Source: a phage
DNA: 64,000 nucleotides
Sequence record: MZ956761.1
Reading direction: 5' to 3' (one strand)
Part shown: positions 1 through 64,000 of the stretch, piece by piece
Numbering within the stretch: position 1 is the first letter of the stretch
Layout of the letters: each line of letters starts with the position of its first letter
The notes under the pieces: generated by a model
Databases searched by the model: none
Told to the model about the DNA's origin: nothing
What the model saw: the letters and a program-made list of their open reading frames with translations, nothing else
Translations under genes and position numbers: made by a program

Positions 1-308
1 AGCATGAAGTGCAAGATAACTACTCATCAAACGATTCTAAATTTTGGATGTATAGTTCAAGTAACATAGATGCATGTAAACTTAATAAAGTGAGTTTTCT
101 TCCTACTGAAAATTCAAATTTTAAACCTGTAGAAAAATGGCACGCTGACGCGATTGAGAAGTCTATCAAGGCAGTAGATGATGAATTAGTTAAAGCAACC
201 AATGAAATGCTAGAAGCTGAAAAGGTGTTAGAACAAGCTCAGTCAAGGGTTCAAAATCTGACAAAGCAACGTTCTAAACTGAACAATGCATTAAATGCAC
301 TGAATTAG
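1..308 (+). CDS. hypothetical protein, 5'-truncated at window edge, coiled-coil C-terminus
   Basis: Frame open to position 1, stop at 306-308; Leu/Ala/Gln-rich heptad-like tail. Confidence 0.4.
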   Translation, partial: HEVQDNYSSNDSKFWMYSSSNIDACKLNKVSFLPTENSNFKPVEKWHADAIEKSIKAVDDELVKATNEMLEAEKVLEQAQSRVQNLTKQRSKLNNALNALN

Positions 309-337
309 TTTACTTTGCCACAAGGATGTGGTATAAT
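308..337 (+). promoter_or_regulatory. T4-type early promoter (-35 GTTTAC, extended -10 TGnTATAAT)
   Basis: GTTTAC 308-313, TATAAT 332-337; near-identical copy at 45318-45347. Confidence 0.6.
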
Positions 338-365
338 GTTCTTACTTTCTACTGAGGAGATTATT

Positions 366-1367
366 ATGACTCGCAACGAATATATCAAATCATTCAATAG
401 CGTTATTGATGATAAAGCTATACCGATGTTTGGCCAAAATAGCGTTCTTTCTATTATCAATCAGTGGCTCAATAGTGTTGATGCAGGTATTGTTTCTTCT
501 GCTAAATTTATTCATGAAATTCGTAAAATTTCTAGCCGTGTAGATAAAGATGTTATCAAGAAAACCTTTAAAGAGTCTCGTCTTCTTTCATATTTGGTTA
601 ATCGGGATATTCTTGGTAATTTTGGGAAAGAAATTAAACGAACCAAAGATGTAGTAGGATATAATTGGTTCGGTGATGTTAATTCTTATCATCTTAATGT
701 CAAAGAAGACCCTGAGAATATTTTTACTCGTCGTTGGATTAGTAATTTCAGACTTTTCAGAGGACAAATTCTAAAATCAGCTTCTAAATTATGTTATGGC
801 GATTATCGTCAAATTCATCCTTTGGCTTCTGATATGATTATCATAAAAGAATATGAACTTGATAAAAATAAAGTATCTATTTTTGTGAATTATGGATTTT
901 TTACACCAGAAACTAACCAAAAGAATATTAATAAATTTTTCTCAATTGCTAGCACTATAACTCGTCAATTAGAGACTGCATTACTTTGTATGGAAACAGT
1001 AGAAAATATTCATACATATCCTTTTAAGAATATATGCGGTTGGGAAGGATATAAAATTGTAGTTAGTCTTCGTGAAGTAAAGTGTGCGTACTCACCGACT
1101 GATAAAGAAATTTACCAACAAAAATGTGATGAAATTGTGAATACTCCTAAAGAAGAAACTACCCTTGAGGAACTAATGGAATGTCTTGACGATTCACCTG
1201 AACCGGTAGAAATTCGTCCAGAAGTTATTGCACTAGAAAAAGCTTATAAAGAAGTTCTAGAAATTTCTAATAAAGCACAGAAAGAATATGAGCAGGCTAA
1301 AAGGATTTGGGAAGAATCTGTTAATCGCTTGGATCGTCTTGAACAAGCTTTACAGTTAATTAAGTAA
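366..1367 (+). CDS. hypothetical protein (333 aa), C-terminal coiled coil
   Basis: ATG 366 with GAGGAG RBS 353-358, downstream of promoter 308-337; earlier in-frame ATGs lie inside the promoter. Confidence 0.6.
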   Translation: MTRNEYIKSFNSVIDDKAIPMFGQNSVLSIINQWLNSVDAGIVSSAKFIHEIRKISSRVDKDVIKKTFKESRLLSYLVNRDILGNFGKEIKRTKDVVGYNWFGDVNSYHLNVKEDPENIFTRRWISNFRLFRGQILKSASKLCYGDYRQIHPLASDMIIIKEYELDKNKVSIFVNYGFFTPETNQKNINKFFSIASTITRQLETALLCMETVENIHTYPFKNICGWEGYKIVVSLREVKCAYSPTDKEIYQQKCDEIVNTPKEETTLEELMECLDDSPEPVEIRPEVIALEKAYKEVLEISNKAQKEYEQAKRIWEESVNRLDRLEQALQLIK

Positions 1368-1419
1368 TTTAAAGCCAAGGATGGCTCGGAGTATAAATCA
1401 TTAACCAAGTGAGAAGAAC

Positions 1420-2349
1420 ATGAAAACTCGTAAACATTATATTGATTATTTTGATAGTCTTATTACTAAACACCGTAATTATCAGATAGGACACAGAGCA
1501 GTAATCAATAATATTCTTCGTGATTTCCTTCAATATGTTGGCCAGGAAAATCATATCTGTAAAGATACTCAGAACGCCTATTCTCATTCATTGGGCAATT
1601 TGCTTGAATGGTTTAAACGTTCTCGCATGTTATCTTCTACTGTAGCTCACGATAACATTAAAAACTTTATGAAGCCAAGCTTCATTAAATCTGCGACATC
1701 TATAACCGATTTGGTTGAATTTACTATTGTTAACGATGTTAAAAAGACCCATTTAGCTGATTGGTTATCTACCATTCCTGAAACTAAATTTGCTGATAAA
1801 TTTGCTTGTCAGTTCAATGACCAAGTGAATATGCTTTTTAAGCATGCTCGCAAACTATTTACCGCAGGCGATGACCGTACAAATACAGTTCATGTTAAGG
1901 ATTGGGTTATTGCTGATGAAGTAACACACAAGCCAGGTGGTTCATCAGTGTTAATTAATATCCAAGTTCCTTATTATTACTCACGTAATCTCGGCACCAT
2001 GAACTCTAGAGAAATTAATAAGCACAACAAAACTATTCGTTCGTTGTCTTATAAACTCCGCATGATGTTAAAAATCATGGACGTAGTAGAAATGTATGAC
2101 GAAATCGAAGATAATGGTTCAATGTTATACAGTTCACGTATTCTAATTAAACTGAAGAATCCTAATACATATAAGACAGTTGTAAAAGAGCCTAAAGTAG
2201 AAAAGATTGATAATATGAGTGAAGAACGCGAATACCTCAAATCTCGACTGGTTGAAGTTGAAGCCCAGATTGCCGAACACACCAAATTGTTAAAAGCTCT
2301 TAATGCAAAAGCAAGTGGTTTACGTAATGCTATTGAGGTATTGAAATGA
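1420..2349 (+). CDS. hypothetical protein (309 aa), C-terminal coiled coil
   Basis: Long ORF, stop overlaps next start (ATGA). Confidence 0.6.
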   Translation: MKTRKHYIDYFDSLITKHRNYQIGHRAVINNILRDFLQYVGQENHICKDTQNAYSHSLGNLLEWFKRSRMLSSTVAHDNIKNFMKPSFIKSATSITDLVEFTIVNDVKKTHLADWLSTIPETKFADKFACQFNDQVNMLFKHARKLFTAGDDRTNTVHVKDWVIADEVTHKPGGSSVLINIQVPYYYSRNLGTMNSREINKHNKTIRSLSYKLRMMLKIMDVVEMYDEIEDNGSMLYSSRILIKLKNPNTYKTVVKEPKVEKIDNMSEEREYLKSRLVEVEAQIAEHTKLLKALNAKASGLRNAIEVLK

Positions 2350-2735
2350 AAAAGCGCTTATTAGAAGATATTGCAGCTTCAAGTAATTCCAGTCTAATTA
2401 AAATTATTATGGCTGGTGAAGAAGACGATCTGGAAATGCGTGGAAAGATTCACGGCTGCGACGATTTAGATTTTAAACCTCCAGCATGGGATGCTATTAT
2501 GGCTATGGTTGAACGACGTGAAAGAGCTTCTAAAAACGTTCCTAATTGCCCTGAATGCGGTACTGAACAGGTTCAATTGATTAACTGGCGTAAACCGGAA
2601 CTTGAATATAAATGCCGTCATTGTAAACACAAATTTAGCAAGCATGCTCCGGAAATGGTTAAATTACCTGACTCTACTGAGTTCTTTAAAGAACTTGCGA
2701 GTGTTCAACCAATGCCTAATAATATTTTGGATTAA
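2346..2735 (+). CDS. hypothetical zinc-ribbon protein (129 aa)
   Basis: CPECG...CRHC cysteine pairs; translationally coupled to upstream ORF. Confidence 0.55.
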
Positions 2736-2737
2736 AA

Positions 2738-2980
2738 ATGACCAAGCGTAAAGAATATATGGAGACTGCTGAAAAGGCAGTCCGTGAATTAGCAATAGCG
2801 TATTATAATGAACATGGTAAATTTCCTGATAGATACAGCGTGCTTAAATCTGCTATAACTCGTTCATATAAAAATATGCTATCAGAAGTAAGTGATATTA
2901 TATACAAACATAAAGAGCAAACGGGCCAAAGTCTTGATTACGATGAGACTTTTAAACAAGTACTAGGAATTAAGGAATAA
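2738..2980 (+). CDS. hypothetical protein (80 aa)
   Basis: ORF packed between neighbours, same strand. Confidence 0.5.
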
Positions 2981-2981
2981 T

Positions 2982-3245
2982 ATGTTTAAAGTATATGGTT
3001 ATGATAGCAACATCCATAAATGTGTGTATTGCGATAATGCAAAACGTCTTTTGACTGTAAAGAAACAGCCGTTTGAATTTATCAACATTATGCCGGAAAA
3101 AGGTGTTTTTGATGATGAGAAAATCGCTGAGCTTCTGACGAAACTAGGTCGTGATACTCAAATTGGTTTGACGATGCCACAAGTATTTGCTCCTGATGGA
3201 AGTCATATTGGTGGATTTGACCAATTGCGGGAATACTTTAAATGA
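2982..3245 (+). CDS. nrdC: phage thioredoxin/glutaredoxin NrdC
   Basis: 87 aa, CVYC redox motif; size and sequence agree with my recollection of T4 NrdC. Confidence 0.85.
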   Translation: MFKVYGYDSNIHKCVYCDNAKRLLTVKKQPFEFINIMPEKGVFDDEKIAELLTKLGRDTQIGLTMPQVFAPDGSHIGGFDQLREYFK

Positions 3246-3457
3246 TGCTCGAAGGAACTGATTATATCCATGACTACCGCGGAAGCGCGGTATATGTAGG
3301 TGATGAAGTCGCAGTTTACTATGGGTATGGAACTTTGATGACAGCCAAGGTTATTCAAATTAAAAATAATCGTGCTAAACTCGAAGTTTATTATTCTAAT
3401 GGTGAAAAGTCTATTTCTAAATGGAAATACGGCGATTGTATGGTCAAAATGGGGTAA
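3242..3457 (+). CDS. hypothetical protein (71 aa)
   Basis: ORF with ATGA overlap to nrdC stop. Confidence 0.5.
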   Translation: MMLEGTDYIHDYRGSAVYVGDEVAVYYGYGTLMTAKVIQIKNNRAKLEVYYSNGEKSISKWKYGDCMVKMG

Positions 3458-3459
3458 AT

Positions 3460-3630
3460 ATGATTTACGATATTAGTGTATCAAGAACTCCGTCAATGGT
3501 TACTATTCCAGCTGAAGAACTAGATCGTCTTCAGAAAATTGAAGAACTTCTTTGGGAAATTGAATCTGATTTGCCATCAGGACTAGAATCCTGGATTGAT
3601 TATGAAGAACTTAATAAATTGCGAAATTAA
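3460..3630 (+). CDS. hypothetical acidic protein (56 aa)
   Basis: First ATG after upstream stop; start choice uncertain. Confidence 0.4.
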   Translation: MIYDISVSRTPSMVTIPAEELDRLQKIEELLWEIESDLPSGLESWIDYEELNKLRN

Positions 3631-3640
3631 TTGGTGAAAA

Positions 3641-3961
3641 ATGACTATTGAAAATAAATTAGATGTTGATGCAATTCTGAGCGAAATCATCGAAGACCAT
3701 GATGCATTTTCAGAAAATTATGATTTCGATTTTTCGGATTATCTTAAACCTGTCGAAATAGAAGATTGGGTACAAGATGGCAAATGCCAATATCGGCAGT
3801 GCGTTTATTTTAGTCCAAAACATAACGTTTATGTGTCTGTAAATGAATCTCGCTCAGGTTCTTACCATTCTGACTGGTATTATGCAGTTCCTACAGTTGA
3901 ACTGGTTGAGCTTCGAGAACGTGTAGTAACTCAGACAGTACGAGAATGGATTACGCTATAA
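3641..3961 (+). CDS. hypothetical protein (106 aa)
   Basis: ORF, same strand. Confidence 0.5.
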   Translation: MTIENKLDVDAILSEIIEDHDAFSENYDFDFSDYLKPVEIEDWVQDGKCQYRQCVYFSPKHNVYVSVNESRSGSYHSDWYYAVPTVELVELRERVVTQTVREWITL

Positions 3962-4084
3962 AACCTTGGTGGGCGGCTAGATGGGAAACTGTAGAGCCAG
4001 AGCCGGAAGAACCGGTTTACACTGATGAAGAAACAGTATATAATGAACCAACGATAAATGACTTAATTGATATGGAGATGGGAC

Positions 4085-4489
4085 ATGATTACAGTAGATA
4101 AGTGGTTTAGAATTAATCGTGCTGATACAGGGCTGTGTAATTACTGGCCGGAACTTAGTGCAGGTGCTGTCTTTAAAGTTCGTGAACTTGCAAAAGAATG
4201 TGAAGATGATATAGAACCTGATACTGGAATTATTGAAATTGAACTTTCTGATGGAAAGATTATTAACATCTACGATAAGCCAATTACGTATTGGTGCTTA
4301 TGGAATACTGAATCAGTAGAAAATGGCGAAATTGAAGAAGTTGTAGAGAGAACTAATCAAGTTGTTCAGAAGCCTAAAGCCGATTTTCAAGGTGAACGCA
4401 TTTCATACGCATTAGCTAAATTAGCTGCACAAGAAAATAACGATGGTTATGAAGGAAATTTAATGCAAGCTTGCCGCAGAGTACATTGA
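4085..4489 (+). CDS. hypothetical protein (134 aa), 49.x/pin-region ORF
   Basis: ATG 4085 preceded by GGAGATGGG; listed ORF begins at TTG 4067. Confidence 0.5.
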   Translation: MITVDKWFRINRADTGLCNYWPELSAGAVFKVRELAKECEDDIEPDTGIIEIELSDGKIINIYDKPITYWCLWNTESVENGEIEEVVERTNQVVQKPKADFQGERISYALAKLAAQENNDGYEGNLMQACRRVH

Positions 4490-4582
4490 ATGGCTTGAAA
4501 CTCAAATTTCTTTTTCTGACCGAATGATTCAGCAATATAAGCGATTGCATCAAATGTTTTACAATACTTGAAAATAATAAAT

Positions 4583-4607
4583 ACCCTTATCTATTTAAGG
4601 TAAGGGT
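4583..4607 (+). promoter_or_regulatory. RNA hairpin sequestering the gene 49 ribosome-binding site
   Basis: ACCCTTA (4583-4589) / TAAGGGT (4601-4607) inverted repeat, right arm contains the RBS 7 nt before ATG 4613; T4 gene 49 is known to be regulated this way. Confidence 0.55.
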
Positions 4608-4612
4608 TTATT

Positions 4613-5086
4613 ATGTTATTGACTGGCAAATTATATAAAGAAGAAAAACAGAAATTTTATGATGCACAAAACGGTAAATGTTTAATTTGCCAACGAGAAC
4701 TAAATCCTGATGTTCAAGCTAATCACCTTGACCATGACCATGAATTAAATGGACCAAAAGCAGGAAAGGTACGTGGATTGCTTTGTAATCTCTGCAATGC
4801 TGCAGAAGGTCAAATGAAGCATAAATTTAATCGTTCTGGCTTAAAGGGACAAGGTGTTGATTATCTTGAATGGTTAGAAAATTTACTCACTTATTTAAAA
4901 TCCGATTACACCCAAAATAATATTCACCCTAACTTTGTTGGAGATAAATCAAAGGAATTTTCTCGTTTAGGAAAAGAGGAAATGATGGCTGAGATGCTTC
5001 AAAGAGGATTTGAATATAATGAATCTGACACTAAAACACAATTAATAGCTTCATTTAAGAAGCAACTTAGAAAGAGTTTAAAATGA
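4613..5086 (+). CDS. 49: recombination endonuclease VII (Holliday-junction resolvase)
   Basis: 157 aa; CLIC...HLDHDHELNG...CNLCN zinc/HNH-like motif; matches recollection of T4 gp49. Confidence 0.9.
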   Translation: MLLTGKLYKEEKQKFYDAQNGKCLICQRELNPDVQANHLDHDHELNGPKAGKVRGLLCNLCNAAEGQMKHKFNRSGLKGQGVDYLEWLENLLTYLKSDYTQNNIHPNFVGDKSKEFSRLGKEEMMAEMLQRGFEYNESDTKTQLIASFKKQLRKSLK

Positions 5087-6900
5087 CAATTGAAAAAGAA
5101 ATTGAAGGATTGATTCATAAAACTAATAAAGACCTTTTGAACGAGAATGCTAATAAAGATTCTCGTGTTTTTCCAACTCAACGGGACCTTATGGCTGGTA
5201 TTGTGTCTAAACACATTGCCAAAAATATGGTCCCGTCTTTTATTATGAAAGCGCATGAAAGCGGAATTATCCATTTCCATGATATTGATTATTCCCCTGC
5301 TCTTCCATTTACTAATTGCTGTTTAGTAGATTTAAAAGGAATGCTTGAAAACGGATTTAAGCTCGGTAATGCGCAGATTGAAACTCCTAAATCAATTGGC
5401 GTTGCTACTGCAATTATGGCACAAATTACTGCGCAGGTTGCTTCCCATCAATATGGCGGAACAACTTTTGCGAATGTAGATAAAGTACTTTCTCCTTATG
5501 TTAAACGCACCTATGCAAAACATATTGAGGATGCAGAAAAATGGCAAATCGCTGATGTGTTGAATTATGCCCAATCTAAAACAGAAAAAGACGTATACGA
5601 TGCATTCCAAGCTTATGAATATGAAGTAAATACTCTCTTTAGTTCAAACGGACAAACGCCTTTTGTAACAATTACATTTGGTACGGGAACTGACTGGACT
5701 GAACGAATGATTCAGAAAGCAATTCTGAAAAATCGTATTAAAGGTCTTGGTCGTGATGGGATAACTCCTATTTTCCCTAAGCTTGTTATGTTCGTTGAAG
5801 AAGGTGTTAATCTTTATAAAGACGATCCGAACTATGATATTAAGCAGCTTGCTCTAGAGTGTGCAAGCAAAAGGATGTATCCTGATATTATTTCAGTTAA
5901 GAACAATAAAGCTATCACTGGTTCATCTGTTCCTGTTTCTCCAATGGGTTGCCGTAGTTTCTTGAGCGTATGGAAAGATTCGACTGGTAATGAAATTCTT
6001 GATGGGCGTAATAATCTTGGTGTTGTAACACTGAATCTTCCTCGTATTGCGTTAGATTCTTATATTGGAACACAGTTTAATGAACAGAAATTTGCCGAAT
6101 TGTTCAATGAACGAATGGATTTGTGTTTTGAAGCTTTGATGTGTAGAATTAGTTCCTTAAAAGGAGTTAAAGCGACTGTTGCTCCTATTCTTTACCAAGA
6201 AGGTGCATTCGGGGTTCGTCTTAAACCTGATGACGACATAATTGAGTTATTTAAAAACGGTAGAAGTTCAGTGTCCTTAGGATACATTGGTATTCACGAA
6301 TTGAATATTCTTGTCGGTCGTGATATTGGACAGGAAATTTTGACTAAAATGAATGCTCGTCTTAAGCAGTGGACTGAAAGAACCGGTTTTGCTTTTAGCT
6401 TGTATTCTACTCCTGCTGAAAACCTGTGCTATCGCTTCTGTAAACTTGATACTGAGAAATATGGAAGTGTAAAGGATGTTACTGATAAAGGCTGGTACAC
6501 TAACAGTTTCCATGTTTCAGTAGAAGAAAATATTACTCCGTTTGAAAAGATTTCTCGCGAAGCCCCATATCATTTCATTGCGACAGGCGGTCACATTTCT
6601 TATGTTGAACTTCCTGATATGAAAAATAACTTAAAAGGTCTTGAGGCTGTATGGGATTATGCTGCACAACATTTAGATTATTTTGGTGTTAACATGCCAG
6701 TAGATAAATGTTTTACATGTGGAAGTACACATGAAATGACTCCTACTGAAAACGGATTTGTTTGTTCTATTTGTGGAGAAACTGATCCTAAAAAGATGAA
6801 CACAATAAGAAGAACTTGTGGTTATTTGGGAAATCCGAACGAACGCGGATTTAATCTCGGCAAAAATAAAGAAATCATGCATAGGGTTAAACACCAATGA
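5083..6900 (+). CDS. nrdD: anaerobic ribonucleotide reductase NrdD
   Basis: 605 aa; C-terminal zinc ribbon CFTCG...CSICG and glycyl-radical motif RRTCGYLG; one uninterrupted ORF. Confidence 0.9.
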   Translation: MTIEKEIEGLIHKTNKDLLNENANKDSRVFPTQRDLMAGIVSKHIAKNMVPSFIMKAHESGIIHFHDIDYSPALPFTNCCLVDLKGMLENGFKLGNAQIETPKSIGVATAIMAQITAQVASHQYGGTTFANVDKVLSPYVKRTYAKHIEDAEKWQIADVLNYAQSKTEKDVYDAFQAYEYEVNTLFSSNGQTPFVTITFGTGTDWTERMIQKAILKNRIKGLGRDGITPIFPKLVMFVEEGVNLYKDDPNYDIKQLALECASKRMYPDIISVKNNKAITGSSVPVSPMGCRSFLSVWKDSTGNEILDGRNNLGVVTLNLPRIALDSYIGTQFNEQKFAELFNERMDLCFEALMCRISSLKGVKATVAPILYQEGAFGVRLKPDDDIIELFKNGRSSVSLGYIGIHELNILVGRDIGQEILTKMNARLKQWTERTGFAFSLYSTPAENLCYRFCKLDTEKYGSVKDVTDKGWYTNSFHVSVEENITPFEKISREAPYHFIATGGHISYVELPDMKNNLKGLEAVWDYAAQHLDYFGVNMPVDKCFTCGSTHEMTPTENGFVCSICGETDPKKMNTIRRTCGYLGNPNERGFNLGKNKEIMHRVKHQ

Positions 6901-7367
6901 ATTATGATAGATTTTATCCTTGCGATTTTGTGAATGGCCCTGGATGCAGGGTCGTTCTTTTCGTTACAGGTTGTTTGCATAAATGCGAAGGGTGTTATAA
7001 TAAATCAACATGGAATGCTAGAAACGGTGTTCCATTCACTGGTGAAACGCTGGAACAATTAATTGAATGTTTGAATAATGATTATATAGAAGGATTAACT
7101 ATAACTGGAGGAGACCCTCTCTATCCTGATAACCGAGATGTTGTTCATTGCATTGTTCAAACAGTAAAAAATCTTTATCCCAATAAAAGCATTTGGTTGT
7201 GGACAGGATATAAGTTTGAAGATATTAAACAACTAGAAATGCTTAAATATGTTGATGTTATTATTGATGGGAAGTATGAGAAAAATCTTCCGACTAAAAA
7301 GCTGTGGCGAGGATCAGATAATCAGCGACTTTGGTCAAATACCGATGGGGTGTGGAAACATGATTAA
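6897..7367 (+). CDS. nrdG: anaerobic RNR activating enzyme NrdG (radical SAM)
   Basis: 156 aa; CLHKCEGC (CxxxCxxC) cluster motif; ATGA overlap with nrdD. Confidence 0.9.
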   Translation: MNYDRFYPCDFVNGPGCRVVLFVTGCLHKCEGCYNKSTWNARNGVPFTGETLEQLIECLNNDYIEGLTITGGDPLYPDNRDVVHCIVQTVKNLYPNKSIWLWTGYKFEDIKQLEMLKYVDVIIDGKYEKNLPTKKLWRGSDNQRLWSNTDGVWKHD

Positions 7368-7482
7368 ATTGAATTATATTATGGACACTATAAATGATAT
7401 GATTTTTCATTTTGGTCCAGAATTTTATTCGCAATATAGTTTAGTGCTTATCAATGCTTGGTTAATCAATTAAGGGTAAAAT

Positions 7483-7695
7483 ATGTATAAATTTCGCAAA
7501 GGTTTAGCTGATTTTCTTACAACTGTAACATTCTTTCTGTTTATGGCAGTTGGAGCTATTTTCCTTATTCCTTTTATTGCTATATTTTTCGTGATTAGTT
7601 TGATTTCTCCAGAAAAAGGACTGTCTTCTAGCGAGTTCAATGAGCGTCTGGATAAAATTACTAATAAGCTGAATGCTGCTCTTAGTAAGGAATAG
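7483..7695 (+). CDS. hypothetical membrane protein (70 aa)
   Basis: Hydrophobic helix FFLFMAVGAIFLIPFIAIFFVISLI. Confidence 0.5.
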   Translation: MYKFRKGLADFLTTVTFFLFMAVGAIFLIPFIAIFFVISLISPEKGLSSSEFNERLDKITNKLNAALSKE

Positions 7696-7697
7696 TT

Positions 7698-8006
7698 GTG
7701 AAACAAAACAAGATTGAAGTCTATGGAATTCCAGATGAAGTAGGTCGTTGTCCTGGATGTCAATCAGTTACAAAACTTCTAAAGGAGCTCAATGCTCCTT
7801 TTACTTTCTATAAAGTTCTTACAAATAATGGTAAGATTGAGTATGATCGTCCACTGATTGTATCTCTTGCTAAACGCGCTGGATTCACATCTCTTAACAT
7901 TCGTTATCCAGTCATTTTCATTAATGATTCTAGACAAAAGAACATTAAACACTTCAAAGAAACTCTCATTTCACTCGGATATGATAGAGATATCATAGAA
8001 GACTAA
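7698..8006 (+). CDS. nrdH: glutaredoxin-like protein NrdH
   Basis: 102 aa, CPGC motif, GTG start; synteny next to nrdG. Confidence 0.7.
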   Translation: MKQNKIEVYGIPDEVGRCPGCQSVTKLLKELNAPFTFYKVLTNNGKIEYDRPLIVSLAKRAGFTSLNIRYPVIFINDSRQKNIKHFKETLISLGYDRDIIED

Positions 8007-8010
8007 GACG

Positions 8011-8030
8011 GGCCCTCTGGGCCTTTCTTT
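8011..8030 (+). terminator. GC hairpin with U-rich tail after nrdH
   Basis: GGCCC-TCT-GGGCC then TTTCTTT. Confidence 0.5.
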
Positions 8031-8104
8031 CTCACATTCTGTATATTACCATTCTAAGCTATCGTTCCCTTCTTATCGTTCCCTAAAATAATTTTCACAA
8101 AGTT

Positions 8105-8134
8105 GTTTACAAGAAGTTCAAACTGTGGTATTAT
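8105..8134 (+). promoter_or_regulatory. T4-type early promoter
   Basis: GTTTAC 8105-8110, TATTAT 8129-8134. Confidence 0.6.
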
Positions 8135-8164
8135 TAACATATGAATTGCCTTTGAGGATTTGAT

Positions 8165-8341
8165 ATGGTTGATAAAGAGATTAAAAGGGATCAGTATTAT
8201 CGTGTTAACGGACATATTGTTATTGTTACAGCAGTAGATGATCTAGATGTTCATTATACTGTACTTAAATGGAATAAACAGATGATTTGCGATCGTGCTG
8301 TATTTAGTTCAGCTGCTAAGGAAATTAAACTCCATGGGTAA
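8165..8341 (+). CDS. hypothetical protein (58 aa)
   Basis: ATG 8165 with GAGGA RBS; not in ORF track (below 60 aa). Confidence 0.4.
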   Translation: MVDKEIKRDQYYRVNGHIVIVTAVDDLDVHYTVLKWNKQMICDRAVFSSAAKEIKLHG

Positions 8342-8627
8342 AACGTATCGTCGTAAAGACTTGAAAGTTCGTGATTATGACTATTTCGGAAAGCGTAAAG
8401 CTCCTGATGGTGTAAGTCATAAAGATATGGTTGAAAACATTTTTCGCTCAGATAAATGGCGTAGAATGAAAGGCATTGATTCAGAAGTTAAAGATGAGCT
8501 AAATCGCCAATTACGTGGTGAAGTAAGAAAGTTGAAAAAATCAGTTTACATTGACGATGATTTTGATTACAATACTTCTCAACGAGTTGCTAAGCGTAAA
8601 TCAAACGAGTGCTATCGTTACAGCTGA
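8334..8627 (+). CDS. hypothetical basic protein (97 aa)
   Basis: ATG 8334 overlapping upstream stop; Lys/Arg-rich. Confidence 0.45.
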   Translation: MGKTYRRKDLKVRDYDYFGKRKAPDGVSHKDMVENIFRSDKWRRMKGIDSEVKDELNRQLRGEVRKLKKSVYIDDDFDYNTSQRVAKRKSNECYRYS

Positions 8628-8634
8628 GGAAAAT

Positions 8635-8766
8635 ATGAATATCAAACGCATGCTTTTTAAACAAGGATTATACACTTTAAATGTTGCTCCAAAAGGCGAT
8701 ACGACTAAGTGGTCAGTAAATGACTGGATTAAATTTATTGATGAAAATGGTAACTGGAAAATTTAA
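8635..8766 (+). CDS. hypothetical protein (43 aa)
   Basis: ATG 8635 after GAGGA; short. Confidence 0.35.
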   Translation: MNIKRMLFKQGLYTLNVAPKGDTTKWSVNDWIKFIDENGNWKI

Positions 8767-8967
8767 ATGAATCCTGAATCTAAATTATCGCAACGAATTG
8801 CTGAAGCTCGTCGTCAGTTCTTTGAAAATATGATAGCCCAAGGTATTGATGACGAAGTTTTTCTAAACTGGTTTTGGAATCACAAATATTCAAGTTGCTC
8901 AGGAGCAATATTAATATCAGCTGCAATGATGTACGAAGGCTGGAAGGGTGCCAAACAGTTTAGCTAA
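8767..8967 (+). CDS. hypothetical protein (66 aa)
   Basis: ORF followed by terminator hairpin. Confidence 0.45.
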   Translation: MNPESKLSQRIAEARRQFFENMIAQGIDDEVFLNWFWNHKYSSCSGAILISAAMMYEGWKGAKQFS

Positions 8968-8984
8968 GGGCTTCGGCCCTTTTT
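8966..8984 (+). terminator. intrinsic terminator-like hairpin (UUCG loop)
   Basis: AAGGGC-TTCG-GCCCTT-TTT. Confidence 0.6.
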
Positions 8985-9019
8985 GGATAATAAAATTTTA
9001 ACGCAATTGAGGATAATGT

Positions 9020-9346
9020 ATGACTATTCAAATTAAAAACGCCATCAATTCTTATGCATATGATAAAGTAGTCTCTTTGCTAGAAAAAGGCAATATTGTA
9101 ACTCCTCAAATTTTGGATAAATGGGAAAAAGAGCTTCATCAGACGATGAAACAGAATGATCAGAAAATTGGGCGCAATACTGTCCGCGAATTGTTAGTTC
9201 AATATATCTTGTCAGAATTTGATGTTAAAGCTTTTGGTGTAGAATCTAAAGCTTATCAAAAGCATGAAATTTCCGATAAAACTATTCGTCGCATGAAAAA
9301 TCAACGCAAGAAAAAATTTGCTGACCTGAAAATTGCTAAGGTATGA
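9020..9346 (+). CDS. hypothetical protein (108 aa)
   Basis: ORF with GAGGA RBS. Confidence 0.5.
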   Translation: MTIQIKNAINSYAYDKVVSLLEKGNIVTPQILDKWEKELHQTMKQNDQKIGRNTVRELLVQYILSEFDVKAFGVESKAYQKHEISDKTIRRMKNQRKKKFADLKIAKV

Positions 9347-9564
9347 ATATGAACGAAGCTCTTATTAACGATTTACGTCTTGCCGGATATGAAGTAAATA
9401 CAAATAGCATTGGTTTAACTCAAATTGAAGGAAATGGATTCATCCTTGAGTATGAATTTAGCCAATGGTGGTTATACGCTAATTATGGCGAATTGATTGA
9501 ATACGTTGACCAGTTTGATTCACTAGATGCAGCTCTTGAAGCGGCTAAGTTGATGAATGCATGA
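9343..9564 (+). CDS. hypothetical acidic protein (73 aa)
   Basis: ATGA-coupled ORF. Confidence 0.5.
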   Translation: MNMNEALINDLRLAGYEVNTNSIGLTQIEGNGFILEYEFSQWWLYANYGELIEYVDQFDSLDAALEAAKLMNA

Positions 9565-9830
9565 AATTTATTAATATTTCTATTACTATTGAAAATTATG
9601 GCATTTTCTATGTTGATCAATACATGAAAATTTCATTTTTCCCAAATAAGACTGGTGTTGGATATTGGGAAAGCCATGTTTCTGAATTAAATGAAAGTGA
9701 ATATGCTAGCACACATGAAAAGTTTTTAGACTTTTTATATCATGCTGATTTAACTAGTCATTATATAGATATTCATGAATTTAAAAAGATGATGGAGAAA
9801 GTGTTCCAAGCATACTGCTTACTTAGATAA
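9561..9830 (+). CDS. hypothetical protein (89 aa)
   Basis: ATGA-coupled ORF. Confidence 0.5.
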   Translation: MKFINISITIENYGIFYVDQYMKISFFPNKTGVGYWESHVSELNESEYASTHEKFLDFLYHADLTSHYIDIHEFKKMMEKVFQAYCLLR

Positions 9831-9908
9831 CTAATATCCTCTATGCTTTAAGATAGATCTTCAAATATTATGATATAATAGATCTATGAATTGAGCTAAG
9901 AGGTGAAA

Positions 9909-10466
9909 ATGTCAGAAACTAAGCCTAAATATAATTACGTAAACAATAAAGAGCTTTTACAAGCTATTATTGATTGGAAAACAGAATTAGCAAATAATAA
10001 AGACCCAAATAAAGTAGTTCGTCAGAATGATACTATCGGATTAGCCATTATGCTTATTGCAGAAGGCTTATCTAAACGTTTCAACTTTTCAGGATACACC
10101 CAATCCTGGAAACAAGAAATGATTGCAGATGGTATAGAAGCTTCTATTAAGGGGCTTCATAATTTTGATGAAACGAAATATAAAAACCCACATGCATATA
10201 TAACTCAAGCTTGTTTTAATGCATTCGTCCAACGTATTAAAAAAGAACGTAAGGAAGTTGCAAAGAAATACAGTTACTTCGTTCACAATGTCTATGACAG
10301 TCGTGACGACGATATGGTTGCGTTAGTAGATGAAACTTTTATTCAAGACATCTACGATAAAATGACGCATTACGAAGAATCAACCTATAGAACACCGGGG
10401 GCTGAAAAGAAAAGTGTTGTAGACGATTCTCCTAGTTTGGATTTTTTATATGAGGCTAACGATTAA
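9909..10466 (+). CDS. 55: late-transcription sigma factor gp55
   Basis: 185 aa from ATG 9909; N-terminus [20 protein letters not shown] matches my recollection of T4 gp55. Confidence 0.9.
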
Positions 10467-10668
10467 CCTCTCCGGATTCTTGGAAGAAATACCTGAAGTT
10501 GAAGCTATTCCCTATTTACTTAAAATGTATCTCAGGGAAGTTTTAGCTCTTGACATTGATATTGATCCAGAAAATCCGTATGATACCGCTTTTAAATCTA
10601 ATGGTGTAGAATTAAACTATCGGTATCATTTAACAGATGATGATTTTTATTTTATATTAGAGAAATAA
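10450..10668 (+). CDS. hypothetical protein (72 aa)
   Basis: ORF overlapping gp55 3' end. Confidence 0.4.
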
Positions 10669-10669
10669 T

Positions 10670-10987
10670 ATGACTGATAAACCCGAAATTAATGATGAAG
10701 TGGAAAAGCTTATTTCTTCTATTGAAGAAAAGAACCGTCTTGAAGCAGAAAGAAAAGCAAATAAGTTATTGTCTAAAAACAAACGCGAACTGAACCGTCT
10801 TTATAAGCACGCTCAGATTGCAGCTGAAAACAATAATTTTGCTCAATACGAATATGCTATCAAGAAAAGTCGGGATATTCTAAAACAGCCATATAACGAT
10901 GAACTCATTAGTATTCTTTGGAAGACTACTAGATCGCAGATTGAGGATATGATTGATGCTTACACATGTAAAATTCAAGCGTCTTAA
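10670..10987 (+). CDS. hypothetical protein (105 aa)
   Basis: ORF. Confidence 0.5.
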   Translation: MTDKPEINDEVEKLISSIEEKNRLEAERKANKLLSKNKRELNRLYKHAQIAAENNNFAQYEYAIKKSRDILKQPYNDELISILWKTTRSQIEDMIDAYTCKIQAS

Positions 10988-11159
10988 AATTAATGCAGGA
11001 TTTACTGAATCTTTGAATGGTCATCTTTGTGTGAAAATTTCTGAAAAAGAATACCATGATAGTTCAATTAAAGAAGTTAATCCTCCTATTGTAAGAGCAG
11101 ACCCTAATATGAAAGTGTGGGTTGATTCTTATCAAGTCAAAAAATGGTGGCAACTGTGA
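10953..11159 (+). CDS. hypothetical protein (68 aa)
   Basis: ORF overlapping upstream 3' end in another frame. Confidence 0.4.
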   Translation: MMLTHVKFKRLKINAGFTESLNGHLCVKISEKEYHDSSIKEVNPPIVRADPNMKVWVDSYQVKKWWQL

Positions 11160-11162
11160 AAG

Positions 11163-11336
11163 ATGAACGCCCAGACTTGTGAAATAGATTATAATAAAAT
11201 TCGTTCCTCTAAAGTAGAAATGATGAGGCGCTTTAAAGAGTCTCATGATAAAGCTAAAGCAGAAGGAACTATAACATATAAGCGCATAAAATTTAGAAGC
11301 TCTAATGAGCCTCTGTATGGTGTATTATGCGGATAG
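11163..11336 (+). CDS. hypothetical protein (57 aa)
   Basis: ATG 11163 just after upstream stop; below ORF-track cutoff. Confidence 0.35.
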   Translation: MNAQTCEIDYNKIRSSKVEMMRRFKESHDKAKAEGTITYKRIKFRSSNEPLYGVLCG

Positions 11337-11350
11337 GAGCTTCGGCTCCT
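11335..11350 (+). terminator. UUCG-loop hairpin (terminator or RNA stability element)
   Basis: AGGAGC-TTCG-GCTCCT, no strong U tract. Confidence 0.4.
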
Positions 11351-11353
11351 ATA

Positions 11354-11378
11354 TTGCTTTATAAATTTTTGGTAAAAT
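11354..11378 (+). promoter_or_regulatory. candidate MotA-dependent middle promoter upstream of a-gt
   Basis: TTGCTTTA box 11354-11361, about 11 nt, TAAAAT 11373-11378. Confidence 0.4.
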
Positions 11379-11402
11379 AAACCAAAACAATGAGGATATT
11401 AA

Positions 11403-12605
11403 ATGAAAGTATGCATTTTTATGGCTCGAGGTCTTGAAGGTTGTGGTGTAACTAAATTTTCTCTTGAGCAACGTGATTGGTTTATTAAAAATGGTCATGA
11501 AGTAACTTTGGTTTATGCTAAAGATAAATCATTTACTCGTAACTGCGCGCACGATTATAAATCATTTTCAATTCCGGTTTTATTGGCAAAAGAATACGAT
11601 AAAACACTTAAGCTGGTAAATGATTGTGATATTCTAATTATCAATTCAGTTCCTGCTACTTCAGTTGAAGAAGACACTATTAATAACTATAAAAAAATTA
11701 TTGATAACATTAAACCTTCGGTTCGTGTTGTAGTTTATCAACATGACCATTCTTCTCTTTCTTTGCGACGAAATTTGGGATTAGAAGAAACTGTTCGTCG
11801 AGCTGATGTTATTTTTAGCCATTCTGATAATGGTGATTTTAATAAAGTTCTGATGAAAGAATGGTATCCAGAAACTGTTTCTCTGTTTGATGATATTGAA
11901 GAAGCGCCGACAGTATATAACTTTCAGCCTCCTATGGATATTGCGAAGGTTCGGTCAACCTACTGGAAAGATGTTTCTGAAATTAACATGAATGTCAACC
12001 GTTGGATTGGTCGTACGACTACATGGAAGGGTTTTTATCAGATGTTTGATTTTCACGAAAAACATCTTAAACCTGCAGGACTAAGTACTATTATGGAAGG
12101 TCTGGAACGTTCTCCAGCATTCATTCCTATTAAAGAAAAAGGAATTCCATACGAGTATTATCGTCTTCATCAAGTAGACCAAATTAAAATTGCTCCTAAT
12201 TTGCCAACGCAAATTCTTGACCGTTATGTAAATAGCGAAATGCTTGAGCGTATGAGTAAATCCGGATTTGGTTATCAGTTGAGTAAGTTGGATAAAAAAT
12301 ATCTACAACGTTCTTTAGAATATACTCATCTCGAGCTTGGTGCATGTGGAACAATTCCGGTATTTTGGAAATCTACTGGCGAAAATTTAAAATTCCGTGT
12401 TGATAATACTCCTTTGACCTCACATGATAGCGGTATCATTTGGTTTGATGAAAATGATATGGAATCAACATTCGAGCGTATTAAAGAACTGTCATCTGAC
12501 CGAGCTCTTTATGACCGTGAGCGAGAAAAAGCGTATGAATTTTTGTATCAGCATCAAGATTCAAGCTTCTGCTTTAAAGAACAGTTTGACATTATTACAA
12601 AATAA
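11403..12605 (+). CDS. a-gt: DNA alpha-glucosyltransferase
   Basis: 400 aa, same size and position (between 55 and 47) as T4 a-gt. Confidence 0.8.
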   Translation: MKVCIFMARGLEGCGVTKFSLEQRDWFIKNGHEVTLVYAKDKSFTRNCAHDYKSFSIPVLLAKEYDKTLKLVNDCDILIINSVPATSVEEDTINNYKKIIDNIKPSVRVVVYQHDHSSLSLRRNLGLEETVRRADVIFSHSDNGDFNKVLMKEWYPETVSLFDDIEEAPTVYNFQPPMDIAKVRSTYWKDVSEINMNVNRWIGRTTTWKGFYQMFDFHEKHLKPAGLSTIMEGLERSPAFIPIKEKGIPYEYYRLHQVDQIKIAPNLPTQILDRYVNSEMLERMSKSGFGYQLSKLDKKYLQRSLEYTHLELGACGTIPVFWKSTGENLKFRVDNTPLTSHDSGIIWFDENDMESTFERIKELSSDRALYDREREKAYEFLYQHQDSSFCFKEQFDIITK

Positions 12606-12620
12606 AGGGCTTCGGCCCTT
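12605..12620 (+). terminator. UUCG-loop hairpin after a-gt
   Basis: AAGGGC-TTCG-GCCCTT. Confidence 0.55.
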
Positions 12621-12644
12621 TAGCTTTATACGGAGTTTGATATA

Positions 12645-12785
12645 ATGATATTTCTTGGATATGTGATACTTTTTCTAGCGTTTTATCTATTCGCCAGAGC
12701 ATGTTGGATTGGGTTCTTTAGCACTCCAGATGGATTTATTTCAATAATTTTATTTTGCATTTCAATGACGGTTCTTGATATATGA
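12645..12785 (+). CDS. hypothetical small membrane protein (46 aa)
   Basis: ATG 12645 with GGAG RBS; hydrophobic; stop overlaps gene 47 start. Confidence 0.4.
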   Translation: MIFLGYVILFLAFYLFARACWIGFFSTPDGFISIILFCISMTVLDI

Positions 12786-13801
12786 AAATTTTAAATTTAG
12801 GTGATTGGCATTTAGGTGTTAAAGCCGATGATGAGTGGGTTCAATCTATTCAGCTGGATGGAATTAAACAAGCAATAGAATATTCTAAGAAAAACGGAAT
12901 TACTACATGGATTCAATACGGCGATATTTTTGATGTGCGAAAAGCAATCACGCATAAAACTATGGAGTTCGCTCGTGAAATAGTTCAAATGCTTGATGAT
13001 GCTGGTATTACCCTACATACTGTTGTAGGAAACCATGATATGCACTTTAAAAATACTTTAACTCCAAATGCTTCTACTGAGCTTTTGGCTAAATATCCTA
13101 ATGTTAAAGTATATGATAAGCCTACTACAGTAGATTTTGACGGATGTTTAATTGATTTAATTCCTTGGATGTGTGAAGAAAATACTGGTGAAATTCTTGA
13201 ACACATCAAAACTTCATCTGCTTCTTTTTGCGTTGGTCACTGGGAACTGAATGGATTTTATTTTTATAAAGGAATGAAATCTCACGGTCTTGAACCTGAT
13301 TTCCTTAAGACTTATAAGGAAGTGTGGTCTGGTCACTTCCATACTATCTCTGAGGCTGCTAACGTCAGATATATTGGGACACCATGGACACTAACTGCAG
13401 GTGACGAGAATGACCCTCGTGGGTTCTGGATGTTTGATACAGAAACAGAACGAATGGAATTTATTCCAAACAACACCACCTGGCATCGTCGAATTCAATA
13501 TCCATTTAAGGGAAAAATTGACTATAAAGATTTTACAAATCTATCAGTACGTGTTATAGTAACTGAGGTAGACAAAAATCTAACGAAGTTCGAATCTGAA
13601 CTAGAAAAAGTTGTGCATTCATTACGAGTTGTGTCAAAGATTGATAACTCTGTCGAGTCAGATGATAGTGAAGAAGTTGAAGTTCAATCTCTTCAGACAT
13701 TGATGGAAGAATACATTAATGCAATTCCAGACATCACTGATTCTGATCGCGAAGCACTTATTCAATATGCAAATCAGTTATATGTAGAGGCAACACAATG
13801 A
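12782..13801 (+). CDS. 47: recombination nuclease subunit gp47 (Mre11-like)
   Basis: 339 aa; GDWHLG and GNHD phosphoesterase motifs. Confidence 0.9.
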   Translation: MKILNLGDWHLGVKADDEWVQSIQLDGIKQAIEYSKKNGITTWIQYGDIFDVRKAITHKTMEFAREIVQMLDDAGITLHTVVGNHDMHFKNTLTPNASTELLAKYPNVKVYDKPTTVDFDGCLIDLIPWMCEENTGEILEHIKTSSASFCVGHWELNGFYFYKGMKSHGLEPDFLKTYKEVWSGHFHTISEAANVRYIGTPWTLTAGDENDPRGFWMFDTETERMEFIPNNTTWHRRIQYPFKGKIDYKDFTNLSVRVIVTEVDKNLTKFESELEKVVHSLRVVSKIDNSVESDDSEEVEVQSLQTLMEEYINAIPDITDSDREALIQYANQLYVEATQ

Positions 13802-14061
13802 CTTTTGATGAATTTAAAAATGTTATGATGAGTCAGCATTTTGAATGCGAAGTAAAAGATGATATTGGGCATAAAGAAATTATTGAATATTGGTTTGAAC
13901 CGCTAGAGGTTGAAGATAATTGTATTAAAAAGGTTACGGTCTGCACTGACTGGGCTGTATCTTTTAACTTCAACATTTTAGATAATGATACACCTAAATC
14001 ATTACAAGATATGGCTGTATCTTGTATTAAGGATGCATACTGTGAAGTTTTCGACATTTGA
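13798..14061 (+). CDS. hypothetical protein (87 aa)
   Basis: ATGA-coupled ORF. Confidence 0.45.
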   Translation: MTFDEFKNVMMSQHFECEVKDDIGHKEIIEYWFEPLEVEDNCIKKVTVCTDWAVSFNFNILDNDTPKSLQDMAVSCIKDAYCEVFDI

Positions 14062-14248
14062 CATTAATGATGAATTCATAGCAAATATTGATTACACCGA
14101 AGAAGATTCTAGATATGTTGGAATAATTTATATCACATCAAAAGCAGCACAAGGCGTTGTTTGCATGGCTGAATTTGATGAATACTTTTTAGATTATGAT
14201 GATATGATAGAATGGTCTAAAAGATACATTAAAAGGAATCTTTTGTGA
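14033..14248 (+). CDS. hypothetical protein (about 71 aa)
   Basis: ATG 14033 in frame of listed ORF 13985-14248; start uncertain. Confidence 0.4.
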   Translation: MHTVKFSTFDINDEFIANIDYTEEDSRYVGIIYITSKAAQGVVCMAEFDEYFLDYDDMIEWSKRYIKRNLL

Positions 14249-15933
14249 AGAATTTTAAACTAAACCGAGTTAGGTATCAAAATATAATGTCAGTAGGTGG
14301 AAATCCTATTGACATTCAACTAGATAAGGTTCAAAAAACTCTTATTACTGGACGAAATGGCGGTGGTAAGTCTACTATGTTAGAAGCCATCACATTTGGG
14401 CTTTTTGGCAAGCCATTTCGTGATGTAAAGAAAGGTCAATTAATAAACAGCACAAATAAGAAAGAACTTTTAGTTGAACTGTGGATGGAATATGATGAGA
14501 AAAAGTACTATATCAAAAGAGGACAAAAACCAAACGTTTTCGAAATCACCGTTAACGGTACACGTCTTAATGAATCTGCCAGCAGTAAAGATTTCCAAGC
14601 AGAATTTGAACAGCTTATCGGAATGTCATATGCCAGTTTCAAGCAGATTGTTGTCCTTGGTACAGCAGGGTATACCCCTTTCATGGGTTTGTCGACCCCT
14701 GCACGAAGAAAGCTTGTGGAAGACCTGCTCGAGGTAGGAACATTAGCTGAAATGGATAAGCTTAATAAAGCACTAATACGTGAATTAAATTCACAAAACC
14801 AAGTGCTTGATGTTAAAAAAGATAGTATTATCCAACAAATTAAAATATATAATGATAACGTTGAACGCCAGAAAAAATTAACTGGTGATAACCTTACTCG
14901 TCTACAGAATATGTATGATGATTTGGCAAAAGAAGCTAGAACGTTAAAATCGGAAATAGAAGAAGCTAATGAAAGATTAGTTAATATTGTTTTGGATGAA
15001 GACCCGACTGATGCATTTAATAAAATCGGTCAAGAAGCATTTTTAATTAAATCAAAAATTGACTCGTATAATAAAGTCATTAATATGTATCACGAAGGTG
15101 GATTATGTCCAACCTGTTTGTCACAATTAAGTTCCGGTGATAAAGTTGTTTCTAAAATTAAAGATAAAGTTTCTGAATGCACGCATTCGTTTGAACAGCT
15201 TTCAACNCNNCNNGNNNNNNNNNNAGTATNTCGTTNNTNANTNNNGNGATNNTNNNAANNNCNANNNGTNNGTTGCTTGCNNNTNNTNTGTNNCNNTNNA
15301 AANCANTNNNTNNNCACGACTGTAGATAAAGCTAAAANAGTTAAAGCAGCTATAGAANAAGCATCATCTGAGTTTATTGNCCATGCTGATNAAATNGCNC
15401 TGCTTNAAGANGAACTTGATAAAATTGTTAAGNCAAANACTAATTTNNTAATGGAAAAATNCCACNGAGGAATTTTGACTGATATGCTCAAAGATTCTGG
15501 TATTAANGGTGCTATTATTAAAAAGTACATTCCATTATTTAATAAGCAGATTAACCATTATCTTAAAATAATGGAAGCGGATTATGTGTTTACATTAGAT
15601 GAAGAATTTAATGAGACAATTAAATCCCGTGGTCGTGAAGATTTTAGTTATGCTTCATTCAGTCAAGGCGAAAAAGCACGAATTGATATTGCTCTTCTAT
15701 TTACTTGGCGTGATATTGCTGAAAAAGTTTCAGGTGTTAAAATAAACACACTAATTCTCGATGAAGTTTTTGATTCAGCAACTGATGTTGAAGGTGTAAA
15801 AGCTATTTCAACTATTTTAGATAGTTTAAAAAATACTAATGTTTTTGTTATTTCACATAGAGACCACGACCCGCAAGCATATGGTCAGCATCTTCAAATG
15901 AAGAAAGTTGGTCGATTTACTGTAATGGTTTAA
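14245..15933 (+). CDS. 46: recombination ATPase gp46 (Rad50/SbcC-like)
   Basis: 562 aa; Walker A GRNGGGKST; central part contains ambiguous bases. Confidence 0.85.
   Translation: MKNFKLNRVRYQNIMSVGGNPIDIQLDKVQKTLITGRNGGGKSTMLEAITFGLFGKPFRDVKKGQLINSTNKKELLVELWMEYDEKKYYIKRGQKPNVFEITVNGTRLNESASSKDFQAEFEQLIGMSYASFKQIVVLGTAGYTPFMGLSTPARRKLVEDLLEVGTLAEMDKLNKALIRELNSQNQVLDVKKDSIIQQIKIYNDNVERQKKLTGDNLTRLQNMYDDLAKEARTLKSEIEEANERLVNIVLDEDPTDAFNKIGQEAFLIKSKIDSYNKVINMYHEGGLCPTCLSQLSSGDKVVSKIKDKVSECTHSFEQLSXXXXXXXVXRXXXXXXXXXXXXXCLXXXCXXXXXXXXTTVDKAKXVKAAIEXASSEFIXHADXXXLLXXELDKIVKXXTNXXMEKXHXGILTDMLKDSGIXGAIIKKYIPLFNKQINHYLKIMEADYVFTLDEEFNETIKSRGREDFSYASFSQGEKARIDIALLFTWRDIAEKVSGVKINTLILDEVFDSATDVEGVKAISTILDSLKNTNVFVISHRDHDPQAYGQHLQMKKVGRFTVMV
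15207..15507. other. run of ambiguous bases (N) inside gene 46
   Basis: Scattered N characters in the sequence. Confidence 0.95.
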
Positions 15934-15939
15934 TTTATA

Positions 15940-15975
15940 AGAGATTATGCTTTAATTTATTAGAGTATAATCTCT
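15940..15975 (+). promoter_or_regulatory. hairpin-embedded -10 element (9-bp inverted repeat)
   Basis: AGAGATTAT 15940-15948 / ATAATCTCT 15967-15975, TATAAT 15966-15971. Confidence 0.4.
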
Positions 15976-15988
15976 ATGGAGGAAAAAC

Positions 15989-16177
15989 ATGGAATATTCA
16001 ACTGGACAGCATCTATTAACTATTCCTGAAATAAAACGATATATTCTGAGAAATAATTTTTCTAATGAAGAGCATATAGTTACTGAATCTATGCTTAAGA
16101 ATGCATTTAAAGCAGAATATACAAAAATAATGTCCAATAGAAATGAAGCTTGGACTGTTACTGATTATTATGACTAA
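15989..16177 (+). CDS. hypothetical protein (62 aa)
   Basis: ORF with GGAGG RBS. Confidence 0.45.
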   Translation: MEYSTGQHLLTIPEIKRYILRNNFSNEEHIVTESMLKNAFKAEYTKIMSNRNEAWTVTDYYD

Positions 16178-16186
16178 AGGTGTATT

Positions 16187-16576
16187 ATGACTAAAATTAC
16201 TGTGAATTATACTGTTGATGTAAAAGATATTCAGCCAAAACACGTGCGTTCTGAATCAAATCCACAAAACCAAAATAAAATTCGTCGAGCATGGGTTTTG
16301 TCTCTTTCTGATAACGCGATGGAAGTTATTCAGAGCAAAATTAAATCTGCACCTGCTCGTCATGCGTATTATGAAGCTATCGATCGTGAAGTAAGTAATA
16401 AATGGATTGAACTAATGCGCAAACATACGACAGAATCTTTAAATGCTGGTGCTAAATTTATTATGACTTCATGCGGTGAACGCCTTGAAGACGATTATTG
16501 TGGTAATGCAGATGAACGCCTAATTGTTGCTGCTCAAATTGTTGCGGAAACAATTGCTGCCGATTTTAATCGTTAA
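16187..16576 (+). CDS. rpbA: RNA polymerase-binding protein RpbA
   Basis: 129 aa, directly upstream of gene 45 as in T4. Confidence 0.65.
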
Positions 16577-16602
16577 TTGCTTTATTAAATTAGTTATAAA
16601 AT
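16577..16602 (+). promoter_or_regulatory. candidate middle promoter for gene 45
   Basis: TTGCTTTA 16577-16584, 12 nt spacer, TAAAAT 16597-16602. Confidence 0.45.
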
Positions 16603-16631
16603 TAAATCTCATTTGAATTGAAGGAAATTAC

Positions 16632-17318
16632 ATGAAACTGTCTAAAGATACTACTGCTCTGCTCAAAAATTTCGCTACTATTAACTCTGGCATTATGCTT
16701 AAATCCGGTCAATTTATTATGACTCGTGCAGTTAATGGTACAACTTACGCGGAAGCAAATATTTCTGACGTTATTGATTTTGATGTAGCAATTTACGATT
16801 TGAACGGTTTTCTCGGTATTCTGTCCCTAGTTAATGACGATGCAGAAATTTCCCAGTCAGAAGATGGAAATATTAAAATTGCTGATGCTCGTTCAACAAT
16901 TTTTTGGCCAGCAGCCGATCCGAGTACAGTAGTTGCTCCTAATAAACCAATTCCATTCCCGGTAGCATCTGTTGTTACTGAAATTAAAGCTGAAGACCTT
17001 CAACAGCTGTTGCGTGTATCTCGCGGTCTGCAGATTGATACAATTGCTATCACAGTAAAAGAAGGTAAAATCATAATTAACGGTTTTAATAAAGTAGAAG
17101 ATTCTGCTTTGACCCGCGTTAAATATTCTTTGACTCTTGGTGATTATGATGGTGAAAATACATTTAATTTCATTATCAATATGGCAAATATGAAAATGCA
17201 ACCAGGAAATTATAAACTTCTGCTCTGGGCAAAAGGTAAACAAGGTGCTGCTAAATTTGAAGGTGAACACGCAAATTATGTAGTAGCTCTTGAAGCTGAT
17301 TCTACCCACGATTTTTAA
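16632..17318 (+). CDS. 45: sliding clamp gp45
   Basis: 228 aa; synteny 45-44-62-regA-43. Confidence 0.9.
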   Translation: MKLSKDTTALLKNFATINSGIMLKSGQFIMTRAVNGTTYAEANISDVIDFDVAIYDLNGFLGILSLVNDDAEISQSEDGNIKIADARSTIFWPAADPSTVVAPNKPIPFPVASVVTEIKAEDLQQLLRVSRGLQIDTIAITVKEGKIIINGFNKVEDSALTRVKYSLTLGDYDGENTFNFIINMANMKMQPGNYKLLLWAKGKQGAAKFEGEHANYVVALEADSTHDF

Positions 17319-17321
17319 TAG

Positions 17322-17337
17322 AGGGCTTCGGCCCTTT
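17322..17337 (+). terminator. UUCG-loop hairpin after gene 45
   Basis: AGGGC-TTCG-GCCCTT. Confidence 0.5.
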
Positions 17338-17369
17338 ATAATTTACACTAAAACTTGAATGAGGAAATT

Positions 17370-18329
17370 ATGATTACCGTAAATGAAAAAGAACACATTC
17401 TTGAACAGAAATATCGTCCATCTACTATCGATGAATGTATTCTTCCCGCCTTTGATAAAGAAACCTTTAAATCTATTACAAGTAAAGGTAAGATTCCACA
17501 TATTATTCTTCATTCTCCTTCTCCAGGAACAGGTAAAACAACTGTAGCAAAAGCATTGTGTCATGATGTAAATGCTGATATGATGTTTGTGAATGGATCA
17601 GATTGTAAAATTGATTTTGTTCGTGGTCCTTTGACTAATTTTGCCAGCGCCGCTTCATTTGATGGTCGTCAAAAAGTAATCGTTATTGATGAATTTGACC
17701 GTTCAGGGCTAGCAGAGTCTCAGCGACATCTTCGTTCCTTTATGGAAGCTTATAGTTCAAACTGTAGTATTATTATTACTGCTAACAATATTGATGGTAT
17801 TATTAAACCGCTTCAGTCGCGCTGTCGAGTTATTACATTCGGTCAACCGACTGATGAAGATAAAATTGAAATGATGAAGCAGATGATTCGTCGATTGACT
17901 GAAATCTGCAAGCATGAAGGAATTGCTATAGCTGATATGAAAGTTGTAGCAGCTTTGGTTAAAAAGAATTTTCCTGATTTTCGTAAAACTATTGGTGAGC
18001 TCGATAGTTATTCATCTAAAGGTGTTTTGGATGCTGGTATTTTATCACTGGTTACTAACGATCGTGGTGCTATTGATGATGTTCTTGAGTCTCTCAAAAA
18101 TAAAGATGTTAAACAGCTCAGAGCTTTAGCGCCAAAATATGCAGCTGATTATTCGTGGTTCGTAGGTAAACTTGCCGAAGAAATTTATACACGCGTAACT
18201 CCGCAAAGTATTATTCGTATGTATGAAATTGTTGGTGAAAATAACCAGTATCATGGAATTGCGGCTAATACGGAATTACATTTAGCATATCTTTTCATTC
18301 AATTAGCATGCGAAATGCAGTGGAAGTGA
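17370..18329 (+). CDS. 44: clamp-loader large subunit gp44 (AAA+)
   Basis: 319 aa from ATG 17370; Walker [11 protein letters not shown]; N-terminus [17 protein letters not shown] as recalled for T4. Confidence 0.9.
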
Positions 18330-18330
18330 T

Positions 18331-18894
18331 ATGAGCTTATTTGAAGATGATATTCAATTAAACGAGCATCAAGTTGCTTGGTATTCAAAAGATTGGACAG
18401 CTGTCCAATCTGCTGCTGATTCTTTTAAGGAAAAAGCTGAAAATGAATTTTTTGAAATAATTGGAGCTATTAATAATAAAACTAAATGCTCTATTGCTCA
18501 AAAAGATTATTCAAAATACATGGTTGAGAATGCATTATCACAATTTCCTGAATGCATGCCAGCTGTATATGCTATGAATTTAATTGGATCAGGTTTAAGC
18601 GATGAAGCACATTTTAATTATCTGATGGCTGCTGTTCCTCGGGGTAAAAGATATGGTAAATGGGCAAAACTGGTCGAAGATTCTACCGAAGTATTGATTA
18701 TTAAGTTACTTGCTAAGCGGTATCAAGTTAATACAAATGATGCAATTAACTATAAATCAATTCTTACTAAAAATGGAAAACTTCCTTTAGTATTAAAAGA
18801 ACTAAAAGGTTTAGTCACGGATGATTTTTTAAAAGAAGTGACTAAGAACGTAAAAGAACAGAAACAACTCAAAAAACTAGCATTGGAATGGTAA
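18331..18894 (+). CDS. 62: clamp-loader small subunit gp62
   Basis: 187 aa, coupled to gene 44. Confidence 0.85.
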
Positions 18895-18895
18895 A

Positions 18896-19264
18896 ATGAT
18901 TGAAATTACTCTTAAAAAACCTGAAGATTTTCTGAAAGTAAAAGAAACTTTGACTCGTATGGGAATTGCTAATAATAAAGATAAAGTTCTGTATCAGTCC
19001 TGCCACATTCTTCAGAAAAAAGGACTATACTATATCGTTCATTTTAAAGAAATGCTTCGTATGGATGGCCGTCAGGTTGAAATGACAGAAGAAGATGAAG
19101 TTCGTCGTGATTCGATTGCGTGGCTGTTAGAAGATTGGGGACTGATTGAAATCGTTCCTGGTCAAAGAACTTTTATGAAAGATTTAACCAATAACTTCCG
19201 AGTTATTTCTTTTAAACAAAAACATGAGTGGAAACTCGTTCCTAAATATACGATTGGTAATTAA
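18896..19264 (+). CDS. regA: translational repressor RegA
   Basis: 122 aa, coupled to gene 62. Confidence 0.85.
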   Translation: MIEITLKKPEDFLKVKETLTRMGIANNKDKVLYQSCHILQKKGLYYIVHFKEMLRMDGRQVEMTEEDEVRRDSIAWLLEDWGLIEIVPGQRTFMKDLTNNFRVISFKQKHEWKLVPKYTIGN

Positions 19265-19265
19265 T

Positions 19266-19487
19266 ATGACTGCTATAACTCCACAAGAATACATGGCGTC
19301 TCTTAAAGAAAAATATAATCTTTCTGCAACAGAAACACTTTTTGATTTACCAGAAAACCTCCAACTAAAATTTCAGGTAGAATTTCAAAAATTAGTTCAC
19401 CCAGAACAAAAACACTTTACCGCAGTGGTTAAGTCAATTAATGCAGATGGATTAACAATTTTTCACCGACAACTGGTATTAATTTAA
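19266..19487 (+). CDS. hypothetical protein (73 aa) between regA and gene 43
   Basis: ATG 19266 two nt after regA stop; followed by terminator hairpin. Confidence 0.5.
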   Translation: MTAITPQEYMASLKEKYNLSATETLFDLPENLQLKFQVEFQKLVHPEQKHFTAVVKSINADGLTIFHRQLVLI

Positions 19488-19489
19488 GC

Positions 19490-19510
19490 AAGGGGCTTCG
19501 GCCCCTTATT
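19490..19510 (+). terminator. intrinsic terminator-like hairpin
   Basis: AAGGGGC-TTCG-GCCCCTT-ATTT. Confidence 0.6.
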
Positions 19511-19527
19511 TGGAGTATAATATATCA

Positions 19528-19568
19528 AGAGCCTAATAACTCGGGCTATAAACTAAGGAATATCTATG
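19528..19568 (+). promoter_or_regulatory. gene 43 translational operator (autoregulatory hairpin plus RBS)
   Basis: AGCC-UAAUAACUC-GGGCU hairpin then AAGGAA RBS and ATG; resembles recalled T4 operator. Confidence 0.5.
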
Positions 19569-22262
19569 AAAGAATTTTATATCTCTATCGAAACAGTCGG
19601 AAATAACATTGTTGAGCGTTATATTGATGAAAATGGAAAGGAACGTACTCGTGAAGTAGAATATCTTCCGACTATGTTTAGGCATTGTAAGGAAGAGTCA
19701 AAATACAAAGACATTTATGGTAAAAACTGTGCTCCTCAAAAATTTCCATCAATGAAAGATGCACGAGACTGGATGAAGCGAATGGAAGACATCGGTCTCG
19801 AAGCTCTCGGTATGAACGATTTTAAACTCGCTTATATCAGTGATACATATGGTTCAGAAATTGTTTATGACCGAAAATTTGTTCGTGTAGCTAACTGTGA
19901 CATTGAGGTTACTGGTGATAAATTTCCTGACCCAATGAAAGCAGAATATGAAATTGATGCTATCACTCATTATGATTCAATTGACGACCGTTTTTACGTC
20001 TTTGATTTGTTGAATTCAATGTACGGTTCAGTATCAAAATGGGACGCAAAGTTAGCTGCTAAGCTTGACTGTGAAGGTGGTGATGAAGTTCCTCAAGAAA
20101 TTCTTGACCGAGTAATTTATATGCCATTTGATAATGAGCGTGATATGCTCATGGAATATATTAATCTCTGGGAACAGAAACGACCTGCTATTTTTACTGG
20201 TTGGAATATTGAGGGATTTGACGTTCCGTATATCATGAATCGCGTTAAAATGGTTCTCGGCGAACGTAGTATGAAACGCTTCTCTCCAATCGGTCGAGTA
20301 AAATCTAAACTAATTCAAAATATGTACGGTAGCAAAGAAATTTATTCTATTGATGGCGTATCTATTCTTGATTATTTAGATTTATACAAGAAGTTTGCAT
20401 TTACTAATTTGCCATCGTTCTCTTTGGAATCAGTTGCTCAACATGAAACCAAAAAAGGTAAATTGCCGTACGATGGTCCTATTAATAAACTTCGTGAGAC
20501 TAATCATCAACGATACATTAGTTATAACATCATTGACGTAGAATCAGTTCAAGCAATTGATAAAATTCGTGGGTTTATCGATCTAGTTTTAAGTATGTCT
20601 TATTACGCTAAAATGCCTTTTTCTGGTGTAATGAGTCCTATTAAAACTTGGGATGCTATTATTTTTAACTCACTGAAAGGTGAACATAAGGTTATTCCTC
20701 AACAAGGTTCGCACGTTAAACAGAGTTTTCCAGGTGCATTTGTGTTTGAACCTAAACCGATTGCTCGTCGATACATTATGAGTTTTGACTTGACGTCTCT
20801 GTATCCTAGCATTATTCGTCAGGTTAACATTAGTCCTGAGACTATTCGCGGGCAGTTTAAAGTTCATCCAATTCATGAATATATCGCAGGAACAGCTCCT
20901 AAGCCAAGTGATGAATATTCTTGCTCTCCGAATGGATGGATGTATGATAAGCACCAAGAAGGTATCATTCCAAAGGAAATCGCTAAAGTATTTTTCCAGC
21001 GTAAAGATTGGAAAAAGAAAATGTTCGCGGAAGAAATGAATGCCGAAGCTATTAAAAAGATTATTATGAAAGGTGCAGGGTCTTGCTCAACTAAACCAGA
21101 AGTTGAACGATATGTTAAGTTCAGTGATGATTTCTTAAACGAATTATCGAATTACACCGAATCTGTTCTTAACAGTCTGATTGAAGAATGTGAAAAAGCG
21201 GCTACACTTGCTAACACAAATCAGCTGAACCGTAAAATTCTTATTAACAGTCTTTATGGTGCTCTTGGTAATATTCATTTCCGCTACTATGATTTGCGAA
21301 ATGCTACTGCTATCACAATTTTCGGTCAAGTTGGTATTCAGTGGATTGCTCGTAAAATTAATGAATATCTGAATAAAGTATGTGGAACTAATGGTGAAGA
21401 TTTCATCGCAGCAGGTGATACTGATTCGGTATATGTTTGTGTAGATAAAGTAATTGAAAAAGTAGGTCTTGACCGCTTTAAAGAACAAAATGATTTAGTT
21501 GAATTCATGAATCAGTTTGGTAAGAAAAAGATGGAACCTATGATTGATGTTGCATATCGTGAGTTATGTGATTATATGAATAACCGCGAGCATCTGATGC
21601 ATATGGACCGTGAAGCTATTTCTTGCCCTCCGCTTGGTTCAAAGGGTGTTGGTGGATTTTGGAAAGCGAAAAAACGTTATGCTCTGAACGTTTATGATAT
21701 GGAAGATAAGCGATTTGCTGAACCGCATCTAAAAATCATGGGTATGGAAACTCAGCAGAGTTCAACACCAAAAGCAGTACAAGAAGCTCTCGAAGAAAGT
21801 ATTCGTCGTATTCTTCAGGAAGGTGAAGAGTCTGTCCAAGAATACTACAAGAACTTTGAGAAAGAATATCGTCAACTTGATTATAAAGTTATTGCTGAAG
21901 TAAAAACTGCGAACGATATAGCGAAATATGATGATAAAGGTTGGCCAGGATTTAAATGTCCGTTCCATATTCGTGGGGTGCTAACTTATCGTCGAGCTGT
22001 TAGTGGTTTAGGTGTAGCTCCAATTTTGGATGGAAATAAAGTAATGGTTCTTCCATTACGTGAAGGAAATCCATTTGGTGACAAGTGCATTGCTTGGCCG
22101 TCGGGCACAGAACTTCCAAAAGAAATTCGTTCTGACGTACTGTCTTGGATTGACTACTCAACTTTGTTCCAAAAATCGTTTGTTAAACCGCTTGCGGGCA
22201 TGTGTGAATCGGCTGGTATGGACTATGAAGAAAAAGCTTCGTTAGACTTCCTGTTTGGCTGA
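19566..22262 (+). CDS. 43: DNA polymerase gp43 (family B)
   Basis: 898 aa; exonuclease and polymerase motifs (KILINSLYGALGN, DTDS). Confidence 0.95.
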   Translation: MKEFYISIETVGNNIVERYIDENGKERTREVEYLPTMFRHCKEESKYKDIYGKNCAPQKFPSMKDARDWMKRMEDIGLEALGMNDFKLAYISDTYGSEIVYDRKFVRVANCDIEVTGDKFPDPMKAEYEIDAITHYDSIDDRFYVFDLLNSMYGSVSKWDAKLAAKLDCEGGDEVPQEILDRVIYMPFDNERDMLMEYINLWEQKRPAIFTGWNIEGFDVPYIMNRVKMVLGERSMKRFSPIGRVKSKLIQNMYGSKEIYSIDGVSILDYLDLYKKFAFTNLPSFSLESVAQHETKKGKLPYDGPINKLRETNHQRYISYNIIDVESVQAIDKIRGFIDLVLSMSYYAKMPFSGVMSPIKTWDAIIFNSLKGEHKVIPQQGSHVKQSFPGAFVFEPKPIARRYIMSFDLTSLYPSIIRQVNISPETIRGQFKVHPIHEYIAGTAPKPSDEYSCSPNGWMYDKHQEGIIPKEIAKVFFQRKDWKKKMFAEEMNAEAIKKIIMKGAGSCSTKPEVERYVKFSDDFLNELSNYTESVLNSLIEECEKAATLANTNQLNRKILINSLYGALGNIHFRYYDLRNATAITIFGQVGIQWIARKINEYLNKVCGTNGEDFIAAGDTDSVYVCVDKVIEKVGLDRFKEQNDLVEFMNQFGKKKMEPMIDVAYRELCDYMNNREHLMHMDREAISCPPLGSKGVGGFWKAKKRYALNVYDMEDKRFAEPHLKIMGMETQQSSTPKAVQEALEESIRRILQEGEESVQEYYKNFEKEYRQLDYKVIAEVKTANDIAKYDDKGWPGFKCPFHIRGVLTYRRAVSGLGVAPILDGNKVMVLPLREGNPFGDKCIAWPSGTELPKEIRSDVLSWIDYSTLFQKSFVKPLAGMCESAGMDYEEKASLDFLFG

Positions 22263-22275
22263 TAGAATAAATCTA

Positions 22276-22297
22276 GGGACCTCCGGGTCCCTTTTTC
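22276..22297 (+). terminator. intrinsic terminator after gene 43
   Basis: AGGGACC-TCCG-GGTCCCT-TTTT. Confidence 0.65.
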
Positions 22298-22378
22298 ATA
22301 CAAGTAATATAAATCTATACTTATGAAAAACAGATGATTCTGGACCTTTAGAATTCCCCAAAAAATTTTCACAAAACT

Positions 22379-22408
22379 GTTTACAAGACTGTTCTTCCAT
22401 GGTACTAT
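22379..22408 (+). promoter_or_regulatory. T4-type early promoter with conserved leader
   Basis: GTTTAC 22379-22384, TACTAT 22403-22408; leader to ATG identical to 49600-49644. Confidence 0.6.
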
Positions 22409-22442
22409 ACAACTATCAACTAATACGGATTTGGAGAATAAA

Positions 22443-22679
22443 ATGAAAATTGTTATGGGATGCTTAGCAGTTTGTTTAGTTGCATTAGCAGCTGTTCCAT
22501 TTATTGATATTGAAAATGATACTCAGAATGTGATTGAATCTAATACTGTTATTCACATGAATGGTAAAGTATCAACAAAAATTGATGATAATCTTCATAT
22601 GAATACTAATGGAACGCTGGGTGTTCAATTAGGTAATACCTGTGTAAGCACTACTGGAGTAATTACTACTTGTATTTGA
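22443..22679 (+). CDS. hypothetical secreted protein (78 aa)
   Basis: ATG 22443 with GGAG RBS; N-terminal signal-like hydrophobic segment. Confidence 0.5.
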   Translation: MKIVMGCLAVCLVALAAVPFIDIENDTQNVIESNTVIHMNGKVSTKIDDNLHMNTNGTLGVQLGNTCVSTTGVITTCI

Positions 22680-22689
22680 GGAAATTATT

Positions 22690-23070
22690 ATGAAAATCGC
22701 TATTTTGGTTATTGCATTAGGTCTTACTGGTTGTGTAGCTCAAGGACCGGTAGTAAATCAGTCTGATGTAGGAAAAATTGTAAACTGTTCAAGCAAATTT
22801 TATAATCCTAATGTCAAGTGTTATAAAGAAGCTCCAAAACAGACAGTAGAACAAATGCAGGCGAATTTTGACGAAGCTATTCGTCCAGATGAATCTGCTC
22901 AAGCATATCGTAATTCGGATGTAATTACACGCGAAGAAAAAATTGAAAACTACTGCGCTGAACTTTGGGCTAATTGGGCTAATAATTACCAATGGCGTAC
23001 TGGTAAAAATGCTCCGATGGAGTATGTAGTGAATTCTTATAATTCATGTGTAAAAAATTTGACTAAGTGA
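22690..23070 (+). CDS. putative lipoprotein (126 aa)
   Basis: Signal peptide with lipobox LTGC. Confidence 0.55.
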   Translation: MKIAILVIALGLTGCVAQGPVVNQSDVGKIVNCSSKFYNPNVKCYKEAPKQTVEQMQANFDEAIRPDESAQAYRNSDVITREEKIENYCAELWANWANNYQWRTGKNAPMEYVVNSYNSCVKNLTK

Positions 23071-23077
23071 GGAAAAC

Positions 23078-23329
23078 ATGGAAACTTTAGTAGCAGGTTC
23101 AATTTTTATGGTTTTAGTTTCAGGTGTGTTGGCTATTATTATATACATGCTTCCATGGTTTATCGCCTTGATGCGTGGGTCAAAATCGACAGTAGGAATC
23201 TTTTTCACATCTTTACTGTTTAACTGGTCAATTATTGGTTGGTTTATTACATTTATTTGGTCAATTGCGGGTGAAACTAAAAAGTCTGCACAACCAAATC
23301 AGGTAATTATCATCAGAGAGAAGGAATGA
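23078..23329 (+). CDS. imm: two-TM membrane protein, candidate Imm (superinfection immunity)
   Basis: 83 aa, two hydrophobic helices; position between 43 and 42 and size match T4 imm; sequence not verified. Confidence 0.5.
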   Translation: METLVAGSIFMVLVSGVLAIIIYMLPWFIALMRGSKSTVGIFFTSLLFNWSIIGWFITFIWSIAGETKKSAQPNQVIIIREKE

Positions 23330-23475
23330 AAAGCAAAATTATAGCAGTGTTGCTTTTAATCTTGATGATTATAATAAGTATATACTATAGTGTAACGGTT
23401 CCTCTTATGATTCCAACTATTATTTTAGGTTGGGGTTTATTACTGTTACAAGTTAAATATGAATGTATCAATTGA
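23326..23475 (+). CDS. hypothetical small membrane protein (49 aa)
   Basis: ATGA-coupled; strongly hydrophobic; below ORF-track cutoff. Confidence 0.35.
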   Translation: MKSKIIAVLLLILMIIISIYYSVTVPLMIPTIILGWGLLLLQVKYECIN

Positions 23476-23482
23476 GGTTTAA

Positions 23483-24223
23483 ATGATTAGTGACTCTATG
23501 ACAGTTGAAGAAATCCGTCTTCATTTGGGGCTTGCATTAAAAGAAAAAGATTTCGTAGTTGATAAAACCGGTGTTAAAACTATTGAAATTATTGGTGCAT
23601 CATTTGTAGCAGATGAACCGTTTATTTTTGGCGCTCTTAATGATGAATACATTCAACGTGAACTTGAATGGTATAAATCTAAAAGTTTGTTTGTTAAAGA
23701 TATTCCGGGTGAAACACCGAAGATTTGGCAGCAGGTAGCATCTTCTAAAGGCGAAATTAACTCGAATTATGGTTGGGCCATCTGGTCAGAAGATAACTAT
23801 GCCCAGTATGATATGTGTTTAGCTGAACTTGGTCAAAATCCTGATTCTCGGCGTGGTATCATGATTTATACTCGTCCATCCATGCAATTTGACTATAATA
23901 AAGATGGTATGTCAGATTTCATGTGCACGAATACAGTACAGTACCTGATTCGTGATAAGAAAGTTAATGCAGTAGTAAGCATGCGTTCAAATGACGTGGT
24001 CTTCGGATTCCGTAATGATTATGCATGGCAAAAATACGTACTAGATAAATTAGTATCTGATTTGAATGCAGGTGATTCAACTCGTCAGTATAAAGCAGGT
24101 TCTATTATATGGAATGTTGGAAGTCTTCATGTATATTCTCGTCATTTTTACTTGGTTGATCATTGGTGGAATACTGGCGAAACTCATATTGTGAAAAAAG
24201 ATTATAAAGGTGAGTGGAAATGA
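23483..24223 (+). CDS. 42: dCMP hydroxymethylase gp42
   Basis: 246 aa, thymidylate-synthase-like fold; synteny. Confidence 0.85.
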   Translation: MISDSMTVEEIRLHLGLALKEKDFVVDKTGVKTIEIIGASFVADEPFIFGALNDEYIQRELEWYKSKSLFVKDIPGETPKIWQQVASSKGEINSNYGWAIWSEDNYAQYDMCLAELGQNPDSRRGIMIYTRPSMQFDYNKDGMSDFMCTNTVQYLIRDKKVNAVVSMRSNDVVFGFRNDYAWQKYVLDKLVSDLNAGDSTRQYKAGSIIWNVGSLHVYSRHFYLVDHWWNTGETHIVKKDYKGEWK

Positions 24224-25062
24224 TTCAATTCGTAATTCCAAGCTATCAACGCGTAGGGGCAGTTTCTGCCCTTGATATGTTTCCGACTGATTATGAACCT
24301 CATATTGTAGTACGTGAACACGAAGAAAAAGCTTATTATGACGCTTACGGGTCTAGAGCTAAAATTATAACTATTCCTGATGATGTTAACGGAATTGCTG
24401 GTACTCGTAAAGCAATTACTGATATGTATGCAGGTCAACGAATTTGGATGATTGATGATGATACTACTATTCGTATGAGTTCAATGCGAAAGAAAGATGA
24501 TCGTCGCTGCGTAGATAAAATTAATCAATTAACTCGTGAACAGTTCTATGAATTGATTCAATACGTTGAAGATGCCATGGATTGCGGGTATTATCATGGT
24601 CATGCTCGTTTACCAATTTTTAAAATTACTTCATCTTGGGGTAATTATCGTGAAAATTCATATGGATTCACGAATACTTGGTATGACCTCGGGAAACTTA
24701 CAACAGAACAAATTGGGTATGGAAAAATTGATTTATGCGAAGATATGTATGCATTTCTCAATTTAATTAATCAAGGTTATCCGCATTTGGCCTTGTTCAA
24801 ATATCTGGTTGTATCTGGAAAAGCACAGGCTCCAGGCGGATGTAGTTCAATTCGTAGTAATTCAAAACATAATAGAGCTCTTGAGCAAATCAATAGAGAG
24901 TTTCCAGAGCAAGCTCGTTGGAAAACATCGAATATCGAAAAGAGAAAATCGTTGGGTGAAGAAGACGAGCCATTAAAAGTTCTTCGCATGTGTGTTTCGC
25001 GCAAAGAAAAATCAGAAGCATTTCATAAGTTTAATGCTATTCATCCAATAGCAGTTGATTAA
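24220..25062 (+). CDS. DNA glucosyltransferase, not T4 beta-gt-like (possibly beta-alpha-gt type)
   Basis: 280 aa from ATG 24220; IWMIDDD motif; occupies the beta-gt slot between 42 and uvsX but is shorter and unlike recalled T4 beta-gt. Confidence 0.55.
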   Translation: MIQFVIPSYQRVGAVSALDMFPTDYEPHIVVREHEEKAYYDAYGSRAKIITIPDDVNGIAGTRKAITDMYAGQRIWMIDDDTTIRMSSMRKKDDRRCVDKINQLTREQFYELIQYVEDAMDCGYYHGHARLPIFKITSSWGNYRENSYGFTNTWYDLGKLTTEQIGYGKIDLCEDMYAFLNLINQGYPHLALFKYLVVSGKAQAPGGCSSIRSNSKHNRALEQINREFPEQARWKTSNIEKRKSLGEEDEPLKVLRMCVSRKEKSEAFHKFNAIHPIAVD

Positions 25063-25139
25063 TGCCTAAATTTATTGTGTTATAATTACTCTATCTTTAA
25101 CCAGTGAGGAAAATATAATGTTGCCTATGGAAAAAATGA

Positions 25140-26321
25140 ATGTCTATTGCAGATTTAAAATCCCGTTTGATTAAAGCTTCCACTTCTAAAATGACTGCTG
25201 AACTGACTACATCTAAATTCTTTAATGAAAAGGATGTAATCCGTACAAAAATCCCAATGCTTAATATCGCTATTTCTGGTGCGATTGATGGTGGTATGCA
25301 GTCTGGTTTAACCATTTTTGCAGGTCCTTCTAAACACTTTAAATCAAATATGTCTTTGACTATGGTTGCAGCGTATTTGAACAAATATCCTGACGCGGTA
25401 TGTCTATTCTATGATAGCGAATTTGGTATTACTCCTGCTTATTTGCGATCCATGGGAGTTGACCCGGAACGAGTAATTCATACGCCAATTCAGTCAGTTG
25501 AACAGCTGAAAATTGATATGGTGAATCAGCTTGAAGCTATTGAGCGTGGTGAAAAAGTTATTGTATTCATCGACTCAATTGGTAATATGGCTTCTAAGAA
25601 AGAAACGGAAGATGCCTTGAATGAAAAATCTGTGGCAGATATGACTCGTGCTAAATCACTGAAGTCATTATTCCGTATTGTTACTCCTTATTTTAGTATT
25701 AAAAACATTCCGTGCGTTGCGGTTAACCATACAATTGAAACAATTGAAATGTTTAGTAAAACCGTGATGACAGGTGGTACAGGCGTAATGTATTCGGCTG
25801 ATACTGTATTCATTATCGGTAAGCGCCAGATTAAAGATGGTTCTGATCTTCAGGGGTATCAATTTGTTCTAAATGTAGAAAAATCTCGTACCGTTAAAGA
25901 AAAAAGTAAATTCTTTATTGATGTTAAATTTGACGGTGGCATCGATCCTTATTCTGGATTGTTAGATATGGCTCTAGAATTAGGATTTGTGGTAAAACCT
26001 AAAAATGGCTGGTATGCTCGTGAATTTCTTGATGAAGAAACCGGCGAGATGATTCGCGAAGAAAAATCTTGGCGTGCAAAAGATACCAACTGTACTACAT
26101 TCTGGGGTCCTTTATTTAAGCATCAACCATTCCGAGATGCTATTAAACGTGCTTATCAGTTAGGTGCTATTGATAGTAATGAAATTGTTGAAGCTGAGGT
26201 TGATGAATTGATTAACTCAAAGGTTGAAAAATTTAAATCTCCAGAAAGTAAAAGTAAATCAGCAGCTGATTTAGAAACTGACCTAGATCAGTTAAGTGAT
26301 ATGGAAGAATTTAATGAATAA
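25140..26321 (+). CDS. uvsX: RecA-like recombinase UvsX
   Basis: 393 aa; Walker A GPSKHFKS; N-terminus DLKSRLIKASTSK as recalled for T4 UvsX. Confidence 0.9.
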   Translation: MSIADLKSRLIKASTSKMTAELTTSKFFNEKDVIRTKIPMLNIAISGAIDGGMQSGLTIFAGPSKHFKSNMSLTMVAAYLNKYPDAVCLFYDSEFGITPAYLRSMGVDPERVIHTPIQSVEQLKIDMVNQLEAIERGEKVIVFIDSIGNMASKKETEDALNEKSVADMTRAKSLKSLFRIVTPYFSIKNIPCVAVNHTIETIEMFSKTVMTGGTGVMYSADTVFIIGKRQIKDGSDLQGYQFVLNVEKSRTVKEKSKFFIDVKFDGGIDPYSGLLDMALELGFVVKPKNGWYAREFLDEETGEMIREEKSWRAKDTNCTTFWGPLFKHQPFRDAIKRAYQLGAIDSNEIVEAEVDELINSKVEKFKSPESKSKSAADLETDLDQLSDMEEFNE

Positions 26322-26658
26322 AGATGATTTAGATTTAGATCTAGAAATTATCGATGAATCCCCCTCTTCGGAGGGGGAAGAAGAAAGAAAAGAACGTCTT
26401 TTTAATGAATCTCTTAAGATAATTAAATCTGCTATGGAAAATGTTATCCAGGAGATTGTCATTAAACTAGAAGACGGTTCTACACACATTGTGTATGTGA
26501 CAAAATTAGATTGGGTTGATGGAAAAGTCGTAATGGACTTTGCTGTTCTTGACCAAGAAAGAAAAGCTGAGTTAGCTCCTCATGTAGAAAAATGTATTAC
26601 AATGCAACTGCAAGATGCATTTAATAAAAGGTCAAAGAAAAAATTTAAATTCTTTTAA
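26314..26658 (+). CDS. 40: head-vertex assembly chaperone gp40 (by position)
   Basis: 114 aa from ATG 26314; lies between uvsX and 41. Confidence 0.5.
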   Translation: MNKDDLDLDLEIIDESPSSEGEEERKERLFNESLKIIKSAMENVIQEIVIKLEDGSTHIVYVTKLDWVDGKVVMDFAVLDQERKAELAPHVEKCITMQLQDAFNKRSKKKFKFF

Positions 26659-26667
26659 GGAGTAAGT

Positions 26668-28095
26668 GTGGTAGAAATTATTCTTTCTCATCTCATATTT
26701 GATCAAGCTTATTTTTCAAAAGTTTGGCCATATATGGATTCAGAATATTTTGAAAGTGGTCCAGCTAAAAATACATTCAAATTAATTAAATCTCATGTTA
26801 ATGAGTACCATAGCGTTCCATCTATTAATGCGTTAAATGTTGCATTAGAAAATAGTTCATTTACTGAAACAGAATATTCTGGTGTAAAAACACTTATTTC
26901 AAAACTAGCTGATTCTCCGGAAGACCACAGTTGGTTAATAAAAGAAACAGAAAAATATGTTCAGCAAAGGGCGATGTTTAATGCTACGTCTAAAATAATC
27001 GAAATTCAAACTAATGCTGAGCTTCCTCCGGAAAAACGAAATAAGAAAATGCCGGACGTTGGTGCTATTCCTGACATCATGCGTCAAGCATTATCTATTT
27101 CATTTGATAGCTACGTTGGTCATGATTGGATGGATGACTACGAAGCACGCTGGCTATCTTATATGAATAAAGCTCGTAAAGTTCCATTTAAACTTCGTAT
27201 TTTGAATAAAATTACAAAAGGCGGAGCTGAAACAGGAACACTGAACGTTTTAATGGCTGGTGTTAACGTTGGTAAGTCATTAGGATTGTGTTCATTAGCA
27301 GCAGATTATTTGCAGCTCGGACATAATGTTCTTTACATTTCCATGGAAATGGCAGAAGAAGTTTGTGCTAAGCGTATTGACGCTAATATGCTTGATGTTT
27401 CTCTTGATGACATTGATGATGGGCATATTTCTTACGCTGAGTATAAAGGAAAAATGGAAAAATGGCGTGAGAAATCTACTCTCGGTCGTTTAATCGTTAA
27501 GCAATATCCCACTGGTGGAGCAGACGCTAATACATTTCGATCGCTTTTAAACGAATTGAAGCTCAAGAAGAATTTTGTTCCAACAATCATTATTGTTGAC
27601 TATCTAGGTATTTGTAAATCTTGCCGCATCAGAGTTTATTCAGAAAATAGTTACACAACTGTTAAAGCTATCGCAGAGGAATTGCGTGCTCTGGCTGTTG
27701 AAACCGAAACTGTTCTTTGGACTGCAGCGCAGGTTGGTAAGCAAGCTTGGGATTCTTCTGATGTTAACATGAGCGATATTGCAGAATCTGCCGGTCTTCC
27801 AGCAACAGCCGATTTTATGCTTGCGGTCATTGAAACCGAGGAGCTAGCAGCTGCTGAACAACAACTCATTAAGCAAATCAAATCACGATATGGTGATAAG
27901 AATAAATGGAATAAGTTTTTGATGGGTGTTCAAAAAGGAAATCAGAAATGGGTAGAAATTGAACAAGATTCTACTCCAACTGAAGTAAGTGAAGTAGCAG
28001 GTTCACAGCAGATTCAGGCTGAACAGAATCGCTATCAAAGAAACGAATCTGCTCGAGCCCAGTTAGATGCTTTAGCGAATGAATTAAAATTTTAG
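26668..28095 (+). CDS. 41: replicative DNA helicase gp41
   Basis: 475 aa; GTG start; Walker A GVNVGKS; N-terminus MVEIILSHLIFDQAYF as recalled for T4. Confidence 0.9.
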   Translation: MVEIILSHLIFDQAYFSKVWPYMDSEYFESGPAKNTFKLIKSHVNEYHSVPSINALNVALENSSFTETEYSGVKTLISKLADSPEDHSWLIKETEKYVQQRAMFNATSKIIEIQTNAELPPEKRNKKMPDVGAIPDIMRQALSISFDSYVGHDWMDDYEARWLSYMNKARKVPFKLRILNKITKGGAETGTLNVLMAGVNVGKSLGLCSLAADYLQLGHNVLYISMEMAEEVCAKRIDANMLDVSLDDIDDGHISYAEYKGKMEKWREKSTLGRLIVKQYPTGGADANTFRSLLNELKLKKNFVPTIIIVDYLGICKSCRIRVYSENSYTTVKAIAEELRALAVETETVLWTAAQVGKQAWDSSDVNMSDIAESAGLPATADFMLAVIETEELAAAEQQLIKQIKSRYGDKNKWNKFLMGVQKGNQKWVEIEQDSTPTEVSEVAGSQQIQAEQNRYQRNESARAQLDALANELKF

Positions 28096-28132
28096 TTTAC
28101 AAGCCGACAAGACTATGGTATAGTAGTCTTGT
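28095..28132 (+). promoter_or_regulatory. early promoter embedded in inverted repeat
   Basis: GTTTAC 28095-28100, TATAGT 28119-28124, arms ACAAGACTA 28107-28115 / TAGTCTTGT 28124-28132. Confidence 0.55.
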
Positions 28133-28153
28133 TGGTTAAATGAGGAGATTGTT

Positions 28154-28336
28154 ATGGAATTGGTAAAGGTAGTTTTTATGGGGTGGTTTAAGAACGAAAG
28201 CATGTTTACTAAAGAAATCACAATGATGAAAGATGACGTTCAATGGGCTACTAATCAATATGCTGAAGTTAATAAAGCACTAGTTAAAGCTTTCATTGAT
28301 GACAAGAAAGTATGCGAAGTGGATTGCCGAGGATAA
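28154..28336 (+). CDS. dmd: Dmd antitoxin (inhibitor of RnlA/LsoA)
   Basis: 60 aa; sequence agrees with my recollection of T4 Dmd; adjacent to gene 41. Confidence 0.8.
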   Translation: MELVKVVFMGWFKNESMFTKEITMMKDDVQWATNQYAEVNKALVKAFIDDKKVCEVDCRG

Positions 28337-28337
28337 T

Positions 28338-28595
28338 ATGCATATCGTTTTATTTAAACCTACTCCGTATAACGTCAGGAAAAATACTCAATTCAAAGCA
28401 CTTATCGCAGATACGTGGGAATTGGTATTAGATATTCCAGCAGAAGAAAGCCCTCCATTTGGTCGAGTGGAATTTATTAAGTTTGCTGTGCGCCCTACAA
28501 AGCGGCAGATTCGCCAATGCAAAAGATACTTTCGTAAAATCGTCAAGTTAGAGAAACAGTTTGTAACATGTGATTATACAGAAGTTTTAAAATAG
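28338..28595 (+). CDS. 61.4-position protein, possibly TifA-like
   Basis: 85 aa, ATG 28338 coupled to dmd stop; name by position only. Confidence 0.45.
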   Translation: MHIVLFKPTPYNVRKNTQFKALIADTWELVLDIPAEESPPFGRVEFIKFAVRPTKRQIRQCKRYFRKIVKLEKQFVTCDYTEVLK

Positions 28596-28597
28596 CT

Positions 28598-28640
28598 GTT
28601 TACAAGCTGATAGAGTTGTGTTATAGTAATTCTATCAGCT
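28598..28640 (+). promoter_or_regulatory. early promoter embedded in 10-bp perfect inverted repeat
   Basis: GTTTAC 28598-28603, TATAGT 28622-28627, arms AGCTGATAGA 28605-28614 / TCTATCAGCT 28631-28640. Confidence 0.6.
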
Positions 28641-28658
28641 AATCGCGGAGAAAAGAAA

Positions 28659-28913
28659 ATGATGCTAGTTAATAGAGAATATCAGTTTAAATCAGAAGAA
28701 GATTTGGAAAAATTCGCGAGTGGTTGTGAACTGAATAGACGCACAGCTAAAGTCATAGGATTAAAACCCTTTACAGTTCTAGATTGTGAAGTTTCTAAAT
28801 TCCGCAGAGGGTGTTCTATTAGCGGTCATGCTCTGGTTGATGGGAACACATTTTTCTTTGTTTTTAGCGTCAGAGAACTTTTATTGATTAACGAACTTGA
28901 GGAAATAAAATAG
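28659..28913 (+). CDS. hypothetical protein (84 aa)
   Basis: ORF with GGAG RBS, own promoter-hairpin upstream. Confidence 0.5.
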   Translation: MMLVNREYQFKSEEDLEKFASGCELNRRTAKVIGLKPFTVLDCEVSKFRRGCSISGHALVDGNTFFFVFSVRELLLINELEEIK

Positions 28914-28958
28914 TTTACTTTTGTTTTAAACATGTTATTATAGACTTATCAAAACAAA
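28913..28958 (+). promoter_or_regulatory. early promoter embedded in 8-bp inverted repeat
   Basis: GTTTAC 28913-28918, TATTAT 28936-28941, arms TTTGTTTT 28920-28927 / AAAACAAA 28951-28958. Confidence 0.55.
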
Positions 28959-28977
28959 CGAGTAAATGGAGAACAAA

Positions 28978-29160
28978 ATGTCTAAAGTATCAGGTTATCA
29001 ATTATTAACACAAGAACAACGTTCAGAGATGGATTCTTTACAAGAACGGTGTCAGCATAGAAATAACGCACTTGATTCATTTTTATTAGTTGAATATGAA
29101 AACTTGTGCTCTAGACTTGAAAAAGAATATGTTCATCAACATGAAGGAGGAGAAGAATGA
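28978..29160 (+). CDS. hypothetical protein (60 aa)
   Basis: ATG 28978 after GGAG RBS. Confidence 0.45.
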   Translation: MSKVSGYQLLTQEQRSEMDSLQERCQHRNNALDSFLLVEYENLCSRLEKEYVHQHEGGEE

Positions 29161-29234
29161 AACTGAAATCACCAATTATTGCAATTTGTCTGTTTGCTTC
29201 TACTAGTGTTTACTTTTGTTGAAAATTGAGATAC

Positions 29235-29242
29235 TATAAATA
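29235..29242 (+). promoter_or_regulatory. T4 late promoter TATAAATA
   Basis: Exact TATAAATA about 22 nt upstream of the sp start. Confidence 0.6.
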
Positions 29243-29263
29243 TAAACTACTGAGGAGATTATC

Positions 29264-29557
29264 ATGAAAAAATTTGTTTTTGCTGCAATTTTTGCTTTGG
29301 CTTCTTGTACTGCTCAGCCTGCTATGGCGGGTTATGATAAAGATTTGTGTGAATGGTCTATGACTGCAGATCAGACTGAGGTTGAAACTCAAATTGAAGC
29401 AGATATTATGAATATCGTTGAGCGTGATCGTCCTGAAATGAAAGCTGAAGTGCAAAAACAGCTTAAGTCTGGTGGTGTAATGCAGTATAATTATGTTCTG
29501 TATTGCGATAAAAACTTTAATAATAAAAATATCATCGCTGAAGTGGTAGGTGAGTAA
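29264..29557 (+). CDS. sp: Spackle (Sp), periplasmic superinfection-exclusion protein
   Basis: 97 aa with signal peptide; sequence agrees with my recollection of T4 Sp. Confidence 0.75.
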   Translation: MKKFVFAAIFALASCTAQPAMAGYDKDLCEWSMTADQTEVETQIEADIMNIVERDRPEMKAEVQKQLKSGGVMQYNYVLYCDKNFNNKNIIAEVVGE

Positions 29558-29569
29558 TTAGAGGTTAGT

Positions 29570-29926
29570 ATGTATAGTTCTGAATTTTCATATTTAAAAA
29601 TGGAAAAAATTTCATACGATTTTATAGATGAAAAGGTTTATTACAGCTTCCATGAACCACGTTTTAATAGTGAGGTTGGGTTTATTGTAGTAAAAGACAA
29701 TTTCATTTTAAAAATATATTCGGCATTAAAGGATTTTCACTACGAAAATATTAACCTAAAATTTGATAAAGAAAACGTTCGTAATTGTGCAGTAACAATT
29801 ACAGGAAATAAAGGTACATGCGTTATGCTATCTGATGAAATTAATGATTTGCTAAATGATGCCGAAAAGGTTGTTGTTCCATCGATTGATGACCAAATTT
29901 TTAATGCTTTTATGAATAGAGGTTAA
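29570..29926 (+). CDS. hypothetical protein (118 aa)
   Basis: ORF. Confidence 0.5.
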   Translation: MYSSEFSYLKMEKISYDFIDEKVYYSFHEPRFNSEVGFIVVKDNFILKIYSALKDFHYENINLKFDKENVRNCAVTITGNKGTCVMLSDEINDLLNDAEKVVVPSIDDQIFNAFMNRG

Positions 29927-29927
29927 T

Positions 29928-30092
29928 ATGAAAACATATAAAGAATTTATTAAAGAAGATATGGTCGCTGGAGATTCAGGTGGTAATCCTGAAAATATCT
30001 CCACTGGAACAACGTCAGGCGCTGTAGTAAATAAAGGTCCTGAACAGATTCCTAAAAAGAAAAAAGAGGAATCTAAAGAAAAAGAAGAGTAA
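29928..30092 (+). CDS. hypothetical Lys/Glu-rich protein (54 aa)
   Basis: ATG 29928 after upstream stop; below ORF-track cutoff. Confidence 0.4.
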   Translation: MKTYKEFIKEDMVAGDSGGNPENISTGTTSGAVVNKGPEQIPKKKKEESKEKEE

Positions 30093-30094
30093 AA

Positions 30095-31123
30095 ATGTCA
30101 TCAATACCTTGGATTGATAATGAGTTTGCATACCGTGCATTAGCTCATTTACCTAAATTCGCACAAGTAAATAATAGTTCAACTTTTAAATTACGGTTTA
30201 GATGTCCTGTTTGTGGAGATTCAAAAACCGATCAAAATAAAGCCCGTGGATGGTATTATGGTGATAATAATGAAGGAAATATTCATTGTTATAACTGTAA
30301 CTATCATGCACCAATCGGAATATATTTAAAGGAGTTTGAACCTGATTTATATCGTGAGTATATCTTTGAAATAAGAAAAGAAAAAGGTAAAAGTCGTCCA
30401 GTAGAAAAACCTAAAGAACTTCCTAAACAACCTGAGAAGAAAATAATTAAATCTCTTCCGTCATGCATTAGATTAGATAAACTGGCGGAAGACCATCCAA
30501 TTATAAAATATGTAAAAGCTCGTTGTATTCCAAAGGATAAATGGAAATATCTTTGGTTTACAACTGAATGGCCTAAATTAGTTAATAGCATAGCACCCGG
30601 AACATATAAAAAGGAAATACCTGAGCCTCGTCTTGTTATTCCAATTTATAATGCTAATGGAAAAGCTGAGTCTTTTCAAGGACGTGCATTAAAGAAAGAT
30701 GCTCCTCAAAAATATATCACCATCAAAGCTTATCCCGAGGCAACAAAAATCTATGGAGTCGAACGAGTCAAAGATGGTGATGTATATGTTCTAGAAGGAC
30801 CTATAGATTCACTTTTTATTGAAAATGGTATAGCTATTACGGGTGGTCAATTAGACCTAGAAGTTGTTCCATTTAAAGATAGACGTGTGTGGGTCTTAGA
30901 TAATGAACCTCGTCACCCTGACACTATTAAACGAATGACTAAATTAGTTGATGCAGGAGAAAGGGTTATGTTTTGGGATAAATCTCCCTGGAAATCAAAA
31001 GATGTTAATGATATGATTAGAAAGGAAGGTGCAACCCCTGAACAAATTATGGAATATATGAAAAATAATATTGCCCAAGGGTTGATGGCTAAAATGCGGC
31101 TATCTAAATATGCTAAGATTTAA
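30095..31123 (+). CDS. 61: DNA primase gp61
   Basis: 342 aa; zinc ribbon CPVCGD...CYNC and TOPRIM-like core. Confidence 0.9.
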   Translation: MSSIPWIDNEFAYRALAHLPKFAQVNNSSTFKLRFRCPVCGDSKTDQNKARGWYYGDNNEGNIHCYNCNYHAPIGIYLKEFEPDLYREYIFEIRKEKGKSRPVEKPKELPKQPEKKIIKSLPSCIRLDKLAEDHPIIKYVKARCIPKDKWKYLWFTTEWPKLVNSIAPGTYKKEIPEPRLVIPIYNANGKAESFQGRALKKDAPQKYITIKAYPEATKIYGVERVKDGDVYVLEGPIDSLFIENGIAITGGQLDLEVVPFKDRRVWVLDNEPRHPDTIKRMTKLVDAGERVMFWDKSPWKSKDVNDMIRKEGATPEQIMEYMKNNIAQGLMAKMRLSKYAKI

Positions 31124-31320
31124 ATTAACCCAACCAAAGCAAATGCTAAATCTACGAATGTATCAAGAGTAATTACTGGAATATTAACACCATGAGCAAT
31201 AGCAATTGGTGATAAAACAAAATTCCAGAGTAAAATTCCTACCGTAGCAGAAATAGTAAAAGCTATACGCTTTTTATTACCTTTGATGGCATTAACAAGT
31301 GCCATTAATTTTTGTACCAT
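31120..31320 (-). CDS. hypothetical small membrane protein on the opposite strand (66 aa)
   Basis: Reverse-strand ORF with strong AAGGAGG RBS 5 nt before ATG; two hydrophobic segments. Confidence 0.5.
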   Translation of the reverse strand: MVQKLMALVNAIKGNKKRIAFTISATVGILLWNFVLSPIAIAHGVNIPVITLDTFVDLAFALVGLI

Positions 31321-31330
31321 ATGTCCTCCT

Positions 31331-31357
31331 TATTGCTTTATATATTTATTGTATAAT
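31331..31357 (+). promoter_or_regulatory. candidate MotA-dependent middle promoter for gene 56
   Basis: TATTGCTTTA box 31331-31340, TATAAT 31352-31357. Confidence 0.45.
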
Positions 31358-31391
31358 TAATCTACTAACCCATGAATTGAAAGGAAAAATA

Positions 31392-31910
31392 ATGGCTCAC
31401 TTTAATGAATGTGCTCATTTGATCGAAGGTGTTGATAAAGCAAATCGTGCATATGCTGAGTATATTATGCACAGTATTGACCCATTGCAGGTTATGCTTG
31501 ACATGCAGCGGCATTTACAGATTCGTTTGGCTAATGATAAACCAGAAACAAATCGTCATCCTGATTCACTTGAAACTGCAGGAGAAGTTCTTGCTTGGTT
31601 GCGAAACCAAGACGATTATATCGCAGACGAAACTCGCGAGCTATATACTTCTCTTGGTGGTATGAGTAATGGTGAAAAAGAAGCTTCTGCTGTATGGAAA
31701 CCTTGGAAGAAACGTTATTCTGAAATGCAATCCAAGAAAATTCAAGATTTATCTCCTGAAGATCAACTTGAAATTAAATTTGAACTAATTGACCAATTTC
31801 ACTTTTTCATGAATAAATTTATTGCTCTTGGAATGTCAGCTGAAGAAATCTTTAAACTTTATTATCTGAAAAATGCTGAAAACTTCGCTCGTCAAGACCG
31901 AGGCTATTAA
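31392..31910 (+). CDS. 56: dCTP pyrophosphatase gp56
   Basis: 172 aa from ATG 31392 with AAGGAAA RBS; N-terminus and size as recalled for T4 gp56. Confidence 0.8.
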   Translation: MAHFNECAHLIEGVDKANRAYAEYIMHSIDPLQVMLDMQRHLQIRLANDKPETNRHPDSLETAGEVLAWLRNQDDYIADETRELYTSLGGMSNGEKEASAVWKPWKKRYSEMQSKKIQDLSPEDQLEIKFELIDQFHFFMNKFIALGMSAEEIFKLYYLKNAENFARQDRGY

Positions 31911-32113
31911 TGGCTCGTTTAAATAAACGTCAGCTTAAGAAAGCCCACAAGAAACGTATTGACCAGCTATTTAAAAATTATGACAAGGAGCTCACATACG
32001 AGCTCTTATCTAATCAGCTCCACAAAGCTTACACAATTAAAACTGGACATATACCATTAGGTAAGTGGGTACATGAAGAAGCCTTAAAATTAATTGTAGA
32101 GCATTCAAAATGA
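31910..32113 (+). CDS. hypothetical basic protein (67 aa)
   Basis: ORF coupled to gene 56. Confidence 0.45.
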   Translation: MARLNKRQLKKAHKKRIDQLFKNYDKELTYELLSNQLHKAYTIKTGHIPLGKWVHEEALKLIVEHSK

Positions 32114-32319
32114 AATTTGATTTTTATGCATGGCAAAAAGCCGGGCGACCGGCTAGTCGAGCATTTGGTTCTGATGGATATAATATTAGAGCCCATTGGA
32201 AGTTTAATGCTCCAGCCGATTATTCTCCGGTAATTATTAACGGTGATGTTGTTATATTAACTAAAATTGGGTATTTTAACGTTCCGCAAGAATTTATTAT
32301 AAATAGTCATGTAATTTAA
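32110..32319 (+). CDS. hypothetical protein (69 aa)
   Basis: ATGA-coupled ORF. Confidence 0.45.
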   Translation: MKFDFYAWQKAGRPASRAFGSDGYNIRAHWKFNAPADYSPVIINGDVVILTKIGYFNVPQEFIINSHVI

Positions 32320-32335
32320 ATAAAAGGAGAATTAC

Positions 32336-32581
32336 ATGGCTAGTACTCGCGGTTATGTTAATATTAAAACATTTGAGCAAAAATTAGATGGAAATAAGAA
32401 AATTGAAGGAAAGGAAATTTCTGTAGCTTTCCCTCTTTATTCTGACGTTCACAAAATTTCTGGTGCTCATTACCAGACATTCCCTTCAGAAAAAGCAGCA
32501 TATTCTACAGTATATGAAGAAAATCAACGTGATGCATGGATTACTGCAAACGAAGATTTGTGGAAAGTAACTGGTGAATAA
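32336..32581 (+). CDS. soc: small outer capsid protein Soc
   Basis: 81 codons; sequence agrees with my recollection of T4 Soc. Confidence 0.85.
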   Translation: MASTRGYVNIKTFEQKLDGNKKIEGKEISVAFPLYSDVHKISGAHYQTFPSEKAAYSTVYEENQRDAWITANEDLWKVTGE

Positions 32582-32585
32582 ATTC

Positions 32586-32612
32586 AAGGACTCCTTTGGG
32601 AGTCCTTTTTTC
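32586..32612 (+). terminator. intrinsic terminator after soc
   Basis: AAGGACTCC-TTTG-GGAGTCCTT-TTTTT. Confidence 0.7.
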
Positions 32613-32677
32613 ATTTTACCGGTTTACTTTCCACAATGAGTATGGTATAATAGAATTATCTTATAGAGGAGATCACT

Positions 32678-32884
32678 ATGTTAAATCGCTGGATTAAACC
32701 AAATGAAGATTTAGATATTATCATTTCACGGCATGTAATGAAAAAATATGAACTACAGCCATGGTCTACAGAAGTTGTTGTGCATTCATTTATGATGTAT
32801 GCAGATGGTTCTGTCGAATTTAATGCAGAGATTCGATATGATTATGGCGAAAAGCAAGTTGAATTCAAAAGAGGCTTTTTGTAA
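32678..32884 (+). CDS. hypothetical protein (68 aa)
   Basis: ORF with GGAG RBS. Confidence 0.45.
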   Translation: MLNRWIKPNEDLDIIISRHVMKKYELQPWSTEVVVHSFMMYADGSVEFNAEIRYDYGEKQVEFKRGFL

Positions 32885-33222
32885 TGTTTATCTTTAATTG
32901 GTTTAAAAGTTTCTTTACGGATTTTTTCTCTACAACTCCTGGGGAAGGTGTAGTTCCTATTTCAAACGATTACCTTCCTTTAACTGTAGTTGAATATGTT
33001 TATATGGGAGATGGAACAGTAGAAGCAGTTACTATGACTTATGAAGAAGCCCAAGAATATTATAAAAATCCTTGGCGCTGGTCAACACCTACATCATCTA
33101 ATACGCAGAATACACAGTCTAGTTCTGATTCATATGATACCAATGTTCCTGTTCATGTATGGACAGGCGATTCATGTGGAAGTTCTTGTGATTCTAGTTG
33201 TTCATCTACATCTTGTGATTGA
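32884..33222 (+). CDS. hypothetical protein with Ser/Cys-rich C-terminal tail (112 aa)
   Basis: Tail [18 protein letters not shown]. Confidence 0.45.
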
Positions 33223-33230
33223 GGAAAATT

Positions 33231-33716
33231 ATGGAAGCGATTTTGTTTGAAATGTATATTAGCAGTAATAGTTTGTCGTTTGCTAAAGACGTTCCAATTA
33301 CCGTAGCGGTAATGATTGATAAGGGTTATTGTGACCCAATGTATCTCGTAGAAAATTTCGTTTCAATGCCAGTTCCAGAAGATGCTGAAATAAAACTTAA
33401 AAAGATTGGTATTATTGAAACTGTACCAAATATTCCATTTAGAGCAATTGAAGCATTTACTAAATCAGAATACATTAATGTTAACACAGAAAAATATAAT
33501 GATGAACCTTTATCTTTTTATTCGTACGATTCAGTATATAGTTGGAAAATAGATAAAGGAAATAAATTTATAATTGTGGACGAAGATGCTTTATCATACT
33601 TTATTTCTTCTGTATGGAATAGTTTACATCCAAATTTGCTAAAAATTCATGAATTTGATGATGCTCCTACTGTTGTTTTAGGTAAAACAAATGAAAGTTC
33701 TGAAGAAAATGCTTGA
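33231..33716 (+). CDS. hypothetical protein (161 aa), possibly Mrh by size and position
   Basis: ATG 33231 with GAGG RBS. Confidence 0.45.
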
Positions 33717-33894
33717 ATGGTTCAGTAGACCAAACTCAATGTACATTGATGATGGTTGGGTTGAACAGGCAAATAAAGAAATGCAGAACGAATCAGAAGA
33801 ATGGATGAAATCAATGATTAGCGTTGAGAAAGAAAAGAAATTAGAACGCTCAGCGCTTAAATTGATGAGAGACATCTATGGTGATAAATCGTGA
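33691..33894 (+). CDS. hypothetical protein (67 aa)
   Basis: ORF overlapping upstream 3' end. Confidence 0.35.
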
Positions 33895-33902
33895 ACAGAG
33901 AT

Positions 33903-34055
33903 ATGACGTTAGAAGAGGCTAAAGCTAAAGCAAATGAAGCAATGGATTTGCTTCTTAAAATTGGCAGTAAAATGATGGAAGAAAATGAGAAATATATCCA
34001 GGAAAACAAAATTCCTGACGGTCCATTAGTAGGCAAAAGGAAATCATATGATTGA
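33903..34055 (+). CDS. hypothetical protein (50 aa)
   Basis: ATG 33903; below ORF-track cutoff. Confidence 0.3.
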
Positions 34056-34518
34056 AGTAGCAAAACATTATTCAATAGAATTTATGTCTAAAGAAGGTAA
34101 ATCAGTAAATACACTTGATAAAAAGTGCTCATTAATTATTCCTTTAGCAGAAAATCCGGATATTTTAATTAAAGATATAAAAGAAAGAAAATATCCAGAA
34201 AATGTTATTCTAATTATAAAGCATACTGAAGATATTTTGCAGAATACTGATTCACCGTTTTCTTCTTCTGAAGCTTTAACTATTAAAGGCTATAAAAGAG
34301 CTCATGAATATGGTCTTTTTGACCTGTTTGAAGACGATAAAGTTAAATTAGCTAGTCAACCTTCTAAAAGTAAAACATTCATTATTGAAGATATTAAAGA
34401 TATAAATGCATTTGTTAAGATGGTCTGGGCTCATTTTGATGTTGGACTACGCTGGAGAATGTCCGAAGAAGAAAGAAAGATTATTGAAACTAATCGTCGG
34501 TTTGGTTTTTATCGCTAG
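34048..34518 (+). CDS. hypothetical protein (156 aa)
   Basis: ORF. Confidence 0.5.
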
Positions 34519-34526
34519 GAATTAAT

Positions 34527-34709
34527 ATGGATTTATTTGAGATGTTAGAAGATAATCATTCTACGAATATCCAGAATGATTCTAGTGATTATAAGAAAGA
34601 GTACCGTATAGTATTACAGAATTATGGAATTGAAGCCCCAGATGCTCTTCTAGAAGAACTAGCTTCATACCATCTTGACCCTCCGCCCTGGGCTCCCTGG
34701 GCAAAATAA
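34527..34709 (+). CDS. hypothetical acidic protein (60 aa)
   Basis: ORF. Confidence 0.4.
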   Translation: MDLFEMLEDNHSTNIQNDSSDYKKEYRIVLQNYGIEAPDALLEELASYHLDPPPWAPWAK

Positions 34710-34720
34710 TTCAAAAAGTT

Positions 34721-34779
34721 GTTTACTTTCCTTCCTAACAATGATATGATAGCTTCTGAAGTATACGGAGGCTATCATG
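34721..34779 (+). promoter_or_regulatory. early promoter plus inverted repeat overlapping the modB start codon
   Basis: GTTTAC 34721-34726, TATGAT 34745-34750; arms ATGATAGC 34748-34755 / GCTATCAT 34771-34778. Confidence 0.45.
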
Positions 34780-35400
34780 ATTATTAATCTTGCAGATGTT
34801 GAACAGTTATCTATAAAAGCTGAAAGCGTCGATTTTCAATATGATATGTATAAAAAGGTCTGTGAAAAATTTACTGACTTTGAACAGTCAGTTCTTTGGC
34901 AATGTATGGAAGCCAAAAAGAATGAAGCTCTTCATCAGCAGTTGAATAAAATCGTTAAAAAGCATTTAACTAAATCACCTTATCAGCTATATCGTGGTAT
35001 ATCAAAATCGACAAAAGAACTCATTAAAGATTTACAAGTCGGAGAAGTGTTTTCAACGAACAGAGTAGATTCATTTACTACTAGTTTGCATACAGCGTGT
35101 TCTTTTTCTTATGCCGAATATTTCACTGACACAATACTTCGCTTAAAAACTGATAAAGCTTTTAATTACTCTGACCATATCAGCGATATTATACTTTCTT
35201 CTCCTAATACTGAGTTTAAGTATACATATGAAGATACTGATGGATTAGATTCAGAACGTACTGATAACTTAATGATGATTGTACGTGAACAAGAATGGAT
35301 GATTCCAATTGGAAAGTATAAAATAACTTTTATTTCAAAAGAAAAATTACACGATTCGTTTGGAACATTTAAAGTGTATGATATTGAGGTAGTTGAATGA
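34777..35400 (+). CDS. modB: ADP-ribosyltransferase ModB
   Basis: 207 aa; R (LYRG), S-T (FSTN), EQE motifs of R-S-E ARTs; size and position as T4 ModB. Confidence 0.75.
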   Translation: MIINLADVEQLSIKAESVDFQYDMYKKVCEKFTDFEQSVLWQCMEAKKNEALHQQLNKIVKKHLTKSPYQLYRGISKSTKELIKDLQVGEVFSTNRVDSFTTSLHTACSFSYAEYFTDTILRLKTDKAFNYSDHISDIILSSPNTEFKYTYEDTDGLDSERTDNLMMIVREQEWMIPIGKYKITFISKEKLHDSFGTFKVYDIEVVE

Positions 35401-35999
35401 AATATTCAGCAATGCAATTAAAAGATTTTAAAATCAAATCAATGGATGCATCTGTGCGTGCTTCTATTCGTGAAGAATTACTTTCTGAAGGATTTAATTT
35501 ATCCGAAATTGAACTTTTAATTCATTGTATTACTAATAAGCCAGACGATCATTCTTGGTTAAATGAAATAATCAAATCTCGTTTGGAACCAAACGATAAA
35601 CCTCTTTGGAGAGGTGTTCCAGTTGAGACTAAACAGGTGTTAAATCAAGGAATTGATATTATTACATTTGATAAAGTAGTATCAGCTTCATATGATAAAA
35701 ATATAGCTCTACATTTTGCTTCTGGATTAGAATACAACACACAAGTTATTTTTGAATTCAAAGCTCCTATGGTATTTAATTTCCAGGAGTATGCTATAAA
35801 AGCTCTACGTTGTAAAGAATACAGCCCGAGTTTTAAATTTCCGGATAGCCATCGCTATCGTAATATGGAATTAGTTTCAGATGAACAAGAAGTAATGATA
35901 CCAGCTGGAAGTGTATTTAGAATTGCAGATAGATATGAGTATAAAAAGTATTCAACATACACTATCTATACTCTTGAATTTGAAGGATTTAATCTATAA
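35397..35999 (+). CDS. modA: ADP-ribosyltransferase ModA
   Basis: 200 aa; LWRG, SAS, EQE motifs; ATGA-coupled to modB. Confidence 0.75.
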   Translation: MKYSAMQLKDFKIKSMDASVRASIREELLSEGFNLSEIELLIHCITNKPDDHSWLNEIIKSRLEPNDKPLWRGVPVETKQVLNQGIDIITFDKVVSASYDKNIALHFASGLEYNTQVIFEFKAPMVFNFQEYAIKALRCKEYSPSFKFPDSHRYRNMELVSDEQEVMIPAGSVFRIADRYEYKKYSTYTIYTLEFEGFNL

Positions 36000-36055
36000 T
36001 GGAAGGACTTAGATTCATTATACCATGAAAGTTTTAAAGCATTTTTCATAAAGTT

Positions 36056-36085
36056 GTTTACAAGCTGAAGTAAAAATGTTATAGT
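36056..36085 (+). promoter_or_regulatory. T4-type early promoter
   Basis: GTTTAC 36056-36061, TATAGT 36080-36085. Confidence 0.55.
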
Positions 36086-36115
36086 ATAAGTAGTTAACCC
36101 GTCCGTGAGAAAAAT

Positions 36116-36862
36116 ATGAAACTGACTAATAATCAAATTCGTAAAATTAAACGTCGTCTAGAGCATACTCAGGCATCTGCTAAAAGACGTTCTAAAGATT
36201 TTAACTTAGACTTCAATTACATTAAGAACATTTTAGATCAGAAAGTTTGCGCTTACTCAGGAGAACCTTTTGATAATCGTATTGAAGGAGAGAAATTATC
36301 ATTAGAACGTTTTGATAATAACGTTGGATACATTAAAGGGAATGTTATTGCAGTAAAGAAAAAGTATAATACATTTCGTTCTGATTATACTTTAGAAGAG
36401 TTGATTGAAAAGCGTGATTTATTTGCTTTGCGAATTGGTCGTTCATCTGCGAAAAAAGTTCATAAACTAAATTTAGATGAAAAGAAATGGGCTAAAATCA
36501 AAAAGATTTATAATCAAATTAAAGCTATACAGAAAAAACGTGAAAACCGAATTGAACACATTTCTCAGCTTTCTAAATCAAAACAAACCTCTGATATTAA
36601 GCTAACGATTGTAGCACTCAAAGCTCGTATTGATGGTTCTCGCATAGCTGAAGGCGCTGAAGTTGTTAAATTGAACGTTCTTCTTAAAGGCTCGGATTGG
36701 AAAACTGTGAAAAAGTTGTCAGAAGCAGAAATGCAATATGATATGTGTGATAAAATTATTCAAGGTGTAGAGCGGTATCAAAACTTGTCTTTTATTGATA
36801 AACTTAAACTGAAAAGAGGATATCCGCTAAATTGTTCAATTTTTAAACTTATCCGAGGATAA
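36116..36862 (+). CDS. hypothetical protein (248 aa) in the srd position
   Basis: Lies between modA and dda.1 as srd does in T4; degenerate HNH-like DNN-GY-KGN segment. Confidence 0.5.
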   Translation: MKLTNNQIRKIKRRLEHTQASAKRRSKDFNLDFNYIKNILDQKVCAYSGEPFDNRIEGEKLSLERFDNNVGYIKGNVIAVKKKYNTFRSDYTLEELIEKRDLFALRIGRSSAKKVHKLNLDEKKWAKIKKIYNQIKAIQKKRENRIEHISQLSKSKQTSDIKLTIVALKARIDGSRIAEGAEVVKLNVLLKGSDWKTVKKLSEAEMQYDMCDKIIQGVERYQNLSFIDKLKLKRGYPLNCSIFKLIRG

Positions 36863-36863
36863 T

Positions 36864-37175
36864 ATGGTTTATGTATATGCGATAGTTTACCGAGACAAAG
36901 ACGGATTTACGGCGCCAGTTCCGCTTGATGAACATCGTCCTGCTGTATTTTTTGAATGGAAGATTGCTGATAAAGTATTTACCACTCTTAAAGAGCAGTA
37001 TCAACTAGCTTTAGGTAAGGGAATTCCAAGATTAGTTGAGACTCCACGCAAGTTTTGGTTTAATAAAATAGAAGTTAAACATGTTAAGCCTGACGTAGAC
37101 ACGCAAAGATTATATCAGCGAATTTTAGATACTGGGCGTATTGTTAGTATACCAATTGCAGGGAATTTACGATGA
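36864..37175 (+). CDS. hypothetical protein (103 aa)
   Basis: ORF coupled to dda. Confidence 0.5.
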   Translation: MVYVYAIVYRDKDGFTAPVPLDEHRPAVFFEWKIADKVFTTLKEQYQLALGKGIPRLVETPRKFWFNKIEVKHVKPDVDTQRLYQRILDTGRIVSIPIAGNLR

Positions 37176-38491
37176 CATTTGATGATTTGACCGAAGGCCA
37201 GAAAAATGCCTTTAACATTGTTATGAAGGCTATTAAAGAAAAGAAACACCATGTAACTATTAATGGACCTGCCGGTACCGGTAAGACTACTCTTACTAAG
37301 TTCATCATTGAAGCCTTAATATCTACGGGCGAAACTGGCATTATTTTAGCAGCTCCTACTCATGCAGCTAAAAAGATTCTTTCAAAACTGTCAGGGAAAG
37401 AAGCGAGTACTATTCACAGTATTCTCAAAATTAACCCGGTAACATATGAAGAAAACGTTCTTTTTGAACAAAAAGAAGTACCGGATTTAGCTAAATGCAG
37501 AGTATTAATCTGCGACGAAGTGTCAATGTATGATAGAAAGCTATTCAAAATTCTGCTTTCAACTATCCCGCCGTGGTGTACTATAATTGGAATAGGCGAT
37601 AATAAGCAAATTAGACCTGTTGACCCAGGAGAAAACACCGCTTATATCAGTCCGTTCTTTACACATAAAGATTTTTATCAGTGTGAACTCACTGAAGTTA
37701 AACGCAGTAATGCTCCTATTATTGATGTAGCTACTGATGTTCGCAACGGTAAGTGGATTTATGATAAAGTTGTTGACGGGCATGGAGTACGTGGATTTAC
37801 TGGTGATACCGCTTTACGCGATTTTATGGTAAATTATTTTTCAATTGTAAAATCACTAGATGATTTGTTTGAAAATCGCGTAATGGCATTTACGAATAAA
37901 TCTGTCGACAAGTTAAATAGCATTATTCGCAAAAAGATTTTTGAAACTGATAAAGATTTTATCGTTGGCGAAATTATTGTAATGCAGGAACCATTAATTA
38001 AAACATATAAAATTGACGGAAAGCCTGTGTCAGAAATTATTTTTAATAACGGACAATTAGTTCGTATTATAGAAGCAGAGTATACATCAACATTTGTTAA
38101 AGCTCGCGGTGTTTCTGGAGAATATCTAATTCGTCATTGGGATTTAACAGTAGAAACTTACGGCGATGATGAATATTATCGTGAAAAGATTAAAATAATT
38201 TCATCTGATGAAGAGCTGTATAAGTTTAACTTATTTTTAGGTAAAACAGCAGAAACTTATAAAAATTGGAATAAAGGTGGAAAAGCTCCGTGGAGTGATT
38301 TTTGGGATGCTAAATCACAGTTTAGTAAAGTGAAAGCACTTCCTGCATCAACATTCCACAAAGCTCAGGGCATGTCTGTAGACCGTGCTTTCATCTATAC
38401 GCCTTGTATTCATTATGCAGACGCTGAATTGGCTCAGCAGCTTCTTTATGTTGGTGTCACTCGTGGTCGTTATGATGTGTTTTATGTGTGA
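37172..38491 (+). CDS. dda: DNA helicase Dda (SF1B)
   Basis: 439 aa; Walker A GPAGTGKTT. Confidence 0.9.
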   Translation: MTFDDLTEGQKNAFNIVMKAIKEKKHHVTINGPAGTGKTTLTKFIIEALISTGETGIILAAPTHAAKKILSKLSGKEASTIHSILKINPVTYEENVLFEQKEVPDLAKCRVLICDEVSMYDRKLFKILLSTIPPWCTIIGIGDNKQIRPVDPGENTAYISPFFTHKDFYQCELTEVKRSNAPIIDVATDVRNGKWIYDKVVDGHGVRGFTGDTALRDFMVNYFSIVKSLDDLFENRVMAFTNKSVDKLNSIIRKKIFETDKDFIVGEIIVMQEPLIKTYKIDGKPVSEIIFNNGQLVRIIEAEYTSTFVKARGVSGEYLIRHWDLTVETYGDDEYYREKIKIISSDEELYKFNLFLGKTAETYKNWNKGGKAPWSDFWDAKSQFSKVKALPASTFHKAQGMSVDRAFIYTPCIHYADAELAQQLLYVGVTRGRYDVFYV

Positions 38492-38497
38492 GGATAT

Positions 38498-38758
38498 ATG
38501 ATTAACATCAATTCAAAATATTTAAATCGTCTAATAGATGGTATAAAGAAGCATACTAATAAGCAAGATAACCTCAGTGTTATGGTAACAGGAGCTGAGC
38601 TCCTTTATAAGCTTAATCTTATAAGTGATACTATACTAGCAATTAAACGAATTGAAAAACAATCATATCACAGTAATACAGATACGGTAATTACATTAGA
38701 TGAAAGTGTCTGTAAGCTGCTGATTAAATTTGAGGAAGCTATTCGTGGAAATAACTAA
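38498..38758 (+). CDS. hypothetical protein (86 aa)
   Basis: ORF. Confidence 0.45.
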   Translation: MININSKYLNRLIDGIKKHTNKQDNLSVMVTGAELLYKLNLISDTILAIKRIEKQSYHSNTDTVITLDESVCKLLIKFEEAIRGNN

Positions 38759-38990
38759 AGACCAGTTTTATCTGCTTCAAGATAAAGTGAGCGAAATTTA
38801 TGAAATAGCTTATAGTAAAAATCGCAAAAACGTGAAAATTGAATCAGGCAAGTTAATGCTTCAATTGGAAGAAATTGAACGAGATTTGATTGCATTAGAA
38901 TTCTTTTGCGGCGAAGTGAAAACTGTTACAATCAGTGATTATGTTTTAGGTGAAATTAGCCATCTTTATAAGGCGGTTATTAATGATTGA
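38730..38990 (+). CDS. hypothetical protein (about 80-86 aa), start uncertain
   Basis: Non-ATG start (TTG 38730 or GTG 38745); paralogous to the next ORF. Confidence 0.4.
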   Translation: MRKLFVEITKDQFYLLQDKVSEIYEIAYSKNRKNVKIESGKLMLQLEEIERDLIALEFFCGEVKTVTISDYVLGEISHLYKAVIND

Positions 38991-39225
38991 ATTAAGTTTG
39001 CATCAGTTTAAATCTCTTATGACAAATGTTAAAGCTGTCATTCAAGAAAATCCAGGACCTGATAATGTTACTATTCGTGAAAAAGCTTTAAAGATAGTAT
39101 ACAGTCTTGAAGAGATGCAAAAAGATATTGAATCTATGGCAAAATTTATTGATGAGCCCATTAATAAAGTTTATATCCAAGATTATACTGTAGGTCAAAT
39201 TCGCGATTTAGCGAGGAAAGTTTAA
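38983..39225 (+). CDS. hypothetical protein (80 aa)
   Basis: ATG 38983; C-terminus resembles the preceding ORF. Confidence 0.45.
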   Translation: MIELSLHQFKSLMTNVKAVIQENPGPDNVTIREKALKIVYSLEEMQKDIESMAKFIDEPINKVYIQDYTVGQIRDLARKV

Positions 39226-39908
39226 TGTTTGATTTTATTATAGATTTTGAAACAATGGGAAGCGGTGAAAAGGCAGCTGTTATTGATTTGGCTGTTATTG
39301 CCTTTGACCCTAATCCAGAAGTAGTTGAAACATTTGATGAATTAGTTTCACGTGGCATTAAAATCAAGTTTGATTTAAAAAGCCAAAAAGGACATCGTCT
39401 TTTTACTAAAAGCACTATCGAATGGTGGAAAAATCAATCTCCTGAAGCTCGAAAAAATATTGCACCATCAGATGAAGATGTAAGCACTATCGATGGTATT
39501 GCAAAATTTAATGATTACATCAATGCGCATAATATCGATCCTTGGAAATCTCAAGGCTGGTGCCGTGGAATGTCGTTTGATTTTCCAATTTTAGTCGATC
39601 TCATTCGCGATATTCAACGTCTTAACGGCGTTTCCGAGAATGAGCTTGATACATTTAAGTTAGAACCTTGTAAATTTTGGAATCAGCGCGATATTCGTAC
39701 CAGAATTGAAGCACTTCTGCTTGTTCGTGATATGACCACATGCCCTCTTCCAAAAGGAACCTTAGATGGATTTGTTGCGCATGATTCTATTCATGACTGT
39801 GCGAAAGACATCCTGATGATGAAGTATGCTTTGCGATATGCTATGGGTCTTGAAGATGCTCCGTCAGAGGAAGAATGCGATCCTCTATCTCTTCCAACAA
39901 AACGATAA
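39225..39908 (+). CDS. dexA: exonuclease A (DexA)
   Basis: 227 aa; DEDD-like N-terminus; size and position as T4 DexA. Confidence 0.8.
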   Translation: MFDFIIDFETMGSGEKAAVIDLAVIAFDPNPEVVETFDELVSRGIKIKFDLKSQKGHRLFTKSTIEWWKNQSPEARKNIAPSDEDVSTIDGIAKFNDYINAHNIDPWKSQGWCRGMSFDFPILVDLIRDIQRLNGVSENELDTFKLEPCKFWNQRDIRTRIEALLLVRDMTTCPLPKGTLDGFVAHDSIHDCAKDILMMKYALRYAMGLEDAPSEEECDPLSLPTKR

Positions 39909-39914
39909 AAAGTT

Positions 39915-39944
39915 GTTTACTTCCTCGGTTAGTTGTGGTATTAT
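39915..39944 (+). promoter_or_regulatory. T4-type early promoter
   Basis: GTTTAC 39915-39920, TATTAT 39939-39944. Confidence 0.55.
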
Positions 39945-39971
39945 AACACCATAGCTACTGAGGATAATAAA

Positions 39972-40475
39972 ATGAAAATTTATCGTGTTGAATCATCGTT
40001 TAGTATTCTTAATTGTGAAGATGCTATAACAATACGTCGAAATCTTTGTGTTCAAATAACGCCATACAGGAGTATAATAGATTCATGGAGCGAAGAGTGG
40101 TTATTACACGTAGGTTATGATAGACCTAATTTTATGCATCATAGTAATGATAACAAAAGAATTCCTCTTCCGCGCGAAGACAAATTATTAGTTAAAAATG
40201 CTAATATAGCAATTAATACTAACTTTGAGAAAGAAGAATATGTAGGCGTAGATCATTATATTCCCGGATGGTTTATAGCTATTTATCATTTTGCTTTCGC
40301 TAGTGAATATGATATGATGAGATGGTTCACACGAGAAGAGCGTGAAGAATTATCTTCTAAAGGATTTTATCTTGCTGTATACGAAGTGCCAGATGACCAA
40401 GTTATCATTGGCGGACACCAAGTAATGTTCCGCAAATCGCATGCTGAACTCGTAGATTTTATTGAAATGAGATAA
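39972..40475 (+). CDS. hypothetical protein (167 aa)
   Basis: ATG 39972 with GAGGA RBS. Confidence 0.5.
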   Translation: MKIYRVESSFSILNCEDAITIRRNLCVQITPYRSIIDSWSEEWLLHVGYDRPNFMHHSNDNKRIPLPREDKLLVKNANIAINTNFEKEEYVGVDHYIPGWFIAIYHFAFASEYDMMRWFTREEREELSSKGFYLAVYEVPDDQVIIGGHQVMFRKSHAELVDFIEMR

Positions 40476-40477
40476 TT

Positions 40478-41017
40478 ATGAAATTTAATTATAATCCTGA
40501 GTACATACCAAATCCGGTAGCTAAACTGATTGATTTTGATGTTGTAAGCACTTATGTATGCCCTGTTAAACCACTGGAAATTAAGGAAACTACTATGACT
40601 ACCGCTATTGAAATCGGCAAAACCTACAAACTGGTTGAAACTGAAATTAAAACTACTGAACTAGATTTGGGTTATAAAGCATTGACCAGTGTTTTTGGTG
40701 AAGGCGAGTTTGTGGTTAAAAGTTTTTCAAAAAGTAATTGGTATGATAAGAATAAAGCTTACGTGATTCGAGCACATCGCTTAGATAATGATGAAGTAAT
40801 TAAAACTATGGCCTTTGAAGCAGAGCTTATCCTCTTCAAAGAAGTTGATCCTACTGACCTTTTGACTCATGCAGTAGCTATTAAGACCCCATTTATTTCG
40901 GTCTGTGGTTGGGTAACAGACCAATGGATTGAAGATGGTGTTGAACTTCTGAACGTTGTTCATGCAGGTGATTTTAGCGTAGTACCTCGTAGTGCAGTGG
41001 TAGCTATTTTGAATTAA
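40478..41017 (+). CDS. hypothetical protein (179 aa)
   Basis: ORF; C-terminus paralogous to the next ORF. Confidence 0.5.
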   Translation: MKFNYNPEYIPNPVAKLIDFDVVSTYVCPVKPLEIKETTMTTAIEIGKTYKLVETEIKTTELDLGYKALTSVFGEGEFVVKSFSKSNWYDKNKAYVIRAHRLDNDEVIKTMAFEAELILFKEVDPTDLLTHAVAIKTPFISVCGWVTDQWIEDGVELLNVVHAGDFSVVPRSAVVAILN

Positions 41018-41046
41018 TAGTTTACAAACTCTTGGGACCAGAGTAT
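41011..41046 (+). promoter_or_regulatory. early promoter with -10 in hairpin loop
   Basis: GTTTAC 41011-41016, TATAAT 41035-41040, arms GGGACC 41025-41030 / GGTCCC 41041-41046. Confidence 0.55.
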
Positions 41047-41093
41047 AATGGTCCCGTGGAGTATAAAATCTTTTTAACAAGTGAGAGATAACT

Positions 41094-41591
41094 ATGATTA
41101 TTAATATTGGTGAATTAGCTCGTGTATCTGATAAATCCCGCTCTAAAGCAGCAGGAAAATTGGTCGAAATTGTAAGCATTCAGCTTAAACACGGCGTTAA
41201 AGATGAAGATTCTGAAGTAAAAGTGCGTATCATTCCTAAAGATGGAAAGTCTAAACCTCAGTTTGGTTATGTTCGCGCGAAATTTCTTGAATCTGCATTT
41301 TTGAAAGCTGTTCCCGCTAAAGGAATTGAAACGATTGATACTTCGCATGTAGGTGTAGACTTTAAGTGGAAACTCGGTCAAGCTATCAAGTTCGTTGCTC
41401 CTTATGAATTCGAATTTACTGAAGATGAGGAAGGGGTTGTTCAAAAACACCGTACTCGCGCTATGTGTGCATACATTACTGATCAATGGGTAGAAGATGG
41501 CGTTAAGTTATACAACGCGGTATTTTTAGGAACATACAAAGTCATTCCTGAAAGTTGGATTAAACACTACAGCAAAGCTCGCTATGCATAA
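41094..41591 (+). CDS. hypothetical protein (165 aa) in the motB position
   Basis: ORF; shares (W/Y)(V/I)TDQW(I/V)EDGV(E/K)L motif with the preceding ORF. Confidence 0.5.
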   Translation: MIINIGELARVSDKSRSKAAGKLVEIVSIQLKHGVKDEDSEVKVRIIPKDGKSKPQFGYVRAKFLESAFLKAVPAKGIETIDTSHVGVDFKWKLGQAIKFVAPYEFEFTEDEEGVVQKHRTRAMCAYITDQWVEDGVKLYNAVFLGTYKVIPESWIKHYSKARYA

Positions 41592-41621
41592 AGTTTAAAA
41601 TTTTTCATAAAACTATATACA

Positions 41622-41663
41622 TCAGTAGTTGATTATGGTACTATATCAATATCAACTACTGAT
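41622..41663 (+). repeat. 13-bp perfect inverted repeat around a promoter-like loop
   Basis: ATCAGTAGTTGAT 41622-41634 / ATCAACTACTGAT 41651-41663. Confidence 0.6.
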
Positions 41664-41687
41664 ACAGAAAATAACTTGGAGAATAAA

Positions 41688-41957
41688 ATGGAAAACTTAA
41701 TTATCATCGAGCAATCTTTCAATGATTATGGTATGGCTTATGGTTATCGTGCGATAATGGAAGATTCTCGTGGATGTGTTATCGATATTGCTGAATGTAA
41801 AGATTTACTGCAGCTTTTGAAGATTGTTCGTAAAAATTGGGATTGTGAAAACATTAAAGCTCGTGTTGTAACGGAAGAAGAAACTGTTTTTCATGATGTA
41901 AAATTCGCTAAAGGTGCTGCTACTCTTCTGAAACGTATCGCTCCACTGTTTAATTAA
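41688..41957 (+). CDS. hypothetical protein (89 aa)
   Basis: ATG 41688 with GGAG RBS. Confidence 0.45.
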   Translation: MENLIIIEQSFNDYGMAYGYRAIMEDSRGCVIDIAECKDLLQLLKIVRKNWDCENIKARVVTEEETVFHDVKFAKGAATLLKRIAPLFN

Positions 41958-41970
41958 TGAGGAAATTGTA

Positions 41971-42186
41971 ATGAAACGTAAAATTGTTCAGAATTGCACT
42001 AATGACGAATTTGAAGATGTATTATTTGATCCAGATTTGGTAGTGGTTCAAAAGGAACATACCGTTAAGTTTACTCACTTGACTTCGGTTTATGTGTATG
42101 AAAAGATTGGTGATAAACAACCGATTTATGGTGTATTCCGTGAAATCACTGAAGACGGTACAACTTACTGGAAGGAAATTTATTAA
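41971..42186 (+). CDS. hypothetical protein (71 aa), cef-position
   Basis: ORF; size fits T4 cef. Confidence 0.45.
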
Positions 42187-42611
42187 TGGCTATTAAATTT
42201 GAAGTTAATAAATGGTATCAATTTAAAAATAAACAAGCTCAAGAAAATTTTATTAAAGACCATACTGATAACGGAATCTATGCACGTCGTTTAGGTATGC
42301 ATCCTTTTAAAATTTTAGATGTTGACCATCTTGGTCGTCCTACTAAAATTGTGACATCTGCTGGCACAGTTGGATATGCAACACATGGTGATATCCTTGA
42401 CGAAAACTTTATCTGGCTTTCTACTAACGAAGCTGGGTTCTTTGATGAAGTGGAAAATCCATATCAGGCAGCTGAAGAGCAAGAGCAGGAAGAGAAAGAG
42501 CAAGAACAAATAGAAGATTTCACAGAATTCCCGGTCATGAAAGTTACTATTGAAAATAATGAACAGGCATGGTCCTTGTATCAGATGTTGAAAGCTCACT
42601 TTAAGGAATAA
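42186..42611 (+). CDS. hypothetical protein with acidic [11 protein letters not shown] segment (141 aa), goF-position
   Basis: ORF. Confidence 0.5.
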
Positions 42612-42613
42612 TT

Positions 42614-42790
42614 ATGCCAATGTATGATTATAAATGCCAATCCGAAGATTGCGGGCATGAATATGAAAAAATTAAAAAGATTTCTGAACGAGAAAATGAT
42701 GTTTGCCCTAAATGTCATCGTCTGTCTACTCGTCGGCCTTCTGCTCCTAAGCATGTGAATGGTGGATTTTACGACTTACTTAAAGGGTAA
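42614..42790 (+). CDS. FmdB-like zinc-ribbon protein (58 aa)
   Basis: YDYKCQSEDCGHEYE...CPKCH; below ORF-track cutoff. Confidence 0.45.
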   Translation: MPMYDYKCQSEDCGHEYEKIKKISERENDVCPKCHRLSTRRPSAPKHVNGGFYDLLKG

Positions 42791-42792
42791 TT

Positions 42793-43164
42793 ATGTTTAA
42801 AATCGGTAAAAAATATCGCATTCGTGAAGGTGAAGAACAGAAATATCTACTTTCTGCTAGTAATAGGAATAGTTCTATTAATGCTGTAATATTGACTAGT
42901 GAATTTATCGTTGAAGATATGAAAGGTCATAATGTTACAATGATTAGTACAGCATCTGGAAATGATGGAAAAATTCTTCATAGTTGTCAGAGTAATGTTC
43001 TAATTTATGATGAAGAATTTGACTTCTTCAAAGAAGTTTCCGAAGATTTTGATTTTGAATGTACTATTACTATGAAATCTGGTGACCCTCTTTCTTTTAC
43101 AGTTAAAGATGAAAGAAGTCGCTTGAGAATTATTAGTCTTCTTCAAGCCATTAAATTTAAGTGA
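42793..43164 (+). CDS. hypothetical protein (123 aa)
   Basis: ORF. Confidence 0.5.
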   Translation: MFKIGKKYRIREGEEQKYLLSASNRNSSINAVILTSEFIVEDMKGHNVTMISTASGNDGKILHSCQSNVLIYDEEFDFFKEVSEDFDFECTITMKSGDPLSFTVKDERSRLRIISLLQAIKFK

Positions 43165-43430
43165 AAATTATGAAATATATTAATCGTTCTATCGCAGCAT
43201 TAGTATTAGCAGTGTCTTTAGCAGGATGTACTGATGCTGATAATGCAACCAAAGTTTTGTCTTCAAGTGGTTTTACTAATATTGAAATCACTGGATACAA
43301 TTGGTTTGGTTGCTCTGAAAATGATTTCCAACACACTGGATTTCGTGCTATTGGACCTACCGGGCAGAAAGTAGAAGGAACAGTATGTTCTGGTCTATTC
43401 TTCAAGGATTCGACTATCCGTTTTAAATAA
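43161..43430 (+). CDS. putative lipoprotein (89 aa)
   Basis: Signal peptide with lipobox LAGC. Confidence 0.5.
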   Translation: MKIMKYINRSIAALVLAVSLAGCTDADNATKVLSSSGFTNIEITGYNWFGCSENDFQHTGFRAIGPTGQKVEGTVCSGLFFKDSTIRFK

Positions 43431-43447
43431 AAGGCCTTCGGGCCTTT
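43431..43447 (+). terminator. UUCG-loop hairpin
   Basis: AAGGCC-TTCG-GGCCTT. Confidence 0.5.
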
Positions 43448-43499
43448 AGCTTTATGATTATTGGAGTATAATATTCCCGAAACCAAACGAGGATAAGTG

Positions 43500-45317
43500 A
43501 TGATTAAGAATGAAATTAAAATTCTGAGCGATATTGAACATATCAAAAAGCGTAGTGGCATGTACATTGGCTCTTCAGCTAATGAAATGCATGAGCGCTT
43601 TCTGTTTGGTAAATGGGAAAGTGTTCAGTATGTACCTGGTCTTGTTAAGCTTATTGATGAAATTATCGATAACTCAGTAGATGAAGGTATTCGTACTAAG
43701 TTTAAATTCGCAAATAAAATTAATGTTACTATTAAAAACAATCAAGTAACAGTTGAAGATAACGGTCGCGGTATTCCACAAGCGATGGTTAAAACACCTA
43801 CCGGTGAAGAAATTCCTGGTCCAGTTGCTGCTTGGACTATTCCAAAAGCGGGTGGTAACTTTGGTGATGATAAAGAACGTGTCACCGGTGGTATGAATGG
43901 TGTTGGTTCTAGTTTAACTAACATTTTTTCTGTGATGTTTGTCGGTGAAACTGGCGATGGTCAAAATAATATTGTAGTTCGTTGTTCAAATGGCATGGAA
44001 AATAAATCCTGGGAAACTATTCCTGGAAAATGGAAAGGAACTCGTGTTACTTTCATTCCAGATTTTATGTCATTTGAAACTAATGAGCTGTCCCAAGTTT
44101 ATCTTGACATTACACTAGATCGTCTCCAGACACTTGCTGTTGTTTATCCCGATATTCAATTTACCTTTAATGGTAAAAAGGTTCAAGGCAATTTTAAGAA
44201 ATATGCACGCCAATATGATGAGCATGCTATTGTTCAAGAACAAGAAAACTGTTCTATTGCAGTTGGTCGTTCACCGGATGGTTTTCGTCAATTAACTTAT
44301 GTGAATAACATTCACACTAAGAATGGTGGCCATCACATTGACTGTGTTATGGATGATATTTGTGAAGACTTTATTCCACAAATCAAACGTAAGTTCAAAA
44401 TTGATGTAACTAAAGCACGTGTTAAAGAATGTTTGACTATCGTTATGTTTGTTCGTGATATGAAAAACATGCGATTTGATTCTCAAACTAAAGAGCGTTT
44501 GACTTCTCCATTTGGTGAAATCCGTAGTCATATTCAGCTTGATGCTAAAAAGATTTCACGCGCTATTCTAAATAATGAAGCAATTCTAATGCCGATTATC
44601 GAAGCTGCTTTGGCTCGTAAATTGGCGGCAGAAAAAGCAGCAGAAACTAAAGCAGCTAAAAAGGCTTCTAAAGCTAAGGTTCATAAACATATCAAAGCGA
44701 ATCTTTGTGGTAAAGATGCTGACACTACTCTTTTCTTGACTGAGGGTGATTCTGCTATCGGATATCTTATTGATGTTCGTGATAAAGAACTTCATGGTGG
44801 TTATCCATTACGTGGTAAAGTTCTCAACAGTTGGGGTATGTCTTATGCAGATATGCTTAAAAACAAAGAACTATTTGATATTTGCGCAATCACTGGTCTA
44901 GTTCTCGGTGAAAAAGCTGAAAACTTGAATTATCATAATATTGCTATTATGACCGATGCTGACCACGATGGTCTAGGAAGCATTTATCCTTCTCTGCTCG
45001 GATTTTTTAGTAATTGGCCAGAACTGTTTGAACAAGGAAGAATTCGCTTTGTCAAAACTCCTGTAATCATCGCTCAGGTCGGTAAAAAACAAGAATGGTT
45101 TTATACAGTCGCTGAATATGAGAGTGCCAAAGATGCTCTACCTAAACATAGCATCCGTTATATTAAGGGACTTGGCTCTTTGGAAAAATCTGAATATCGT
45201 GAGATGATTCAAAACCCAGTATATGATGTTGTTAAACTTCCTGAGAACTGGAAAGAGCTTTTTGAAATGCTCATGGGAGATAACGCTGACCTTCGTAAAG
45301 AATGGATGAGCCAGTAG
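43500..45317 (+). CDS. 39: topoisomerase II large subunit gp39 (GyrB-like, fused 39+60 type)
   Basis: 605 aa from ATG 43500; GHKL ATPase motifs; single uninterrupted ORF. Confidence 0.9.
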   Translation: MIKNEIKILSDIEHIKKRSGMYIGSSANEMHERFLFGKWESVQYVPGLVKLIDEIIDNSVDEGIRTKFKFANKINVTIKNNQVTVEDNGRGIPQAMVKTPTGEEIPGPVAAWTIPKAGGNFGDDKERVTGGMNGVGSSLTNIFSVMFVGETGDGQNNIVVRCSNGMENKSWETIPGKWKGTRVTFIPDFMSFETNELSQVYLDITLDRLQTLAVVYPDIQFTFNGKKVQGNFKKYARQYDEHAIVQEQENCSIAVGRSPDGFRQLTYVNNIHTKNGGHHIDCVMDDICEDFIPQIKRKFKIDVTKARVKECLTIVMFVRDMKNMRFDSQTKERLTSPFGEIRSHIQLDAKKISRAILNNEAILMPIIEAALARKLAAEKAAETKAAKKASKAKVHKHIKANLCGKDADTTLFLTEGDSAIGYLIDVRDKELHGGYPLRGKVLNSWGMSYADMLKNKELFDICAITGLVLGEKAENLNYHNIAIMTDADHDGLGSIYPSLLGFFSNWPELFEQGRIRFVKTPVIIAQVGKKQEWFYTVAEYESAKDALPKHSIRYIKGLGSLEKSEYREMIQNPVYDVVKLPENWKELFEMLMGDNADLRKEWMSQ

Positions 45318-45347
45318 TTTACTTTACCACAAGGATGTGGTATAATT
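45318..45347 (+). promoter_or_regulatory. T4-type early promoter (duplicate of 308-337)
   Basis: GTTTAC 45318-45323, TATAAT 45342-45347. Confidence 0.6.
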
Positions 45348-45371
45348 AATTGGGCAAATGAGGATATTGAA

Positions 45372-45575
45372 ATGAAATCATATAAAGTAAATTTAGAGCT
45401 TTTTGATAAAGCAGTTCATCGAGAATATAGAATCATTCAGCGCTTTTTCGATATGGGAGAAGCCGAAGAATTTAAAAACCGCTTTAAAGATATTAGAGAT
45501 AAAATTCAATCCGACACCGCAACTAAAGATGAACTACTAGAAGTTGCTGAAGTTATTAAGCGTAATATGAATTAA
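45372..45575 (+). CDS. hypothetical protein (67 aa)
   Basis: ORF with GAGGA RBS. Confidence 0.45.
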
Positions 45576-45585
45576 TGAGGAAATT

Positions 45586-47763
45586 ATGATTATCACCACT
45601 GAAAAAGAAACAATTCTTGGTAATGGTTCTAAATCAAAAGCATTTAGCATCGCAGCAAATCCTAAAGTATTTAAAATTCTATCATCTGATTTGTATACAA
45701 ACAAGATTCGCGCAGTAGTCCGTGAATTGATTACTAACATGATTGATGCCCATGCACTTAATGGAAATCCTGAAAAATTTATCATACAAGTTCCTGGACG
45801 TTTAGACCCACGATTTGTTTGTCGAGATTTTGGTCCGGGTATGAGTGATTTTGATATTCAGGGTGATGATAATTCTCCTGGACTGTATAATTCATACTTC
45901 AGTTCATCTAAGGCTGAATCTAACGATTTCATTGGCGGATTTGGTTTAGGTTCTAAATCTCCATTTAGTTATACTGATACGTTTAGTATTACTTCGTATC
46001 ATAAAGGTGAAATTCGTGGTTATGTAGCTTACATGGATGGTGATGGCCCACAGATTAAACCTACATTCGTAAAAGAAATGGGTCCAGATGATAAAACTGG
46101 TATTGAAATCGTAGTTCCAGTTGAAGAAAAAGACTTTAGAAACTTTGCTTATGAAGTTTCTTATATCATGCGACCGTTCAAAGATTTGGCTATCATTAAT
46201 GGTCTTGACCGCGAAATTGATTATTTTCCGGATTTTGATGATTATTATGGCGTAAATCCAGAAAGATACTGGCCAGATCGTGGTGGATTATATGCTATCT
46301 ATGGCGGTATTGTTTATCCTATCGATGGTGTTATTAGAGACCGTAACTGGTTAAGCATTCGCAATGAAGTGAATTACATTAAGTTTCCAATGGGTTCACT
46401 TGATATTGCTCCATCTCGCGAGGCTCTTTCACTGGATGATCGTACTCGTAAAAATATTATTGAGCGTGTTAAAGAGCTTAGTGAGAAGGCATTCAATGAA
46501 GATGTAAAACGATTTAAAGAATCCACATCTCCCCGTCATACATATCGTGAATTGATGAAGATGGGATATTCTGCTCGAGATTATATGATTAGTAATTCAG
46601 TCAAATTTACGACTAAAAATCTGTCATATAAGAAGATGCAAAGCATGTTTGAACCTGATAGTAAGTTATGTAATGCAGGAGTTGTGTATGAAGTAAATCT
46701 TGACCCTCGACTGAAGCGCATTAAGCAAAGTCATGAAACTTCAGCCGTTGCATCAAGTTATCGTCTGTTTGGTATTAATGCAACAAAGATTAATATCGTT
46801 ATTGATAATATTAAAAATCGTGTTAATATTGTCCGTGGATTAGCACATGCGTTAGATGATAGTGAATTTAATAACACTTTGAATATTCATCACAACGAAC
46901 GCCTTCTGTTTATTAATCCAGAAGTAGAATCGCAGATTGATTTGCTTCCTGATATTATGGCGATGTTTGAAAGTGATGAAGTTAACATTCATTATTTGTC
47001 AGAAATTGAAGCTTTAGTTAAAAGCTATATTCCAAAGGTAGTTAAAAGTAAAGCTCCTCGTCCTAAAGCTGCTACAGCATTTAAGTTTGAAATTAAAGAC
47101 GGGCGCTGGGAAAAAGAGGAATTATTTACGCTCACATCAGAAGCAGATGAAATTACTGGGTATGTAGCGTATATGCATCGTTCTGATATTTTCTCTATGG
47201 ATGGTACTACATCTCTTTGTCATCCATCTATGAATATTTTGATTCGTATGGCTAATCTTATTGGCATTAATGAATTTTATGTTATTCGTCCGCTTTTGCA
47301 GAAAAAGGTAAAAGAACTCGGTCAGTGCCAATGTATTTTTGAAACTCTGCGTGATTTATATGTAGATGCTTTTGATGATGTAGATTATGATAAGTATGTA
47401 GGTTATTCAAGTTCAGCTCAACGATATATTGATAAAATTATCAAGTATCCTGAACTAGATTTTATGATGAAGTACTTCAGTACAGATGAAGTTTCTGAAG
47501 AATATACACGACTCGCTAATATAGTTAGTTCATTGCGCGGCGTATATTTTAATGGTGGAAAAGATACCATCGGTCATGACATCTGGACAGTAACTAATCT
47601 TTTTGATGTATTATCAAATAATGCTTCAAAAAACAGTGATAAAATGGTTGCTGAGTTTACCAAGAAATTCCGTATTGTTTCCGACTTCATCGGATATCGC
47701 AACTCTTTAAGCGATGATGAAGTTTCCCAAATCGCTAAAACTATGAAGGCCCTTGCGGCCTAA
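45586..47763 (+). CDS. rIIA: rIIA protein (GHKL-ATPase-like N-terminus)
   Basis: 725 aa, identical in length to T4 rIIA; directly followed by a 312-aa ORF. Confidence 0.85.
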
Positions 47764-47774
47764 TAAGGAAAATT

Positions 47775-48713
47775 ATGTACAATATTAAATGCCTGACCAA
47801 AAACGAACAAGCTGAAATTGTTAAACTGTATTCAAGTGGTAATTACACCCAACAGGAATTGGCTTATTGGAAGGATGTATCGGTTGATACAATCCGTCGT
47901 GTTTTGAAAAATGCTGAAGAAGCTAAACGCCCTAAAGTTACTATTAGCGGTGATATTACAGTTAAAGTTAATAGCGATGCAGTTATTGCTCCAGTTGCTA
48001 AATCTGACATTATTTGGAATGCATCTAAAAAATTCATTTCAATTACTGTTGACGGTGTAACTTATAACGCAACTCCTAATACTCATTCAAACTTCCAGGA
48101 AATTCTTAATCTGCTTGTAGCAGATAAGTTGGAAGAAGCGGCACAAAAAATTAATGTTCGTCGCGCTGTTGAAAAATATATTTCCGGCGATGTTCGAATT
48201 GAAGGCGGAAGCTTGTTCTATCAAAATATCGAATTACGGTCTGGTTTAGTTGATCGTATTCTCGATTCGATGGAAAAAGGTGAAAACTTTGAATTTTATT
48301 TTCCGTTCTTGGAAAATCTGCTGGAAAACCCAAGCCAGAAAGCGGTATCTCGACTCTTTGATTTCTTGGTAGCAAACGATATTGAAATTACAGAAGATGG
48401 TTACTTCTATGCTTGGAAAGTAGTTCGTGACAACTACTTTGACTGTCACTCAAACACCTTTGATAACAGTCCTGGTAAAGTAGTTAAAATGCCGCGTACT
48501 CGTGTGAATGACGATGATACACAAACTTGTTCTCGTGGTCTGCATGTGTGTTCTAAATCTTATATTCGTCACTTTGGCAGTTCAACCAGCCGAGTTGTAA
48601 AAGTTAAAGTACATCCACGTGATGTAGTATCAATTCCGATTGATTACAACGATGCTAAAATGCGTACCTGCCAATACGAAGTAGTTGAAGACGTTACTGA
48701 ACAATTTAAATAA
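47775..48713 (+). CDS. rIIB: rIIB protein
   Basis: 312 aa, same as T4 rIIB; synteny. Confidence 0.85.
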   Translation: MYNIKCLTKNEQAEIVKLYSSGNYTQQELAYWKDVSVDTIRRVLKNAEEAKRPKVTISGDITVKVNSDAVIAPVAKSDIIWNASKKFISITVDGVTYNATPNTHSNFQEILNLLVADKLEEAAQKINVRRAVEKYISGDVRIEGGSLFYQNIELRSGLVDRILDSMEKGENFEFYFPFLENLLENPSQKAVSRLFDFLVANDIEITEDGYFYAWKVVRDNYFDCHSNTFDNSPGKVVKMPRTRVNDDDTQTCSRGLHVCSKSYIRHFGSSTSRVVKVKVHPRDVVSIPIDYNDAKMRTCQYEVVEDVTEQFK

Positions 48714-48726
48714 GGGCTTCGGCCCT
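48711..48726 (+). terminator. UUCG-loop hairpin after rIIB
   Basis: AAGGGC-TTCG-GCCCTT. Confidence 0.55.
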
Positions 48727-48745
48727 TATCATATTAAGGAAAATT

Positions 48746-48940
48746 ATGTTAGGTTATCAAGCACGAGTAAAAGAAGAATACGATCAATTAATGCTCAAAA
48801 TTAATGCACTGAGCAAATTTTTAGAAAGCACAAAGTTTCTAACGGTTAGTGCAGTTGAGCAAGAACTGCTGCTTTCACAGTTCATCTCAATGAAATCTTA
48901 TGCTGAGTGTCTAGAGAAAAGAATCGCACAATTCAAATAA
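48746..48940 (+). CDS. hypothetical protein (64 aa)
   Basis: ORF bracketed by two near-identical hairpins. Confidence 0.45.
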   Translation: MLGYQARVKEEYDQLMLKINALSKFLESTKFLTVSAVEQELLLSQFISMKSYAECLEKRIAQFK

Positions 48941-48944
48941 AATA

Positions 48945-48967
48945 AGGGCTTCGGCCCTTTTGTTTTA
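48945..48967 (+). terminator. intrinsic terminator
   Basis: AAGGGC-TTCG-GCCCTT-TTGTTTT. Confidence 0.6.
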
Positions 48968-49003
48968 AGAGAAATTATGATTCCGACATAAAGGAAAGTT
49001 TAA

Positions 49004-49561
49004 ATGCAGAAAACGAATCCGGGTTTGCAGAGACTATTTCAGATTCCGTCATTTACCCTATCGAACAGTGACTTGACTAGTGAAATGAAGGCCAAAATTG
49101 CTGATACTGCAAGATATTCTTTAAAGCAAAATCCAAATCAGGATAAGGCAGAAGTTATCGAAAGATGCCGTATCGCTGTGTACGCAGAGTTTTTTGTGGC
49201 AGATTGGCTGAGCGGATATGTCAATAAAGGCCAAGAAGATGTCGATGATCCGTACACATATGCATGGGATGTTTTAGCACATCCAAAATACTGCGGGCTT
49301 CGTGTAGAAGTTAAGACACATCAAACTGACTCACGTTGGATTTCGGTGACAACAGGATGCAGCGGAGAGTATCCATATGGTTCTGGAATAAATCTAGGGC
49401 CCATTCTAAATCATCAAGTCGCTGACTGTATAATTATATTCAACACTAAAGAAATTCATCCAGGTGTCATCCAGTACACTCCGAAGTTCATCGGTGACAG
49501 AGAAGACCTTCGTAAAGTTGTAAGAAAAAGCAACTACAACGGATGGTATCTTTCCATTTAA
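49004..49561 (+). CDS. denB: endonuclease IV (DenB) by size and position
   Basis: 185 aa, adjacent to rIIB as in T4. Confidence 0.6.
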   Translation: MQKTNPGLQRLFQIPSFTLSNSDLTSEMKAKIADTARYSLKQNPNQDKAEVIERCRIAVYAEFFVADWLSGYVNKGQEDVDDPYTYAWDVLAHPKYCGLRVEVKTHQTDSRWISVTTGCSGEYPYGSGINLGPILNHQVADCIIIFNTKEIHPGVIQYTPKFIGDREDLRKVVRKSNYNGWYLSI

Positions 49562-49577
49562 AAAATTTCACAAAATG

Positions 49578-49608
49578 GTTTACATACCACAAGGACCGTG
49601 GTACTATA
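49578..49608 (+). promoter_or_regulatory. T4-type early promoter with conserved leader
   Basis: GTTTAC 49578-49583, TACTAT 49603-49608; leader identical to 22401-22445. Confidence 0.6.
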
Positions 49609-49641
49609 CAACTATCAACTAATACGGATTTGGAGAATAAA

Positions 49642-49848
49642 ATGTTTACTACAGCTGAATTAAAACGAGCAAAAGCTAAGAAAGGGCAAGGGAAATATAA
49701 AGCTGAACTAGTTAAAGAACTTCAATTTGCTGAGGCTGAGTTGAATTCGATGATTATTCAAAATGCTCCAGAAACTGAAATTGCTCTTAAACGTATTGCG
49801 AATAAGTGTCTTCGTGATGCAATCGTTGATCTTTTAGCGGATTATTGA
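49642..49848 (+). CDS. hypothetical protein (68 aa)
   Basis: ATG 49642 with GGAG RBS. Confidence 0.45.
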   Translation: MFTTAELKRAKAKKGQGKYKAELVKELQFAEAELNSMIIQNAPETEIALKRIANKCLRDAIVDLLADY

Positions 49849-50117
49849 GTAAAATGAAATTTAAATTTTATTATGCTAAGCATAAAATAACTGATGAGTT
49901 TGTGTCAGTTGAATATTCTAGCGATGATGAAGGTATGATTTATACTCGCTTAGGATTATCGCATTGGGAGTCTGATCAGCCTTATTTTTCAACTCCTGAA
50001 GAAATTACACGCTTAGTTAATGGTCATATGAATGATCACTGGAATGTAATTCTTTCAGATAGTCTTAAAGCGGCTATTAATAGTAATGAAATGAAAATCG
50101 CTGAGATTGAACTATGA
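49845..50117 (+). CDS. hypothetical protein (90 aa)
   Basis: ATGA-coupled ORF. Confidence 0.45.
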   Translation: MSKMKFKFYYAKHKITDEFVSVEYSSDDEGMIYTRLGLSHWESDQPYFSTPEEITRLVNGHMNDHWNVILSDSLKAAINSNEMKIAEIEL

Positions 50118-50200
50118 GTTCATTATGGTGGTGTTTTGTTTGGTTAATTAGTATTCCATTAATTTGTTTAACATTTACTTTTGTAATGAGGTTATTATGA
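50114..50200 (+). CDS. candidate hydrophobic micro-protein (28 aa)
   Basis: ATGA-coupled; single TM-like segment; speculative. Confidence 0.25.
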   Translation: MSSLWWCFVWLISIPLICLTFTFVMRLL

Positions 50201-50295
50201 AAATTTTGAATTCTGTGCTTATTGCTTGTGCGTGGTGGGTTGCGCAAGTTTCAGCGGTAGTAGTTGGTATTCACATTTATTACGAATATTTTTAA
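50197..50295 (+). CDS. candidate hydrophobic micro-protein (32 aa)
   Basis: ATGA-coupled; TM-like; speculative. Confidence 0.25.
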   Translation: MKILNSVLIACAWWVAQVSAVVVGIHIYYEYF

Positions 50296-50302
50296 AAAAG
50301 TT

Positions 50303-50332
50303 GTTTACAAGACTGTTCCTCTGTGGTATTAT
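50303..50332 (+). promoter_or_regulatory. T4-type early promoter
   Basis: GTTTAC 50303-50308, TATTAT 50327-50332; first 16 nt identical to promoter 22379. Confidence 0.55.
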
Positions 50333-50360
50333 TACCCTATCAACTACGGAGGAACAGAAA

Positions 50361-50474
50361 ATGAAAAAGATTGTTAAAGCTATATGGAATGTAGTTATAA
50401 TACTAGTAGTTTTGAGTATATTCCCAATCGTTTTAATGATTGATGTATTAAACGCTTACTTTGGATTTATGTGA
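50361..50474 (+). CDS. candidate hydrophobic micro-protein (37 aa)
   Basis: ATG with GGAGG RBS; TM-like. Confidence 0.3.
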   Translation: MKKIVKAIWNVVIILVVLSIFPIVLMIDVLNAYFGFM

Positions 50475-50481
50475 GGAAAAT

Positions 50482-50679
50482 ATGAAGCGTAAACGCGGTG
50501 CTTTTACATTTATTGAATGGTTTTTCGATAATATTTTTCCAGCTTTATTCATTTTCATGCTGATTTTCGCCTTAGGTTCAGTTGTAGTTGGAATCTATTT
50601 GATGGCAGTTGTCGGAATGGACATTCATCAAAATGGCTTAAAATCTGTAGTTGAAACAATTTGGAATGGTGTAAAATGA
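50482..50679 (+). CDS. hypothetical membrane protein (65 aa)
   Basis: ATG 50482 with GAGGA RBS; two hydrophobic segments. Confidence 0.4.
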   Translation: MKRKRGAFTFIEWFFDNIFPALFIFMLIFALGSVVVGIYLMAVVGMDIHQNGLKSVVETIWNGVK

Positions 50680-50786
50680 TGAATTTGCTGAGTGGTTGGT
50701 TTTATATTCTCATGTTTTACATTGGTGCAAATTTCCCATATTGGATGGGATGGTCAACAACTGCATTCGGATTTTATACTCCTTGA
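50676..50786 (+). CDS. candidate hydrophobic micro-protein (36 aa)
   Basis: ATGA-coupled; speculative. Confidence 0.25.
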   Translation: MMNLLSGWFYILMFYIGANFPYWMGWSTTAFGFYTP

Positions 50787-50794
50787 GGTGAATT

Positions 50795-51010
50795 ATGAAA
50801 ATCTTTAAAGATGTAAAAGTTGGTGAAATTTTCTGTTTAGATAACGGTGATCAGTTAATTCGTATTTCACCTCTTAAGAGCACTAGCGAGAAACCGACAG
50901 TTAATGCTACTTTAGCAAATAACAGTAATGAACGTTTCTGTATTGAAAATGATACTGAAACTTATACCGTAGAAGAGTTTTGGAAATTGAGCGTCGACTG
51001 CGACGATTAA
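50795..51010 (+). CDS. hypothetical protein (71 aa)
   Basis: ORF with GAGG RBS. Confidence 0.45.
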   Translation: MKIFKDVKVGEIFCLDNGDQLIRISPLKSTSEKPTVNATLANNSNERFCIENDTETYTVEEFWKLSVDCDD

Positions 51011-51070
51011 TTTATCGGCCGTGTGTATTCATGCGGCCTTGGAGTAGAAAATAATTTAGAGGAAATTAAT

Positions 51071-51529
51071 ATGAAATATATGACTGTTACTGATCTGAAT
51101 GATGCAGGTGCTACTGTTATTGGTACAATCAAGGGTGGTGAGTGGTTTTTGGGAACTCCGCACAAAGACATTTTGTCTAAACCTGGATTTTACTTTTTAG
51201 TAAGTAAATTAGATGGTCGTCCATTTAGTAATCCATGTGTGTCTGCACGATTTTATGTAGGTAATCAGCGTTCTAAGCAAGGATTCAGTGCAGTTCTAAG
51301 TCATATTCGTCAACGTCGGTCTCAGCTTGCACGTACTATTGCAAATAACAATATGGTATACACGGTGTTTTATCTGCCTGCTTCTAAGATGAAACCTCTG
51401 ACGACGGGATTTGGAAAAGGTCAGTTAGCTTTGGCGTTTACTCGTAATCATCATTCTGAGTATCAAACACTTGAAGAAATGAACCGTATGTTGGCTGATA
51501 ACTTTAAATTTGTTTTGCAGGCATATTAA
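51071..51529 (+). CDS. ndd: nucleoid disruption protein Ndd (by size and position)
   Basis: 152 aa from ATG 51071; immediately upstream of stp. Confidence 0.55.
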
Positions 51530-51609
51530 TGAGTAATTTCCATAACGAACATGTGATGCAGTTCTATCGTAACAATCTTAAAACCAAAGGCGTCTTCGGA
51601 CGCCAGTGA
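51529..51609 (+). CDS. stp: Stp peptide (activator of host PrrC anticodon nuclease)
   Basis: 26-aa [29 protein letters not shown], as I recall T4 Stp. Confidence 0.75.
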
Positions 51610-51616
51610 GGAAAAT

Positions 51617-51772
51617 ATGAAATTTGTTCACGGTATAGCCTTTTTCTGTTGGTTCTTTTTATGCATCGGAACAGTAATAACTGGAGAAACTTCAGTATTT
51701 TTGCAAGCATCAGCTCAGGGCGTATTAGCGATTTTATCATTATTCGCGTACATTGGTTCTAAAAATAGTTGA
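51617..51772 (+). CDS. ac: small membrane protein Ac (by size and position)
   Basis: 51 aa, hydrophobic, GAGGA RBS. Confidence 0.5.
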   Translation: MKFVHGIAFFCWFFLCIGTVITGETSVFLQASAQGVLAILSLFAYIGSKNS

Positions 51773-51782
51773 GGAGAATATT

Positions 51783-51941
51783 ATGAATATCGCAAAATTA
51801 TTAGGAGTTATTTCATTTATTTGTTGGATAGTAGCATGTGTTTTAACTATCTGTATCGATGCTAGCAGTGTGTTTTCACAAGCTTTAGCNCAGGGTATGT
51901 GTNNATATTTNANNTTTGTGTTGTTATCTNCTAATGNTTAA
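51783..51941 (+). CDS. hypothetical membrane protein, 3' end obscured by N run
   Basis: ATG 51783 with GAGGAG RBS; stop position uncertain. Confidence 0.25.
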   Translation: MNIAKLLGVISFICWIVACVLTICIDASSVFSQALXQGMCXYXXFVLLSXNX

Positions 51942-52041
51942 GAAAATCTTNGGCTANTCANTANCCCNTGCTACTTTANTGGTAGCACTANANTANGGAG
52001 TAANGNTCNGANTAANTCAAGTCGTGCNTTTCATTTCNGAN
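51890..52041. other. run of ambiguous bases (N) upstream of gene 52
   Basis: Scattered N characters. Confidence 0.95.
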
Positions 52042-52078
52042 GTTATTATGGCACTACATTCACTAGTATGGTAAATTT

Positions 52079-53407
52079 ATGCAACTGAATAATCGCGATT
52101 TAAAAAGTATCATTGATAATGAAGCATTGGCTTATGCTATGTACACGGTTGAAAATCGTGCTATTCCAAATATGATTGATGGATTTAAGCCAGTTCAACG
52201 ATTTGTTATTGCTCGAGCTCTTGATTTGGCACGAGGAAATAAAGATAAGTTTCACAAACTCGCTTCTATCGCAGGTGGTGTAGCGGACCTTGGATATCAC
52301 CATGGCGAAAACTCTGCACAAGACGCAGGTGCTTTGATGGCTAACACTTGGAATAATAACTTTCCTCTGTTAGATGGTCAAGGAAACTTTGGTTCTCGTA
52401 CCGTTCAAAAAGCAGCAGCAAGTCGTTATATTTTTGCTCGTGTAAGTAAAAATTTCTATAACGTATATAAAGATACTGAATATGCTCCGGTACATCAAGA
52501 TAAAGAACACATTCCGCCTGCTTTTTATTTGCCTATTATTCCTACTGTTCTTCTTAATGGTGTTTCCGGTATTGCAACTGGTTATGCAACTTACATTCTT
52601 CCTCATAGTGTTTCTTCTGTCAAGAAAGCTGTACTGCAAGCTCTTCAAGGAAAGAAAGTAACTAAACCGAAGGTAGAATTCCCAGAATTTCGTGGTGAAG
52701 TCGTTGAAATTGATGGGCAGTATGAAATTCGTGGAACATATAAGTTTACTTCACGAACTCAAATGCATATCACTGAGATTCCATATAAGTATGATCGTGA
52801 AACTTATGTGAGTAAAATCTTAGACCCACTTGAAGATAAAGGCTTCATTACATGGGATGATGCTTGCGGTGAGCACGGTTTTGGATTCAAAGTTAAATTC
52901 CGTAAAGAATATTCTTTGAGCGATAATGAAGAAGAACGCCATGCAAAAATTATGAAAGACTTCGGGTTGATTGAGCGTCGTTCTCAGAATATTACCGTCA
53001 TTAATGAGAAAGGAAAGCTGCAAGTTTACGATAACGTAGTTGATTTAATTAAAGACTTCGTTGAAGTTCGTAAAACTTATGTCCAAAAACGAATTGATAA
53101 CAAAATTAAAGAAACTGAGTCAGCCTTTCGTTTAGCCTTTGCCAAGGCACATTTCATTAAGAAAGTAATTTCAGGTGAAATTGTTGTACAGGGTAAAACT
53201 CGTAAAGAACTGACCGAAGAACTTTCGAAAATCGATATGTATTCTTCTTATGTTGATAAACTAGTTGGAATGAATATTTTTCATATGACTTCCGACGAAG
53301 CAAAGAAACTTGCTGAAGAAGCTAAAGCTAAAAAAGAAGAAAACGAATATTGGAAAACTACTGATGTAGTTACCGAATACACCAAAGATTTAGAGGAAAT
53401 CAAATGA
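52079..53407 (+). CDS. 52: topoisomerase II medium subunit gp52 (GyrA-like)
   Basis: 442 aa; GyrA-type N-terminal region. Confidence 0.9.
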   Translation: MQLNNRDLKSIIDNEALAYAMYTVENRAIPNMIDGFKPVQRFVIARALDLARGNKDKFHKLASIAGGVADLGYHHGENSAQDAGALMANTWNNNFPLLDGQGNFGSRTVQKAAASRYIFARVSKNFYNVYKDTEYAPVHQDKEHIPPAFYLPIIPTVLLNGVSGIATGYATYILPHSVSSVKKAVLQALQGKKVTKPKVEFPEFRGEVVEIDGQYEIRGTYKFTSRTQMHITEIPYKYDRETYVSKILDPLEDKGFITWDDACGEHGFGFKVKFRKEYSLSDNEEERHAKIMKDFGLIERRSQNITVINEKGKLQVYDNVVDLIKDFVEVRKTYVQKRIDNKIKETESAFRLAFAKAHFIKKVISGEIVVQGKTRKELTEELSKIDMYSSYVDKLVGMNIFHMTSDEAKKLAEEAKAKKEENEYWKTTDVVTEYTKDLEEIK

Positions 53408-53553
53408 GTCCATTCATTGGTATTACAAGCGCCGCATTAGTATCCGGTGGCATTTTACTGGCGGGTTTAGGTGTTGTTCCTGCCGTAGCAGGAGGTCTTC
53501 TTGCATTCGGAATTCAACGTGTTATCATGACAGTTATCACAGTCATGCAGTAA
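53404..53553 (+). CDS. hypothetical small membrane protein (49 aa)
   Basis: ATGA-coupled to gene 52; Gly/Ala-rich hydrophobic. Confidence 0.35.
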   Translation: MSPFIGITSAALVSGGILLAGLGVVPAVAGGLLAFGIQRVIMTVITVMQ

Positions 53554-53557
53554 TTTT

Positions 53558-53590
53558 AGGGAGAGCCTCGGCTCTCCCTTTTTTATTTCA
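53558..53590 (+). terminator. intrinsic terminator
   Basis: GGGAGAGCC-TCG-GCTCTCCC-TTTTTTATTT. Confidence 0.7.
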
Positions 53591-53609
53591 AAAATTTTTT
53601 CACAAAACG

Positions 53610-53639
53610 GTTTACAACCAAAGCATACTGTGGTACTAT
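53610..53639 (+). promoter_or_regulatory. T4-type early promoter for motA
   Basis: GTTTAC 53610-53615, TACTAT 53634-53639. Confidence 0.6.
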
Positions 53640-53680
53640 ACAACTATCAACTACTGATACAGAATTACGGAGATTAGAAA

Positions 53681-54316
53681 ATGTCTAAAGTAACTTACAT
53701 CATCAAAGCTTCTAACGATGTTCTGAATGAAAAAACTGCTGCGATTTTAATTACCATTGCTAAGAAAGATTTCATTACAGCTGCAGAAGTTCGTGAGGTG
53801 CATCCAGATTTAGGTAACGCAGTAGTTAATAGTAATATTGGGGTATTGATTAAAAAAGGCCTGGTGGAGAAATCTGGTGATGGATTAATCATTACAGGCG
53901 AAGCTCAGGATATTATTTCAAATGCAGCAACTTTATATGCGCAGGAAAATGCTCCTGAACTACTGAAAAAACGAGCAACTCGTAAAGCTCGTGAGATTAC
54001 TTCCGATATGGAAGAAGATAAAGACTTCATGTTAAAACTTTTAGATGAAAATGGATTTGTTCTTAAAAAGGTTGAAACTTACCGCAGTAACTATCTTGCT
54101 ATTTTAGAAAAACGCACTCACGGAATTCGTAATTTTGAAATTAACAACAATGGAAATATGCGAATTTTTGGATACAAAATGATGGAACATCATATTCAGA
54201 AATTTACTGACATCGGAATGTCATGTAAAATCGCTAAAAACGGTAATGTGTATCTTGACATTAAACGCTCGGCAGAAAACATTGAAGCAGTAATCACCGT
54301 AGCATCTGAACTGTGA
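53681..54316 (+). CDS. motA: middle-transcription activator MotA
   Basis: 211 aa; N-terminus MSKVTYIIKASNDVLNEKTAAIL as recalled for T4 MotA. Confidence 0.85.
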   Translation: MSKVTYIIKASNDVLNEKTAAILITIAKKDFITAAEVREVHPDLGNAVVNSNIGVLIKKGLVEKSGDGLIITGEAQDIISNAATLYAQENAPELLKKRATRKAREITSDMEEDKDFMLKLLDENGFVLKKVETYRSNYLAILEKRTHGIRNFEINNNGNMRIFGYKMMEHHIQKFTDIGMSCKIAKNGNVYLDIKRSAENIEAVITVASEL

Positions 54317-54326
54317 GGAATAAATA

Positions 54327-54656
54327 ATGAACAAGTTAGAAATTGTTAATGAACTTCGTCGTTGCGCAGAACCTACTCAAGAGGGTTGGGATATTTGGTA
54401 CCATGGAGCTTATCTTGGAACTATTGTAAAGATTAAGACTGGTAAATACATGATTATTCGTGAAAGTAAAGATGCTCCAGTAGGTATTCGTAATAATTTT
54501 ATGGCAGCGATAAGTTCATTTACTGATGCAGCTTACGAAATTTACCTTGCCGATTATAAAGAATTCCAGGAATCTCAACCAGTTATTCGTTCAATTGGTG
54601 TTAACAAAGCTCAACAGAAAACTTTGTGGCAACGTATTAAAGGATGGTTTAAATGA
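54327..54656 (+). CDS. hypothetical protein (109 aa)
   Basis: ORF. Confidence 0.5.
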
Positions 54657-55114
54657 ACCCATTTATCAATCGTTTAAAAATGTTGAATGTTCCTTTATCT
54701 CGTGAAACTCCAGAAAGTCTTGTTGAAAAATTTAAAGCACATGGTTATAAATGCACAGAAGAAGATATTCTGAAAGAAGTTCCTGAAATCTGTTGGCAGA
54801 CTGCGTATTGGGATGAAAACCAAAAGTATCAACGACGAATTGTCTGTGCGGCCAACCGTTTTAAATTAAAAGATGGACGAACTCTTATTATTCCAGGTGC
54901 TCGTCATTATTCTAAAGATATGGCAGAAGTTTTAGATGTAGTTAAACCTCAATTAGTTACTCAACAAGTTTGTGATGATGACCAAGGGTTTATTGACCAA
55001 TATAGTAATTATTGGACACGTGAAGAAGCAATGATTATTGCAACTTACGCTGGGCAAGTACGTATTGAACGTGGTGGTAATGAAAAAGAACTTTACTCTG
55101 AGGACCTTTACTAA
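54653..55114 (+). CDS. hypothetical protein (153 aa)
   Basis: ATGA-coupled ORF. Confidence 0.5.
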
Positions 55115-55410
55115 TGAATATTAAAAAGTTTCAAATTGATGGAATTATGAATCAAATCCAGGCACTGGAATATGCTAATAAAATGATGTCAACTAATTGG
55201 GGAATTTATACCAATGAGCCGGGATTTAAGTTCTGTGATATGGAATTCGCCAAAAAGCTTGTAGGAAAAGATTATGTATGTCCATTTAGTTCTCCGGTAA
55301 ATGGAATGCTAAAACCTGCTTTACGTGATCTTTATATTGCGATGAACGAAGAGATGATAAAAGAGCTAAAACGTCAACTGAAGGTGATTCAATTTGGCCA
55401 GGGAAATTAA
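55114..55410 (+). CDS. hypothetical protein (98 aa)
   Basis: ORF. Confidence 0.5.
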   Translation: MNIKKFQIDGIMNQIQALEYANKMMSTNWGIYTNEPGFKFCDMEFAKKLVGKDYVCPFSSPVNGMLKPALRDLYIAMNEEMIKELKRQLKVIQFGQGN

Positions 55411-55612
55411 TTCAAAATCTGATTATTTTAATTCTCTTAATGATAAAGATAAAAATCTAATACGGCATTTTATCGTTGAGATGGGATATACTGATACACG
55501 TGATTTAAGAGAACACATATTTGAATGTGGTGTAGCTAAAAAGTTTTCATTCACATGCAAATGCTTGAGAGAGGTAATTCAGCACTATGAACAATTTAGT
55601 CGCAAAGCATAA
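55394..55612 (+). CDS. hypothetical protein (72 aa)
   Basis: ORF overlapping upstream 3' end. Confidence 0.4.
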   Translation: MAREINSKSDYFNSLNDKDKNLIRHFIVEMGYTDTRDLREHIFECGVAKKFSFTCKCLREVIQHYEQFSRKA

Positions 55613-55695
55613 TTTTAATAAAGCTTCTGTTCATAAGGATAAGAAGAAAGCGTTTAAAGAATCTAATCGCAAACAGAAACATAAGGGGAAGGTCT

Positions 55696-55974
55696 ATGAT
55701 TATTGATTCTCAGTCTGTGGTTCAATACACAATCAAAATTGATATTCTAGAAAAGCTATATAAGTTTCTACCAAATTTATACCACTCAATTGTTAATGAA
55801 TTAGTTGAAGAACTACATCTCGAGAATAATGATTTCTTGGTTGGAACTTATAAAGACCTCTCAAAAGCAGGATATTTTTACGTAATTCCAGCTCCAGGAA
55901 AAAGTATTGATGATGTATTAAAAACTATAATGATTTATGTCCATGATTATGAAATTGAAGATTATTTCGAATGA
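55696..55974 (+). CDS. arn: acidic protein, candidate Arn (anti-restriction, McrBC inhibitor)
   Basis: 92 aa, acidic; size and position (between motA and asiA) as T4 Arn. Confidence 0.5.
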   Translation: MIIDSQSVVQYTIKIDILEKLYKFLPNLYHSIVNELVEELHLENNDFLVGTYKDLSKAGYFYVIPAPGKSIDDVLKTIMIYVHDYEIEDYFE

Positions 55975-56123
55975 GTCATAATCTTGAAAAGGTAATCGAG
56001 CATAATGTAGCTCAGGAACGTAAGTCGTTCAAGGAATTCGTAGAAAAAATTTTTGAAGAAAATAACACAGACCAGTTTACAAATCACGCGTCTGATGATA
56101 TTATAACAAAGTCAACTAATTGA
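55971..56123 (+). CDS. hypothetical protein (50 aa)
   Basis: ATGA-coupled; below ORF-track cutoff. Confidence 0.3.
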   Translation: MSHNLEKVIEHNVAQERKSFKEFVEKIFEENNTDQFTNHASDDIITKSTN

Positions 56124-56135
56124 GTGGTATAGTTA

Positions 56136-56408
56136 ATGAATAAAAACATTGATACAGTTCGTGAAATTATTACTATTGCATCTATTTTGATTAAATTTTC
56201 CAGAGAAGATATTGTTGAAAATCGTGCTAATTTTATTGCATTTCTGAATGAGATTGGAGTAACGCATGAAGGTAGAAAATTAAATCAGAATTCATTCCGT
56301 AAAATTGTTTCTGAATTAACTCAAGAAGATAAGAAAACCCTCATCGACGAATTCAACGAGGGTTTTGAGGGTGTATATCGATATCTAGAGATGTATACGA
56401 ACAAATAA
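56136..56408 (+). CDS. asiA: anti-sigma70 factor AsiA
   Basis: 90 aa; sequence agrees with my recollection of T4 AsiA. Confidence 0.85.
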   Translation: MNKNIDTVREIITIASILIKFSREDIVENRANFIAFLNEIGVTHEGRKLNQNSFRKIVSELTQEDKKTLIDEFNEGFEGVYRYLEMYTNK

Positions 56409-57065
56409 TTATTTAGCCCTTCCTAATATTCTGGCCGCCTGAGCACATATTGATTCAAGGCGGTCATTACTTATATGATCATTTCTATACCAGTACATGG
56501 TTATCGTTCCAGCATAGATATTATCCAAATTAAAATATGGACAACTGTACATGTAGTTTATTTCGGGAGTAGGCTTTTTAGTTGGTAAAAAAGCAAATTT
56601 TGAGTCAGAATAATAATGACGTCCATTTAAATGAACTGTATATTCATCCATAGTTTTATCAACAGGATATCCTCCAAGTGATTTTTCAGTTATTGTTGAA
56701 GGTAATCTTCCTTCGTATGCTATAATATCAACAAAATAGTTTAAGTTTTTAGGGCGGAAAGAATACACCGCACTAAAGTCTGCCTCAGATGATATATGAA
56801 CTATCTGGAGTTGTTCCAGGGCGACAGATTCAAAGCGTGCATTTCTTTCCTTTTCAATAATTTCACTGTATGTTTCATACTTTGATTGCTTATAGTACTC
56901 AAAGAAACTATCTCCCCTATACCAAACAATCGCCATCATAAATAAAAGAATTACGACAGCTACCCGGGAAGCAAGAACATTCCCGGTAGCGTTATCTTTG
57001 AACAAGCGATCTAGAACACCAAACAGAATATCAGAGGGCGAAAATGATATTCTAGGTGCTGCCAT
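56409..57065 (-). CDS. t: holin T
   Basis: 218 aa; N-terminal TM segment then large periplasmic domain; follows gene 38 on the - strand. Confidence 0.85.
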   Translation of the reverse strand: MAAPRISFSPSDILFGVLDRLFKDNATGNVLASRVAVVILLFMMAIVWYRGDSFFEYYKQSKYETYSEIIEKERNARFESVALEQLQIVHISSEADFSAVYSFRPKNLNYFVDIIAYEGRLPSTITEKSLGGYPVDKTMDEYTVHLNGRHYYSDSKFAFLPTKKPTPEINYMYSCPYFNLDNIYAGTITMYWYRNDHISNDRLESICAQAARILGRAK

Positions 57066-57095
57066 AGACCCTCCTTTTAAGGATATTTATTCAAA

Positions 57096-57887
57096 TTATA
57101 CTCTTGCACCATATATTGTACCAACTTTAGTCCAAGTTGGAGCATTACCAGTAACAGCTTTACCTGCTGCGCCACCCGAGTGAACAGTTCCTCCAGTACC
57201 ACCTTGAATATATGAAGATTTGCCCGCAGCCCCCAAATCTCCACCATCTCCTCCATGGTGAACCCCAGAAACAGTACCTTTACCAGGAGCAGAAATTGTA
57301 GCGGCAGATGCTGCCGCTGCGCCGCCGCCTGCTGCACCCGCTGCACCAAATGGACGACCTCCGCCGCCACCAAATATCATATCCATCTGGGGGAAAGGAT
57401 GATATCTAGCACCAGCGCCACCACCACCTCCACCACCGATAATACCATTATTGTTTATTCTTAAACGAGTTCCAATTCCGTTATTTATTGCAGTTCCTCC
57501 TGCTCCACCAGCAGAGTTACTTCCGCCATTTCCTCCTCGACCCAATACATGAACACCACTATTAATATTTAAGGTAACATATGCATTAGTTAATGAGCTA
57601 GGAAAATCTAAGCATGGTTGACCTGTCGATGAAGAAACGATATTGCCTGTAATAGTAATAACAACAGGAGTACTTCCTTGGGCTTTTATCCAATTTATTA
57701 GTGTGTCTTTATTATAAGAATTGCTAGCACCAATGCTGTAATATACTTCTTTAGATTGTCCGGCCATTGAGCTCATCCAACCAGGAACTGAAACACGAAC
57801 TGCTCTCATCGCAGCATCCATCCAGCGTTGTCCAGTTTCATTCACGGCAGATTCACCAATCCAGCCAGGAACACCTACAATTGCCAT
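57096..57887 (-). CDS. 38: tail-fibre adhesin gp38 (T2-type, glycine-rich motifs)
   Basis: 263 aa; poly-Gly/Ala blocks (GGGGGGGAGA, GGGGRPFGAAGAAGGGAAA) separated by variable segments. Confidence 0.8.
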   Translation of the reverse strand: MAIVGVPGWIGESAVNETGQRWMDAAMRAVRVSVPGWMSSMAGQSKEVYYSIGASNSYNKDTLINWIKAQGSTPVVITITGNIVSSSTGQPCLDFPSSLTNAYVTLNINSGVHVLGRGGNGGSNSAGGAGGTAINNGIGTRLRINNNGIIGGGGGGGAGARYHPFPQMDMIFGGGGGRPFGAAGAAGGGAAAASAATISAPGKGTVSGVHHGGDGGDLGAAGKSSYIQGGTGGTVHSGGAAGKAVTGNAPTWTKVGTIYGARV

Positions 57888-57898
57888 TAAAAATCCTT

Positions 57899-57916
57899 AG
57901 AGGGCCGAAGCCCTCT
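57899..57916 (-). promoter_or_regulatory. UUCG-loop hairpin between genes 37 and 38
   Basis: On - strand AGAGGGC-TTCG-GCCCTCT directly before the gp38 RBS; no U tract. Confidence 0.45.
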
Positions 57917-57917
57917 T

Positions 57918-60900
57918 TTACATAAGTTTAGATTCGAGTTCTTTTACACGAGAAGAAAGTGTTTTCACAGCTTCAACCAGAAGAGCAATCTGGGCTTGAG
58001 AAGAAACAGTGAGTATTTTATTACCCTTGCTATCTTCTGTTTCATGGACGGCTTCTGGTAAAACGTCTTGCAACGTTTGAGCTATAATACCCGCTTCGGT
58101 TTGAACAGGTTCACCGCCTATATATTCAGCTTTGTCATAGATTAAACCATCAAGTTGCTCAACCCTTTCGAGCGCATTTTTAATAGGTTTAAAATTAGAT
58201 TTCAAGCGAACATCAGAACGAATATAAACGTTAGGAGCATTGACGTTTTTCTCGGAATAAACTTCACTTGAGGTGAATCTAACAACTTTAACGTTGTTCG
58301 CCCACGCTTCTAAAAGCCCATCGCCTACTTGTCTAAAACCAGTATCACTATCACCAATTGCAATGGAGTTACCACCCCAACCGTTGGAGGTATTTACACC
58401 AAATGCTCTCGCAGATCCGCATGATAGTATAGGAGCATAAAATGTTCCGTCCATATCAAAAGTCCAACGAGCCTGTTGCCCCGATGGGTTGTCGCCACGC
58501 ATGCGAATAATACCTTGACGCCAAGTACCAGAAACACCTAACCATCCAAATTCAAATGATTGACGATAGCCCGCGTCAGTTAAAAAACTGTATCCAGAAA
58601 ATAGCGGGTAATAAGCTTGACTTGTCTTGGAAATGCCACCCGTATTCGCTAAGAATGCAGAATTGTCGCGAGTCACATCTGAAATAGCAGAAAAGCTAAC
58701 ACTCCATTGTCCGGCAGCTTTAACTCGTGAATTAATGTTTCCATTAATAGTAATATCTTTATCAAAAGAAGTATTTTCGCCAAGACGAACAGTACCAGCA
58801 GTCATATCGATTGAAAACGGTCGTTTTCCATTCCAATCGCCTTCAGTTGCTTTATTATCGCCGTCTGAAGAGTTTTTGTCAGTCAGTAAAATATAGAAGT
58901 TTCCACCGTCATTTCGAAATAAAACGGAATTAGAACCTGATCTATCAGAATTACTCGTAATACGAATACCGGTTTGGTTATTAATAGCAATTTCCGACTC
59001 TGCTACATAACGCTTAGAACCATTAGGCGTTTTTTGCAAGTTGTTAAGAACACTAGCAACCTGTCCTTGAATAGCCGTCTCAGGAAGTTCAACCGCAGTT
59101 TCTGTTGCACCCGGTTGGTCCGTTGCAAATACCTGGTTAATGGTAGCATTAGGAGTAGCATAATAAGAAACTGCTAGCGCTTGAGCATAAGTACCAACGT
59201 TTACATAGATGTCATAAACATCGCCTGATGTATTAACCGTTGCAACATTCTTAATACCCTGATCGGTATCCATCGACCAAACAACAGCGTTAATACCTTT
59301 CGGGTTATTGTTCGAAGTTCTTAAAACAATTTTCGAAGTAACGCATTGGTGTGGGGTGTTGACATTATAGCCATTACCACCAGCAATTTCGAATGTGACG
59401 GTTGAAGTGGATTGTGGCATTGTCACCGTTGCTAATTTGTACCAACCGCCAGTACCTGAATAAGAAACCATTCGGGTATTGACTTTACGATCTAATGTCG
59501 AGTTCAAGTTAGCAAAGTTAGGTAATGAACCACCCGTGATATTACCATCAGTACCAATACGAACATTACCAGCACCTAATTTACCAGGAGAGTAAAAATC
59601 ACCATTTTTATTAAATTCCCAACCTAAATCCTTTATAATTGCGCCAGTAGAACCGCCATCGCCACCTTCGTGATAATGAACTCTAAAGTTACCACCATTA
59701 ATTAAAGTACCAATAGAATAGCAACTATTATTTTGAACGTATCTTTGTTTCACAATAGGAACATAAGTGCTTGTATCGGTTCTATCTATATTCATGTAGA
59801 ACGGAGCACGAACGTTTTCATTATTTTGTGAAGCAAATGAACCTGCACCGGCTGGGCGAACAGCATCAGTACATTCTGCATCAATGTATGCCGACTGACC
59901 TATCTGCATACGGTAATTAGGAGAAATACGACTATGACTAGTAACAACAACAAGTTTGTTATCATTGTCTACAGTAATCATATTGCCGCCTCTGCCATCA
60001 TCGCCTAATGTGACAGAATGACGCATGGTGACTTTACCATCACTTAATGCAATATAGAACGGGCGTAAATTAGAAATACCACCTGATTCACCAACATTCT
60101 GTGGAGTTGGAATAATATAAAGCTTATCTTCAGAACGTCGGAAAATAGCACCGTATTCAGCATTCCAAATTCTTAATGCATCAGCCGTTCCACCAAATTT
60201 AGCTTGTCCGTTTACAGATAATCCATTATTAACATTTAAAGAAGATTCAGTTGTAATAGAACCAGAAGCAACAATACTACCTGAAGTTAATAAACCACCA
60301 TTAACTCGAAATTGAATAGGTCCGACAGTAGAACCTGATCCGGGAGCAACTCGCTGAGAATAAAAATGGTAACCTTGCCCATCTGATACTTCAAAAACTG
60401 TTTCACGGGAACGATCTCCAGATGTGTTAAATGAATTACCCCACGCTTTAACAGTTACATAGCTTTTATTCTGCCCAGCACGCTTACCACCTTCCCACAA
60501 AATTTGCTTAGTGCCGTCAATTGTAGTAGTTGGAGCGAATGTTAGCCCAGCAGTAGAATTATTAGCTGCTAAATATATGCCGTTATATATTGAAAGCTGC
60601 TTAACAGATGTAATACCGCCATCAGCATAAAACATTACATTATTAGAGCCAGTTACTAGTTTAAGAATACCAGGGTTAACTTCCATGCCTTCTTGGGTAT
60701 TAATATTAGTTTTGCCTTTACCACGGAAATAGTGGTTCATTTTTCCGCCTGAGTTATAGCCAATATGTGTCTGACCGTCTCCAGCAGTGTTTTCATCAGC
60801 TTGTGTTTGAACTGATAAAAATGCAGCGTTCGTTCCAGGCATAATCCATGTTGTACCTTGGTCTTCTGAGCGTCCAAATATTGCTTTGCGAGTACTACGG

Positions 60901-61901
60901 AAACTATCAGGTGTAATAGATGCCAAAGATAAACCAGAACCAACAAAATCAAATACGCCGGTTTTTCTATAAACTAGACCAGTTCCATTATCACCTAAAG
61001 CAAGAAATATATTTCCTAGTGCCCCAACATTTCCATAATCGCTTGACGGAAACCCTTGCGTCACAGTACCAATGGCCAAGCTATTGCGAATAATCATTCT
61101 ACCGTCGTTACGAATACCATATAGTTTAAATAACGGTATATTACCAGTCCACCAAGAAACTTCATCAGCCAGGCCTGTTTGGGCAGTAACAATTTCATGA
61201 TAAATTGTACCACCGGACTTAGCGCGAACTTTACGAAGATAGTTTACGCCATTTGTTTCACCGGTTCCAGGATAAACATAGTTAACCAAAGATTGTGAAT
61301 CGTATTGTCCAAATGATTTAGAATCATGATTAATTAAATTAACACTAATAGTTGGTGTACTAATAGAAGTTAAAGCAGTTAATTTGCGTGCCTGGAAGAT
61401 ACCACCATCGGTAGAAATGAAATGAAATTCTGAATTTTGAGCTCCCGCAGCGGTTCCTTGACGAACACGCATTGTAATTACGCCTTCATTTTCAGACTGC
61501 GGTTTTGAATATAAAACGCCACGTTCTGAGCCATTTGTATTTTCAAACCAAAGATGGGCATTTGCAGTATCGTTTGTTGCTCTTGCATAAAATGAACCCT
61601 GTGTAGATCTGAAAACTTTTGCAGTTACGCCATCAGTAGAACCAATAGGTCCATTTATAGTCATTCCACCTGTTTGTACATAATCGCCGTTTAACCTCAA
61701 AAGACCATTGATAGTTACATTTCCATCAATTTGACCGCCTTTAGCAATACCTAGATCAATGATATTTCCTGAATCATCTTTAGTAAAAATTGTTCTATCT
61801 TTTAAGTTTATAGCCAATTCACCTTCGGCTAATACTGAAGCAGCAGGACGTGCACCTGCGGTTTTGCTTCTTTTAAATTGTATTTGTTTTAAAGTAGCCA
61901 T
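57918..61901 (-). CDS. 37: long tail fibre distal subunit gp37
   Basis: 1327 aa, Gly/Ser/Thr/Asn-rich fibre; C-terminal chaperone-like domain. Confidence 0.9.
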
Positions 61902-61909
61902 AAGTCCTC

Positions 61910-62575
61910 TTAATAATAGCCGAAATCTTGAACAGAATCCTTAATTACGATTTGATCAAATCGTGGAACGTGTGAGGGTTGAGATGCGGGATTCTGTGAG
62001 AAAAAGTTTGGCGCTGTTAAATTACCTATCATAGTGTCGCCAGAACGCAACACTCTAGAGTTCGCATTTGCCGTAACAGTATTTATTGCTCCATCAACAT
62101 AGTCCTTTCTAGTAAGGTCATTCGCTGCTATAGGAGCAGCCGCATCACTTCTTACTTGACCAGCTGCCGATACAACACCTTTTGTGTTAATATCACCATT
62201 ACGTGCATTAATTACAACAGTTCGAGCTGCTGAACCTTGCGATGATTTAAAACCAATACCATTCCACGAAACAATATCGATATTTGCTACAGCAAAAGTA
62301 GCATTATCACCGTTACCTGGATAAATACCGCATGGGTTTGTGTTGTTTACAGCATATGGGACTTGGACGCCGCCGTTAAATGTTACCTTTGATGCATAAG
62401 TACCACCATTAGCTTTAGAAACGAAATCGTTATCAGCAGCTTGTGGTTTATTATATTCTGAATATATTTTAAATGATTTATAGAGTACATCGTCACCGGC
62501 TGGATTCAATGGAAAATTTCCTTGATGCCAAATGACAGAGCCTCCAGTTGTTGAACCTACTTTTAAATCAGCCAT
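61910..62575 (-). CDS. 36: long tail fibre subunit gp36
   Basis: 221 aa as in T4; synteny 35-36-37. Confidence 0.85.
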
Positions 62576-62598
62576 TGTATGCCCCTTTATTTTAATAG

Positions 62599-62606
62599 TA
62601 TTTATA
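62599..62606 (-). promoter_or_regulatory. T4 late promoter TATAAATA for gene 36
   Basis: TATTTATA on + strand equals TATAAATA on - strand, about 24 nt upstream of the gp36 ATG. Confidence 0.6.
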
Positions 62607-62610
62607 AAGA

Positions 62611-62632
62611 AAAAGGGAGCCCGAAGGCTCCC
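62611..62632 (-). terminator. intrinsic terminator after gene 35
   Basis: On - strand GGGAGCC-TTCG-GGCTCCC-TTTTTCTTT. Confidence 0.65.
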
Positions 62633-62637
62633 TCAAT

Positions 62638-63753
62638 TTATACTTCTCTAAATTCTTGCCCAAACACTTTACCAGTTTTAGACGATGCTTGTGTAGGAAG
62701 TACCATTATATCCGGAGGTGAAGCAGATTCACAGATATAATTAACTCGAATACCGTTGACGCCAAATTCAGCGGGTTTTGAAATGCCGCCATTTCTTGAT
62801 ACTTCAGAAAAGCTTAAATTTCTCATGCCACCTTGGCCAGCTTGTGCAGTTCTCTGTGCGTATATCGTAAATCCTACTGCGTTTTCTGGAACAACTACAT
62901 AATCTTCCTTTAATTCCCATGACCCAGCTTGCCCAGTAAATTCAGCTTGTGTCGAGGAAATATATCCATTTGATGCATTATAAAATCGAATGGATATATT
63001 CGTAGTTCCAAGAGCAAGTAAATCGGCATCAGCATATAACTGAGCTTTAAGATAAAGAACATCACCAGGAATTAAATTATAATCAGATAATTTACTTATA
63101 GCAGCTGAAGTTGGTAGACGCGCAATTTCGTTATTAGTTCCACCAACAGCTGACATAAATTGCTCAACGCTTTCATACGTTCTTCTTGGAAACCCGGTAG
63201 CTCCGACATCTTCTAAACTGTCAAATACTACATCTAAAATAGTTTGATAATCATCTGTGCTTTTTCTATTACTCAGTTTAACATGCTCTAATGCAATAGC
63301 TCTTTTAGAAGAAGTATAAAAAGCAGCATATGATACGTCGAATCTTGACAATATAGAGTCAGATGGAAAAGCAGACGTTCCGGCGGTTCTTAACCAAGAT
63401 ACTACTTCAGGAGGAAAATTAACCTTTCCGTTAGTTAATATAGCAACAATTCGATTATTCGTCAAAGAATTCATGAAACTAACAAAAGCAGCTGATGTAG
63501 TATCATTTGAAGTAGAAAAAGCATATGACTTACTATCAACTAATGCTCCTGTGGAAGGGTCAAAAACTCTTAAATGAAGACCTGTGCTAAATGTTTGACT
63601 TCCTACAGGATTATCTTGAAATTTAACGTATGGCCCTGCAGTAGAAAGCGGGCAAGAACCCGCTATGCTTATTTTATATCTTACTGAATTGCTTTCCGAT
63701 AAAAACGGCGTTTGGACATATCCTTGTCCAAACTCTGCCATAAATTTTTCCAT
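62638..63753 (-). CDS. 35: long tail fibre hinge subunit gp35
   Basis: 371 aa; synteny. Confidence 0.85.
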   Translation of the reverse strand: MEKFMAEFGQGYVQTPFLSESNSVRYKISIAGSCPLSTAGPYVKFQDNPVGSQTFSTGLHLRVFDPSTGALVDSKSYAFSTSNDTTSAAFVSFMNSLTNNRIVAILTNGKVNFPPEVVSWLRTAGTSAFPSDSILSRFDVSYAAFYTSSKRAIALEHVKLSNRKSTDDYQTILDVVFDSLEDVGATGFPRRTYESVEQFMSAVGGTNNEIARLPTSAAISKLSDYNLIPGDVLYLKAQLYADADLLALGTTNISIRFYNASNGYISSTQAEFTGQAGSWELKEDYVVVPENAVGFTIYAQRTAQAGQGGMRNLSFSEVSRNGGISKPAEFGVNGIRVNYICESASPPDIMVLPTQASSKTGKVFGQEFREV

Positions 63754-63762
63754 AATACCTCT

Positions 63763-64000
63763 TATTCAACCCATTCAAATTTAACCGTTTTATTCACTGG
63801 GTCAGGAACAATGCGAACATTACCAATTCGCAAGAAATCACGAATAGTAAGATTCCCCATTGTAGCATTATCAGATGGTAAAGCACCGATATCAGATGGT
63901 TGAGGAGGGTTACCTCCGTCAAATACCTGAACAAAACTTGACCAAGAGTTTTTGGTTTTCTGCCATGTACGTGTCCAGCGAGTGGTACGCGCTTCTGGCG
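63763..64000 (-). CDS. 34: long tail fibre proximal subunit gp34, C-terminal fragment
   Basis: Open frame on - strand ending ...KFEWVE, stop at 63763-63765, continues beyond window. Confidence 0.7.

Follow-up and report, generated by a model that had tools for sequence, protein, structure and literature searches.

A probable T2/T6-type beta-glucosyl-HMC-alpha-glucosyltransferase of the TAGT family encoded in the beta-gt slot of a T4-like phage

From the analysis of a 64,000 nt stretch of phage DNA (record MZ956761.1, in the following called the window), we conclude that the gene between gene 42 and uvsX very probably encodes a beta-glucosyl-HMC-alpha-glucosyltransferase of the T2/T6 type. This member of the TAGT family, with a predicted GT-A fold, would catalyze the second-glucose step of the DNA-modification pathway proposed below. 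Such a gene (ba-gt, also called ggt) is already known and represents the ordinary state in T4-like coliphages. Winkler and Ruger cloned and sequenced the T2 and T6 versions in 1993 (NAR 21:1500, as cited in PMC11946311), and the chemistry of T-even glucosylation goes back to work from 1960–62 (via PMC13216743, PMC13390438). Two papers from 2026 (PMC13216743, PMC13390438) place a TAGT with a GT-A fold and a gentiobiosyl product in the beta-gt slot. In the second of these, published in AEM, the TAGT gene is described as syntenic with T4 beta-GT, and such phages were found to contain gentiobiosyl-hmC and no beta-glucosyl-hmC (PMC13390438). Within Tequatrovirus, the combination of alpha-gt with TAGT is the rule, and the alpha-gt plus beta-gt pair of T4 a rare exception (PMC13216743). 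Our results reproduce the published statements on the TAGT slot independently for the window.

Judged by its genes, the window phage is assigned to the T2/T6 modification type; its DNA is predicted to lack beta-glucosyl-hmC and to carry alpha-gentiobiosyl-hmC besides 5-hmC and alpha-glucosyl-hmC. According to the literature (PMC13216743, PMC13390438), the modification pattern influences how sensitive a phage is to restriction. The assignment should make it easier to foresee whether a given type IV restriction enzyme, DNA glycosylase or CRISPR system acts on the phage.

The sequence-only reading that preceded this work had pointed to an open reading frame of 280 amino acids in the beta-gt slot. 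This reading frame is intact and extends from position 24220 to 25062 on the plus strand, with 280 codons and a stop codon, in a region (23400–25200) with zero ambiguous bases. Its ATG at 24220 overlaps the stop codon of the upstream gene 42 in the arrangement ATGA and is preceded by a Shine-Dalgarno-like GGTGAG motif. The ORF tool had called a GTG start at 24214, yielding 282 amino acids; we dropped it in favor of the ATG because of the GGTGAG motif and because the ATG is the start annotated in the phages ADUt and T2. A promoter scan of positions 22200–25400 yielded 18 promoter-like sites against 15 expected, which corresponds to chance level. A terminator-like hairpin at 24254–24274 was not taken as functional, as it lies inside the ba-gt reading frame and the T-run behind it is poor.

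The 843 bases of the gene are 100% identical to the respective gene of Escherichia phage ADUt (OQ466432, Tequatrovirus), and DNA at least 90% identical to it was found in 475 phage records, many of which annotate it as beta-glucosyl-HMC-alpha-glucosyltransferase. For comparison with T2 we used AP018813 and for T6 the two records AP018814 and MH550421. Full-length protein identity amounts to 99% with the T2 copy (AP018813) and to 98% with the T6 copy (AP018814). PHROG 842, which also bears the name beta-glucosyl-HMC-alpha-glucosyltransferase, matched with an e-value of 5.6e-89. The Pfam family PF20691 (TAGT) was assigned with 38.8 bits, above the gathering cut-off of 27.5, in an alignment of residues 3–207 to profile positions 2–205 of 205; the only other Pfam match was a sub-threshold chance match. 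No NCBIfam model was found for this protein or for the alpha-glucosyltransferase a-gt. A single-round database search returned 11 clusters of homologs, phage-like TAGT proteins down to 29% identity, nearly all of them flagged with PF20691. The identity to T2 and T6, the slot, PHROG 842, the TAGT domain and the lack of similarity to T4 beta-gt (see below) together bear out the earlier suggestion of a T2/T6-style beta-1,6-glucosyl-alpha-glucose transferase, for which a comparison with the T2 and T6 enzymes had been proposed as a check.

The T2 and T6 genes share with the window gene a product length of 280 amino acids (279 in one T6 record), the slot between gene 42 and uvsX, the ATGA overlap and an alpha-gt partner. 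The T2 copy differs from the window protein at R11, K92, I101 and P251 and the T6 copy at Y40, D55, K92, I101 and R106 (residues of the window protein in both cases). Thus, the window allele is a mosaic in which R11 and P251 are common to T6, Y40, D55 and R106 are common to T2, and K92 and I101 are its own. Nothing in these substitutions suggests a functional difference from the T2 or T6 enzyme.

Two deviations were observed in the T6 records. In MH550421 (~4950–4960), codon 10 reads TAG for CAG (window positions 24247–24249), and the coding sequence is annotated from Met20 with 261 amino acids. In AP018814 (~4735–4745), an in-frame deletion of 3 nt within the codons aligned to window positions 24454–24462 removes one Asp of the IWMIDDD motif. 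The window gene has neither the TAG at codon 10 nor the Asp deletion. As T6 is the textbook high-gentiobiose phage, these lesions may stem from the laboratory stocks or from errors in sequencing.

Beyond this gene, window positions 1–50000 are identical to ADUt outside of ambiguous bases (Ns); the window phage is essentially Escherichia phage ADUt. Positions 1–15206 are 100% identical, and positions 15315–50000 are 99.96% identical, with 15 differences that are all Ns in the window. Two patches are speckled with Ns, one at 15207–15507 (73 Ns, inside gene 46, encoding a recombination endonuclease subunit) and one at 51890–52041 (25 Ns). The densest part of the first, 15207–15314, is 6 bases longer in the window than in ADUt. 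Neither patch overlaps the ba-gt gene.

The partner genes named in the earlier reading were both confirmed. The dCMP hydroxymethylase gene 42 lies at 23483–24223 on the plus strand and encodes a protein of 246 amino acids with 97% identity to T4 gp42 and weak matches to the thymidylate synthase family in NCBIfam. The a-gt gene lies at 11403–12605, likewise on the plus strand; its product of 400 amino acids has an identity of 91% with T4 a-gt and of 91.5% with the T6 enzyme. As context, a gene for a gene 56-type dCTP pyrophosphatase is located at 31392–31910 (plus strand), annotated at the same coordinates in ADUt. The gene order in the neighborhood (22000–27500) is 43 – imm.1 – imm – 42 – ba-gt – uvsX – 40 – 41, all on the plus strand and alike in T2 and T6, with the DNA polymerase gene 43 at 19566–22262 and uvsX at 25140–26321, followed by genes 40 and 41. 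Several small genes for membrane proteins, including imm.1 and imm, lie on the plus strand of this neighborhood. Two further small reading frames for hydrophobic, membrane-like products, at 22431–22679 (82 amino acids) and 23326–23475 (49 amino acids), flank imm.1 and imm and are annotated as hypothetical in ADUt. The T4 record has unannotated gaps matching both of them, and T2 annotates a gene of 252 nt at the counterpart of 22431–22679.

With the intact gene, its orthology and family, its predicted fold and its conserved motifs established for the window, and with the upstream pathway genes in place, a pathway can be proposed. Hydroxymethyl-dCMP made by gp42 would be incorporated into the phage DNA, and the gene 56-type dCTP pyrophosphatase would keep unmodified cytosine out of it. 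The alpha-gt enzyme would then place glucose from UDP-glucose on the 5-hmC of the DNA in alpha linkage. The ba-gt enzyme would bind UDP-glucose via the DDD residues, in all likelihood together with a divalent metal, and would attach another glucose to the first one by a beta-1,6 linkage, yielding gentiobiosyl-hmC. Beta-monoglucosyl-hmC would not arise, as neither the beta-gt slot nor the rest of the window contains a beta-gt. The same order, from gp42 and dCTPase to hmC in DNA, alpha-gt and, in T2 and T6, beta-1,6 attachment of a further glucose, is described for T-even phages (PMC13216743, PMC13390438, citing Lehman and Pratt 1960, Kornberg et al. 1961, and Kuno and Lehman 1962). For the ba-gt enzyme, we infer donor, acceptor, linkage and metal dependence from the T2/T6 literature and from GT-A enzymology. 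As a GT2-like GT-A enzyme with a DxD motif that would form a beta linkage out of an alpha-linked UDP-sugar, it should work by inversion and depend on a metal.

How far the DNA is diglucosylated is a separate matter. Gentiobiosyl-hmC accounts for ~5% of the cytidines in T2 versus 72% in T6 (PMC13390438), with near-identical proteins, so that carrying the gene does not determine how much of the DNA is modified. It is possible, although on balance unlikely, that the same enzyme modifies only a small fraction of sites in the window phage, as in T2 (~5%), so that the DNA would be mostly alpha-monoglucosylated plus free hmC and the phenotype little affected. Consistent with such a low extent, T2, with its low gentiobiosylation, encodes a protein that matches the window protein at 99% identity, and among Tequatrovirus phages from Durham with a common set of genes, two classes can be told apart by their gentiobiosyl content (PMC13390438). 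Against it, 7 of 10 Tequatrovirus phages with alpha-GT and TAGT that were newly measured by HPLC/MS contained about two-thirds gentiobiosyl-hmC (PMC13390438). Since the window protein mixes the residues common to T6 with those common to T2, the extent of diglucosylation in the window phage cannot be predicted from the sequence.

It appears rather doubtful that the residues at which the window protein departs from the T2 and T6 copies help to set the level of gentiobiosylation. What speaks for it is that near-identical enzymes accompany widely differing levels of modification; alpha-gt, the expression level or the supply of UDP-glucose could equally be the determinant. If these residues did set the level, the more than 470 near-identical natural alleles could be used to map the determinant, and the same alleles would allow mapping of the sensitivity to glucose-specific defenses, such as Brig1 and GmrSD/BrxU.

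The specificity itself might also deviate, in that a TAGT-family transferase could use another acceptor or sugar, for instance with hmC itself or a substrate other than DNA as its target. Specificity does vary within the family, as other phages carry TAGT homologs either alongside beta-GT or by themselves (PMC13216743). In Serratia phage SP1 (OM457001, 2992–4940), we observed a TAGT homolog of about 48–49% identity directly upstream of a homolog of beta-glucosyltransferase and downstream of a dCMP hydroxymethylase gene; its pairing with beta-GT would imply an acceptor linkage other than that of the T2/T6 enzyme. For the window protein, however, the identity of 98–99% to T2 and T6, the identical synteny and the alpha-gt partner make a changed specificity very unlikely.

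A more distant TAGT homolog, with ~22% identity and IDDS in place of IDDD, was found in Stenotrophomonas phage DLP_6 (KU682439, 3001–3864), following gp47/gp46-like recombination nuclease genes. In the 6.7-kb stretch around it, no gene is annotated as dCMP hydroxymethylase or as another glucosyltransferase. DLP_6 may represent a case of the "solitary TAGT" described previously (PMC13216743).

Returning to the T2/T6-type enzyme, we modeled its structure with AlphaFold2. The model from the single sequence was unusable (pLDDT 39.5) and was replaced by one based on an alignment of 9 sequences, with a pLDDT of 71.6 and a pTM of 0.72; segments 131–150 and 192–211 have a pLDDT below 50. This model displays the GT-A fold, with one Rossmann-like alpha/beta/alpha unit. 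Searched by sequence with the protein and with a 4-sequence profile, the PDB gave chance matches only, via His-tag-like HGH stretches, and no solved structure of the family. Because no TAGT-family structure has been solved, the proposed DxD and metal mechanism rests on this medium-confidence model.

A DxD-like IWMIDDD motif had been recognized in the sequence-only reading. It comprises residues 75–81, with D79-D80-D81 encoded at 24454–24462 (plus strand), and we propose the DDD as a DxD-type site for metal and nucleotide sugar; the metal-binding role is deduced from GT-A enzymology. In support of the motif, D79–D81 directly follow the model strand 74–78, the usual position of a DxD motif, and all of the 4 phage homologs compared, down to 22% identity, retain D79 and D80; they include those of Jiaodavirus (65%), Serratia phage SP1 (about 48–49%) and Stenotrophomonas phage DLP_6 (22%). 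D81 is replaced by Ser in the DLP_6 homolog. In the set of 9 homologs from the database, down to 32% identity, all three residues D79, D80 and D81 are invariant. A second conserved acidic pair, E174-D175 in LCEDMY (codons at 24739–24744, plus strand), is a candidate for the catalytic base or the acceptor site; both residues are invariant in the 4 phage homologs, and D175 also in the 9 database homologs. In addition, a GG-S--R stretch at residues 206–212 is conserved in phage and database homologs.

To bacterial GT-A transferases of the GT2 family (TarP 6H1J, TarS 5TZE, BcsA 9FMV/4P00, SpsA 1H7L), the sequence identity amounts to only 7–17%. In contrast to these enzymes, the substrate of the ba-gt enzyme would be DNA-linked, and its ~80 C-terminal residues extend beyond the Pfam profile and were modeled at low to medium confidence. 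With the TAGT family (PF20691) it shares the score above the gathering threshold, the GT-A fold of the model and the conserved acidic DD. The founding members of this family, the TET-associated glycosyltransferases, are linked to genes for TET/JBP dioxygenases. Here, in contrast, the hydroxymethyl group would come from a dCMP hydroxymethylase resembling thymidylate synthase, and the acceptor would be a sugar already on the base.

T4 beta-gt (PF09198, GT-B fold, PDB 1JG7) resembles the window protein in its slot after gene 42 and, under the proposed pathway, in acting on substrates derived from hmC-DNA and in forming a beta linkage; it differs in sequence, in fold (GT-B versus GT-A) and in its acceptor, which is hmC itself and not, as proposed for the window protein, the glucose on hmC. 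The earlier impression that the protein is unlike T4 beta-gt holds: the BlastP comparison with T4 beta-gt (351 amino acids, NC_000866), proposed there as a check, produced only chance fragments with a best e-value of 3.4, and a tblastn search with T4 beta-gt across the entire 64-kb window detected no homolog (best e-value 1.4). A diverged T4-type beta-glucosyltransferase of GT-B fold making beta-monoglucosyl-hmC, for which only the position in the slot of b-gt in T4 speaks, can be dismissed with near certainty in view of the TAGT Pfam match, the missing BlastP similarity and a GT-A model that does not have the two-domain GT-B fold.

The surroundings of the glucosyltransferase genes also differ from those in T4, where the homing endonuclease gene segA separates b-gt from uvsX and mobB adjoins a-gt. 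Both are absent from these sites in the window, where gaps of 77 nt (25063–25139) and ~60 nt (11343–11402), respectively, are found in their place.

Follow-up and report, generated by a model that had tools for sequence, protein, structure and literature searches.

PeSL-type promoter cassettes in a T4-like phage genome, with hairpins probably selected on the sense strand

The closest described counterparts of the elements considered here are the PeSLs (promoter-early stem-loops), which were defined in phages RB49 and phi1 by Arbiol et al. 2010 (PMC2839356). Their stem-loops lie between the -35 and -10 elements or overlap the -10, and the cassettes cluster beside ORFans and indels and recombine into mini-circles (PMC2839356). 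Comeau et al. 2014 extended PeSLs to T4/PST, with the consensus TTTACW-N17-TAYWAT and stems of the form 'AGNA-loop-TCNT'; ndd.4/.5 serves there as a PeSL example, and the ndd.x region falls within the DNA analysed here (PMC4122927). Between them, the two papers describe PeSLs for RB49/phi1, T4/PST and KVP40/nt-1 (PMC2839356, PMC4122927). Comeau et al. also describe PmSLs (promoter-middle stem-loops) in vibriophage nt-1, and no listing of PmSLs for T-even phages was found in the accessible text (PMC4122927). A second known arrangement is that of T4 e, soc, 49 and I-TevI, whose long transcripts fold into a helix while transcripts from an internal promoter lack its 5' strand (PMC3014915).

The DNA studied is a 64,000-nt stretch of a phage genome (record MZ956761.1), referred to below as the window. 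The arrangement found in it is already known as PeSLs, and the switch whereby read-through RNA folds is a textbook T4 mechanism. With a probability of about 0.8, the elements are PeSL-type cassettes in which a sense-strand hairpin would form only in RNA initiated upstream, marking a cistron boundary and, in a subset, masking the ribosome-binding site, while the DNA provides crossover points.

Positions 27500-30500 are 100% identical to Escherichia phage ADUt (OQ466432.1), a Tequatrovirus (T4-like), and match hundreds of T4-like phages at 95-98% identity; the whole window corresponds to ADUt 13984-77983. The + strand runs in the direction of T4 early and middle transcription and carries, under gene names taken from T4T and RB3, the order nrdC.x...55...46, 45, 43...uvsX, 41, dmd, 61.x, 61...modB/A, dda, dexA, motB, 39, rIIA/B, ndd, motA. 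Early promoters were located with a rule blind to repeats (GTTTAC[AT], N16-18, TAnnnT, at most 2 mismatches), which returned 19 sites on the + strand and 0 on the - strand, with 0.5 expected. A looser rule (1 mismatch in the -35, 2 in the -10) gave 75 matches against 54 expected and was discarded. The promoters found agree with the published T4/PST consensus and share a common intergenic module: a stop codon, an A/T-rich tract (AAAAATTTTCACAAAGTT), GTTTACA or GTTTACT, a 17-nt spacer, often TGn, and the -10. About 6 nt after the -10 comes a conserved leader that begins A-TCAACTAC, so that its first A is taken as the predicted +1, and then a Shine-Dalgarno sequence (SD) and ATG. A listing of the gaps likewise has the A/T-rich tract and upstream stop on the 5' side and the SD and start codon on the 3' side (family D1, AAAAATTTTCACAAAGTTGTTTACA...).

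These modules resemble PeSLs in having a sigma-70-type early promoter in an intergenic gap, preceded by an A/T-rich tract with an upstream stop and accompanied by a stem-loop, SD and AUG. The stem-loop lies in the PeSL position at 7-9 of 20 promoters, among them the focal one (hairpin 28605-28640); the stems contain G-T pairs, a similar cassette is repeated around the genome, and the cassettes stand next to small variable ORFs with indel junctions inside them. Every feature that defines a PeSL at the sequence level is present. The elements differ in that their stems are A/U- and G·U-rich, whereas those of RB49 read GGGG...CCCC, and in that their stem-loops span the -10, whereas a PST/T4 figure legend in PMC4122927 places them 'just upstream' of the promoter. 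The PmSLs have their likeness in P45.2 and in P55 (9853-9887), MotA-box middle promoters enclosed by a stem-loop. The promoters and hairpins are collected in Table 1.

Table 1. Promoters, inverted repeats, hairpins and accessory ORFs of the window (coordinates are window positions).
Feature	Position	Strand	Description
nrdC.4 early promoter, two hairpins	309-363	+	first hairpin 316-333 (CCACAAGGATGTGG), between -35 and -10
Gene 55 middle promoter (P55)	9853-9887	+	8-bp repeat enclosing -10 TATAAT 9874-9879
P45.2	15940-15975	+	MotA box TGCTTTA 15948-15954, 11 nt, -10 TATAAT 15966-15971
P45.2 repeat	15940-15975	+	arms 9 bp, loop 18 nt
dmd early promoter	28095-28124	+	GTTTACA, N17, TGG-TATAGT
dmd-promoter hairpin	28102-28137	+	15 bp, perfect 9-bp core 28107-28132; -21.8 kcal/mol, z -5.0
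dmd-promoter repeat	28107-28132	+	arms 9 bp, loop 8 nt
Focal early promoter	28598-28627	+	-35 GTTTACA, 17-nt spacer, TGT-TATAGT; -10 at 28622-28627
Focal repeat	28605-28640	+	arms 10 bp, loop 16 nt
ORF84	28659-28913	+	84 aa; absent from T4, present in RB3 and G4498
13-bp direct repeat GTTTACTTTTGTT	28913-28925 and 29208-29220	+	-35 plus spacer start; brackets the ORF60 cassette in ADUt
ORF60 early promoter	28913-28958	+	GTTTACT, N16, TGT-TATTAT, plus repeat 28920-28958
ORF60-promoter repeat	28920-28958	+	arms 8 bp, loop 23 nt, A/T-only
ORF60	28978-29160	+	60 aa; absent from T4, RB3 and G4498
sp early promoter	29208-29237	+	GTTTACT, N17, TACTAT; no hairpin
modB early promoter and hairpin	34722-34785	+	perfect core 34746-34778; left arm overlaps -10 TATGAT
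motB.2 early promoter and hairpin	39916-39964	+	17-bp hairpin 39922-39964, SD (GAGGA) in right arm; z -5.7
motB early promoter	41020-41049	+	GTTTACA, N17, TATAAT; labelled 'promoter' in phage Lutter record
motB-promoter hairpin	41028-41062	+	core GGGACCA/TGGTCCC; -10 in loop and right arm; z -4.1
motB-promoter repeat (better repeat)	41034-41055	+	GGGACCA/TGGTCCC, 7 bp
Promoter of variable ORF 41688-41957	41616-41663	+	TATACA, N17, TGG-TACTAT; 13-bp hairpin 41621-41663, z -6.1
Repeat at promoter of ORF 41688-41957	41621-41663	+	arms 13 bp, loop 17 nt
Early promoter 5' of rIIA.1	45318-45346	+	TACCACAaggaTGTGGTA hairpin 45325-45342 between -35 and -10 (family D5)
Early promoter of ndd.x small-ORF region	50304-50357	+	15-bp hairpin 50313-50357, SD (GGAGG) in right arm; z -5.2

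A sequence-only reading of the window had listed at least six sites (in present terms the promoters of dmd, ORF84, ORF60, motB and ORF 41688-41957, and the site at 15940-15975) at which an early-promoter -10 hexamer lies in the loop or arm of a 6-13-bp perfect inverted repeat. All six repeats are present, with the -10 in the loop or right arm of each, although the span quoted at motB, 41025-41046, holds the 5-bp repeat ACTCT/AGAGT alone. The description of the sites as early promoters stands apart from 15940-15975, which is the MotA-dependent middle promoter P45.2, and the ORF60 repeat is at chance level. At the listed sites GTTTAC lies 17 nt 5' of the -10 (16 nt at ORF60), the exceptions being ORF 41688-41957 (ATATACA) and P45.2. 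The assignment of P45.2 follows from its perfect MotA box and its match to a mapped start: Hinton's table of mapped T4 middle promoters puts that start at 33257, which after an offset of +11 to +15 against T4T coordinates, common to P43, P45 and P45.2, becomes window position ~15978, the predicted +1. The P45.2 hairpin is wholly upstream of this position. At all six sites an SD follows 5-15 nt beyond the stem, and the helix leaves SD and start codon unpaired. Better examples, missing from that list, are 34746-34778, 39922-39964, 50313-50357, 316-333/334-363, 45325-45342 and 9853-9887.

The focal promoter lies between 61.4 and the 84-aa ORF, 5' of this accessory ORF, with its predicted +1 at A28634 and the leader AUCAGCUAA... 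Its perfect repeat, AGCTGATAGA/TCTATCAGCT, reaches 14 bp once sense-strand G·U pairs are added; the -10 sits in the loop, the right arm runs across +1, and the SD GCGGAG (28645-28650) stays outside. The hairpin folds at -20.4 kcal/mol (z -3.1) on the + strand and at -13.1 on the - strand, and the promoter-initiated RNA has z +0.77. The dmd promoter is kept in T4T, T2, RB3 and HY01; its hairpin is essentially upstream of the predicted +1 (~28131) and so is expected only in read-through RNA from gene 41. At ORF 41688-41957 the conserved leader AUCAACUACUGAU, beginning at +1, forms the right arm. The modB hairpin holds both SD (GGAGG) and AUG in its right arm, and the second nrdC.4 hairpin, 334-363, pairs -10-proximal sequence with the SD (GAGGAG). 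A motif CCACAAGGA(N)GTGG occurs three times, at 316-333, 45325-45342 and 49585-49603. The ORF60 site folds at -4.1 kcal/mol with z +0.13, and in Mosigvirus ATK47 the homologous cassette 5' of motA does not have the repeat intact.

The claim that such elements are systematic at early promoters does not hold: 11-12 of the 19-20 have no notable hairpin and ~40% carry one, nothing worth remark being seen at 4016, 8106, 8545, 22380, 29209, 32623, 36057, 53611 and 56076. Since most early promoters do without it, the hairpin is dispensable for promoter function. The association of hairpins with early promoters is nonetheless non-random. Perfect repeats with arms of at least 6 bp and loops of 3-30 nt number 699 in the window against 519 +/- 25 in dinucleotide shuffles, and those with arms of at least 8 bp number 69 against 40 +/- 5; of these 69, 11 are intergenic, where 3.3 would be expected from the 4.8% of the window that lies between genes. 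When 53 nt from the spacer to about +24 were folded, seven of the 19 strict early promoters (309, 28096, 28599, 34722, 39916, 41021 and 50304) were at or below the cut-off of -14 kcal/mol, as against 2.9% of 2232 tiled control segments (binomial p = 7e-7). In a set of 20 promoters, made up of the 19 strict sites and 41616, the -10 falls within a repeat whose arms reach 7 bp or more in nine cases (11.4% of all positions; p = 1.6e-4) and 8 bp or more in six (4.0% of positions; p = 9e-5). By a Mann-Whitney test the z-scores of promoters did not differ significantly from those of random segments (p = 0.25), the distribution being bimodal with the signal in its tail.

The repeats might nevertheless be a functionless by-product, arising by chance in A/T-rich intergenic DNA and spreading with the promoter cassettes. 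The promoter core TGGTATA/TATAGT is partly self-complementary, which would help chance repeats to form, and arms of 6-8 bp are abundant by chance; the ORF60 repeat is both at chance level and not conserved, and, as the copies of CCACAAGGATGTGG show, duplication of a cassette could multiply its hairpin with no selection involved. Strong hairpins are in 13-fold excess at promoters, which speaks against this account, as does the comparison of relatives that follows, and we give it very little credence.

On the + (sense) strand, where G·U pairs lengthen the perfect cores, each of the seven strong hairpins gains 4-10 kcal/mol in stability over the - strand. This asymmetry is weak evidence and partly a selection effect, since 54% of stable control segments likewise differ between the strands by at least 4 kcal/mol; the types of substitution were relied on instead. 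The aligned relatives were T4T, T2, RB3, HY01 and G4498, together with IMG/VR relatives (5-7 came from that source, the others from the GenBank phage collection); the sample is small, at ~10 distinct genomes and 15 substitutions. Each of these 15 is a distinct single change in a main stem of one of five hairpins: 10 turn a Watson-Crick pair into G·U and 5 turn G·U into a Watson-Crick pair, with 0 mismatches; 13 come from an automated count, and two (uv11 C to T, uv13 A to G) were read from the motB sequences. The dmd hairpin has 7 substitutions among relatives, 7/7 preserving the pairing. Transitions at unpaired positions of the same regions divide 4 (C>T/A>G) to 6 (G>A/T>C), which gives Fisher p = 0.011; for the 10 of 10 in stems the binomial p is 0.001. 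On the opposite strand the stem substitutions would give A·C mismatches.

The motB hairpin comes in two forms: the T4 type, GGGACCA-N8-TGGTCCC, and a second, GAGAGCCAT-N6-ATGGCTCTC, found in Dhakavirus MX01, dhaeg and IME08 and also in RB51 and teqhad. Four pairs differ on both sides between the forms (A-T to G-C, G-C to A-T, G-C to A-T and T·G to G-C), as counted by anchoring on the invariant TATAAT; a MAFFT alignment of the two forms misplaced a gap. In Mosigvirus G2469 and AV111 and in Gaprivervirus VR7 the same designs are built from unrelated sequences: in one Mosigvirus/Gaprivervirus example, TCTCCAGTAGTTG...CAACTACTGGAGA, the SD is buried, and in VR7 the -35 (GTGTACA) lies in the loop of AAAGGGGG...CCCCCTTT. 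The pairing-preserving substitutions, the covariation at motB and the like geometry built from independent sequences in Mosigvirus, Gaprivervirus and Dhakavirus, none of which a mere by-product would lead one to expect, argue that the structure is selected on the transcribed sense strand, that is, at the level of RNA.

The same comparison bears on whether the repeats act as DNA, either as cruciforms or single-strand hairpins that tune promoter melting or supercoil sensitivity, or as targets for recombination or an operator protein. Perfect palindromic cores fold on either strand, RB49 PeSL crossovers were mapped to the loop (PMC2839356), and the authors who described PeSLs speculated on a stem-specific DNA-binding protein. 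Here, however, the G·U extension of the stems exists on the sense strand alone, every stem substitution preserves sense-strand pairing and leaves A·C mismatches on the other, and the crossover points discussed below coincide with the -35 and the beginning of the spacer and lie outside the stems. Nor is there a common protein site: the arm sequences vary from site to site, which makes a shared operator protein unlikely, and the operator or repressor-site reading was rejected for want of any sequence common to the arms. Action of the repeats as DNA is accordingly judged quite improbable, and selection on the RNA hairpin is preferred.

How the hairpin would be partitioned between transcripts follows from its position, of which there are two kinds. 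Either the hairpin is complete at or before +1, leaving the promoter's own RNA with neither arm, as at dmd (28102-28137), motB (41028-41062), P45.2 (15940-15975), P55 (9853-9887) and the three CCACAAGGA(N)GTGG copies; or its left arm occupies the spacer or -10 and its right arm the leader. In this second kind the right arm ends 5' of the SD at 41621-41663 and 28605-28640 and contains it at 34746-34778 (modB, where it takes in the AUG too), 39922-39964 (motB.2), 50313-50357 and 334-363 (nrdC.4). The proposal that promoter-initiated transcripts lack the left arm agrees with this geometry, the predicted +1 being 3' of the left arm at every site. Folding in silico bears out its counterpart, that read-through RNA can form the hairpin: segments containing the upstream sequence have z -3.1 to -6.5, and regions started at the predicted +1 are unstructured, with z -1.5 to +2.75, the modB pair standing at -6.5 for read-through and +2.75 for promoter-initiated RNA. 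The further step to a structural switch is sustained in part. Its folding logic holds in silico, but the dmd, motB and P45.2 promoters have no two-state leader because both arms are upstream of the predicted start, and the output to be switched was left undefined at the six listed sites because the hairpin leaves SD and start codon uncovered.

The comparison with T4 e, soc, 49 and I-TevI divides along the same line. As in those genes, the promoter lies inside the 5' strand of the helix and promoter-initiated RNAs are unstructured on folding, and at modB, motB.2, 50313-50357 and nrdC.4 the SD or AUG is within the helix. The differences are that the internal promoter here is sigma-70 early or MotA middle, not gp55 late (TATAAATA), and that SD and AUG are outside the helix at the focal and the five other listed sites. 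The window itself contains the hairpins of gene 49 (4574-4614) and soc (32308-32338), which the same repeat scan recovered. For SD-burying hairpins at the early promoters of modB, motB.2, nrdC.4 and 50313-50357 no explicit description was found in the literature, nor were usable 5'/3' end maps for these sites; Rfam gave 0 family matches anywhere in the window.

Intercistronic UUCG-tetraloop hairpins of T4 were reportedly described by Tuerk et al. in 1988, and the G/C-rich UUCG-tetraloop hairpins of the window (among them 11333, 12603, 17322, 19490, 43430 and 53560; families D6, D8 and D9) are these classical structures. They resemble the promoter hairpins in being intergenic RNA hairpins after stop codons, often with a promoter directly 3'. 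They differ in having a short G/C-rich stem, a 4-nt loop and often a U-run, and in lying upstream of the promoter, not around the -10; two of them have T5-6 runs.

This separate class, which looks like real terminators or stabilisers, is one of several observations against taking the promoter hairpins for factor-independent terminators, by which the cassette would end one unit and start the next, as in the 'composite terminator/promoter' of the PeSL definition. One G/C-rich RB49 PeSL stem-loop did cut lacZ expression as strongly as rrnB T1, in the sole experimental test (PMC2839356), and the present hairpins directly follow stop codons. Their stems, though, are rich in A/U and G·U pairs and enclose loops of 8-17 nt, no U-run follows any of them, the 8 nt beyond the stem containing 0-4 T, and a terminator scan of 27900-29400 had 0 hits. 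The intrinsic-terminator reading was rejected on the absence of U-runs and is considered unlikely. With neither U-runs nor scan hits, the 'terminator' half of the PeSL definition is unsupported by sequence in the T-even elements, and the label looks questionable for T-even PeSLs.

The cassettes, finally, are likely recombination joints as well as promoters. That the elements flank accessory ORFs, as had been proposed, is true of the 28.6-29.2 kb stretch on comparison with T4, RB3 and G4498. Coverage of 27900-29300 is 57% in most Tequatroviruses, T4 included, and 80% in RB3 and G4498; the T4 order is 61.4-[promoter]-sp, to which RB3 and G4498 add one ORF and ADUt two. Within the 61.4-sp interval the indel junctions are exactly at GTTTAC(TTTTGTT): in T4 ...AACTGTTTAC is joined to TTTTGTTGGAAATTGAGATACTAT on entry into sp, in ADUt ...AGCTGTTTAC to AAGCTGATAGAG on entry into ORF84, and in RB3 GTTTACTTTTGTT to AGAAATTGAG between ORF84 and sp. 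Compared with T4 and RB3, the junctions fall at the 13-bp direct repeat of Table 1. More widely, the largest dispersed direct repeats in 1-57000 are promoter cassettes, 32-73 nt long (families D1, D2, D3, D5 and D7); the ORF60 cassette is 80-86% identical to the region 5' of motA in Mosigvirus and Dhakavirus, and Mosigvirus has a dmd-type hairpin (GGACTATAGTATAGTAGTCC) 5' of sp. A counter-example is the T4 remnant of ORF 41688-41957, an internal deletion at ATG(G/T)AAAA microhomology that was not promoter-mediated. For the 61.4-sp interval, genome alignments show the DNA cassettes as crossover points by which promoter-plus-ORF modules are inserted and deleted.

A mechanism may be sketched along these lines. 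In a module that runs from a UP-like A/T-rich tract through a TGn-extended -10 to the short conserved leader AUCAACUAC..., the spacer would be nearly free of promoter constraints, and in ~40% of modules it appears to have evolved complementarity to sequence just downstream. From geometry and folding, host sigma-70 RNA polymerase should start ~7 nt after the -10, so that the promoter's own mRNA would lack the 5' arm and its leader would be open. RNA from upstream promoters would hold both arms and, on in silico folding and the signs of sense-strand selection among relatives, would fold into a stable hairpin. Where the hairpin ends before +1 (dmd, motB, P45.2 and the CCACAAGGATGTGG type) it would form the 3'-terminal structure of the upstream cistron, and such a boundary might attenuate or pause read-through or shield the upstream message from 3' exonucleases. 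Where the SD or AUG is in the 3' arm (modB, motB.2, 50313-50357 and nrdC.4), translation of the downstream ORF from read-through RNA would be blocked, by analogy with T4 e, soc, 49 and I-TevI. As DNA, the cassettes, the largest dispersed repeats of the region, would offer crossover points for promoter-plus-ORF modules.

As a discovery this matters little, because a published architecture has been found again. More tentatively, and on balance doubtfully, the 17-nt spacers of many T-even early and middle promoters may contain a built-in 'anti-leader/anti-SD' strand, in which case the promoter that gave rise to an RNA would decide whether each small early cistron is translated and the mRNA of its upstream neighbour capped, a promoter-of-origin translational insulation acting genome-wide; no explicit description of this idea for T-even early promoters was found in the literature, and if true it would extend the e/soc/49 late-gene switch to the sigma-70 early promoters of modB, motB.2, nrdC.4 and the ndd.x ORFs. 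For annotation the cassettes are useful: in T4-like genomes they mark true promoters of the early and middle classes, the boundaries of cistrons and likely sites of recombination, and ADUt-type records leave the cassettes unannotated. The apparent sense-strand selection and the subset that buries the SD also raise the question whether toxic early proteins of T4 such as ModB may be translated from their own immediate-early transcripts only.

At four early promoters, none of them listed in the sequence-only reading, the right arm of the promoter-spanning hairpin carries the Shine-Dalgarno (SD) sequence of the gene that follows, and at modB the AUG lies in that arm as well. Translational masking would be predicted at these four sites for read-through RNA only. 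The device is the same as that of T4 e, soc and 49, but the promoters here are sigma-70 early promoters. The repeat scan also recovered the gene 49 and soc hairpins, which can therefore serve as positive controls. Upstream of gene 43, GAGCCTAATAACTCGGGCT at 19530-19550 matches the gp43 translational operator hairpin with its UAAC loop (PMC3014915).

Hairpins and leader copies in the window
Feature	Coordinates	Remarks
Early-promoter hairpins, SD in right arm	34746-34778 (modB), 39922-39964, 50313-50357, 334-363	
Gene 49 translational hairpin (textbook T4)	4574-4614	AUG buried; late-promoter-like AATAAATA within 5' strand
soc translational hairpin (textbook T4)	32308-32338	SD and AUG buried
G/C-rich hairpins, UUCG or similar tetraloops	8966-8981, 11333-11352, 12603-12622, 17322-17337, 19490-19507, 43430-43447, 48710-48729, 48944-48959, 51589-51604, 53558-53580, 62614-62633(-)	After stop codons
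Conserved early leader, (TGG)TACTATACAACT-ATCAACTAC...	22403-22445, 41639-41669, 49602-49644, 50327-50357, 53634-53664	Begins at predicted +1

Separate from the promoter-spanning hairpins are the G/C-rich tetraloop hairpins, which make up the direct-repeat families D6, D8 and D9. Runs of T5-6 lie 3' of two of them (those starting at 48944 and 53558), and several are followed immediately by a MotA-box middle promoter. The middle promoter of gene 55 has its -10 enclosed by an 8-bp perfect repeat, ATAGATCT/AGATCTAT (9853-9887); because a second MotA box of consensus sequence TGCTTTA (9844-9850) is found 23 nt upstream of this -10, the arrangement suggests tandem middle promoters. A sigma-70-like match on the minus strand (TTTACT, N18, TATAAT; 28966-28937) falls within the region of the early promoter of accessory ORF 28978-29160, and could either mirror the A/T-rich promoter there by chance or act as a weak promoter in the antisense direction.

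Some features of the sequence and its annotation bear mention. The 98 N characters of the window, which may reflect ambiguous base calls or masking, are scattered over two stretches, one inside gene 46 (15206-15507) and the other in the small-ORF region on the ac/ndd side (51889-52041). In the ADUt record as deposited (window 1-64000), many of the product names look like transfer errors: 'thioredoxin' is given to nrdC.x ORFs, 'molybdenum ABC transporter' to modA.2-.4, and 'tail tube protein' or 'head completion protein' to small early ORFs. The minus-strand ORF 22296-22400, which overlaps an early promoter, is probably spurious.

The early leader is conserved, with the copies at 22397-22445 and 49596-49644 being 98% identical across 49 nt, SD and ATG included, and the same leader is found at promoters of Mosigvirus (L019) and Gaprivervirus (L021). 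ADUt has an intact 89-aa ORF (41688-41957) between motB and cef, and in RB3 and T2 an ORF of equal length is annotated there. In T4 (the T4T sequence, L018 6470-6639), deletion of internal sequence between ATGGAAAA and ATGTAAAA has left only a stub of this ORF; the promoter with its hairpin is kept, and cef now lies downstream of that promoter. In the two Mosigvirus genomes (L019 3388-3450; L020 3389-3451) a promoter hairpin, GGACTAT(A/G)GTATAGTAGTCC, stands upstream of sp. This hairpin closely resembles that of the Tequatrovirus dmd promoter, GACTATGGTATAGTAGTC, and the gene behind it differs. A dmd-like hairpin before sp in Mosigvirus would fit with cassettes having moved from one locus to another.

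Follow-up and report, generated by a model that had tools for sequence, protein, structure and literature searches.

A predicted membrane-protein gene lying tail to tail against the primase gene of T4-like phages, independently of dam

Within the 64,000-nucleotide stretch of phage DNA analyzed here (the window; record MZ956761.1), a 66-codon open reading frame (ORF) runs on the minus strand between gene 61, encoding DNA primase, and gene 56, encoding dCTP pyrophosphatase. Is this ORF a gene, and does it stand in the place of the methyltransferase gene dam, which phage T4 carries in the same interval? A preliminary description of this DNA had proposed both that the phage may lack Dam and that it carries an antisense membrane gene instead. 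Our analysis upholds the first half of that interpretation, the missing Dam, and not the second, the 66-aa ORF as a substitute for dam.

The window corresponds essentially to Escherichia phage ADUt (OQ466432.1, Tequatrovirus), with which it is 100% identical over positions 30000-32200 (2.2-kb query) and 28500-33700 (record comparison, in which ADUt 42483-47683 is the identical counterpart of the window segment). The sole difference between the window and the ADUt record is a partly N-masked stretch near 15207-15507, resulting in a 6-bp offset. When the 2.2-kb segment around the 66-aa ORF was used as query, several hundred T4-like phages, including T6, RB18 and PP01, showed 95-98% identity.

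Features of the locus are collected in Table 1. The positional claims of the preliminary description held in full: the ORF lies on the minus strand between genes 61 and 56; its ribosome-binding site, which had been called near perfect, reads AAGGAGG; and the early genes are nearly all on the plus strand, with 2 of the 100 coding sequences annotated in ADUt record 13990-63900 on the minus strand, the 66-aa ORF being one of the two. Likewise, genes 61 and 56 had been put about 270 bp apart with no methyltransferase-sized ORF between them; the gap measures 268 bp, and is therefore too small for a methyltransferase. Because gene 61 ends at position 31123, its stop codon and that of the ORF overlap (4 nt). 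The encoded protein, MVQKLMALVNAIKGNKKRIAFTISATVGILLWNFVLSPIAIAHGVNIPVITLDTFVDLAFALVGLI, is annotated in ADUt as hypothetical protein WFG41893.1. By length alone the ORF is within what chance allows for an antisense frame: one of 95 aa lies inside the primase gene.

Table 1. Features of the gene 61-gene 56 interval, in window coordinates
Feature	Position	Strand	Basis
66-aa ORF, CDS of a predicted small membrane protein	31120..31320	-	ORF listing, ATG start; PHROG 2024
Shine-Dalgarno sequence AAGGAGG, 4 nt 5' of the 66-aa ORF ATG	31325..31331	-	direct sequence reading
T4 late-promoter-like box, AATAAATA, a variant of TATAAATA with A at -13; its end lies 22 nt 5' of the ATG	31343..31350	-	
Gene 61, DNA primase, convergent with the 66-aa ORF	30095..31123	+	
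Gene 56, dCTP pyrophosphatase (dCTPase)	31392..31910	+	
Middle-promoter-like element of gene 56: Mot box ATTGCTT (31332-31338), 13-nt spacer, TATAAT (31352-31357)	31332..31357	+	
Terminator-like hairpin, 11 pairs, loop AACA, then TTTTTG	31283..31308	+	consensus scan

Conservation of the ORF and the variable place of dam

The preliminary description had raised the possibility that the ORF is noise absent from relatives. That possibility was not borne out, as tblastn recovered the ORF from 694 phage records, 503 at a minimum of 80% identity and 191 at about 50% identity. In each of six Tevenvirinae genera (Tequatrovirus, Mosigvirus, Karamvirus, Kanagawavirus, Jiaodavirus and Dhakavirus) it runs convergently to the primase gene, and metagenomic contigs carry it at the same position beside the primase gene, with proteins 52-68% identical. 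Its coding sequence shows purifying selection by the Nei-Gojobori method: dN/dS was 0.12-0.35 within Tequatrovirus, and between genera pS was saturated (0.70-0.77) versus a pN of 0.25-0.35. Within Tequatrovirus alone, the codon-position bias was weak (8/3/12 variable columns, p = 0.07, from a small sample), so it is the cross-genus comparison that carries the argument for gene status.

More specifically, an alignment of 15 orthologs revealed four invariant residues (K16, W32, N33 and G44) and five that are nearly so (N15, P38, A42, P48 and D53), and the motif W-N-[FY]-x4-P-x3-A-x-G-x3-P-x-[VI]-x-[LM]-[DE] persists in the most remote representatives of the family. ORF length (59-69 aa), the Shine-Dalgarno (SD) sequence and the start are retained across the six genera, and an SD of the AGGAGG, AAGGAG or GGAGG-like type was present in all orthologs examined. 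The Met1/Met6 pair is not kept outside Tequatrovirus. Judged by its ribosome-binding site, its synteny across genera and the purifying selection on it, the ORF is beyond chance, and these comparisons identify it as a genuine, dam-independent Tevenvirinae gene in a fixed tail-to-tail arrangement with the primase gene.

The T4 map given in the preliminary description proved correct: reference record NC_000866 has the order 61 (17935-18963), dam (16846-17625), 56 (16270-16785). For the Dam search, we rebuilt the 166,904-bp ADUt genome from the window and the remainder of the record. No Dam homolog was detected in the whole ADUt genome, the best tblastn E values being 1.0 with T4 Dam and 0.15 with E. 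coli Dam, whereas the T4 locus, serving as positive control, returned 5e-180 and 8e-21, respectively. The motif [DNS]PP[YFW] occurs five times in long open frames of the ADUt genome, none of them in a methyltransferase-like context. The null tblastn matches, together with the lack of a DPPY-type motif in a plausible context, indicate a phage without Dam; thus, the whole-genome searches that had been suggested as a check bore out that suspicion.

The same comparison showed that the 66-aa ORF does not replace dam, since T4, T2 and ESh17 carry both. The T4 counterpart (NC_000866 17738-17938) lies between gene 61 and dam, on the strand opposite to both, and differs from the ADUt protein at 4 amino-acid positions. 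It is unannotated, falling in a 309-bp 'intergenic' space of the reference annotation, and the 1984 record X01416 has no feature for it either. In T2 and ESh17, the 66-aa ORF is followed by an ORF of 181/186 aa and then by dam; T4 retains only the last 23 codons of this extra ORF. The dam gene of all three phages therefore sits in the same 61-56 interval, between the 66-aa ORF and gene 56, whereas in ADUt dam is missing and the interval contains nothing but the small ORF and the promoter of gene 56.

The frequencies of the two genes differ accordingly. T4-type Dam (at least 90% identity) was found in 182 phage records versus 503 for the 66-aa ORF (at least 80%), and among Tequatrovirus records the respective numbers are about 180 and about 500. 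Moreover, Mosigvirus JK42 has nothing between the small ORF and gene 56, and elsewhere that slot holds a 101-aa ORF in Karamvirus CkP1, a MazG-like gene in Kanagawavirus KLB31 and MobE in Dhakavirus VR5. As other genera hold other cargo in this slot, the small ORF is the constant element and dam one of several inserts; likewise, the higher count of the ORF and its co-occurrence with dam mark it as the constant neighbor of the primase gene. Thus, dam is variable cargo between the 66-aa ORF and gene 56, carried by T4, T2 and ESh17 and missing from most phages, including ADUt and T6. The dam-less arrangement is the commoner state among the closest relatives of T4, with about two-thirds of the Tequatrovirus records that contain the locus being without dam. 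In the comparison of the interval, T6, RB18, PP01 and many other phages were colinear with the dam-less arrangement, and the absence of dam is no peculiarity of this phage and is not noteworthy in a single phage because most relatives lack the gene. We also considered whether the dam-less arrangement is a single deletion of the T4 arrangement between short repeats, and rejected it because the junction sequences do not fit. A literature search on the distribution of dam among T-even phages returned nothing usable.

A putative late promoter on the minus strand

The ADUt sequence 5' of the ATG, acAATAAATAtataaagcaatAAGGAGGacatATG, contains a late-promoter-like box (Table 1) from which a transcript would start near position 31337. 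A box of the form xATAAATA lies 12-22 nt 5' of the ATG in seven of nine lineages, amid flanks that are otherwise unrelated, and it is kept both with and without dam, two contexts in which the flanking sequence diverges beyond the SD. The box reads AATAAATA in Mosigvirus, Dhakavirus and contig L009, CATAAATA in Kanagawavirus and Jiaodavirus, and GATAAATA in T4 and T2; weaker boxes are found in L012 (TATTAATA) and CkP1 (ATTAAATA). The T4 box GATAAATA is a single deviation that counts against a late-promoter reading.

Within the 64-kb window, ATAAATA occurs only 12 times on both strands together, and the layout [T/A/G]ATAAATA, SD and ATG is limited to sp (spackle), soc, holin t and the 66-aa ORF. 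On the minus strand, box-SD-ATG sites precede the holin t gene, the 66-aa ORF and an ORF beginning MADLK, which we take to be tail-fiber gene 36. A consensus scan detected no sigma-70-like promoter 5' of the 66-aa ORF on the minus strand. Among 50 T4 late promoters, 32 have the perfect TATAAATA sequence and 9 have A at -13, the commonest variant (Geiduschek and Kassavetis, PMC2988020), and the T at -13 is poorly conserved in T4-like phages (Nolan et al., PMC1524935). Furthermore, T4 early and middle transcripts are all of one polarity, whereas late transcripts may have either (PMC2988020); the polarity of the 66-aa ORF, being opposite to that of all early and middle transcripts, argues for late transcription. 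On the basis of box conservation, the box-SD-ATG layout and the missing sigma-70 promoter, we infer that the ORF is probably a gp55-dependent late gene. We searched the literature on this ORF for RNA 5' ends or transcription starts, Ribo-seq and proteomics, and found none.

The opposite strand carries a regulatory element at the same place. The middle-promoter-like element of gene 56 is the counterpart of T4 P(M)16.53 (T4 features in X01416), which drives gene 56 and primes oriA, and ADUt 31352-31441 aligns at 91% identity to the T4 sequence that precedes gene 56. Phages without dam have the late box inside the spacer of this middle promoter, giving a back-to-back overlap of the two promoters. 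About 900 bp separate them in T4; hence, any interplay between them is not a conserved feature.

The predicted protein and alternative readings

The 66-aa protein matched one PHROG profile, PHROG 2024 (E = 7.5e-31; residues 2-66 against positions 1-65 of 65), which is its own family at full length, has no assigned function and comprises orthologs of the same position and orientation. Many of these orthologs are annotated among PHROG 2024/Tevenvirinae entries, under the names 'hypothetical protein', 'putative membrane protein' and, in one unsupported UniProt entry, 'Holin'; the gene is missing from NC_000866 and X01416. Searches with the single sequence and then with alignment profiles showed the family to be tiny, with 43 clusters at 90% identity among 5.8 billion sequences and 10 representatives at 50% identity among 1.84 billion representatives. 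All members with a traceable source are T4-like phages, with no link to a larger family, and an IMG/VR scan with the ORF returned just five near-identical loci. Similarly, Pfam and NCBIfam scans of the protein at E<=10 gave zero matches, a profile search of PDB sequences returned only noise (YejA, E = 1.7), and a Foldseek comparison of an AlphaFold2 model with BFVD brought up orthologs and weak relatives from Karamvirus-type phages and nothing else.

Hydropathy analysis agreed with the two hydrophobic segments noted in the preliminary description: Kyte-Doolittle 19-residue means reach 1.6-1.9 at about residues 18-42 and 45-66, and the protein is hydrophobic throughout from about residue 19 to 66. 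In the AlphaFold2 model (15-sequence alignment, mean pLDDT 80.6), helices span residues 2-12, 16-42 and 52-63. One clear transmembrane helix followed by a shorter hydrophobic C-terminal segment is thus predicted; the topology is uncertain because the second segment contains two Asp residues and is modeled as a mere 12-residue helix. The sequence suggests an N-in membrane protein with a basic juxtamembrane cluster, then a long transmembrane helix carrying a conserved Trp-Asn midway, and then a conserved His-Gly/Pro turn. The C-terminal helix of the model is short and acidic-hydrophobic, and is probably in or at the membrane.

T4 encodes several small membrane proteins, among them Imm (superinfection immunity), Ac and RI. 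As a small predicted inner-membrane protein, the 66-aa product resembles these T-even proteins, which have accessory, envelope-related roles. It differs from Imm, the product of an early gene on the early strand, in being encoded on the minus strand. We rejected paralogy to Imm or other small membrane proteins, as the best non-self tblastn match in the ADUt genome had an E value of 0.41.

A functional likeness to holins was also considered. The protein might be a holin-, pinholin- or antiholin-like lysis regulator, depolarising the membrane as an oligomer or tuning holin T, and we regard this as unlikely. Like T4 holin T, class II holins and pinholins such as phage 21 S68, it is small (the size being that of class II), has a basic N-terminus and hydrophobic helices, and has at least one predicted transmembrane domain (from hydropathy and AlphaFold2 helix 16-42). 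Furthermore, holin t of this window has exactly the same late-promoter layout, which would make both late-promoter-driven membrane proteins encoded opposite the early strand, the promoter of the 66-aa ORF being read from sequence; and one ortholog bears the UniProt name given above, probably from transmembrane content alone. Several features speak against such a role, however: (i) the C-terminus, ...DLAFALVGLI, lacks the charged hydrophilic tail of holins, and the protein has a short, acidic second hydrophobic segment; (ii) the neighbors are primase and dCTPase genes and not a lysis cassette, the lysozyme and spanin genes lying elsewhere in ADUt; (iii) similarity to holins is lacking in sequence and profile comparisons, with no holin match in Pfam or NCBIfam (E<=10) or PHROG, and with BFVD yielding just the relatives already described; (iv) the known T4 lysis set (t, e, rI, rIII and the spanins) is already complete; and (v) the two start-proximal methionines, Met1 and Met6, are a Tequatrovirus trait.

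Alternatively, the ORF might be incidental, what is conserved being a late transcript antisense to the 3' end of gene 61, a terminator on the early strand, or both. The terminator-like hairpin and its T-run lie inside the 5' coding part of the ORF, and the consensus scan detected no minus-strand terminator after the ORF, so that late transcription would continue into gene 61 as antisense RNA. The hairpin folds at -16.3 kcal/mol in ADUt and T2 and more weakly in T4, and is a possible attenuator after gene 61. We rejected it as a conserved feature because it is confined to Tequatrovirus, being kept in neither Mosigvirus nor Karamvirus, and the one Rfam match to 30900-31600 at E<=1 was a chance hit to a miRNA. 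An RNA-level reading is further opposed by the conservation of amino acids while synonymous sites are saturated between genera, and by the persistence of ORF length, SD and start in six genera. An antisense role could coexist with coding and leaves the protein-level constraint unexplained; as a replacement for a coding function, we give it very little credence.

It is equally improbable that the product is a type-I-toxin-like hydrophobic peptide whose mRNA is checked by complementary early and middle read-through transcripts from gene 61 into gene 56. In its favor, the protein is small and hydrophobic, and its entire mRNA is complementary to the early-strand unit, with a 5' end overlapping the gene 56 middle promoter region. 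Against it, late genes that lie within T4 early regions generally have this arrangement; only the ordinary early-strand transcription unit is complementary to the ORF, and neither a promoter or fold of a dedicated antisense sRNA nor an Rfam family was identified; Pfam and NCBIfam scans linked the protein to neither Hok, Ldr or TisB nor any other family; and post-segregational logic has no place in an obligately lytic phage.

Proposed role and significance

Taken as a whole, we consider it highly probable that the 66-aa ORF is a real, dam-independent Tevenvirinae gene for a late inner-membrane protein with a role at the envelope. According to this explanation, the ORF would encode an inner-membrane protein of 59-69 aa, whose short basic N-terminal helix (KGNKKR) would be cytoplasmic, followed by a transmembrane helix of about 27 residues. 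gp55-RNA polymerase would transcribe the ORF only late, from the AATAAATA late promoter 22 nt 5' of the ATG, and the late mRNA would be translated from its strong SD. The small protein would then act at the cell envelope in the late phase, most likely either modulating a membrane process, for instance the timing or inhibition of lysis, or contributing to late superinfection exclusion. Such action might proceed via self-association through intramembrane polar residues, or via binding of a membrane partner. Any specific envelope function, be it lysis timing, lysis inhibition or exclusion, is speculative and held with low confidence: Pfam, NCBIfam, PDB, BFVD and Rfam searches gave no functional link, and no lysis genes are nearby. 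A bolder version, that the protein is a previously unrecognised late-phase envelope effector of T-even phages and that, in dam-less phages, occupancy of its late promoter could help shut off gene 56/oriA origin-primer transcription, seems doubtful to us.

Hundreds of genomes already list the family as a hypothetical protein, yet it is uncharacterised, and its interest is modest; proof of a late envelope function would raise that interest. Few viruses are as well annotated as T4. Its reference annotation has omitted the 66-aa gene for 40 years, an omission that would bear on screens based on that annotation, including CRISPRi, proteomics and transcriptomics. Adding the ORF to the T4 gene list would provide a defined target for knockout and localisation studies.

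Putative regulatory elements at the small ORF and a second minus-strand call

We found two putative regulatory features at the small ORF, the 66-aa predicted membrane-protein gene that converges with primase gene 61. In the dam-less phages, the plus-strand middle promoter of gene 56, which is of the gene 56/oriA type and consists of a Mot box plus a -10 element, overlaps the putative minus-strand late box of the small ORF, such that the late box lies within the promoter spacer. In addition, a terminator-like hairpin followed by a T-run is located ~160 nt past the primase stop codon, inside the 5'-proximal coding sequence of the small ORF, and was found in Tequatrovirus only. The sole other minus-strand CDS annotated in the compared part of phage ADUt (OQ466432.1), to which the window matches, encodes 34 aa. 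It lacks a Shine-Dalgarno sequence, a late box, and hydrophobic character, and is therefore probably a spurious call.

Coordinates of the features described (window positions unless a locus is named)
Feature	Position	Strand	Remark
N-rich stretch	15207-15507		
34-aa ORF	22296-22400	-	just past DNA polymerase gene
Terminator-like hairpin and T-run	31283-31308	+	early strand
Small ORF–gene 56 interval	31321-31391		
Middle promoter/late box overlap	31332-31357	+/-	
Gene 56–soc interval	31910-32319		
181/186-aa ORF, T2	L016 1865-2410		directly upstream of dam
181/186-aa ORF, ESh17	L002 1921-2481		directly upstream of dam
Remnant of this ORF, T4	L003 3143-3211		

Sequence and annotation quality

In the ADUt record, many products appear to be misnamed. 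For example, approximately ten CDS in a row are all called "thioredoxin," and small ORFs beside the ADP-ribosyltransferase genes modA and modB bear the label "molybdenum ABC transporter ... ModA." Within WFG41866.1, annotated in ADUt as a "recombination-related endonuclease," the window carries a stretch with 98 scattered N characters, across which it exceeds the ADUt record by 6 bp. The homolog P0043, from a Logan contig, departs from the Tequatrovirus consensus almost exclusively by C-to-T-type changes (A>V, S>F, P>L, H>Y, and T>I). This pattern points to reads that were bisulfite treated or deaminated before assembly, and not to a genuine variant.

Gene content on either side of gene 56

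Between gene 56 (dCTPase) and soc, T4 carries the homing endonuclease gene segF, whereas ADUt has two small ORFs of 67 and 69 aa, one matching PHROG 5782 ("virion structural protein") and the other annotated as soc.1.

On its other side, the interval separating gene 56 from the small ORF carries different cargo in different Tevenvirinae, as we determined by comparing this interval of the window with its equivalent in L003 (T4), L014, L015, L016 (T2), L022, and L024. ADUt, T6, and JK42 have nothing in this slot. In T4 it is occupied by dam, and in T2 and ESh17 by dam together with an extra ORF; KLB31 has a MazG-like gene there, VR5 has MobE, and CkP1 has a 101-aa ORF. The extra ORF of T2 and ESh17 (181/186 aa) contains a PD-(D/E)xK-like stretch (FDIVIS...IIEIKHQ) and yields weak, sub-threshold Pfam matches (E~0.01) to three families of restriction nucleases, DpnII, BanI, and HSDR_N; in T4, its final 23 codons are all that remains. 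The extra ORF may be a GATC restriction partner of dam that has decayed.

Follow-up and report, generated by a model that had tools for sequence, protein, structure and literature searches.

A conserved RNA hairpin embedded in the early promoter of modB in a T4-like phage, a candidate translational insulator

The start of modB, the first ADP-ribosyltransferase (ART) gene of its cluster in a T4-like phage, lies in a strong and conserved RNA hairpin, the 5' strand of which coincides with the -10 region and discriminator of the gene's own putative sigma-70 early promoter. We propose, with a probability of about 65%, that this hairpin is a cis-acting RNA translational insulator and that ModB would be made only from transcripts of the embedded promoter. 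RNAs initiated upstream, either at a promoter at 32623-32651 or by read-through of the soc terminator, would carry both strands of the hairpin. The 19 pairs would form once the right arm had been transcribed, and both the SD sequence and the AUG would be buried, so that the long RNA would remain untranslated for modB and its GGAG motif would also be hidden from the RegB nuclease. RNAs starting at about 34757/58 would contain the right arm only, with an open 20-nt leader allowing immediate translation and with the SD exposed to RegB cleavage. The output of ModB would thus be set only by the firing of its own promoter, so that the toxic enzyme would be produced in a brief pulse early on, and modA, with its own SD, would stay unmasked.

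The window, meaning the whole stretch of 64,000 nt that was analyzed (MZ956761.1), belongs to a Tequatrovirus with about 97% identity to T4. The region 34300-35500 showed 100% identity to Escherichia phage ADUt, and for about 500 Tequatrovirus genomes, T4 among them, the identity was about 96-98%. From the -35 element through the start codon, T4 has the same sequence except for two substitutions, both outside the core helix of the hairpin. By comparison with the T4 record, modB occupies 34777-35400 on the + strand and encodes an ADP-ribosyltransferase of 207 aa, with modA.3 (34048-34518) upstream of it and srd at 36116-36862. The genes from mrh.2 through modA.2 are tightly packed, and modA.2 (34527-34709, + strand, 60 aa) is the last gene of this upstream unit. 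Its stop codon is separated from the base of the hairpin by 31 nt, and because this gap is too long, a ribosome terminating at modA.2 should not melt the hairpin. The CDS of modA (35397-35999, + strand, 200 aa) has its own SD (GAGG, 35386-35389), and its ATG overlaps the modB stop codon (ATGA), an arrangement that may allow independent translation. The ModB of T4 ADP-ribosylates ribosomal protein S1 and other translation proteins, and RNAylation of the same proteins has recently been shown.

The hairpin extends from 34740 to 34785 and contains 19 pairs, 13 of them contiguous and six beyond a one-base bulge (G34779). In its left (5') arm (34740-34758, + strand), the -10 hexamer forms the anti-AUG strand and the discriminator AGCUUCUG forms the anti-SD strand. 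After a 7-nt loop, AAGUAUA (34759-34765, + strand), the right (3') arm (34766-34785, + strand) contains the SD GGAGG (34767-34771), the AUG (34777-34779) and codons 2-3. The GGAGG pairs with CUUCU(G) of the left arm, G34779 of the AUG is bulged or wobble-paired, and in the conserved core helix 34745-34756 are paired with 34768-34779. The folding energy was -19.6 kcal/mol with a z-score of -6.65 (0 of 200 shuffles were as stable), and the reverse strand folded to only -10.1 kcal/mol. The hairpin ranked about 10th among all 50-nt segments on the + strand of the 64 kb and was the most structured of 100 SD-preceded ATG starts scanned in the window. The same scan recovered two known hairpins that lie inside the window and served as positive controls, those of soc (32298-32342, ATG 32336, -14.6 kcal/mol, with a late promoter TATAAATA at 32298) and gene 49 (4567-4616, ATG 4613, -16.3 kcal/mol, with a product of 157 aa), both of which were weaker. 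A scan of 34000-35600 against Rfam at E <= 10 gave only chance matches, and no Rfam family covered the hairpin.

A sequence-only reading of this DNA had proposed an exact 8-bp inverted repeat around the start codon with a 17-nt loop holding the GGAGG. The complementarity between ATGATAGC and GCTATCAT is real, and GCTATCAT (34771-34778) and the modB ATG were correctly placed. The left arm had been assigned to 34748-34755, which reads GATAGCTT; ATGATAGC sits at 34746-34753. The 8 bp captured the core of the structure but not its extent, as the full stem has 19 pairs and the loop only 7 nt, and the GGAGG is not in the loop but base-paired in the right arm, where it is sequestered along with the AUG. 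The proposed 8-bp stem with its 17-nt loop alone reached only -6.9 kcal/mol. The window contains 69 exact inverted repeats of 8 bp with a loop of 3-20 nt, vs. about 35 in Markov simulations; such repeats are thus common, and the one proposed was not far above chance.

The putative promoter within the hairpin is of the T4 early type and spans 34721-34750 on the + strand, with GTTTAC at 34721-34726 as the -35 element, a 17-nt spacer, TG at 34742-34743 and the -10 hexamer TATGAT at 34745-34750. Its hexamers matched 9 of the 12 consensus positions, in addition to the TG. In T4 early promoters GTTTAC is placed at -36 to -31 (Nolan et al., PMC1524935), so that the start is predicted at 34757, or at 34758, which is a purine; the left arm ends with these two bases. 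A "predicted early promoter" is annotated at the same site in the record of phage fPS-65, and the GenBank records of T4 carried no promoter features there. Patterson-West et al. named the T4 early promoters Pe11.5, Pe12.8, and Pe15.0, with modA, modB, srh, and mrh downstream (PMC6024815). The promoter-like sites at 36057-36085, 34722-34750, and 32623-32651 of the window map to 11.83, 13.17, and 15.27 kb of T4, respectively. As each lies about 0.3 kb from a named position, we equate them with Pe11.5, Pe12.8, and Pe15.0, and the embedded promoter would accordingly be T4 Pe12.8. Its activity and exact start site are thus predicted from consensus geometry together with the promoter name in that study (PMC6024815). 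Between 32299 and 36200 there was no TATAAATA late promoter and no MotA box. Since the embedded promoter appears to be sigma-70 early and not late, the masking logic would not be that of an early-to-late switch.

The accessibility of the start was then calculated as the opening cost, i.e., the ensemble energy required to open positions -15 to +6 around the start. For modB of the window it was 15.1 kcal/mol in the -100 to +40 context; the known cases in the window gave 13.7 kcal/mol (soc) and 17.7 kcal/mol (gene 49). The corresponding long RNAs of 14 phages gave 13.5-20.4 kcal/mol, and with Cronus (16.6) and RZH (22.3) the range over 16 phages was 13.5-22.3 kcal/mol. The promoter-initiated RNAs required only 1.9-6.4 kcal/mol. 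In the window, RNAs starting at 34754-34761 had weak folds (-2.6 to -3.8 kcal/mol) with an open start region. The second ART genes, used as controls, gave 4.4-8.3 kcal/mol (9.2 in ESCO47); modA of the window, which is without a sequestering hairpin, had an opening cost of 8.3 compared with 15.1 kcal/mol for modB. A comparable difference between long and short RNAs was seen at only one of about 20 other early-promoter-proximal starts of the window, that in the ndd.4 region. For comparison, the helices at T4 e, soc, 49, and I-TevI block 30S binding, and synthesis from gene e is lowered about 100-fold (PMC3014915). The sequence-only reading had held that read-through RNAs mask the start and that RNAs from the local promoter lack the left arm. 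The first point is supported in silico by the cost of opening the long RNAs, and the second is predicted from the promoter geometry, with the putative start at the 3' end of the left arm. This masking model was supported by all the computational and comparative tests that were run.

The comparison between phages provides the best support for the model. The 55-nt element is nearly invariant within Tequatrovirus, where 502 records were at least 95% identical, and the rare stem changes seen there all converted G-C to G-U (C34766T and C34753T) or A-U to G-U. The same layout, with GTTTAC, about 17 nt, a -10 element in the left arm, and SD and AUG in the right arm, was found in nine named genera of the Tevenvirinae, namely Tequatrovirus (this window, T4, and others), Gelderlandvirus (Melville), Kanagawavirus (Kosakonia 305 and IME523), Mosigvirus (OLB35), Gaprivervirus (VR26 and CJ20), Dhakavirus (VR5 and MN04), Jiaodavirus (PSE-D1), Karamvirus (RZH), and Roskildevirus (Cronus), as well as in the unclassified Klebsiella phages kv_tblp5, Clarke_MM3, and Phi_KR8. 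In all of them the gene that follows is the first ART gene of the cluster. Between genera the stem shows compensatory changes, such as AGC/GCU to GAC/GUC or GGC/GCC, and UAUGAU/AUCAUG to CAUAAU/AUUAUG, and the loop differs in both sequence and length. In kv_tblp5 the -10 element is TAGTAT and pairs with AUACUA, and in Cronus the left arm is shifted into the spacer between the -35 and -10 elements with the GGAGG still masked. The stem sequences of these two phages are unrelated, and the layout is the same.

Covariation was evaluated in an alignment of 22 sequences that was built with a covariance model, as plain MAFFT mis-registered some of them. In this alignment 95.8% of the cells could pair, compared with 32-55% when the partners were slid by 1-3 columns. 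Compensatory double changes occurred at 5 of the 12 pairs (22 cells), and none of 500 shuffles reached the observed percentage paired, the number of double-change cells or the covariation score. Because an alignment fitted to a modeled structure leans toward that structure, we prefer the slid-partner control as evidence. The covariance-model scores were 42-68 bits on the + strand and about 20 on the - strand. The frequent G-U pairs, the low - strand scores, and the weak - strand fold together show that selection acts on the RNA of the + strand. Such covariation is proof of a selected RNA structure, not of what the structure does.

The second (modA-like) ART gene was without such a structure in this window, p000v, OLB35, VR26, VR5, MN04, and ESCO47, even in VR5 and MN04, where it has its own early promoter. 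An ART homologue of a jumbo phage was likewise without a hairpin. An attempt to tie the hairpin to ModB orthology was unsuccessful, as every ART outside Tequatrovirus, with or without a hairpin, scored closer to T4 ModB than to T4 ModA. Since the orthology link failed, the hairpin is associated with the position of the first ART gene. A search of IMG/VR with the ModB protein returned only six near-identical loci, and the proteins of other genera added a few more.

Several variants of the locus were also observed. In p000v (locus L015, 1015-1075) and F2 (L042, 285-345) the promoter, hairpin, and ATG are kept and are followed by only an 18-codon remnant; the body of the first ART gene is deleted, and the modA-like gene with its own promoter remains. 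In HP3.1, an isolate from in vitro directed evolution (L010, 144-204), a single G is inserted into the SD arm (ACGGGAGG) and creates an extra bulge, the sole indel in the element among the Tequatrovirus sequences examined. In five loci from Kanagawavirus and Klebsiella phages (L013, L021, L026, L028, and L029) the SD region reads AAUGGAGGUCAUCAUG; this places an AUG within the hairpin, in frame with the likely start and 12 nt ahead of it, and without an SD of its own. This AUG is probably not used, and it could mislead gene callers.

The masking model requires read-through RNA, for which a second early promoter on the + strand is the likely source. It lies at 32623-32651 (TTTACT, 17 nt, TATAAT with TG), just past the soc terminator (32586-32607), and we infer that it is T4 Pe15.0; its transcripts would run over mrh.2 through modA.2 into modB. 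On the + strand there were no terminator-like sites between this promoter and 34745, until the modB hairpin itself. With regard to timing, a middle or late promoter was sought between the soc late promoter and modB, and none was found. Published RNA-seq reads of T4 cover both modA.2 and modB (PMC6024815). At 5 min the reads per nt were 5.3 for mrh.2, 5.6 for mrh.1, 1.4 for mrh, 2.6 for srh, 1.8 for modA.4, 3.4 for modA.3, 4.3 for modA.2, 1.4 for modB, 2.0 for modA, and 2.1 for srd (Table S1, PMC6024815). There was no step up at modB in these 5-min counts, the density of which was about threefold below that of modA.2. Decay of untranslated RNA, Rho polarity or partial termination could each account for this drop, and they cannot be separated in counts as noisy as these (1.4-5.6 reads per nt across the operon). 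The approximately fourfold swing in density along the apparent single operon from mrh.2 to srd suggests segmental decay or processing.

The GGAGG of modB is also relevant to RegB. In the study of Durand et al. (2006), in which all intergenic GGAG motifs of T4 were tested, modB appears among the RegB sites cited as cut in vivo (PMC1702504). In their Discussion the authors liken modB (their Figure 3A) to a structured motB mutant RNA, which implies that a stable structure made the modB RNA resistant to RegB in vitro, and they explain the cutting in vivo by cleavage of the nascent RNA before it folds (PMC1702504). The present results suggest a simpler reading, in which transcripts of the embedded promoter, as produced in vivo, lack the left arm from the outset. 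Cutting in vivo together with resistance in vitro would fit the masking model if the RNA used in vitro included the left arm. In our folding calculations the modB GGAGG was single-stranded only on the promoter-initiated RNA. The 3' part of the site, CUAUCA, matches the RegB consensus GGAGRAYARAA poorly.

Two other functions of the RNA hairpin were weighed against the insulator. Its main job might be to shield the GGAG of the modB SD from RegB on long polycistronic RNAs, sparing the modA/srd message, with the translation block being secondary. RegB cleaves at GGAG in the SDs of early genes, secondary structure inhibits this nuclease (PMC3014915), the reports on modB RNA described above agree with such a shield, and the GGAG is kept in the right arm of most homologues. 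We nevertheless consider it unlikely as the main function, as the Gaprivervirus loci (VR26, CJ20, L037, and L038) have the SD GAGAGG without GGAG and still form a 15-pair hairpin, so that RegB is not the whole story. Moreover, pairing of the AUG would be needless for a shield, and loss of the GGAG would have been a simpler evolutionary route. Alternatively, the hairpin could terminate or attenuate transcription intrinsically, or serve in RNA processing or stability, and so end the mrh-modA.2 unit just before modB. A pattern scan flagged 14 pairs followed by ATTATTAATC, the threefold drop in read density falls at this point, and a length of about 20 bp is near the size of an RNase III substrate. 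An intrinsic terminator is defined by a G+C-rich hairpin and a directly following U-tract that are conserved as a unit, which is not what was found here: the U-tract is interrupted in this phage (tail AUUAUUAAUC) and missing in other genera (tails GCUUCAAGUUUCU, GAACAUCAUCAAA, and GCUUAUCCAAAUC) although the hairpin is conserved, and the conserved feature is the pairing of the SD and AUG themselves. The stems of 12-16 bp in other genera are short for RNase III as well. A terminating or processing role is thus distinctly unlikely.

It was also considered whether there is a functional RNA structure at all. The complementarity might be a by-product of adjacent constrained motifs, without a function of its own. 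TATGAT is a near-complement of AUCAUG, the pyrimidine-rich start region is a near-complement of the SD, a G-U wobble lets the UAU in any -10 hexamer pair with AUG, and short inverted repeats occur often in DNA as AT-rich as this. The covariation argues against this reading, because compensatory changes (AGC/GCU, GAC/GUC, and GGC/GCC) also fall outside the -10 element, the SD, and the AUG. In addition, no such pairing was seen at about 17 other early-promoter-proximal starts of the window nor at the promoter-proximal modA of VR5 and MN04, and in Cronus the left arm lies in another part of the promoter with the SD still masked. We therefore regard a mere by-product as highly improbable. Finally, the inverted repeat could act as DNA, as the operator of a dimeric protein or as a cruciform controlling the early promoter, since operators typically lie where it does, across the -10 element and the start site. 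This is scarcely credible, since in DNA or on the - strand many of the G-U pairs of the + strand would become A-C mismatches, the - strand scored about 20 vs. 42-68 bits and its fold was half as stable, and between genera only the pairing is kept and not the stem sequence, unlike in a protein recognition site.

The insulator thus remains the preferred reading, with two further points against it. The embedded and the upstream promoters are both early, so that the gain from silencing modB on the long RNA is not evident. Candidate benefits are a limit on the dosage of a toxic enzyme, a sharp pulse produced by one promoter in combination with RegB, silencing in late read-through from the strong soc promoter, and protection of the long RNA. 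ModB has been detected as an early protein (PMC9697503). Furthermore, initiation by ribosomes might likewise precede folding if RegB and S1 have access to nascent RNA; a hairpin with a 7-nt loop should fold very fast, which would counter such initiation. In general, S1 aids initiation on structured start sites and is the cofactor of RegB cleavage. A feedback in which ModB-modified S1 alters the opening of the long RNA or the cutting of the SD by RegB, making modB an S1-sensing and self-limiting gene, is therefore conceivable but very unlikely. A more modest version is that the hairpin may represent an unrecognized class of elements that make early genes of T-even phages translatable only from their own promoters.

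The ndd.4 region (50303-50361) contains a second hairpin with an early promoter inside it (GTTTAC at 50303-50308 and TGG-TATTAT, with the hexamer at 50326-50331). Its stem pairs 50313-50327 with 50343-50357 (-23.2 kcal/mol, z = -4.5), and the right arm buries a GGAGG ahead of an ORF that starts with the ATG at 50361 and encodes a hydrophobic peptide of 37 aa. The difference in opening cost between the long and short RNAs was 14.6 kcal/mol, and C/U differences between T4 and the window keep G-C or G-U pairs. In contrast to modB, the left arm lies in the spacer between the -35 and -10 elements, the -10 element is in the loop, and the AUG is just outside the stem. Together, modB and ndd.4 hint at a small class of hairpins with embedded early promoters. 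A much weaker version of the modB geometry was observed at 308-366, where an early promoter (GTTTAC...TGGTATAAT) shows partial pairing with AUUAUUAUG, the sequence with which a 333-aa ORF begins (-11.6 kcal/mol, with a difference of 3.5 kcal/mol). Perfect stems of 15-16 pairs with a -10-like motif (TATAGT or TATAAT) in the loop or right arm were also found near GTTTAC promoters at 28102-28137, 28605-28640, and 15940-15975. The starts downstream of these three stems are unmasked, with a difference between long and short RNAs near 0, and the stems may be combined terminator-promoter junctions.

In the literature searched, no description was found of how ModB synthesis is limited. A full-text literature search found no description of a hairpin at the modB start, which older T4 papers might hold, and modB is absent from the sequestered starts listed in the main review of T4 post-transcriptional control (PMC3014915). 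A stable structure in modB RNA received a passing mention in the 2006 study (PMC1702504). What the present analysis adds is a conserved RNA element, without an Rfam family, in nine named genera of the Tevenvirinae. If the insulator reading is true, it would also explain in a simple way the puzzle of Durand et al. (2006), namely RegB cutting in vivo and resistance in vitro, and it would call for caution when modB is cloned or expressed with its native upstream sequence.

The modB element shares features with three known systems. Like the targets of RegB and S1, modB has GGAG(G) in an early-gene SD and is cited as cut in vivo by Durand et al. (PMC1702504). Its 3' context GGAGGCUAUCA is a poor fit to the A-rich GGAGRAYARAA, and, unlike at typical RegB sites, the start point of the transcript would determine whether the site is hidden in a very stable helix. 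In the homing-endonuclease genes Aeh1 mobE, T4 segB, and I-TevII/III, a hairpin at the RBS limits the synthesis of a potentially harmful protein from read-through RNA (PMC3014915), as is proposed here for modB. The gene class differs, those hairpins are not reported as being built from the -10 element of an early promoter, and no report was found of their conservation across genera as broad as that seen here.

The closest resemblance in design is to T4 e, soc, 49, and I-TevI, in which upstream-initiated RNAs form a local helix that includes the SD and/or AUG, and a promoter lies in or next to its 5' strand; the transcripts of this promoter are without that strand and are translated (PMC3014915). 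The sequence-only reading had drawn this parallel with 49, soc, and e, and it holds for the design but not for the type of promoter. The modB SD and AUG are likewise placed in a stable helix on the upstream-initiated RNA, and the soc and gene 49 hairpins of the window have a calculated stability similar to or below that of the modB hairpin. The promoter of the known cases is late (TATAAATA) and turns an early-off state into a late-on state, whereas that of modB is predicted to be sigma-70 early. Compared with that class, only modB uses the -10 hexamer itself as the anti-AUG strand, and only there is the upstream promoter also early. Because an early promoter replaces the defining late one, the modB element is a variant and not a member of the e/soc/49/I-TevI class. 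If the insulator reading is true, the promoter-in-hairpin device of T4 would be not only an early-to-late timer but also a means to restrict an early gene to its own promoter.
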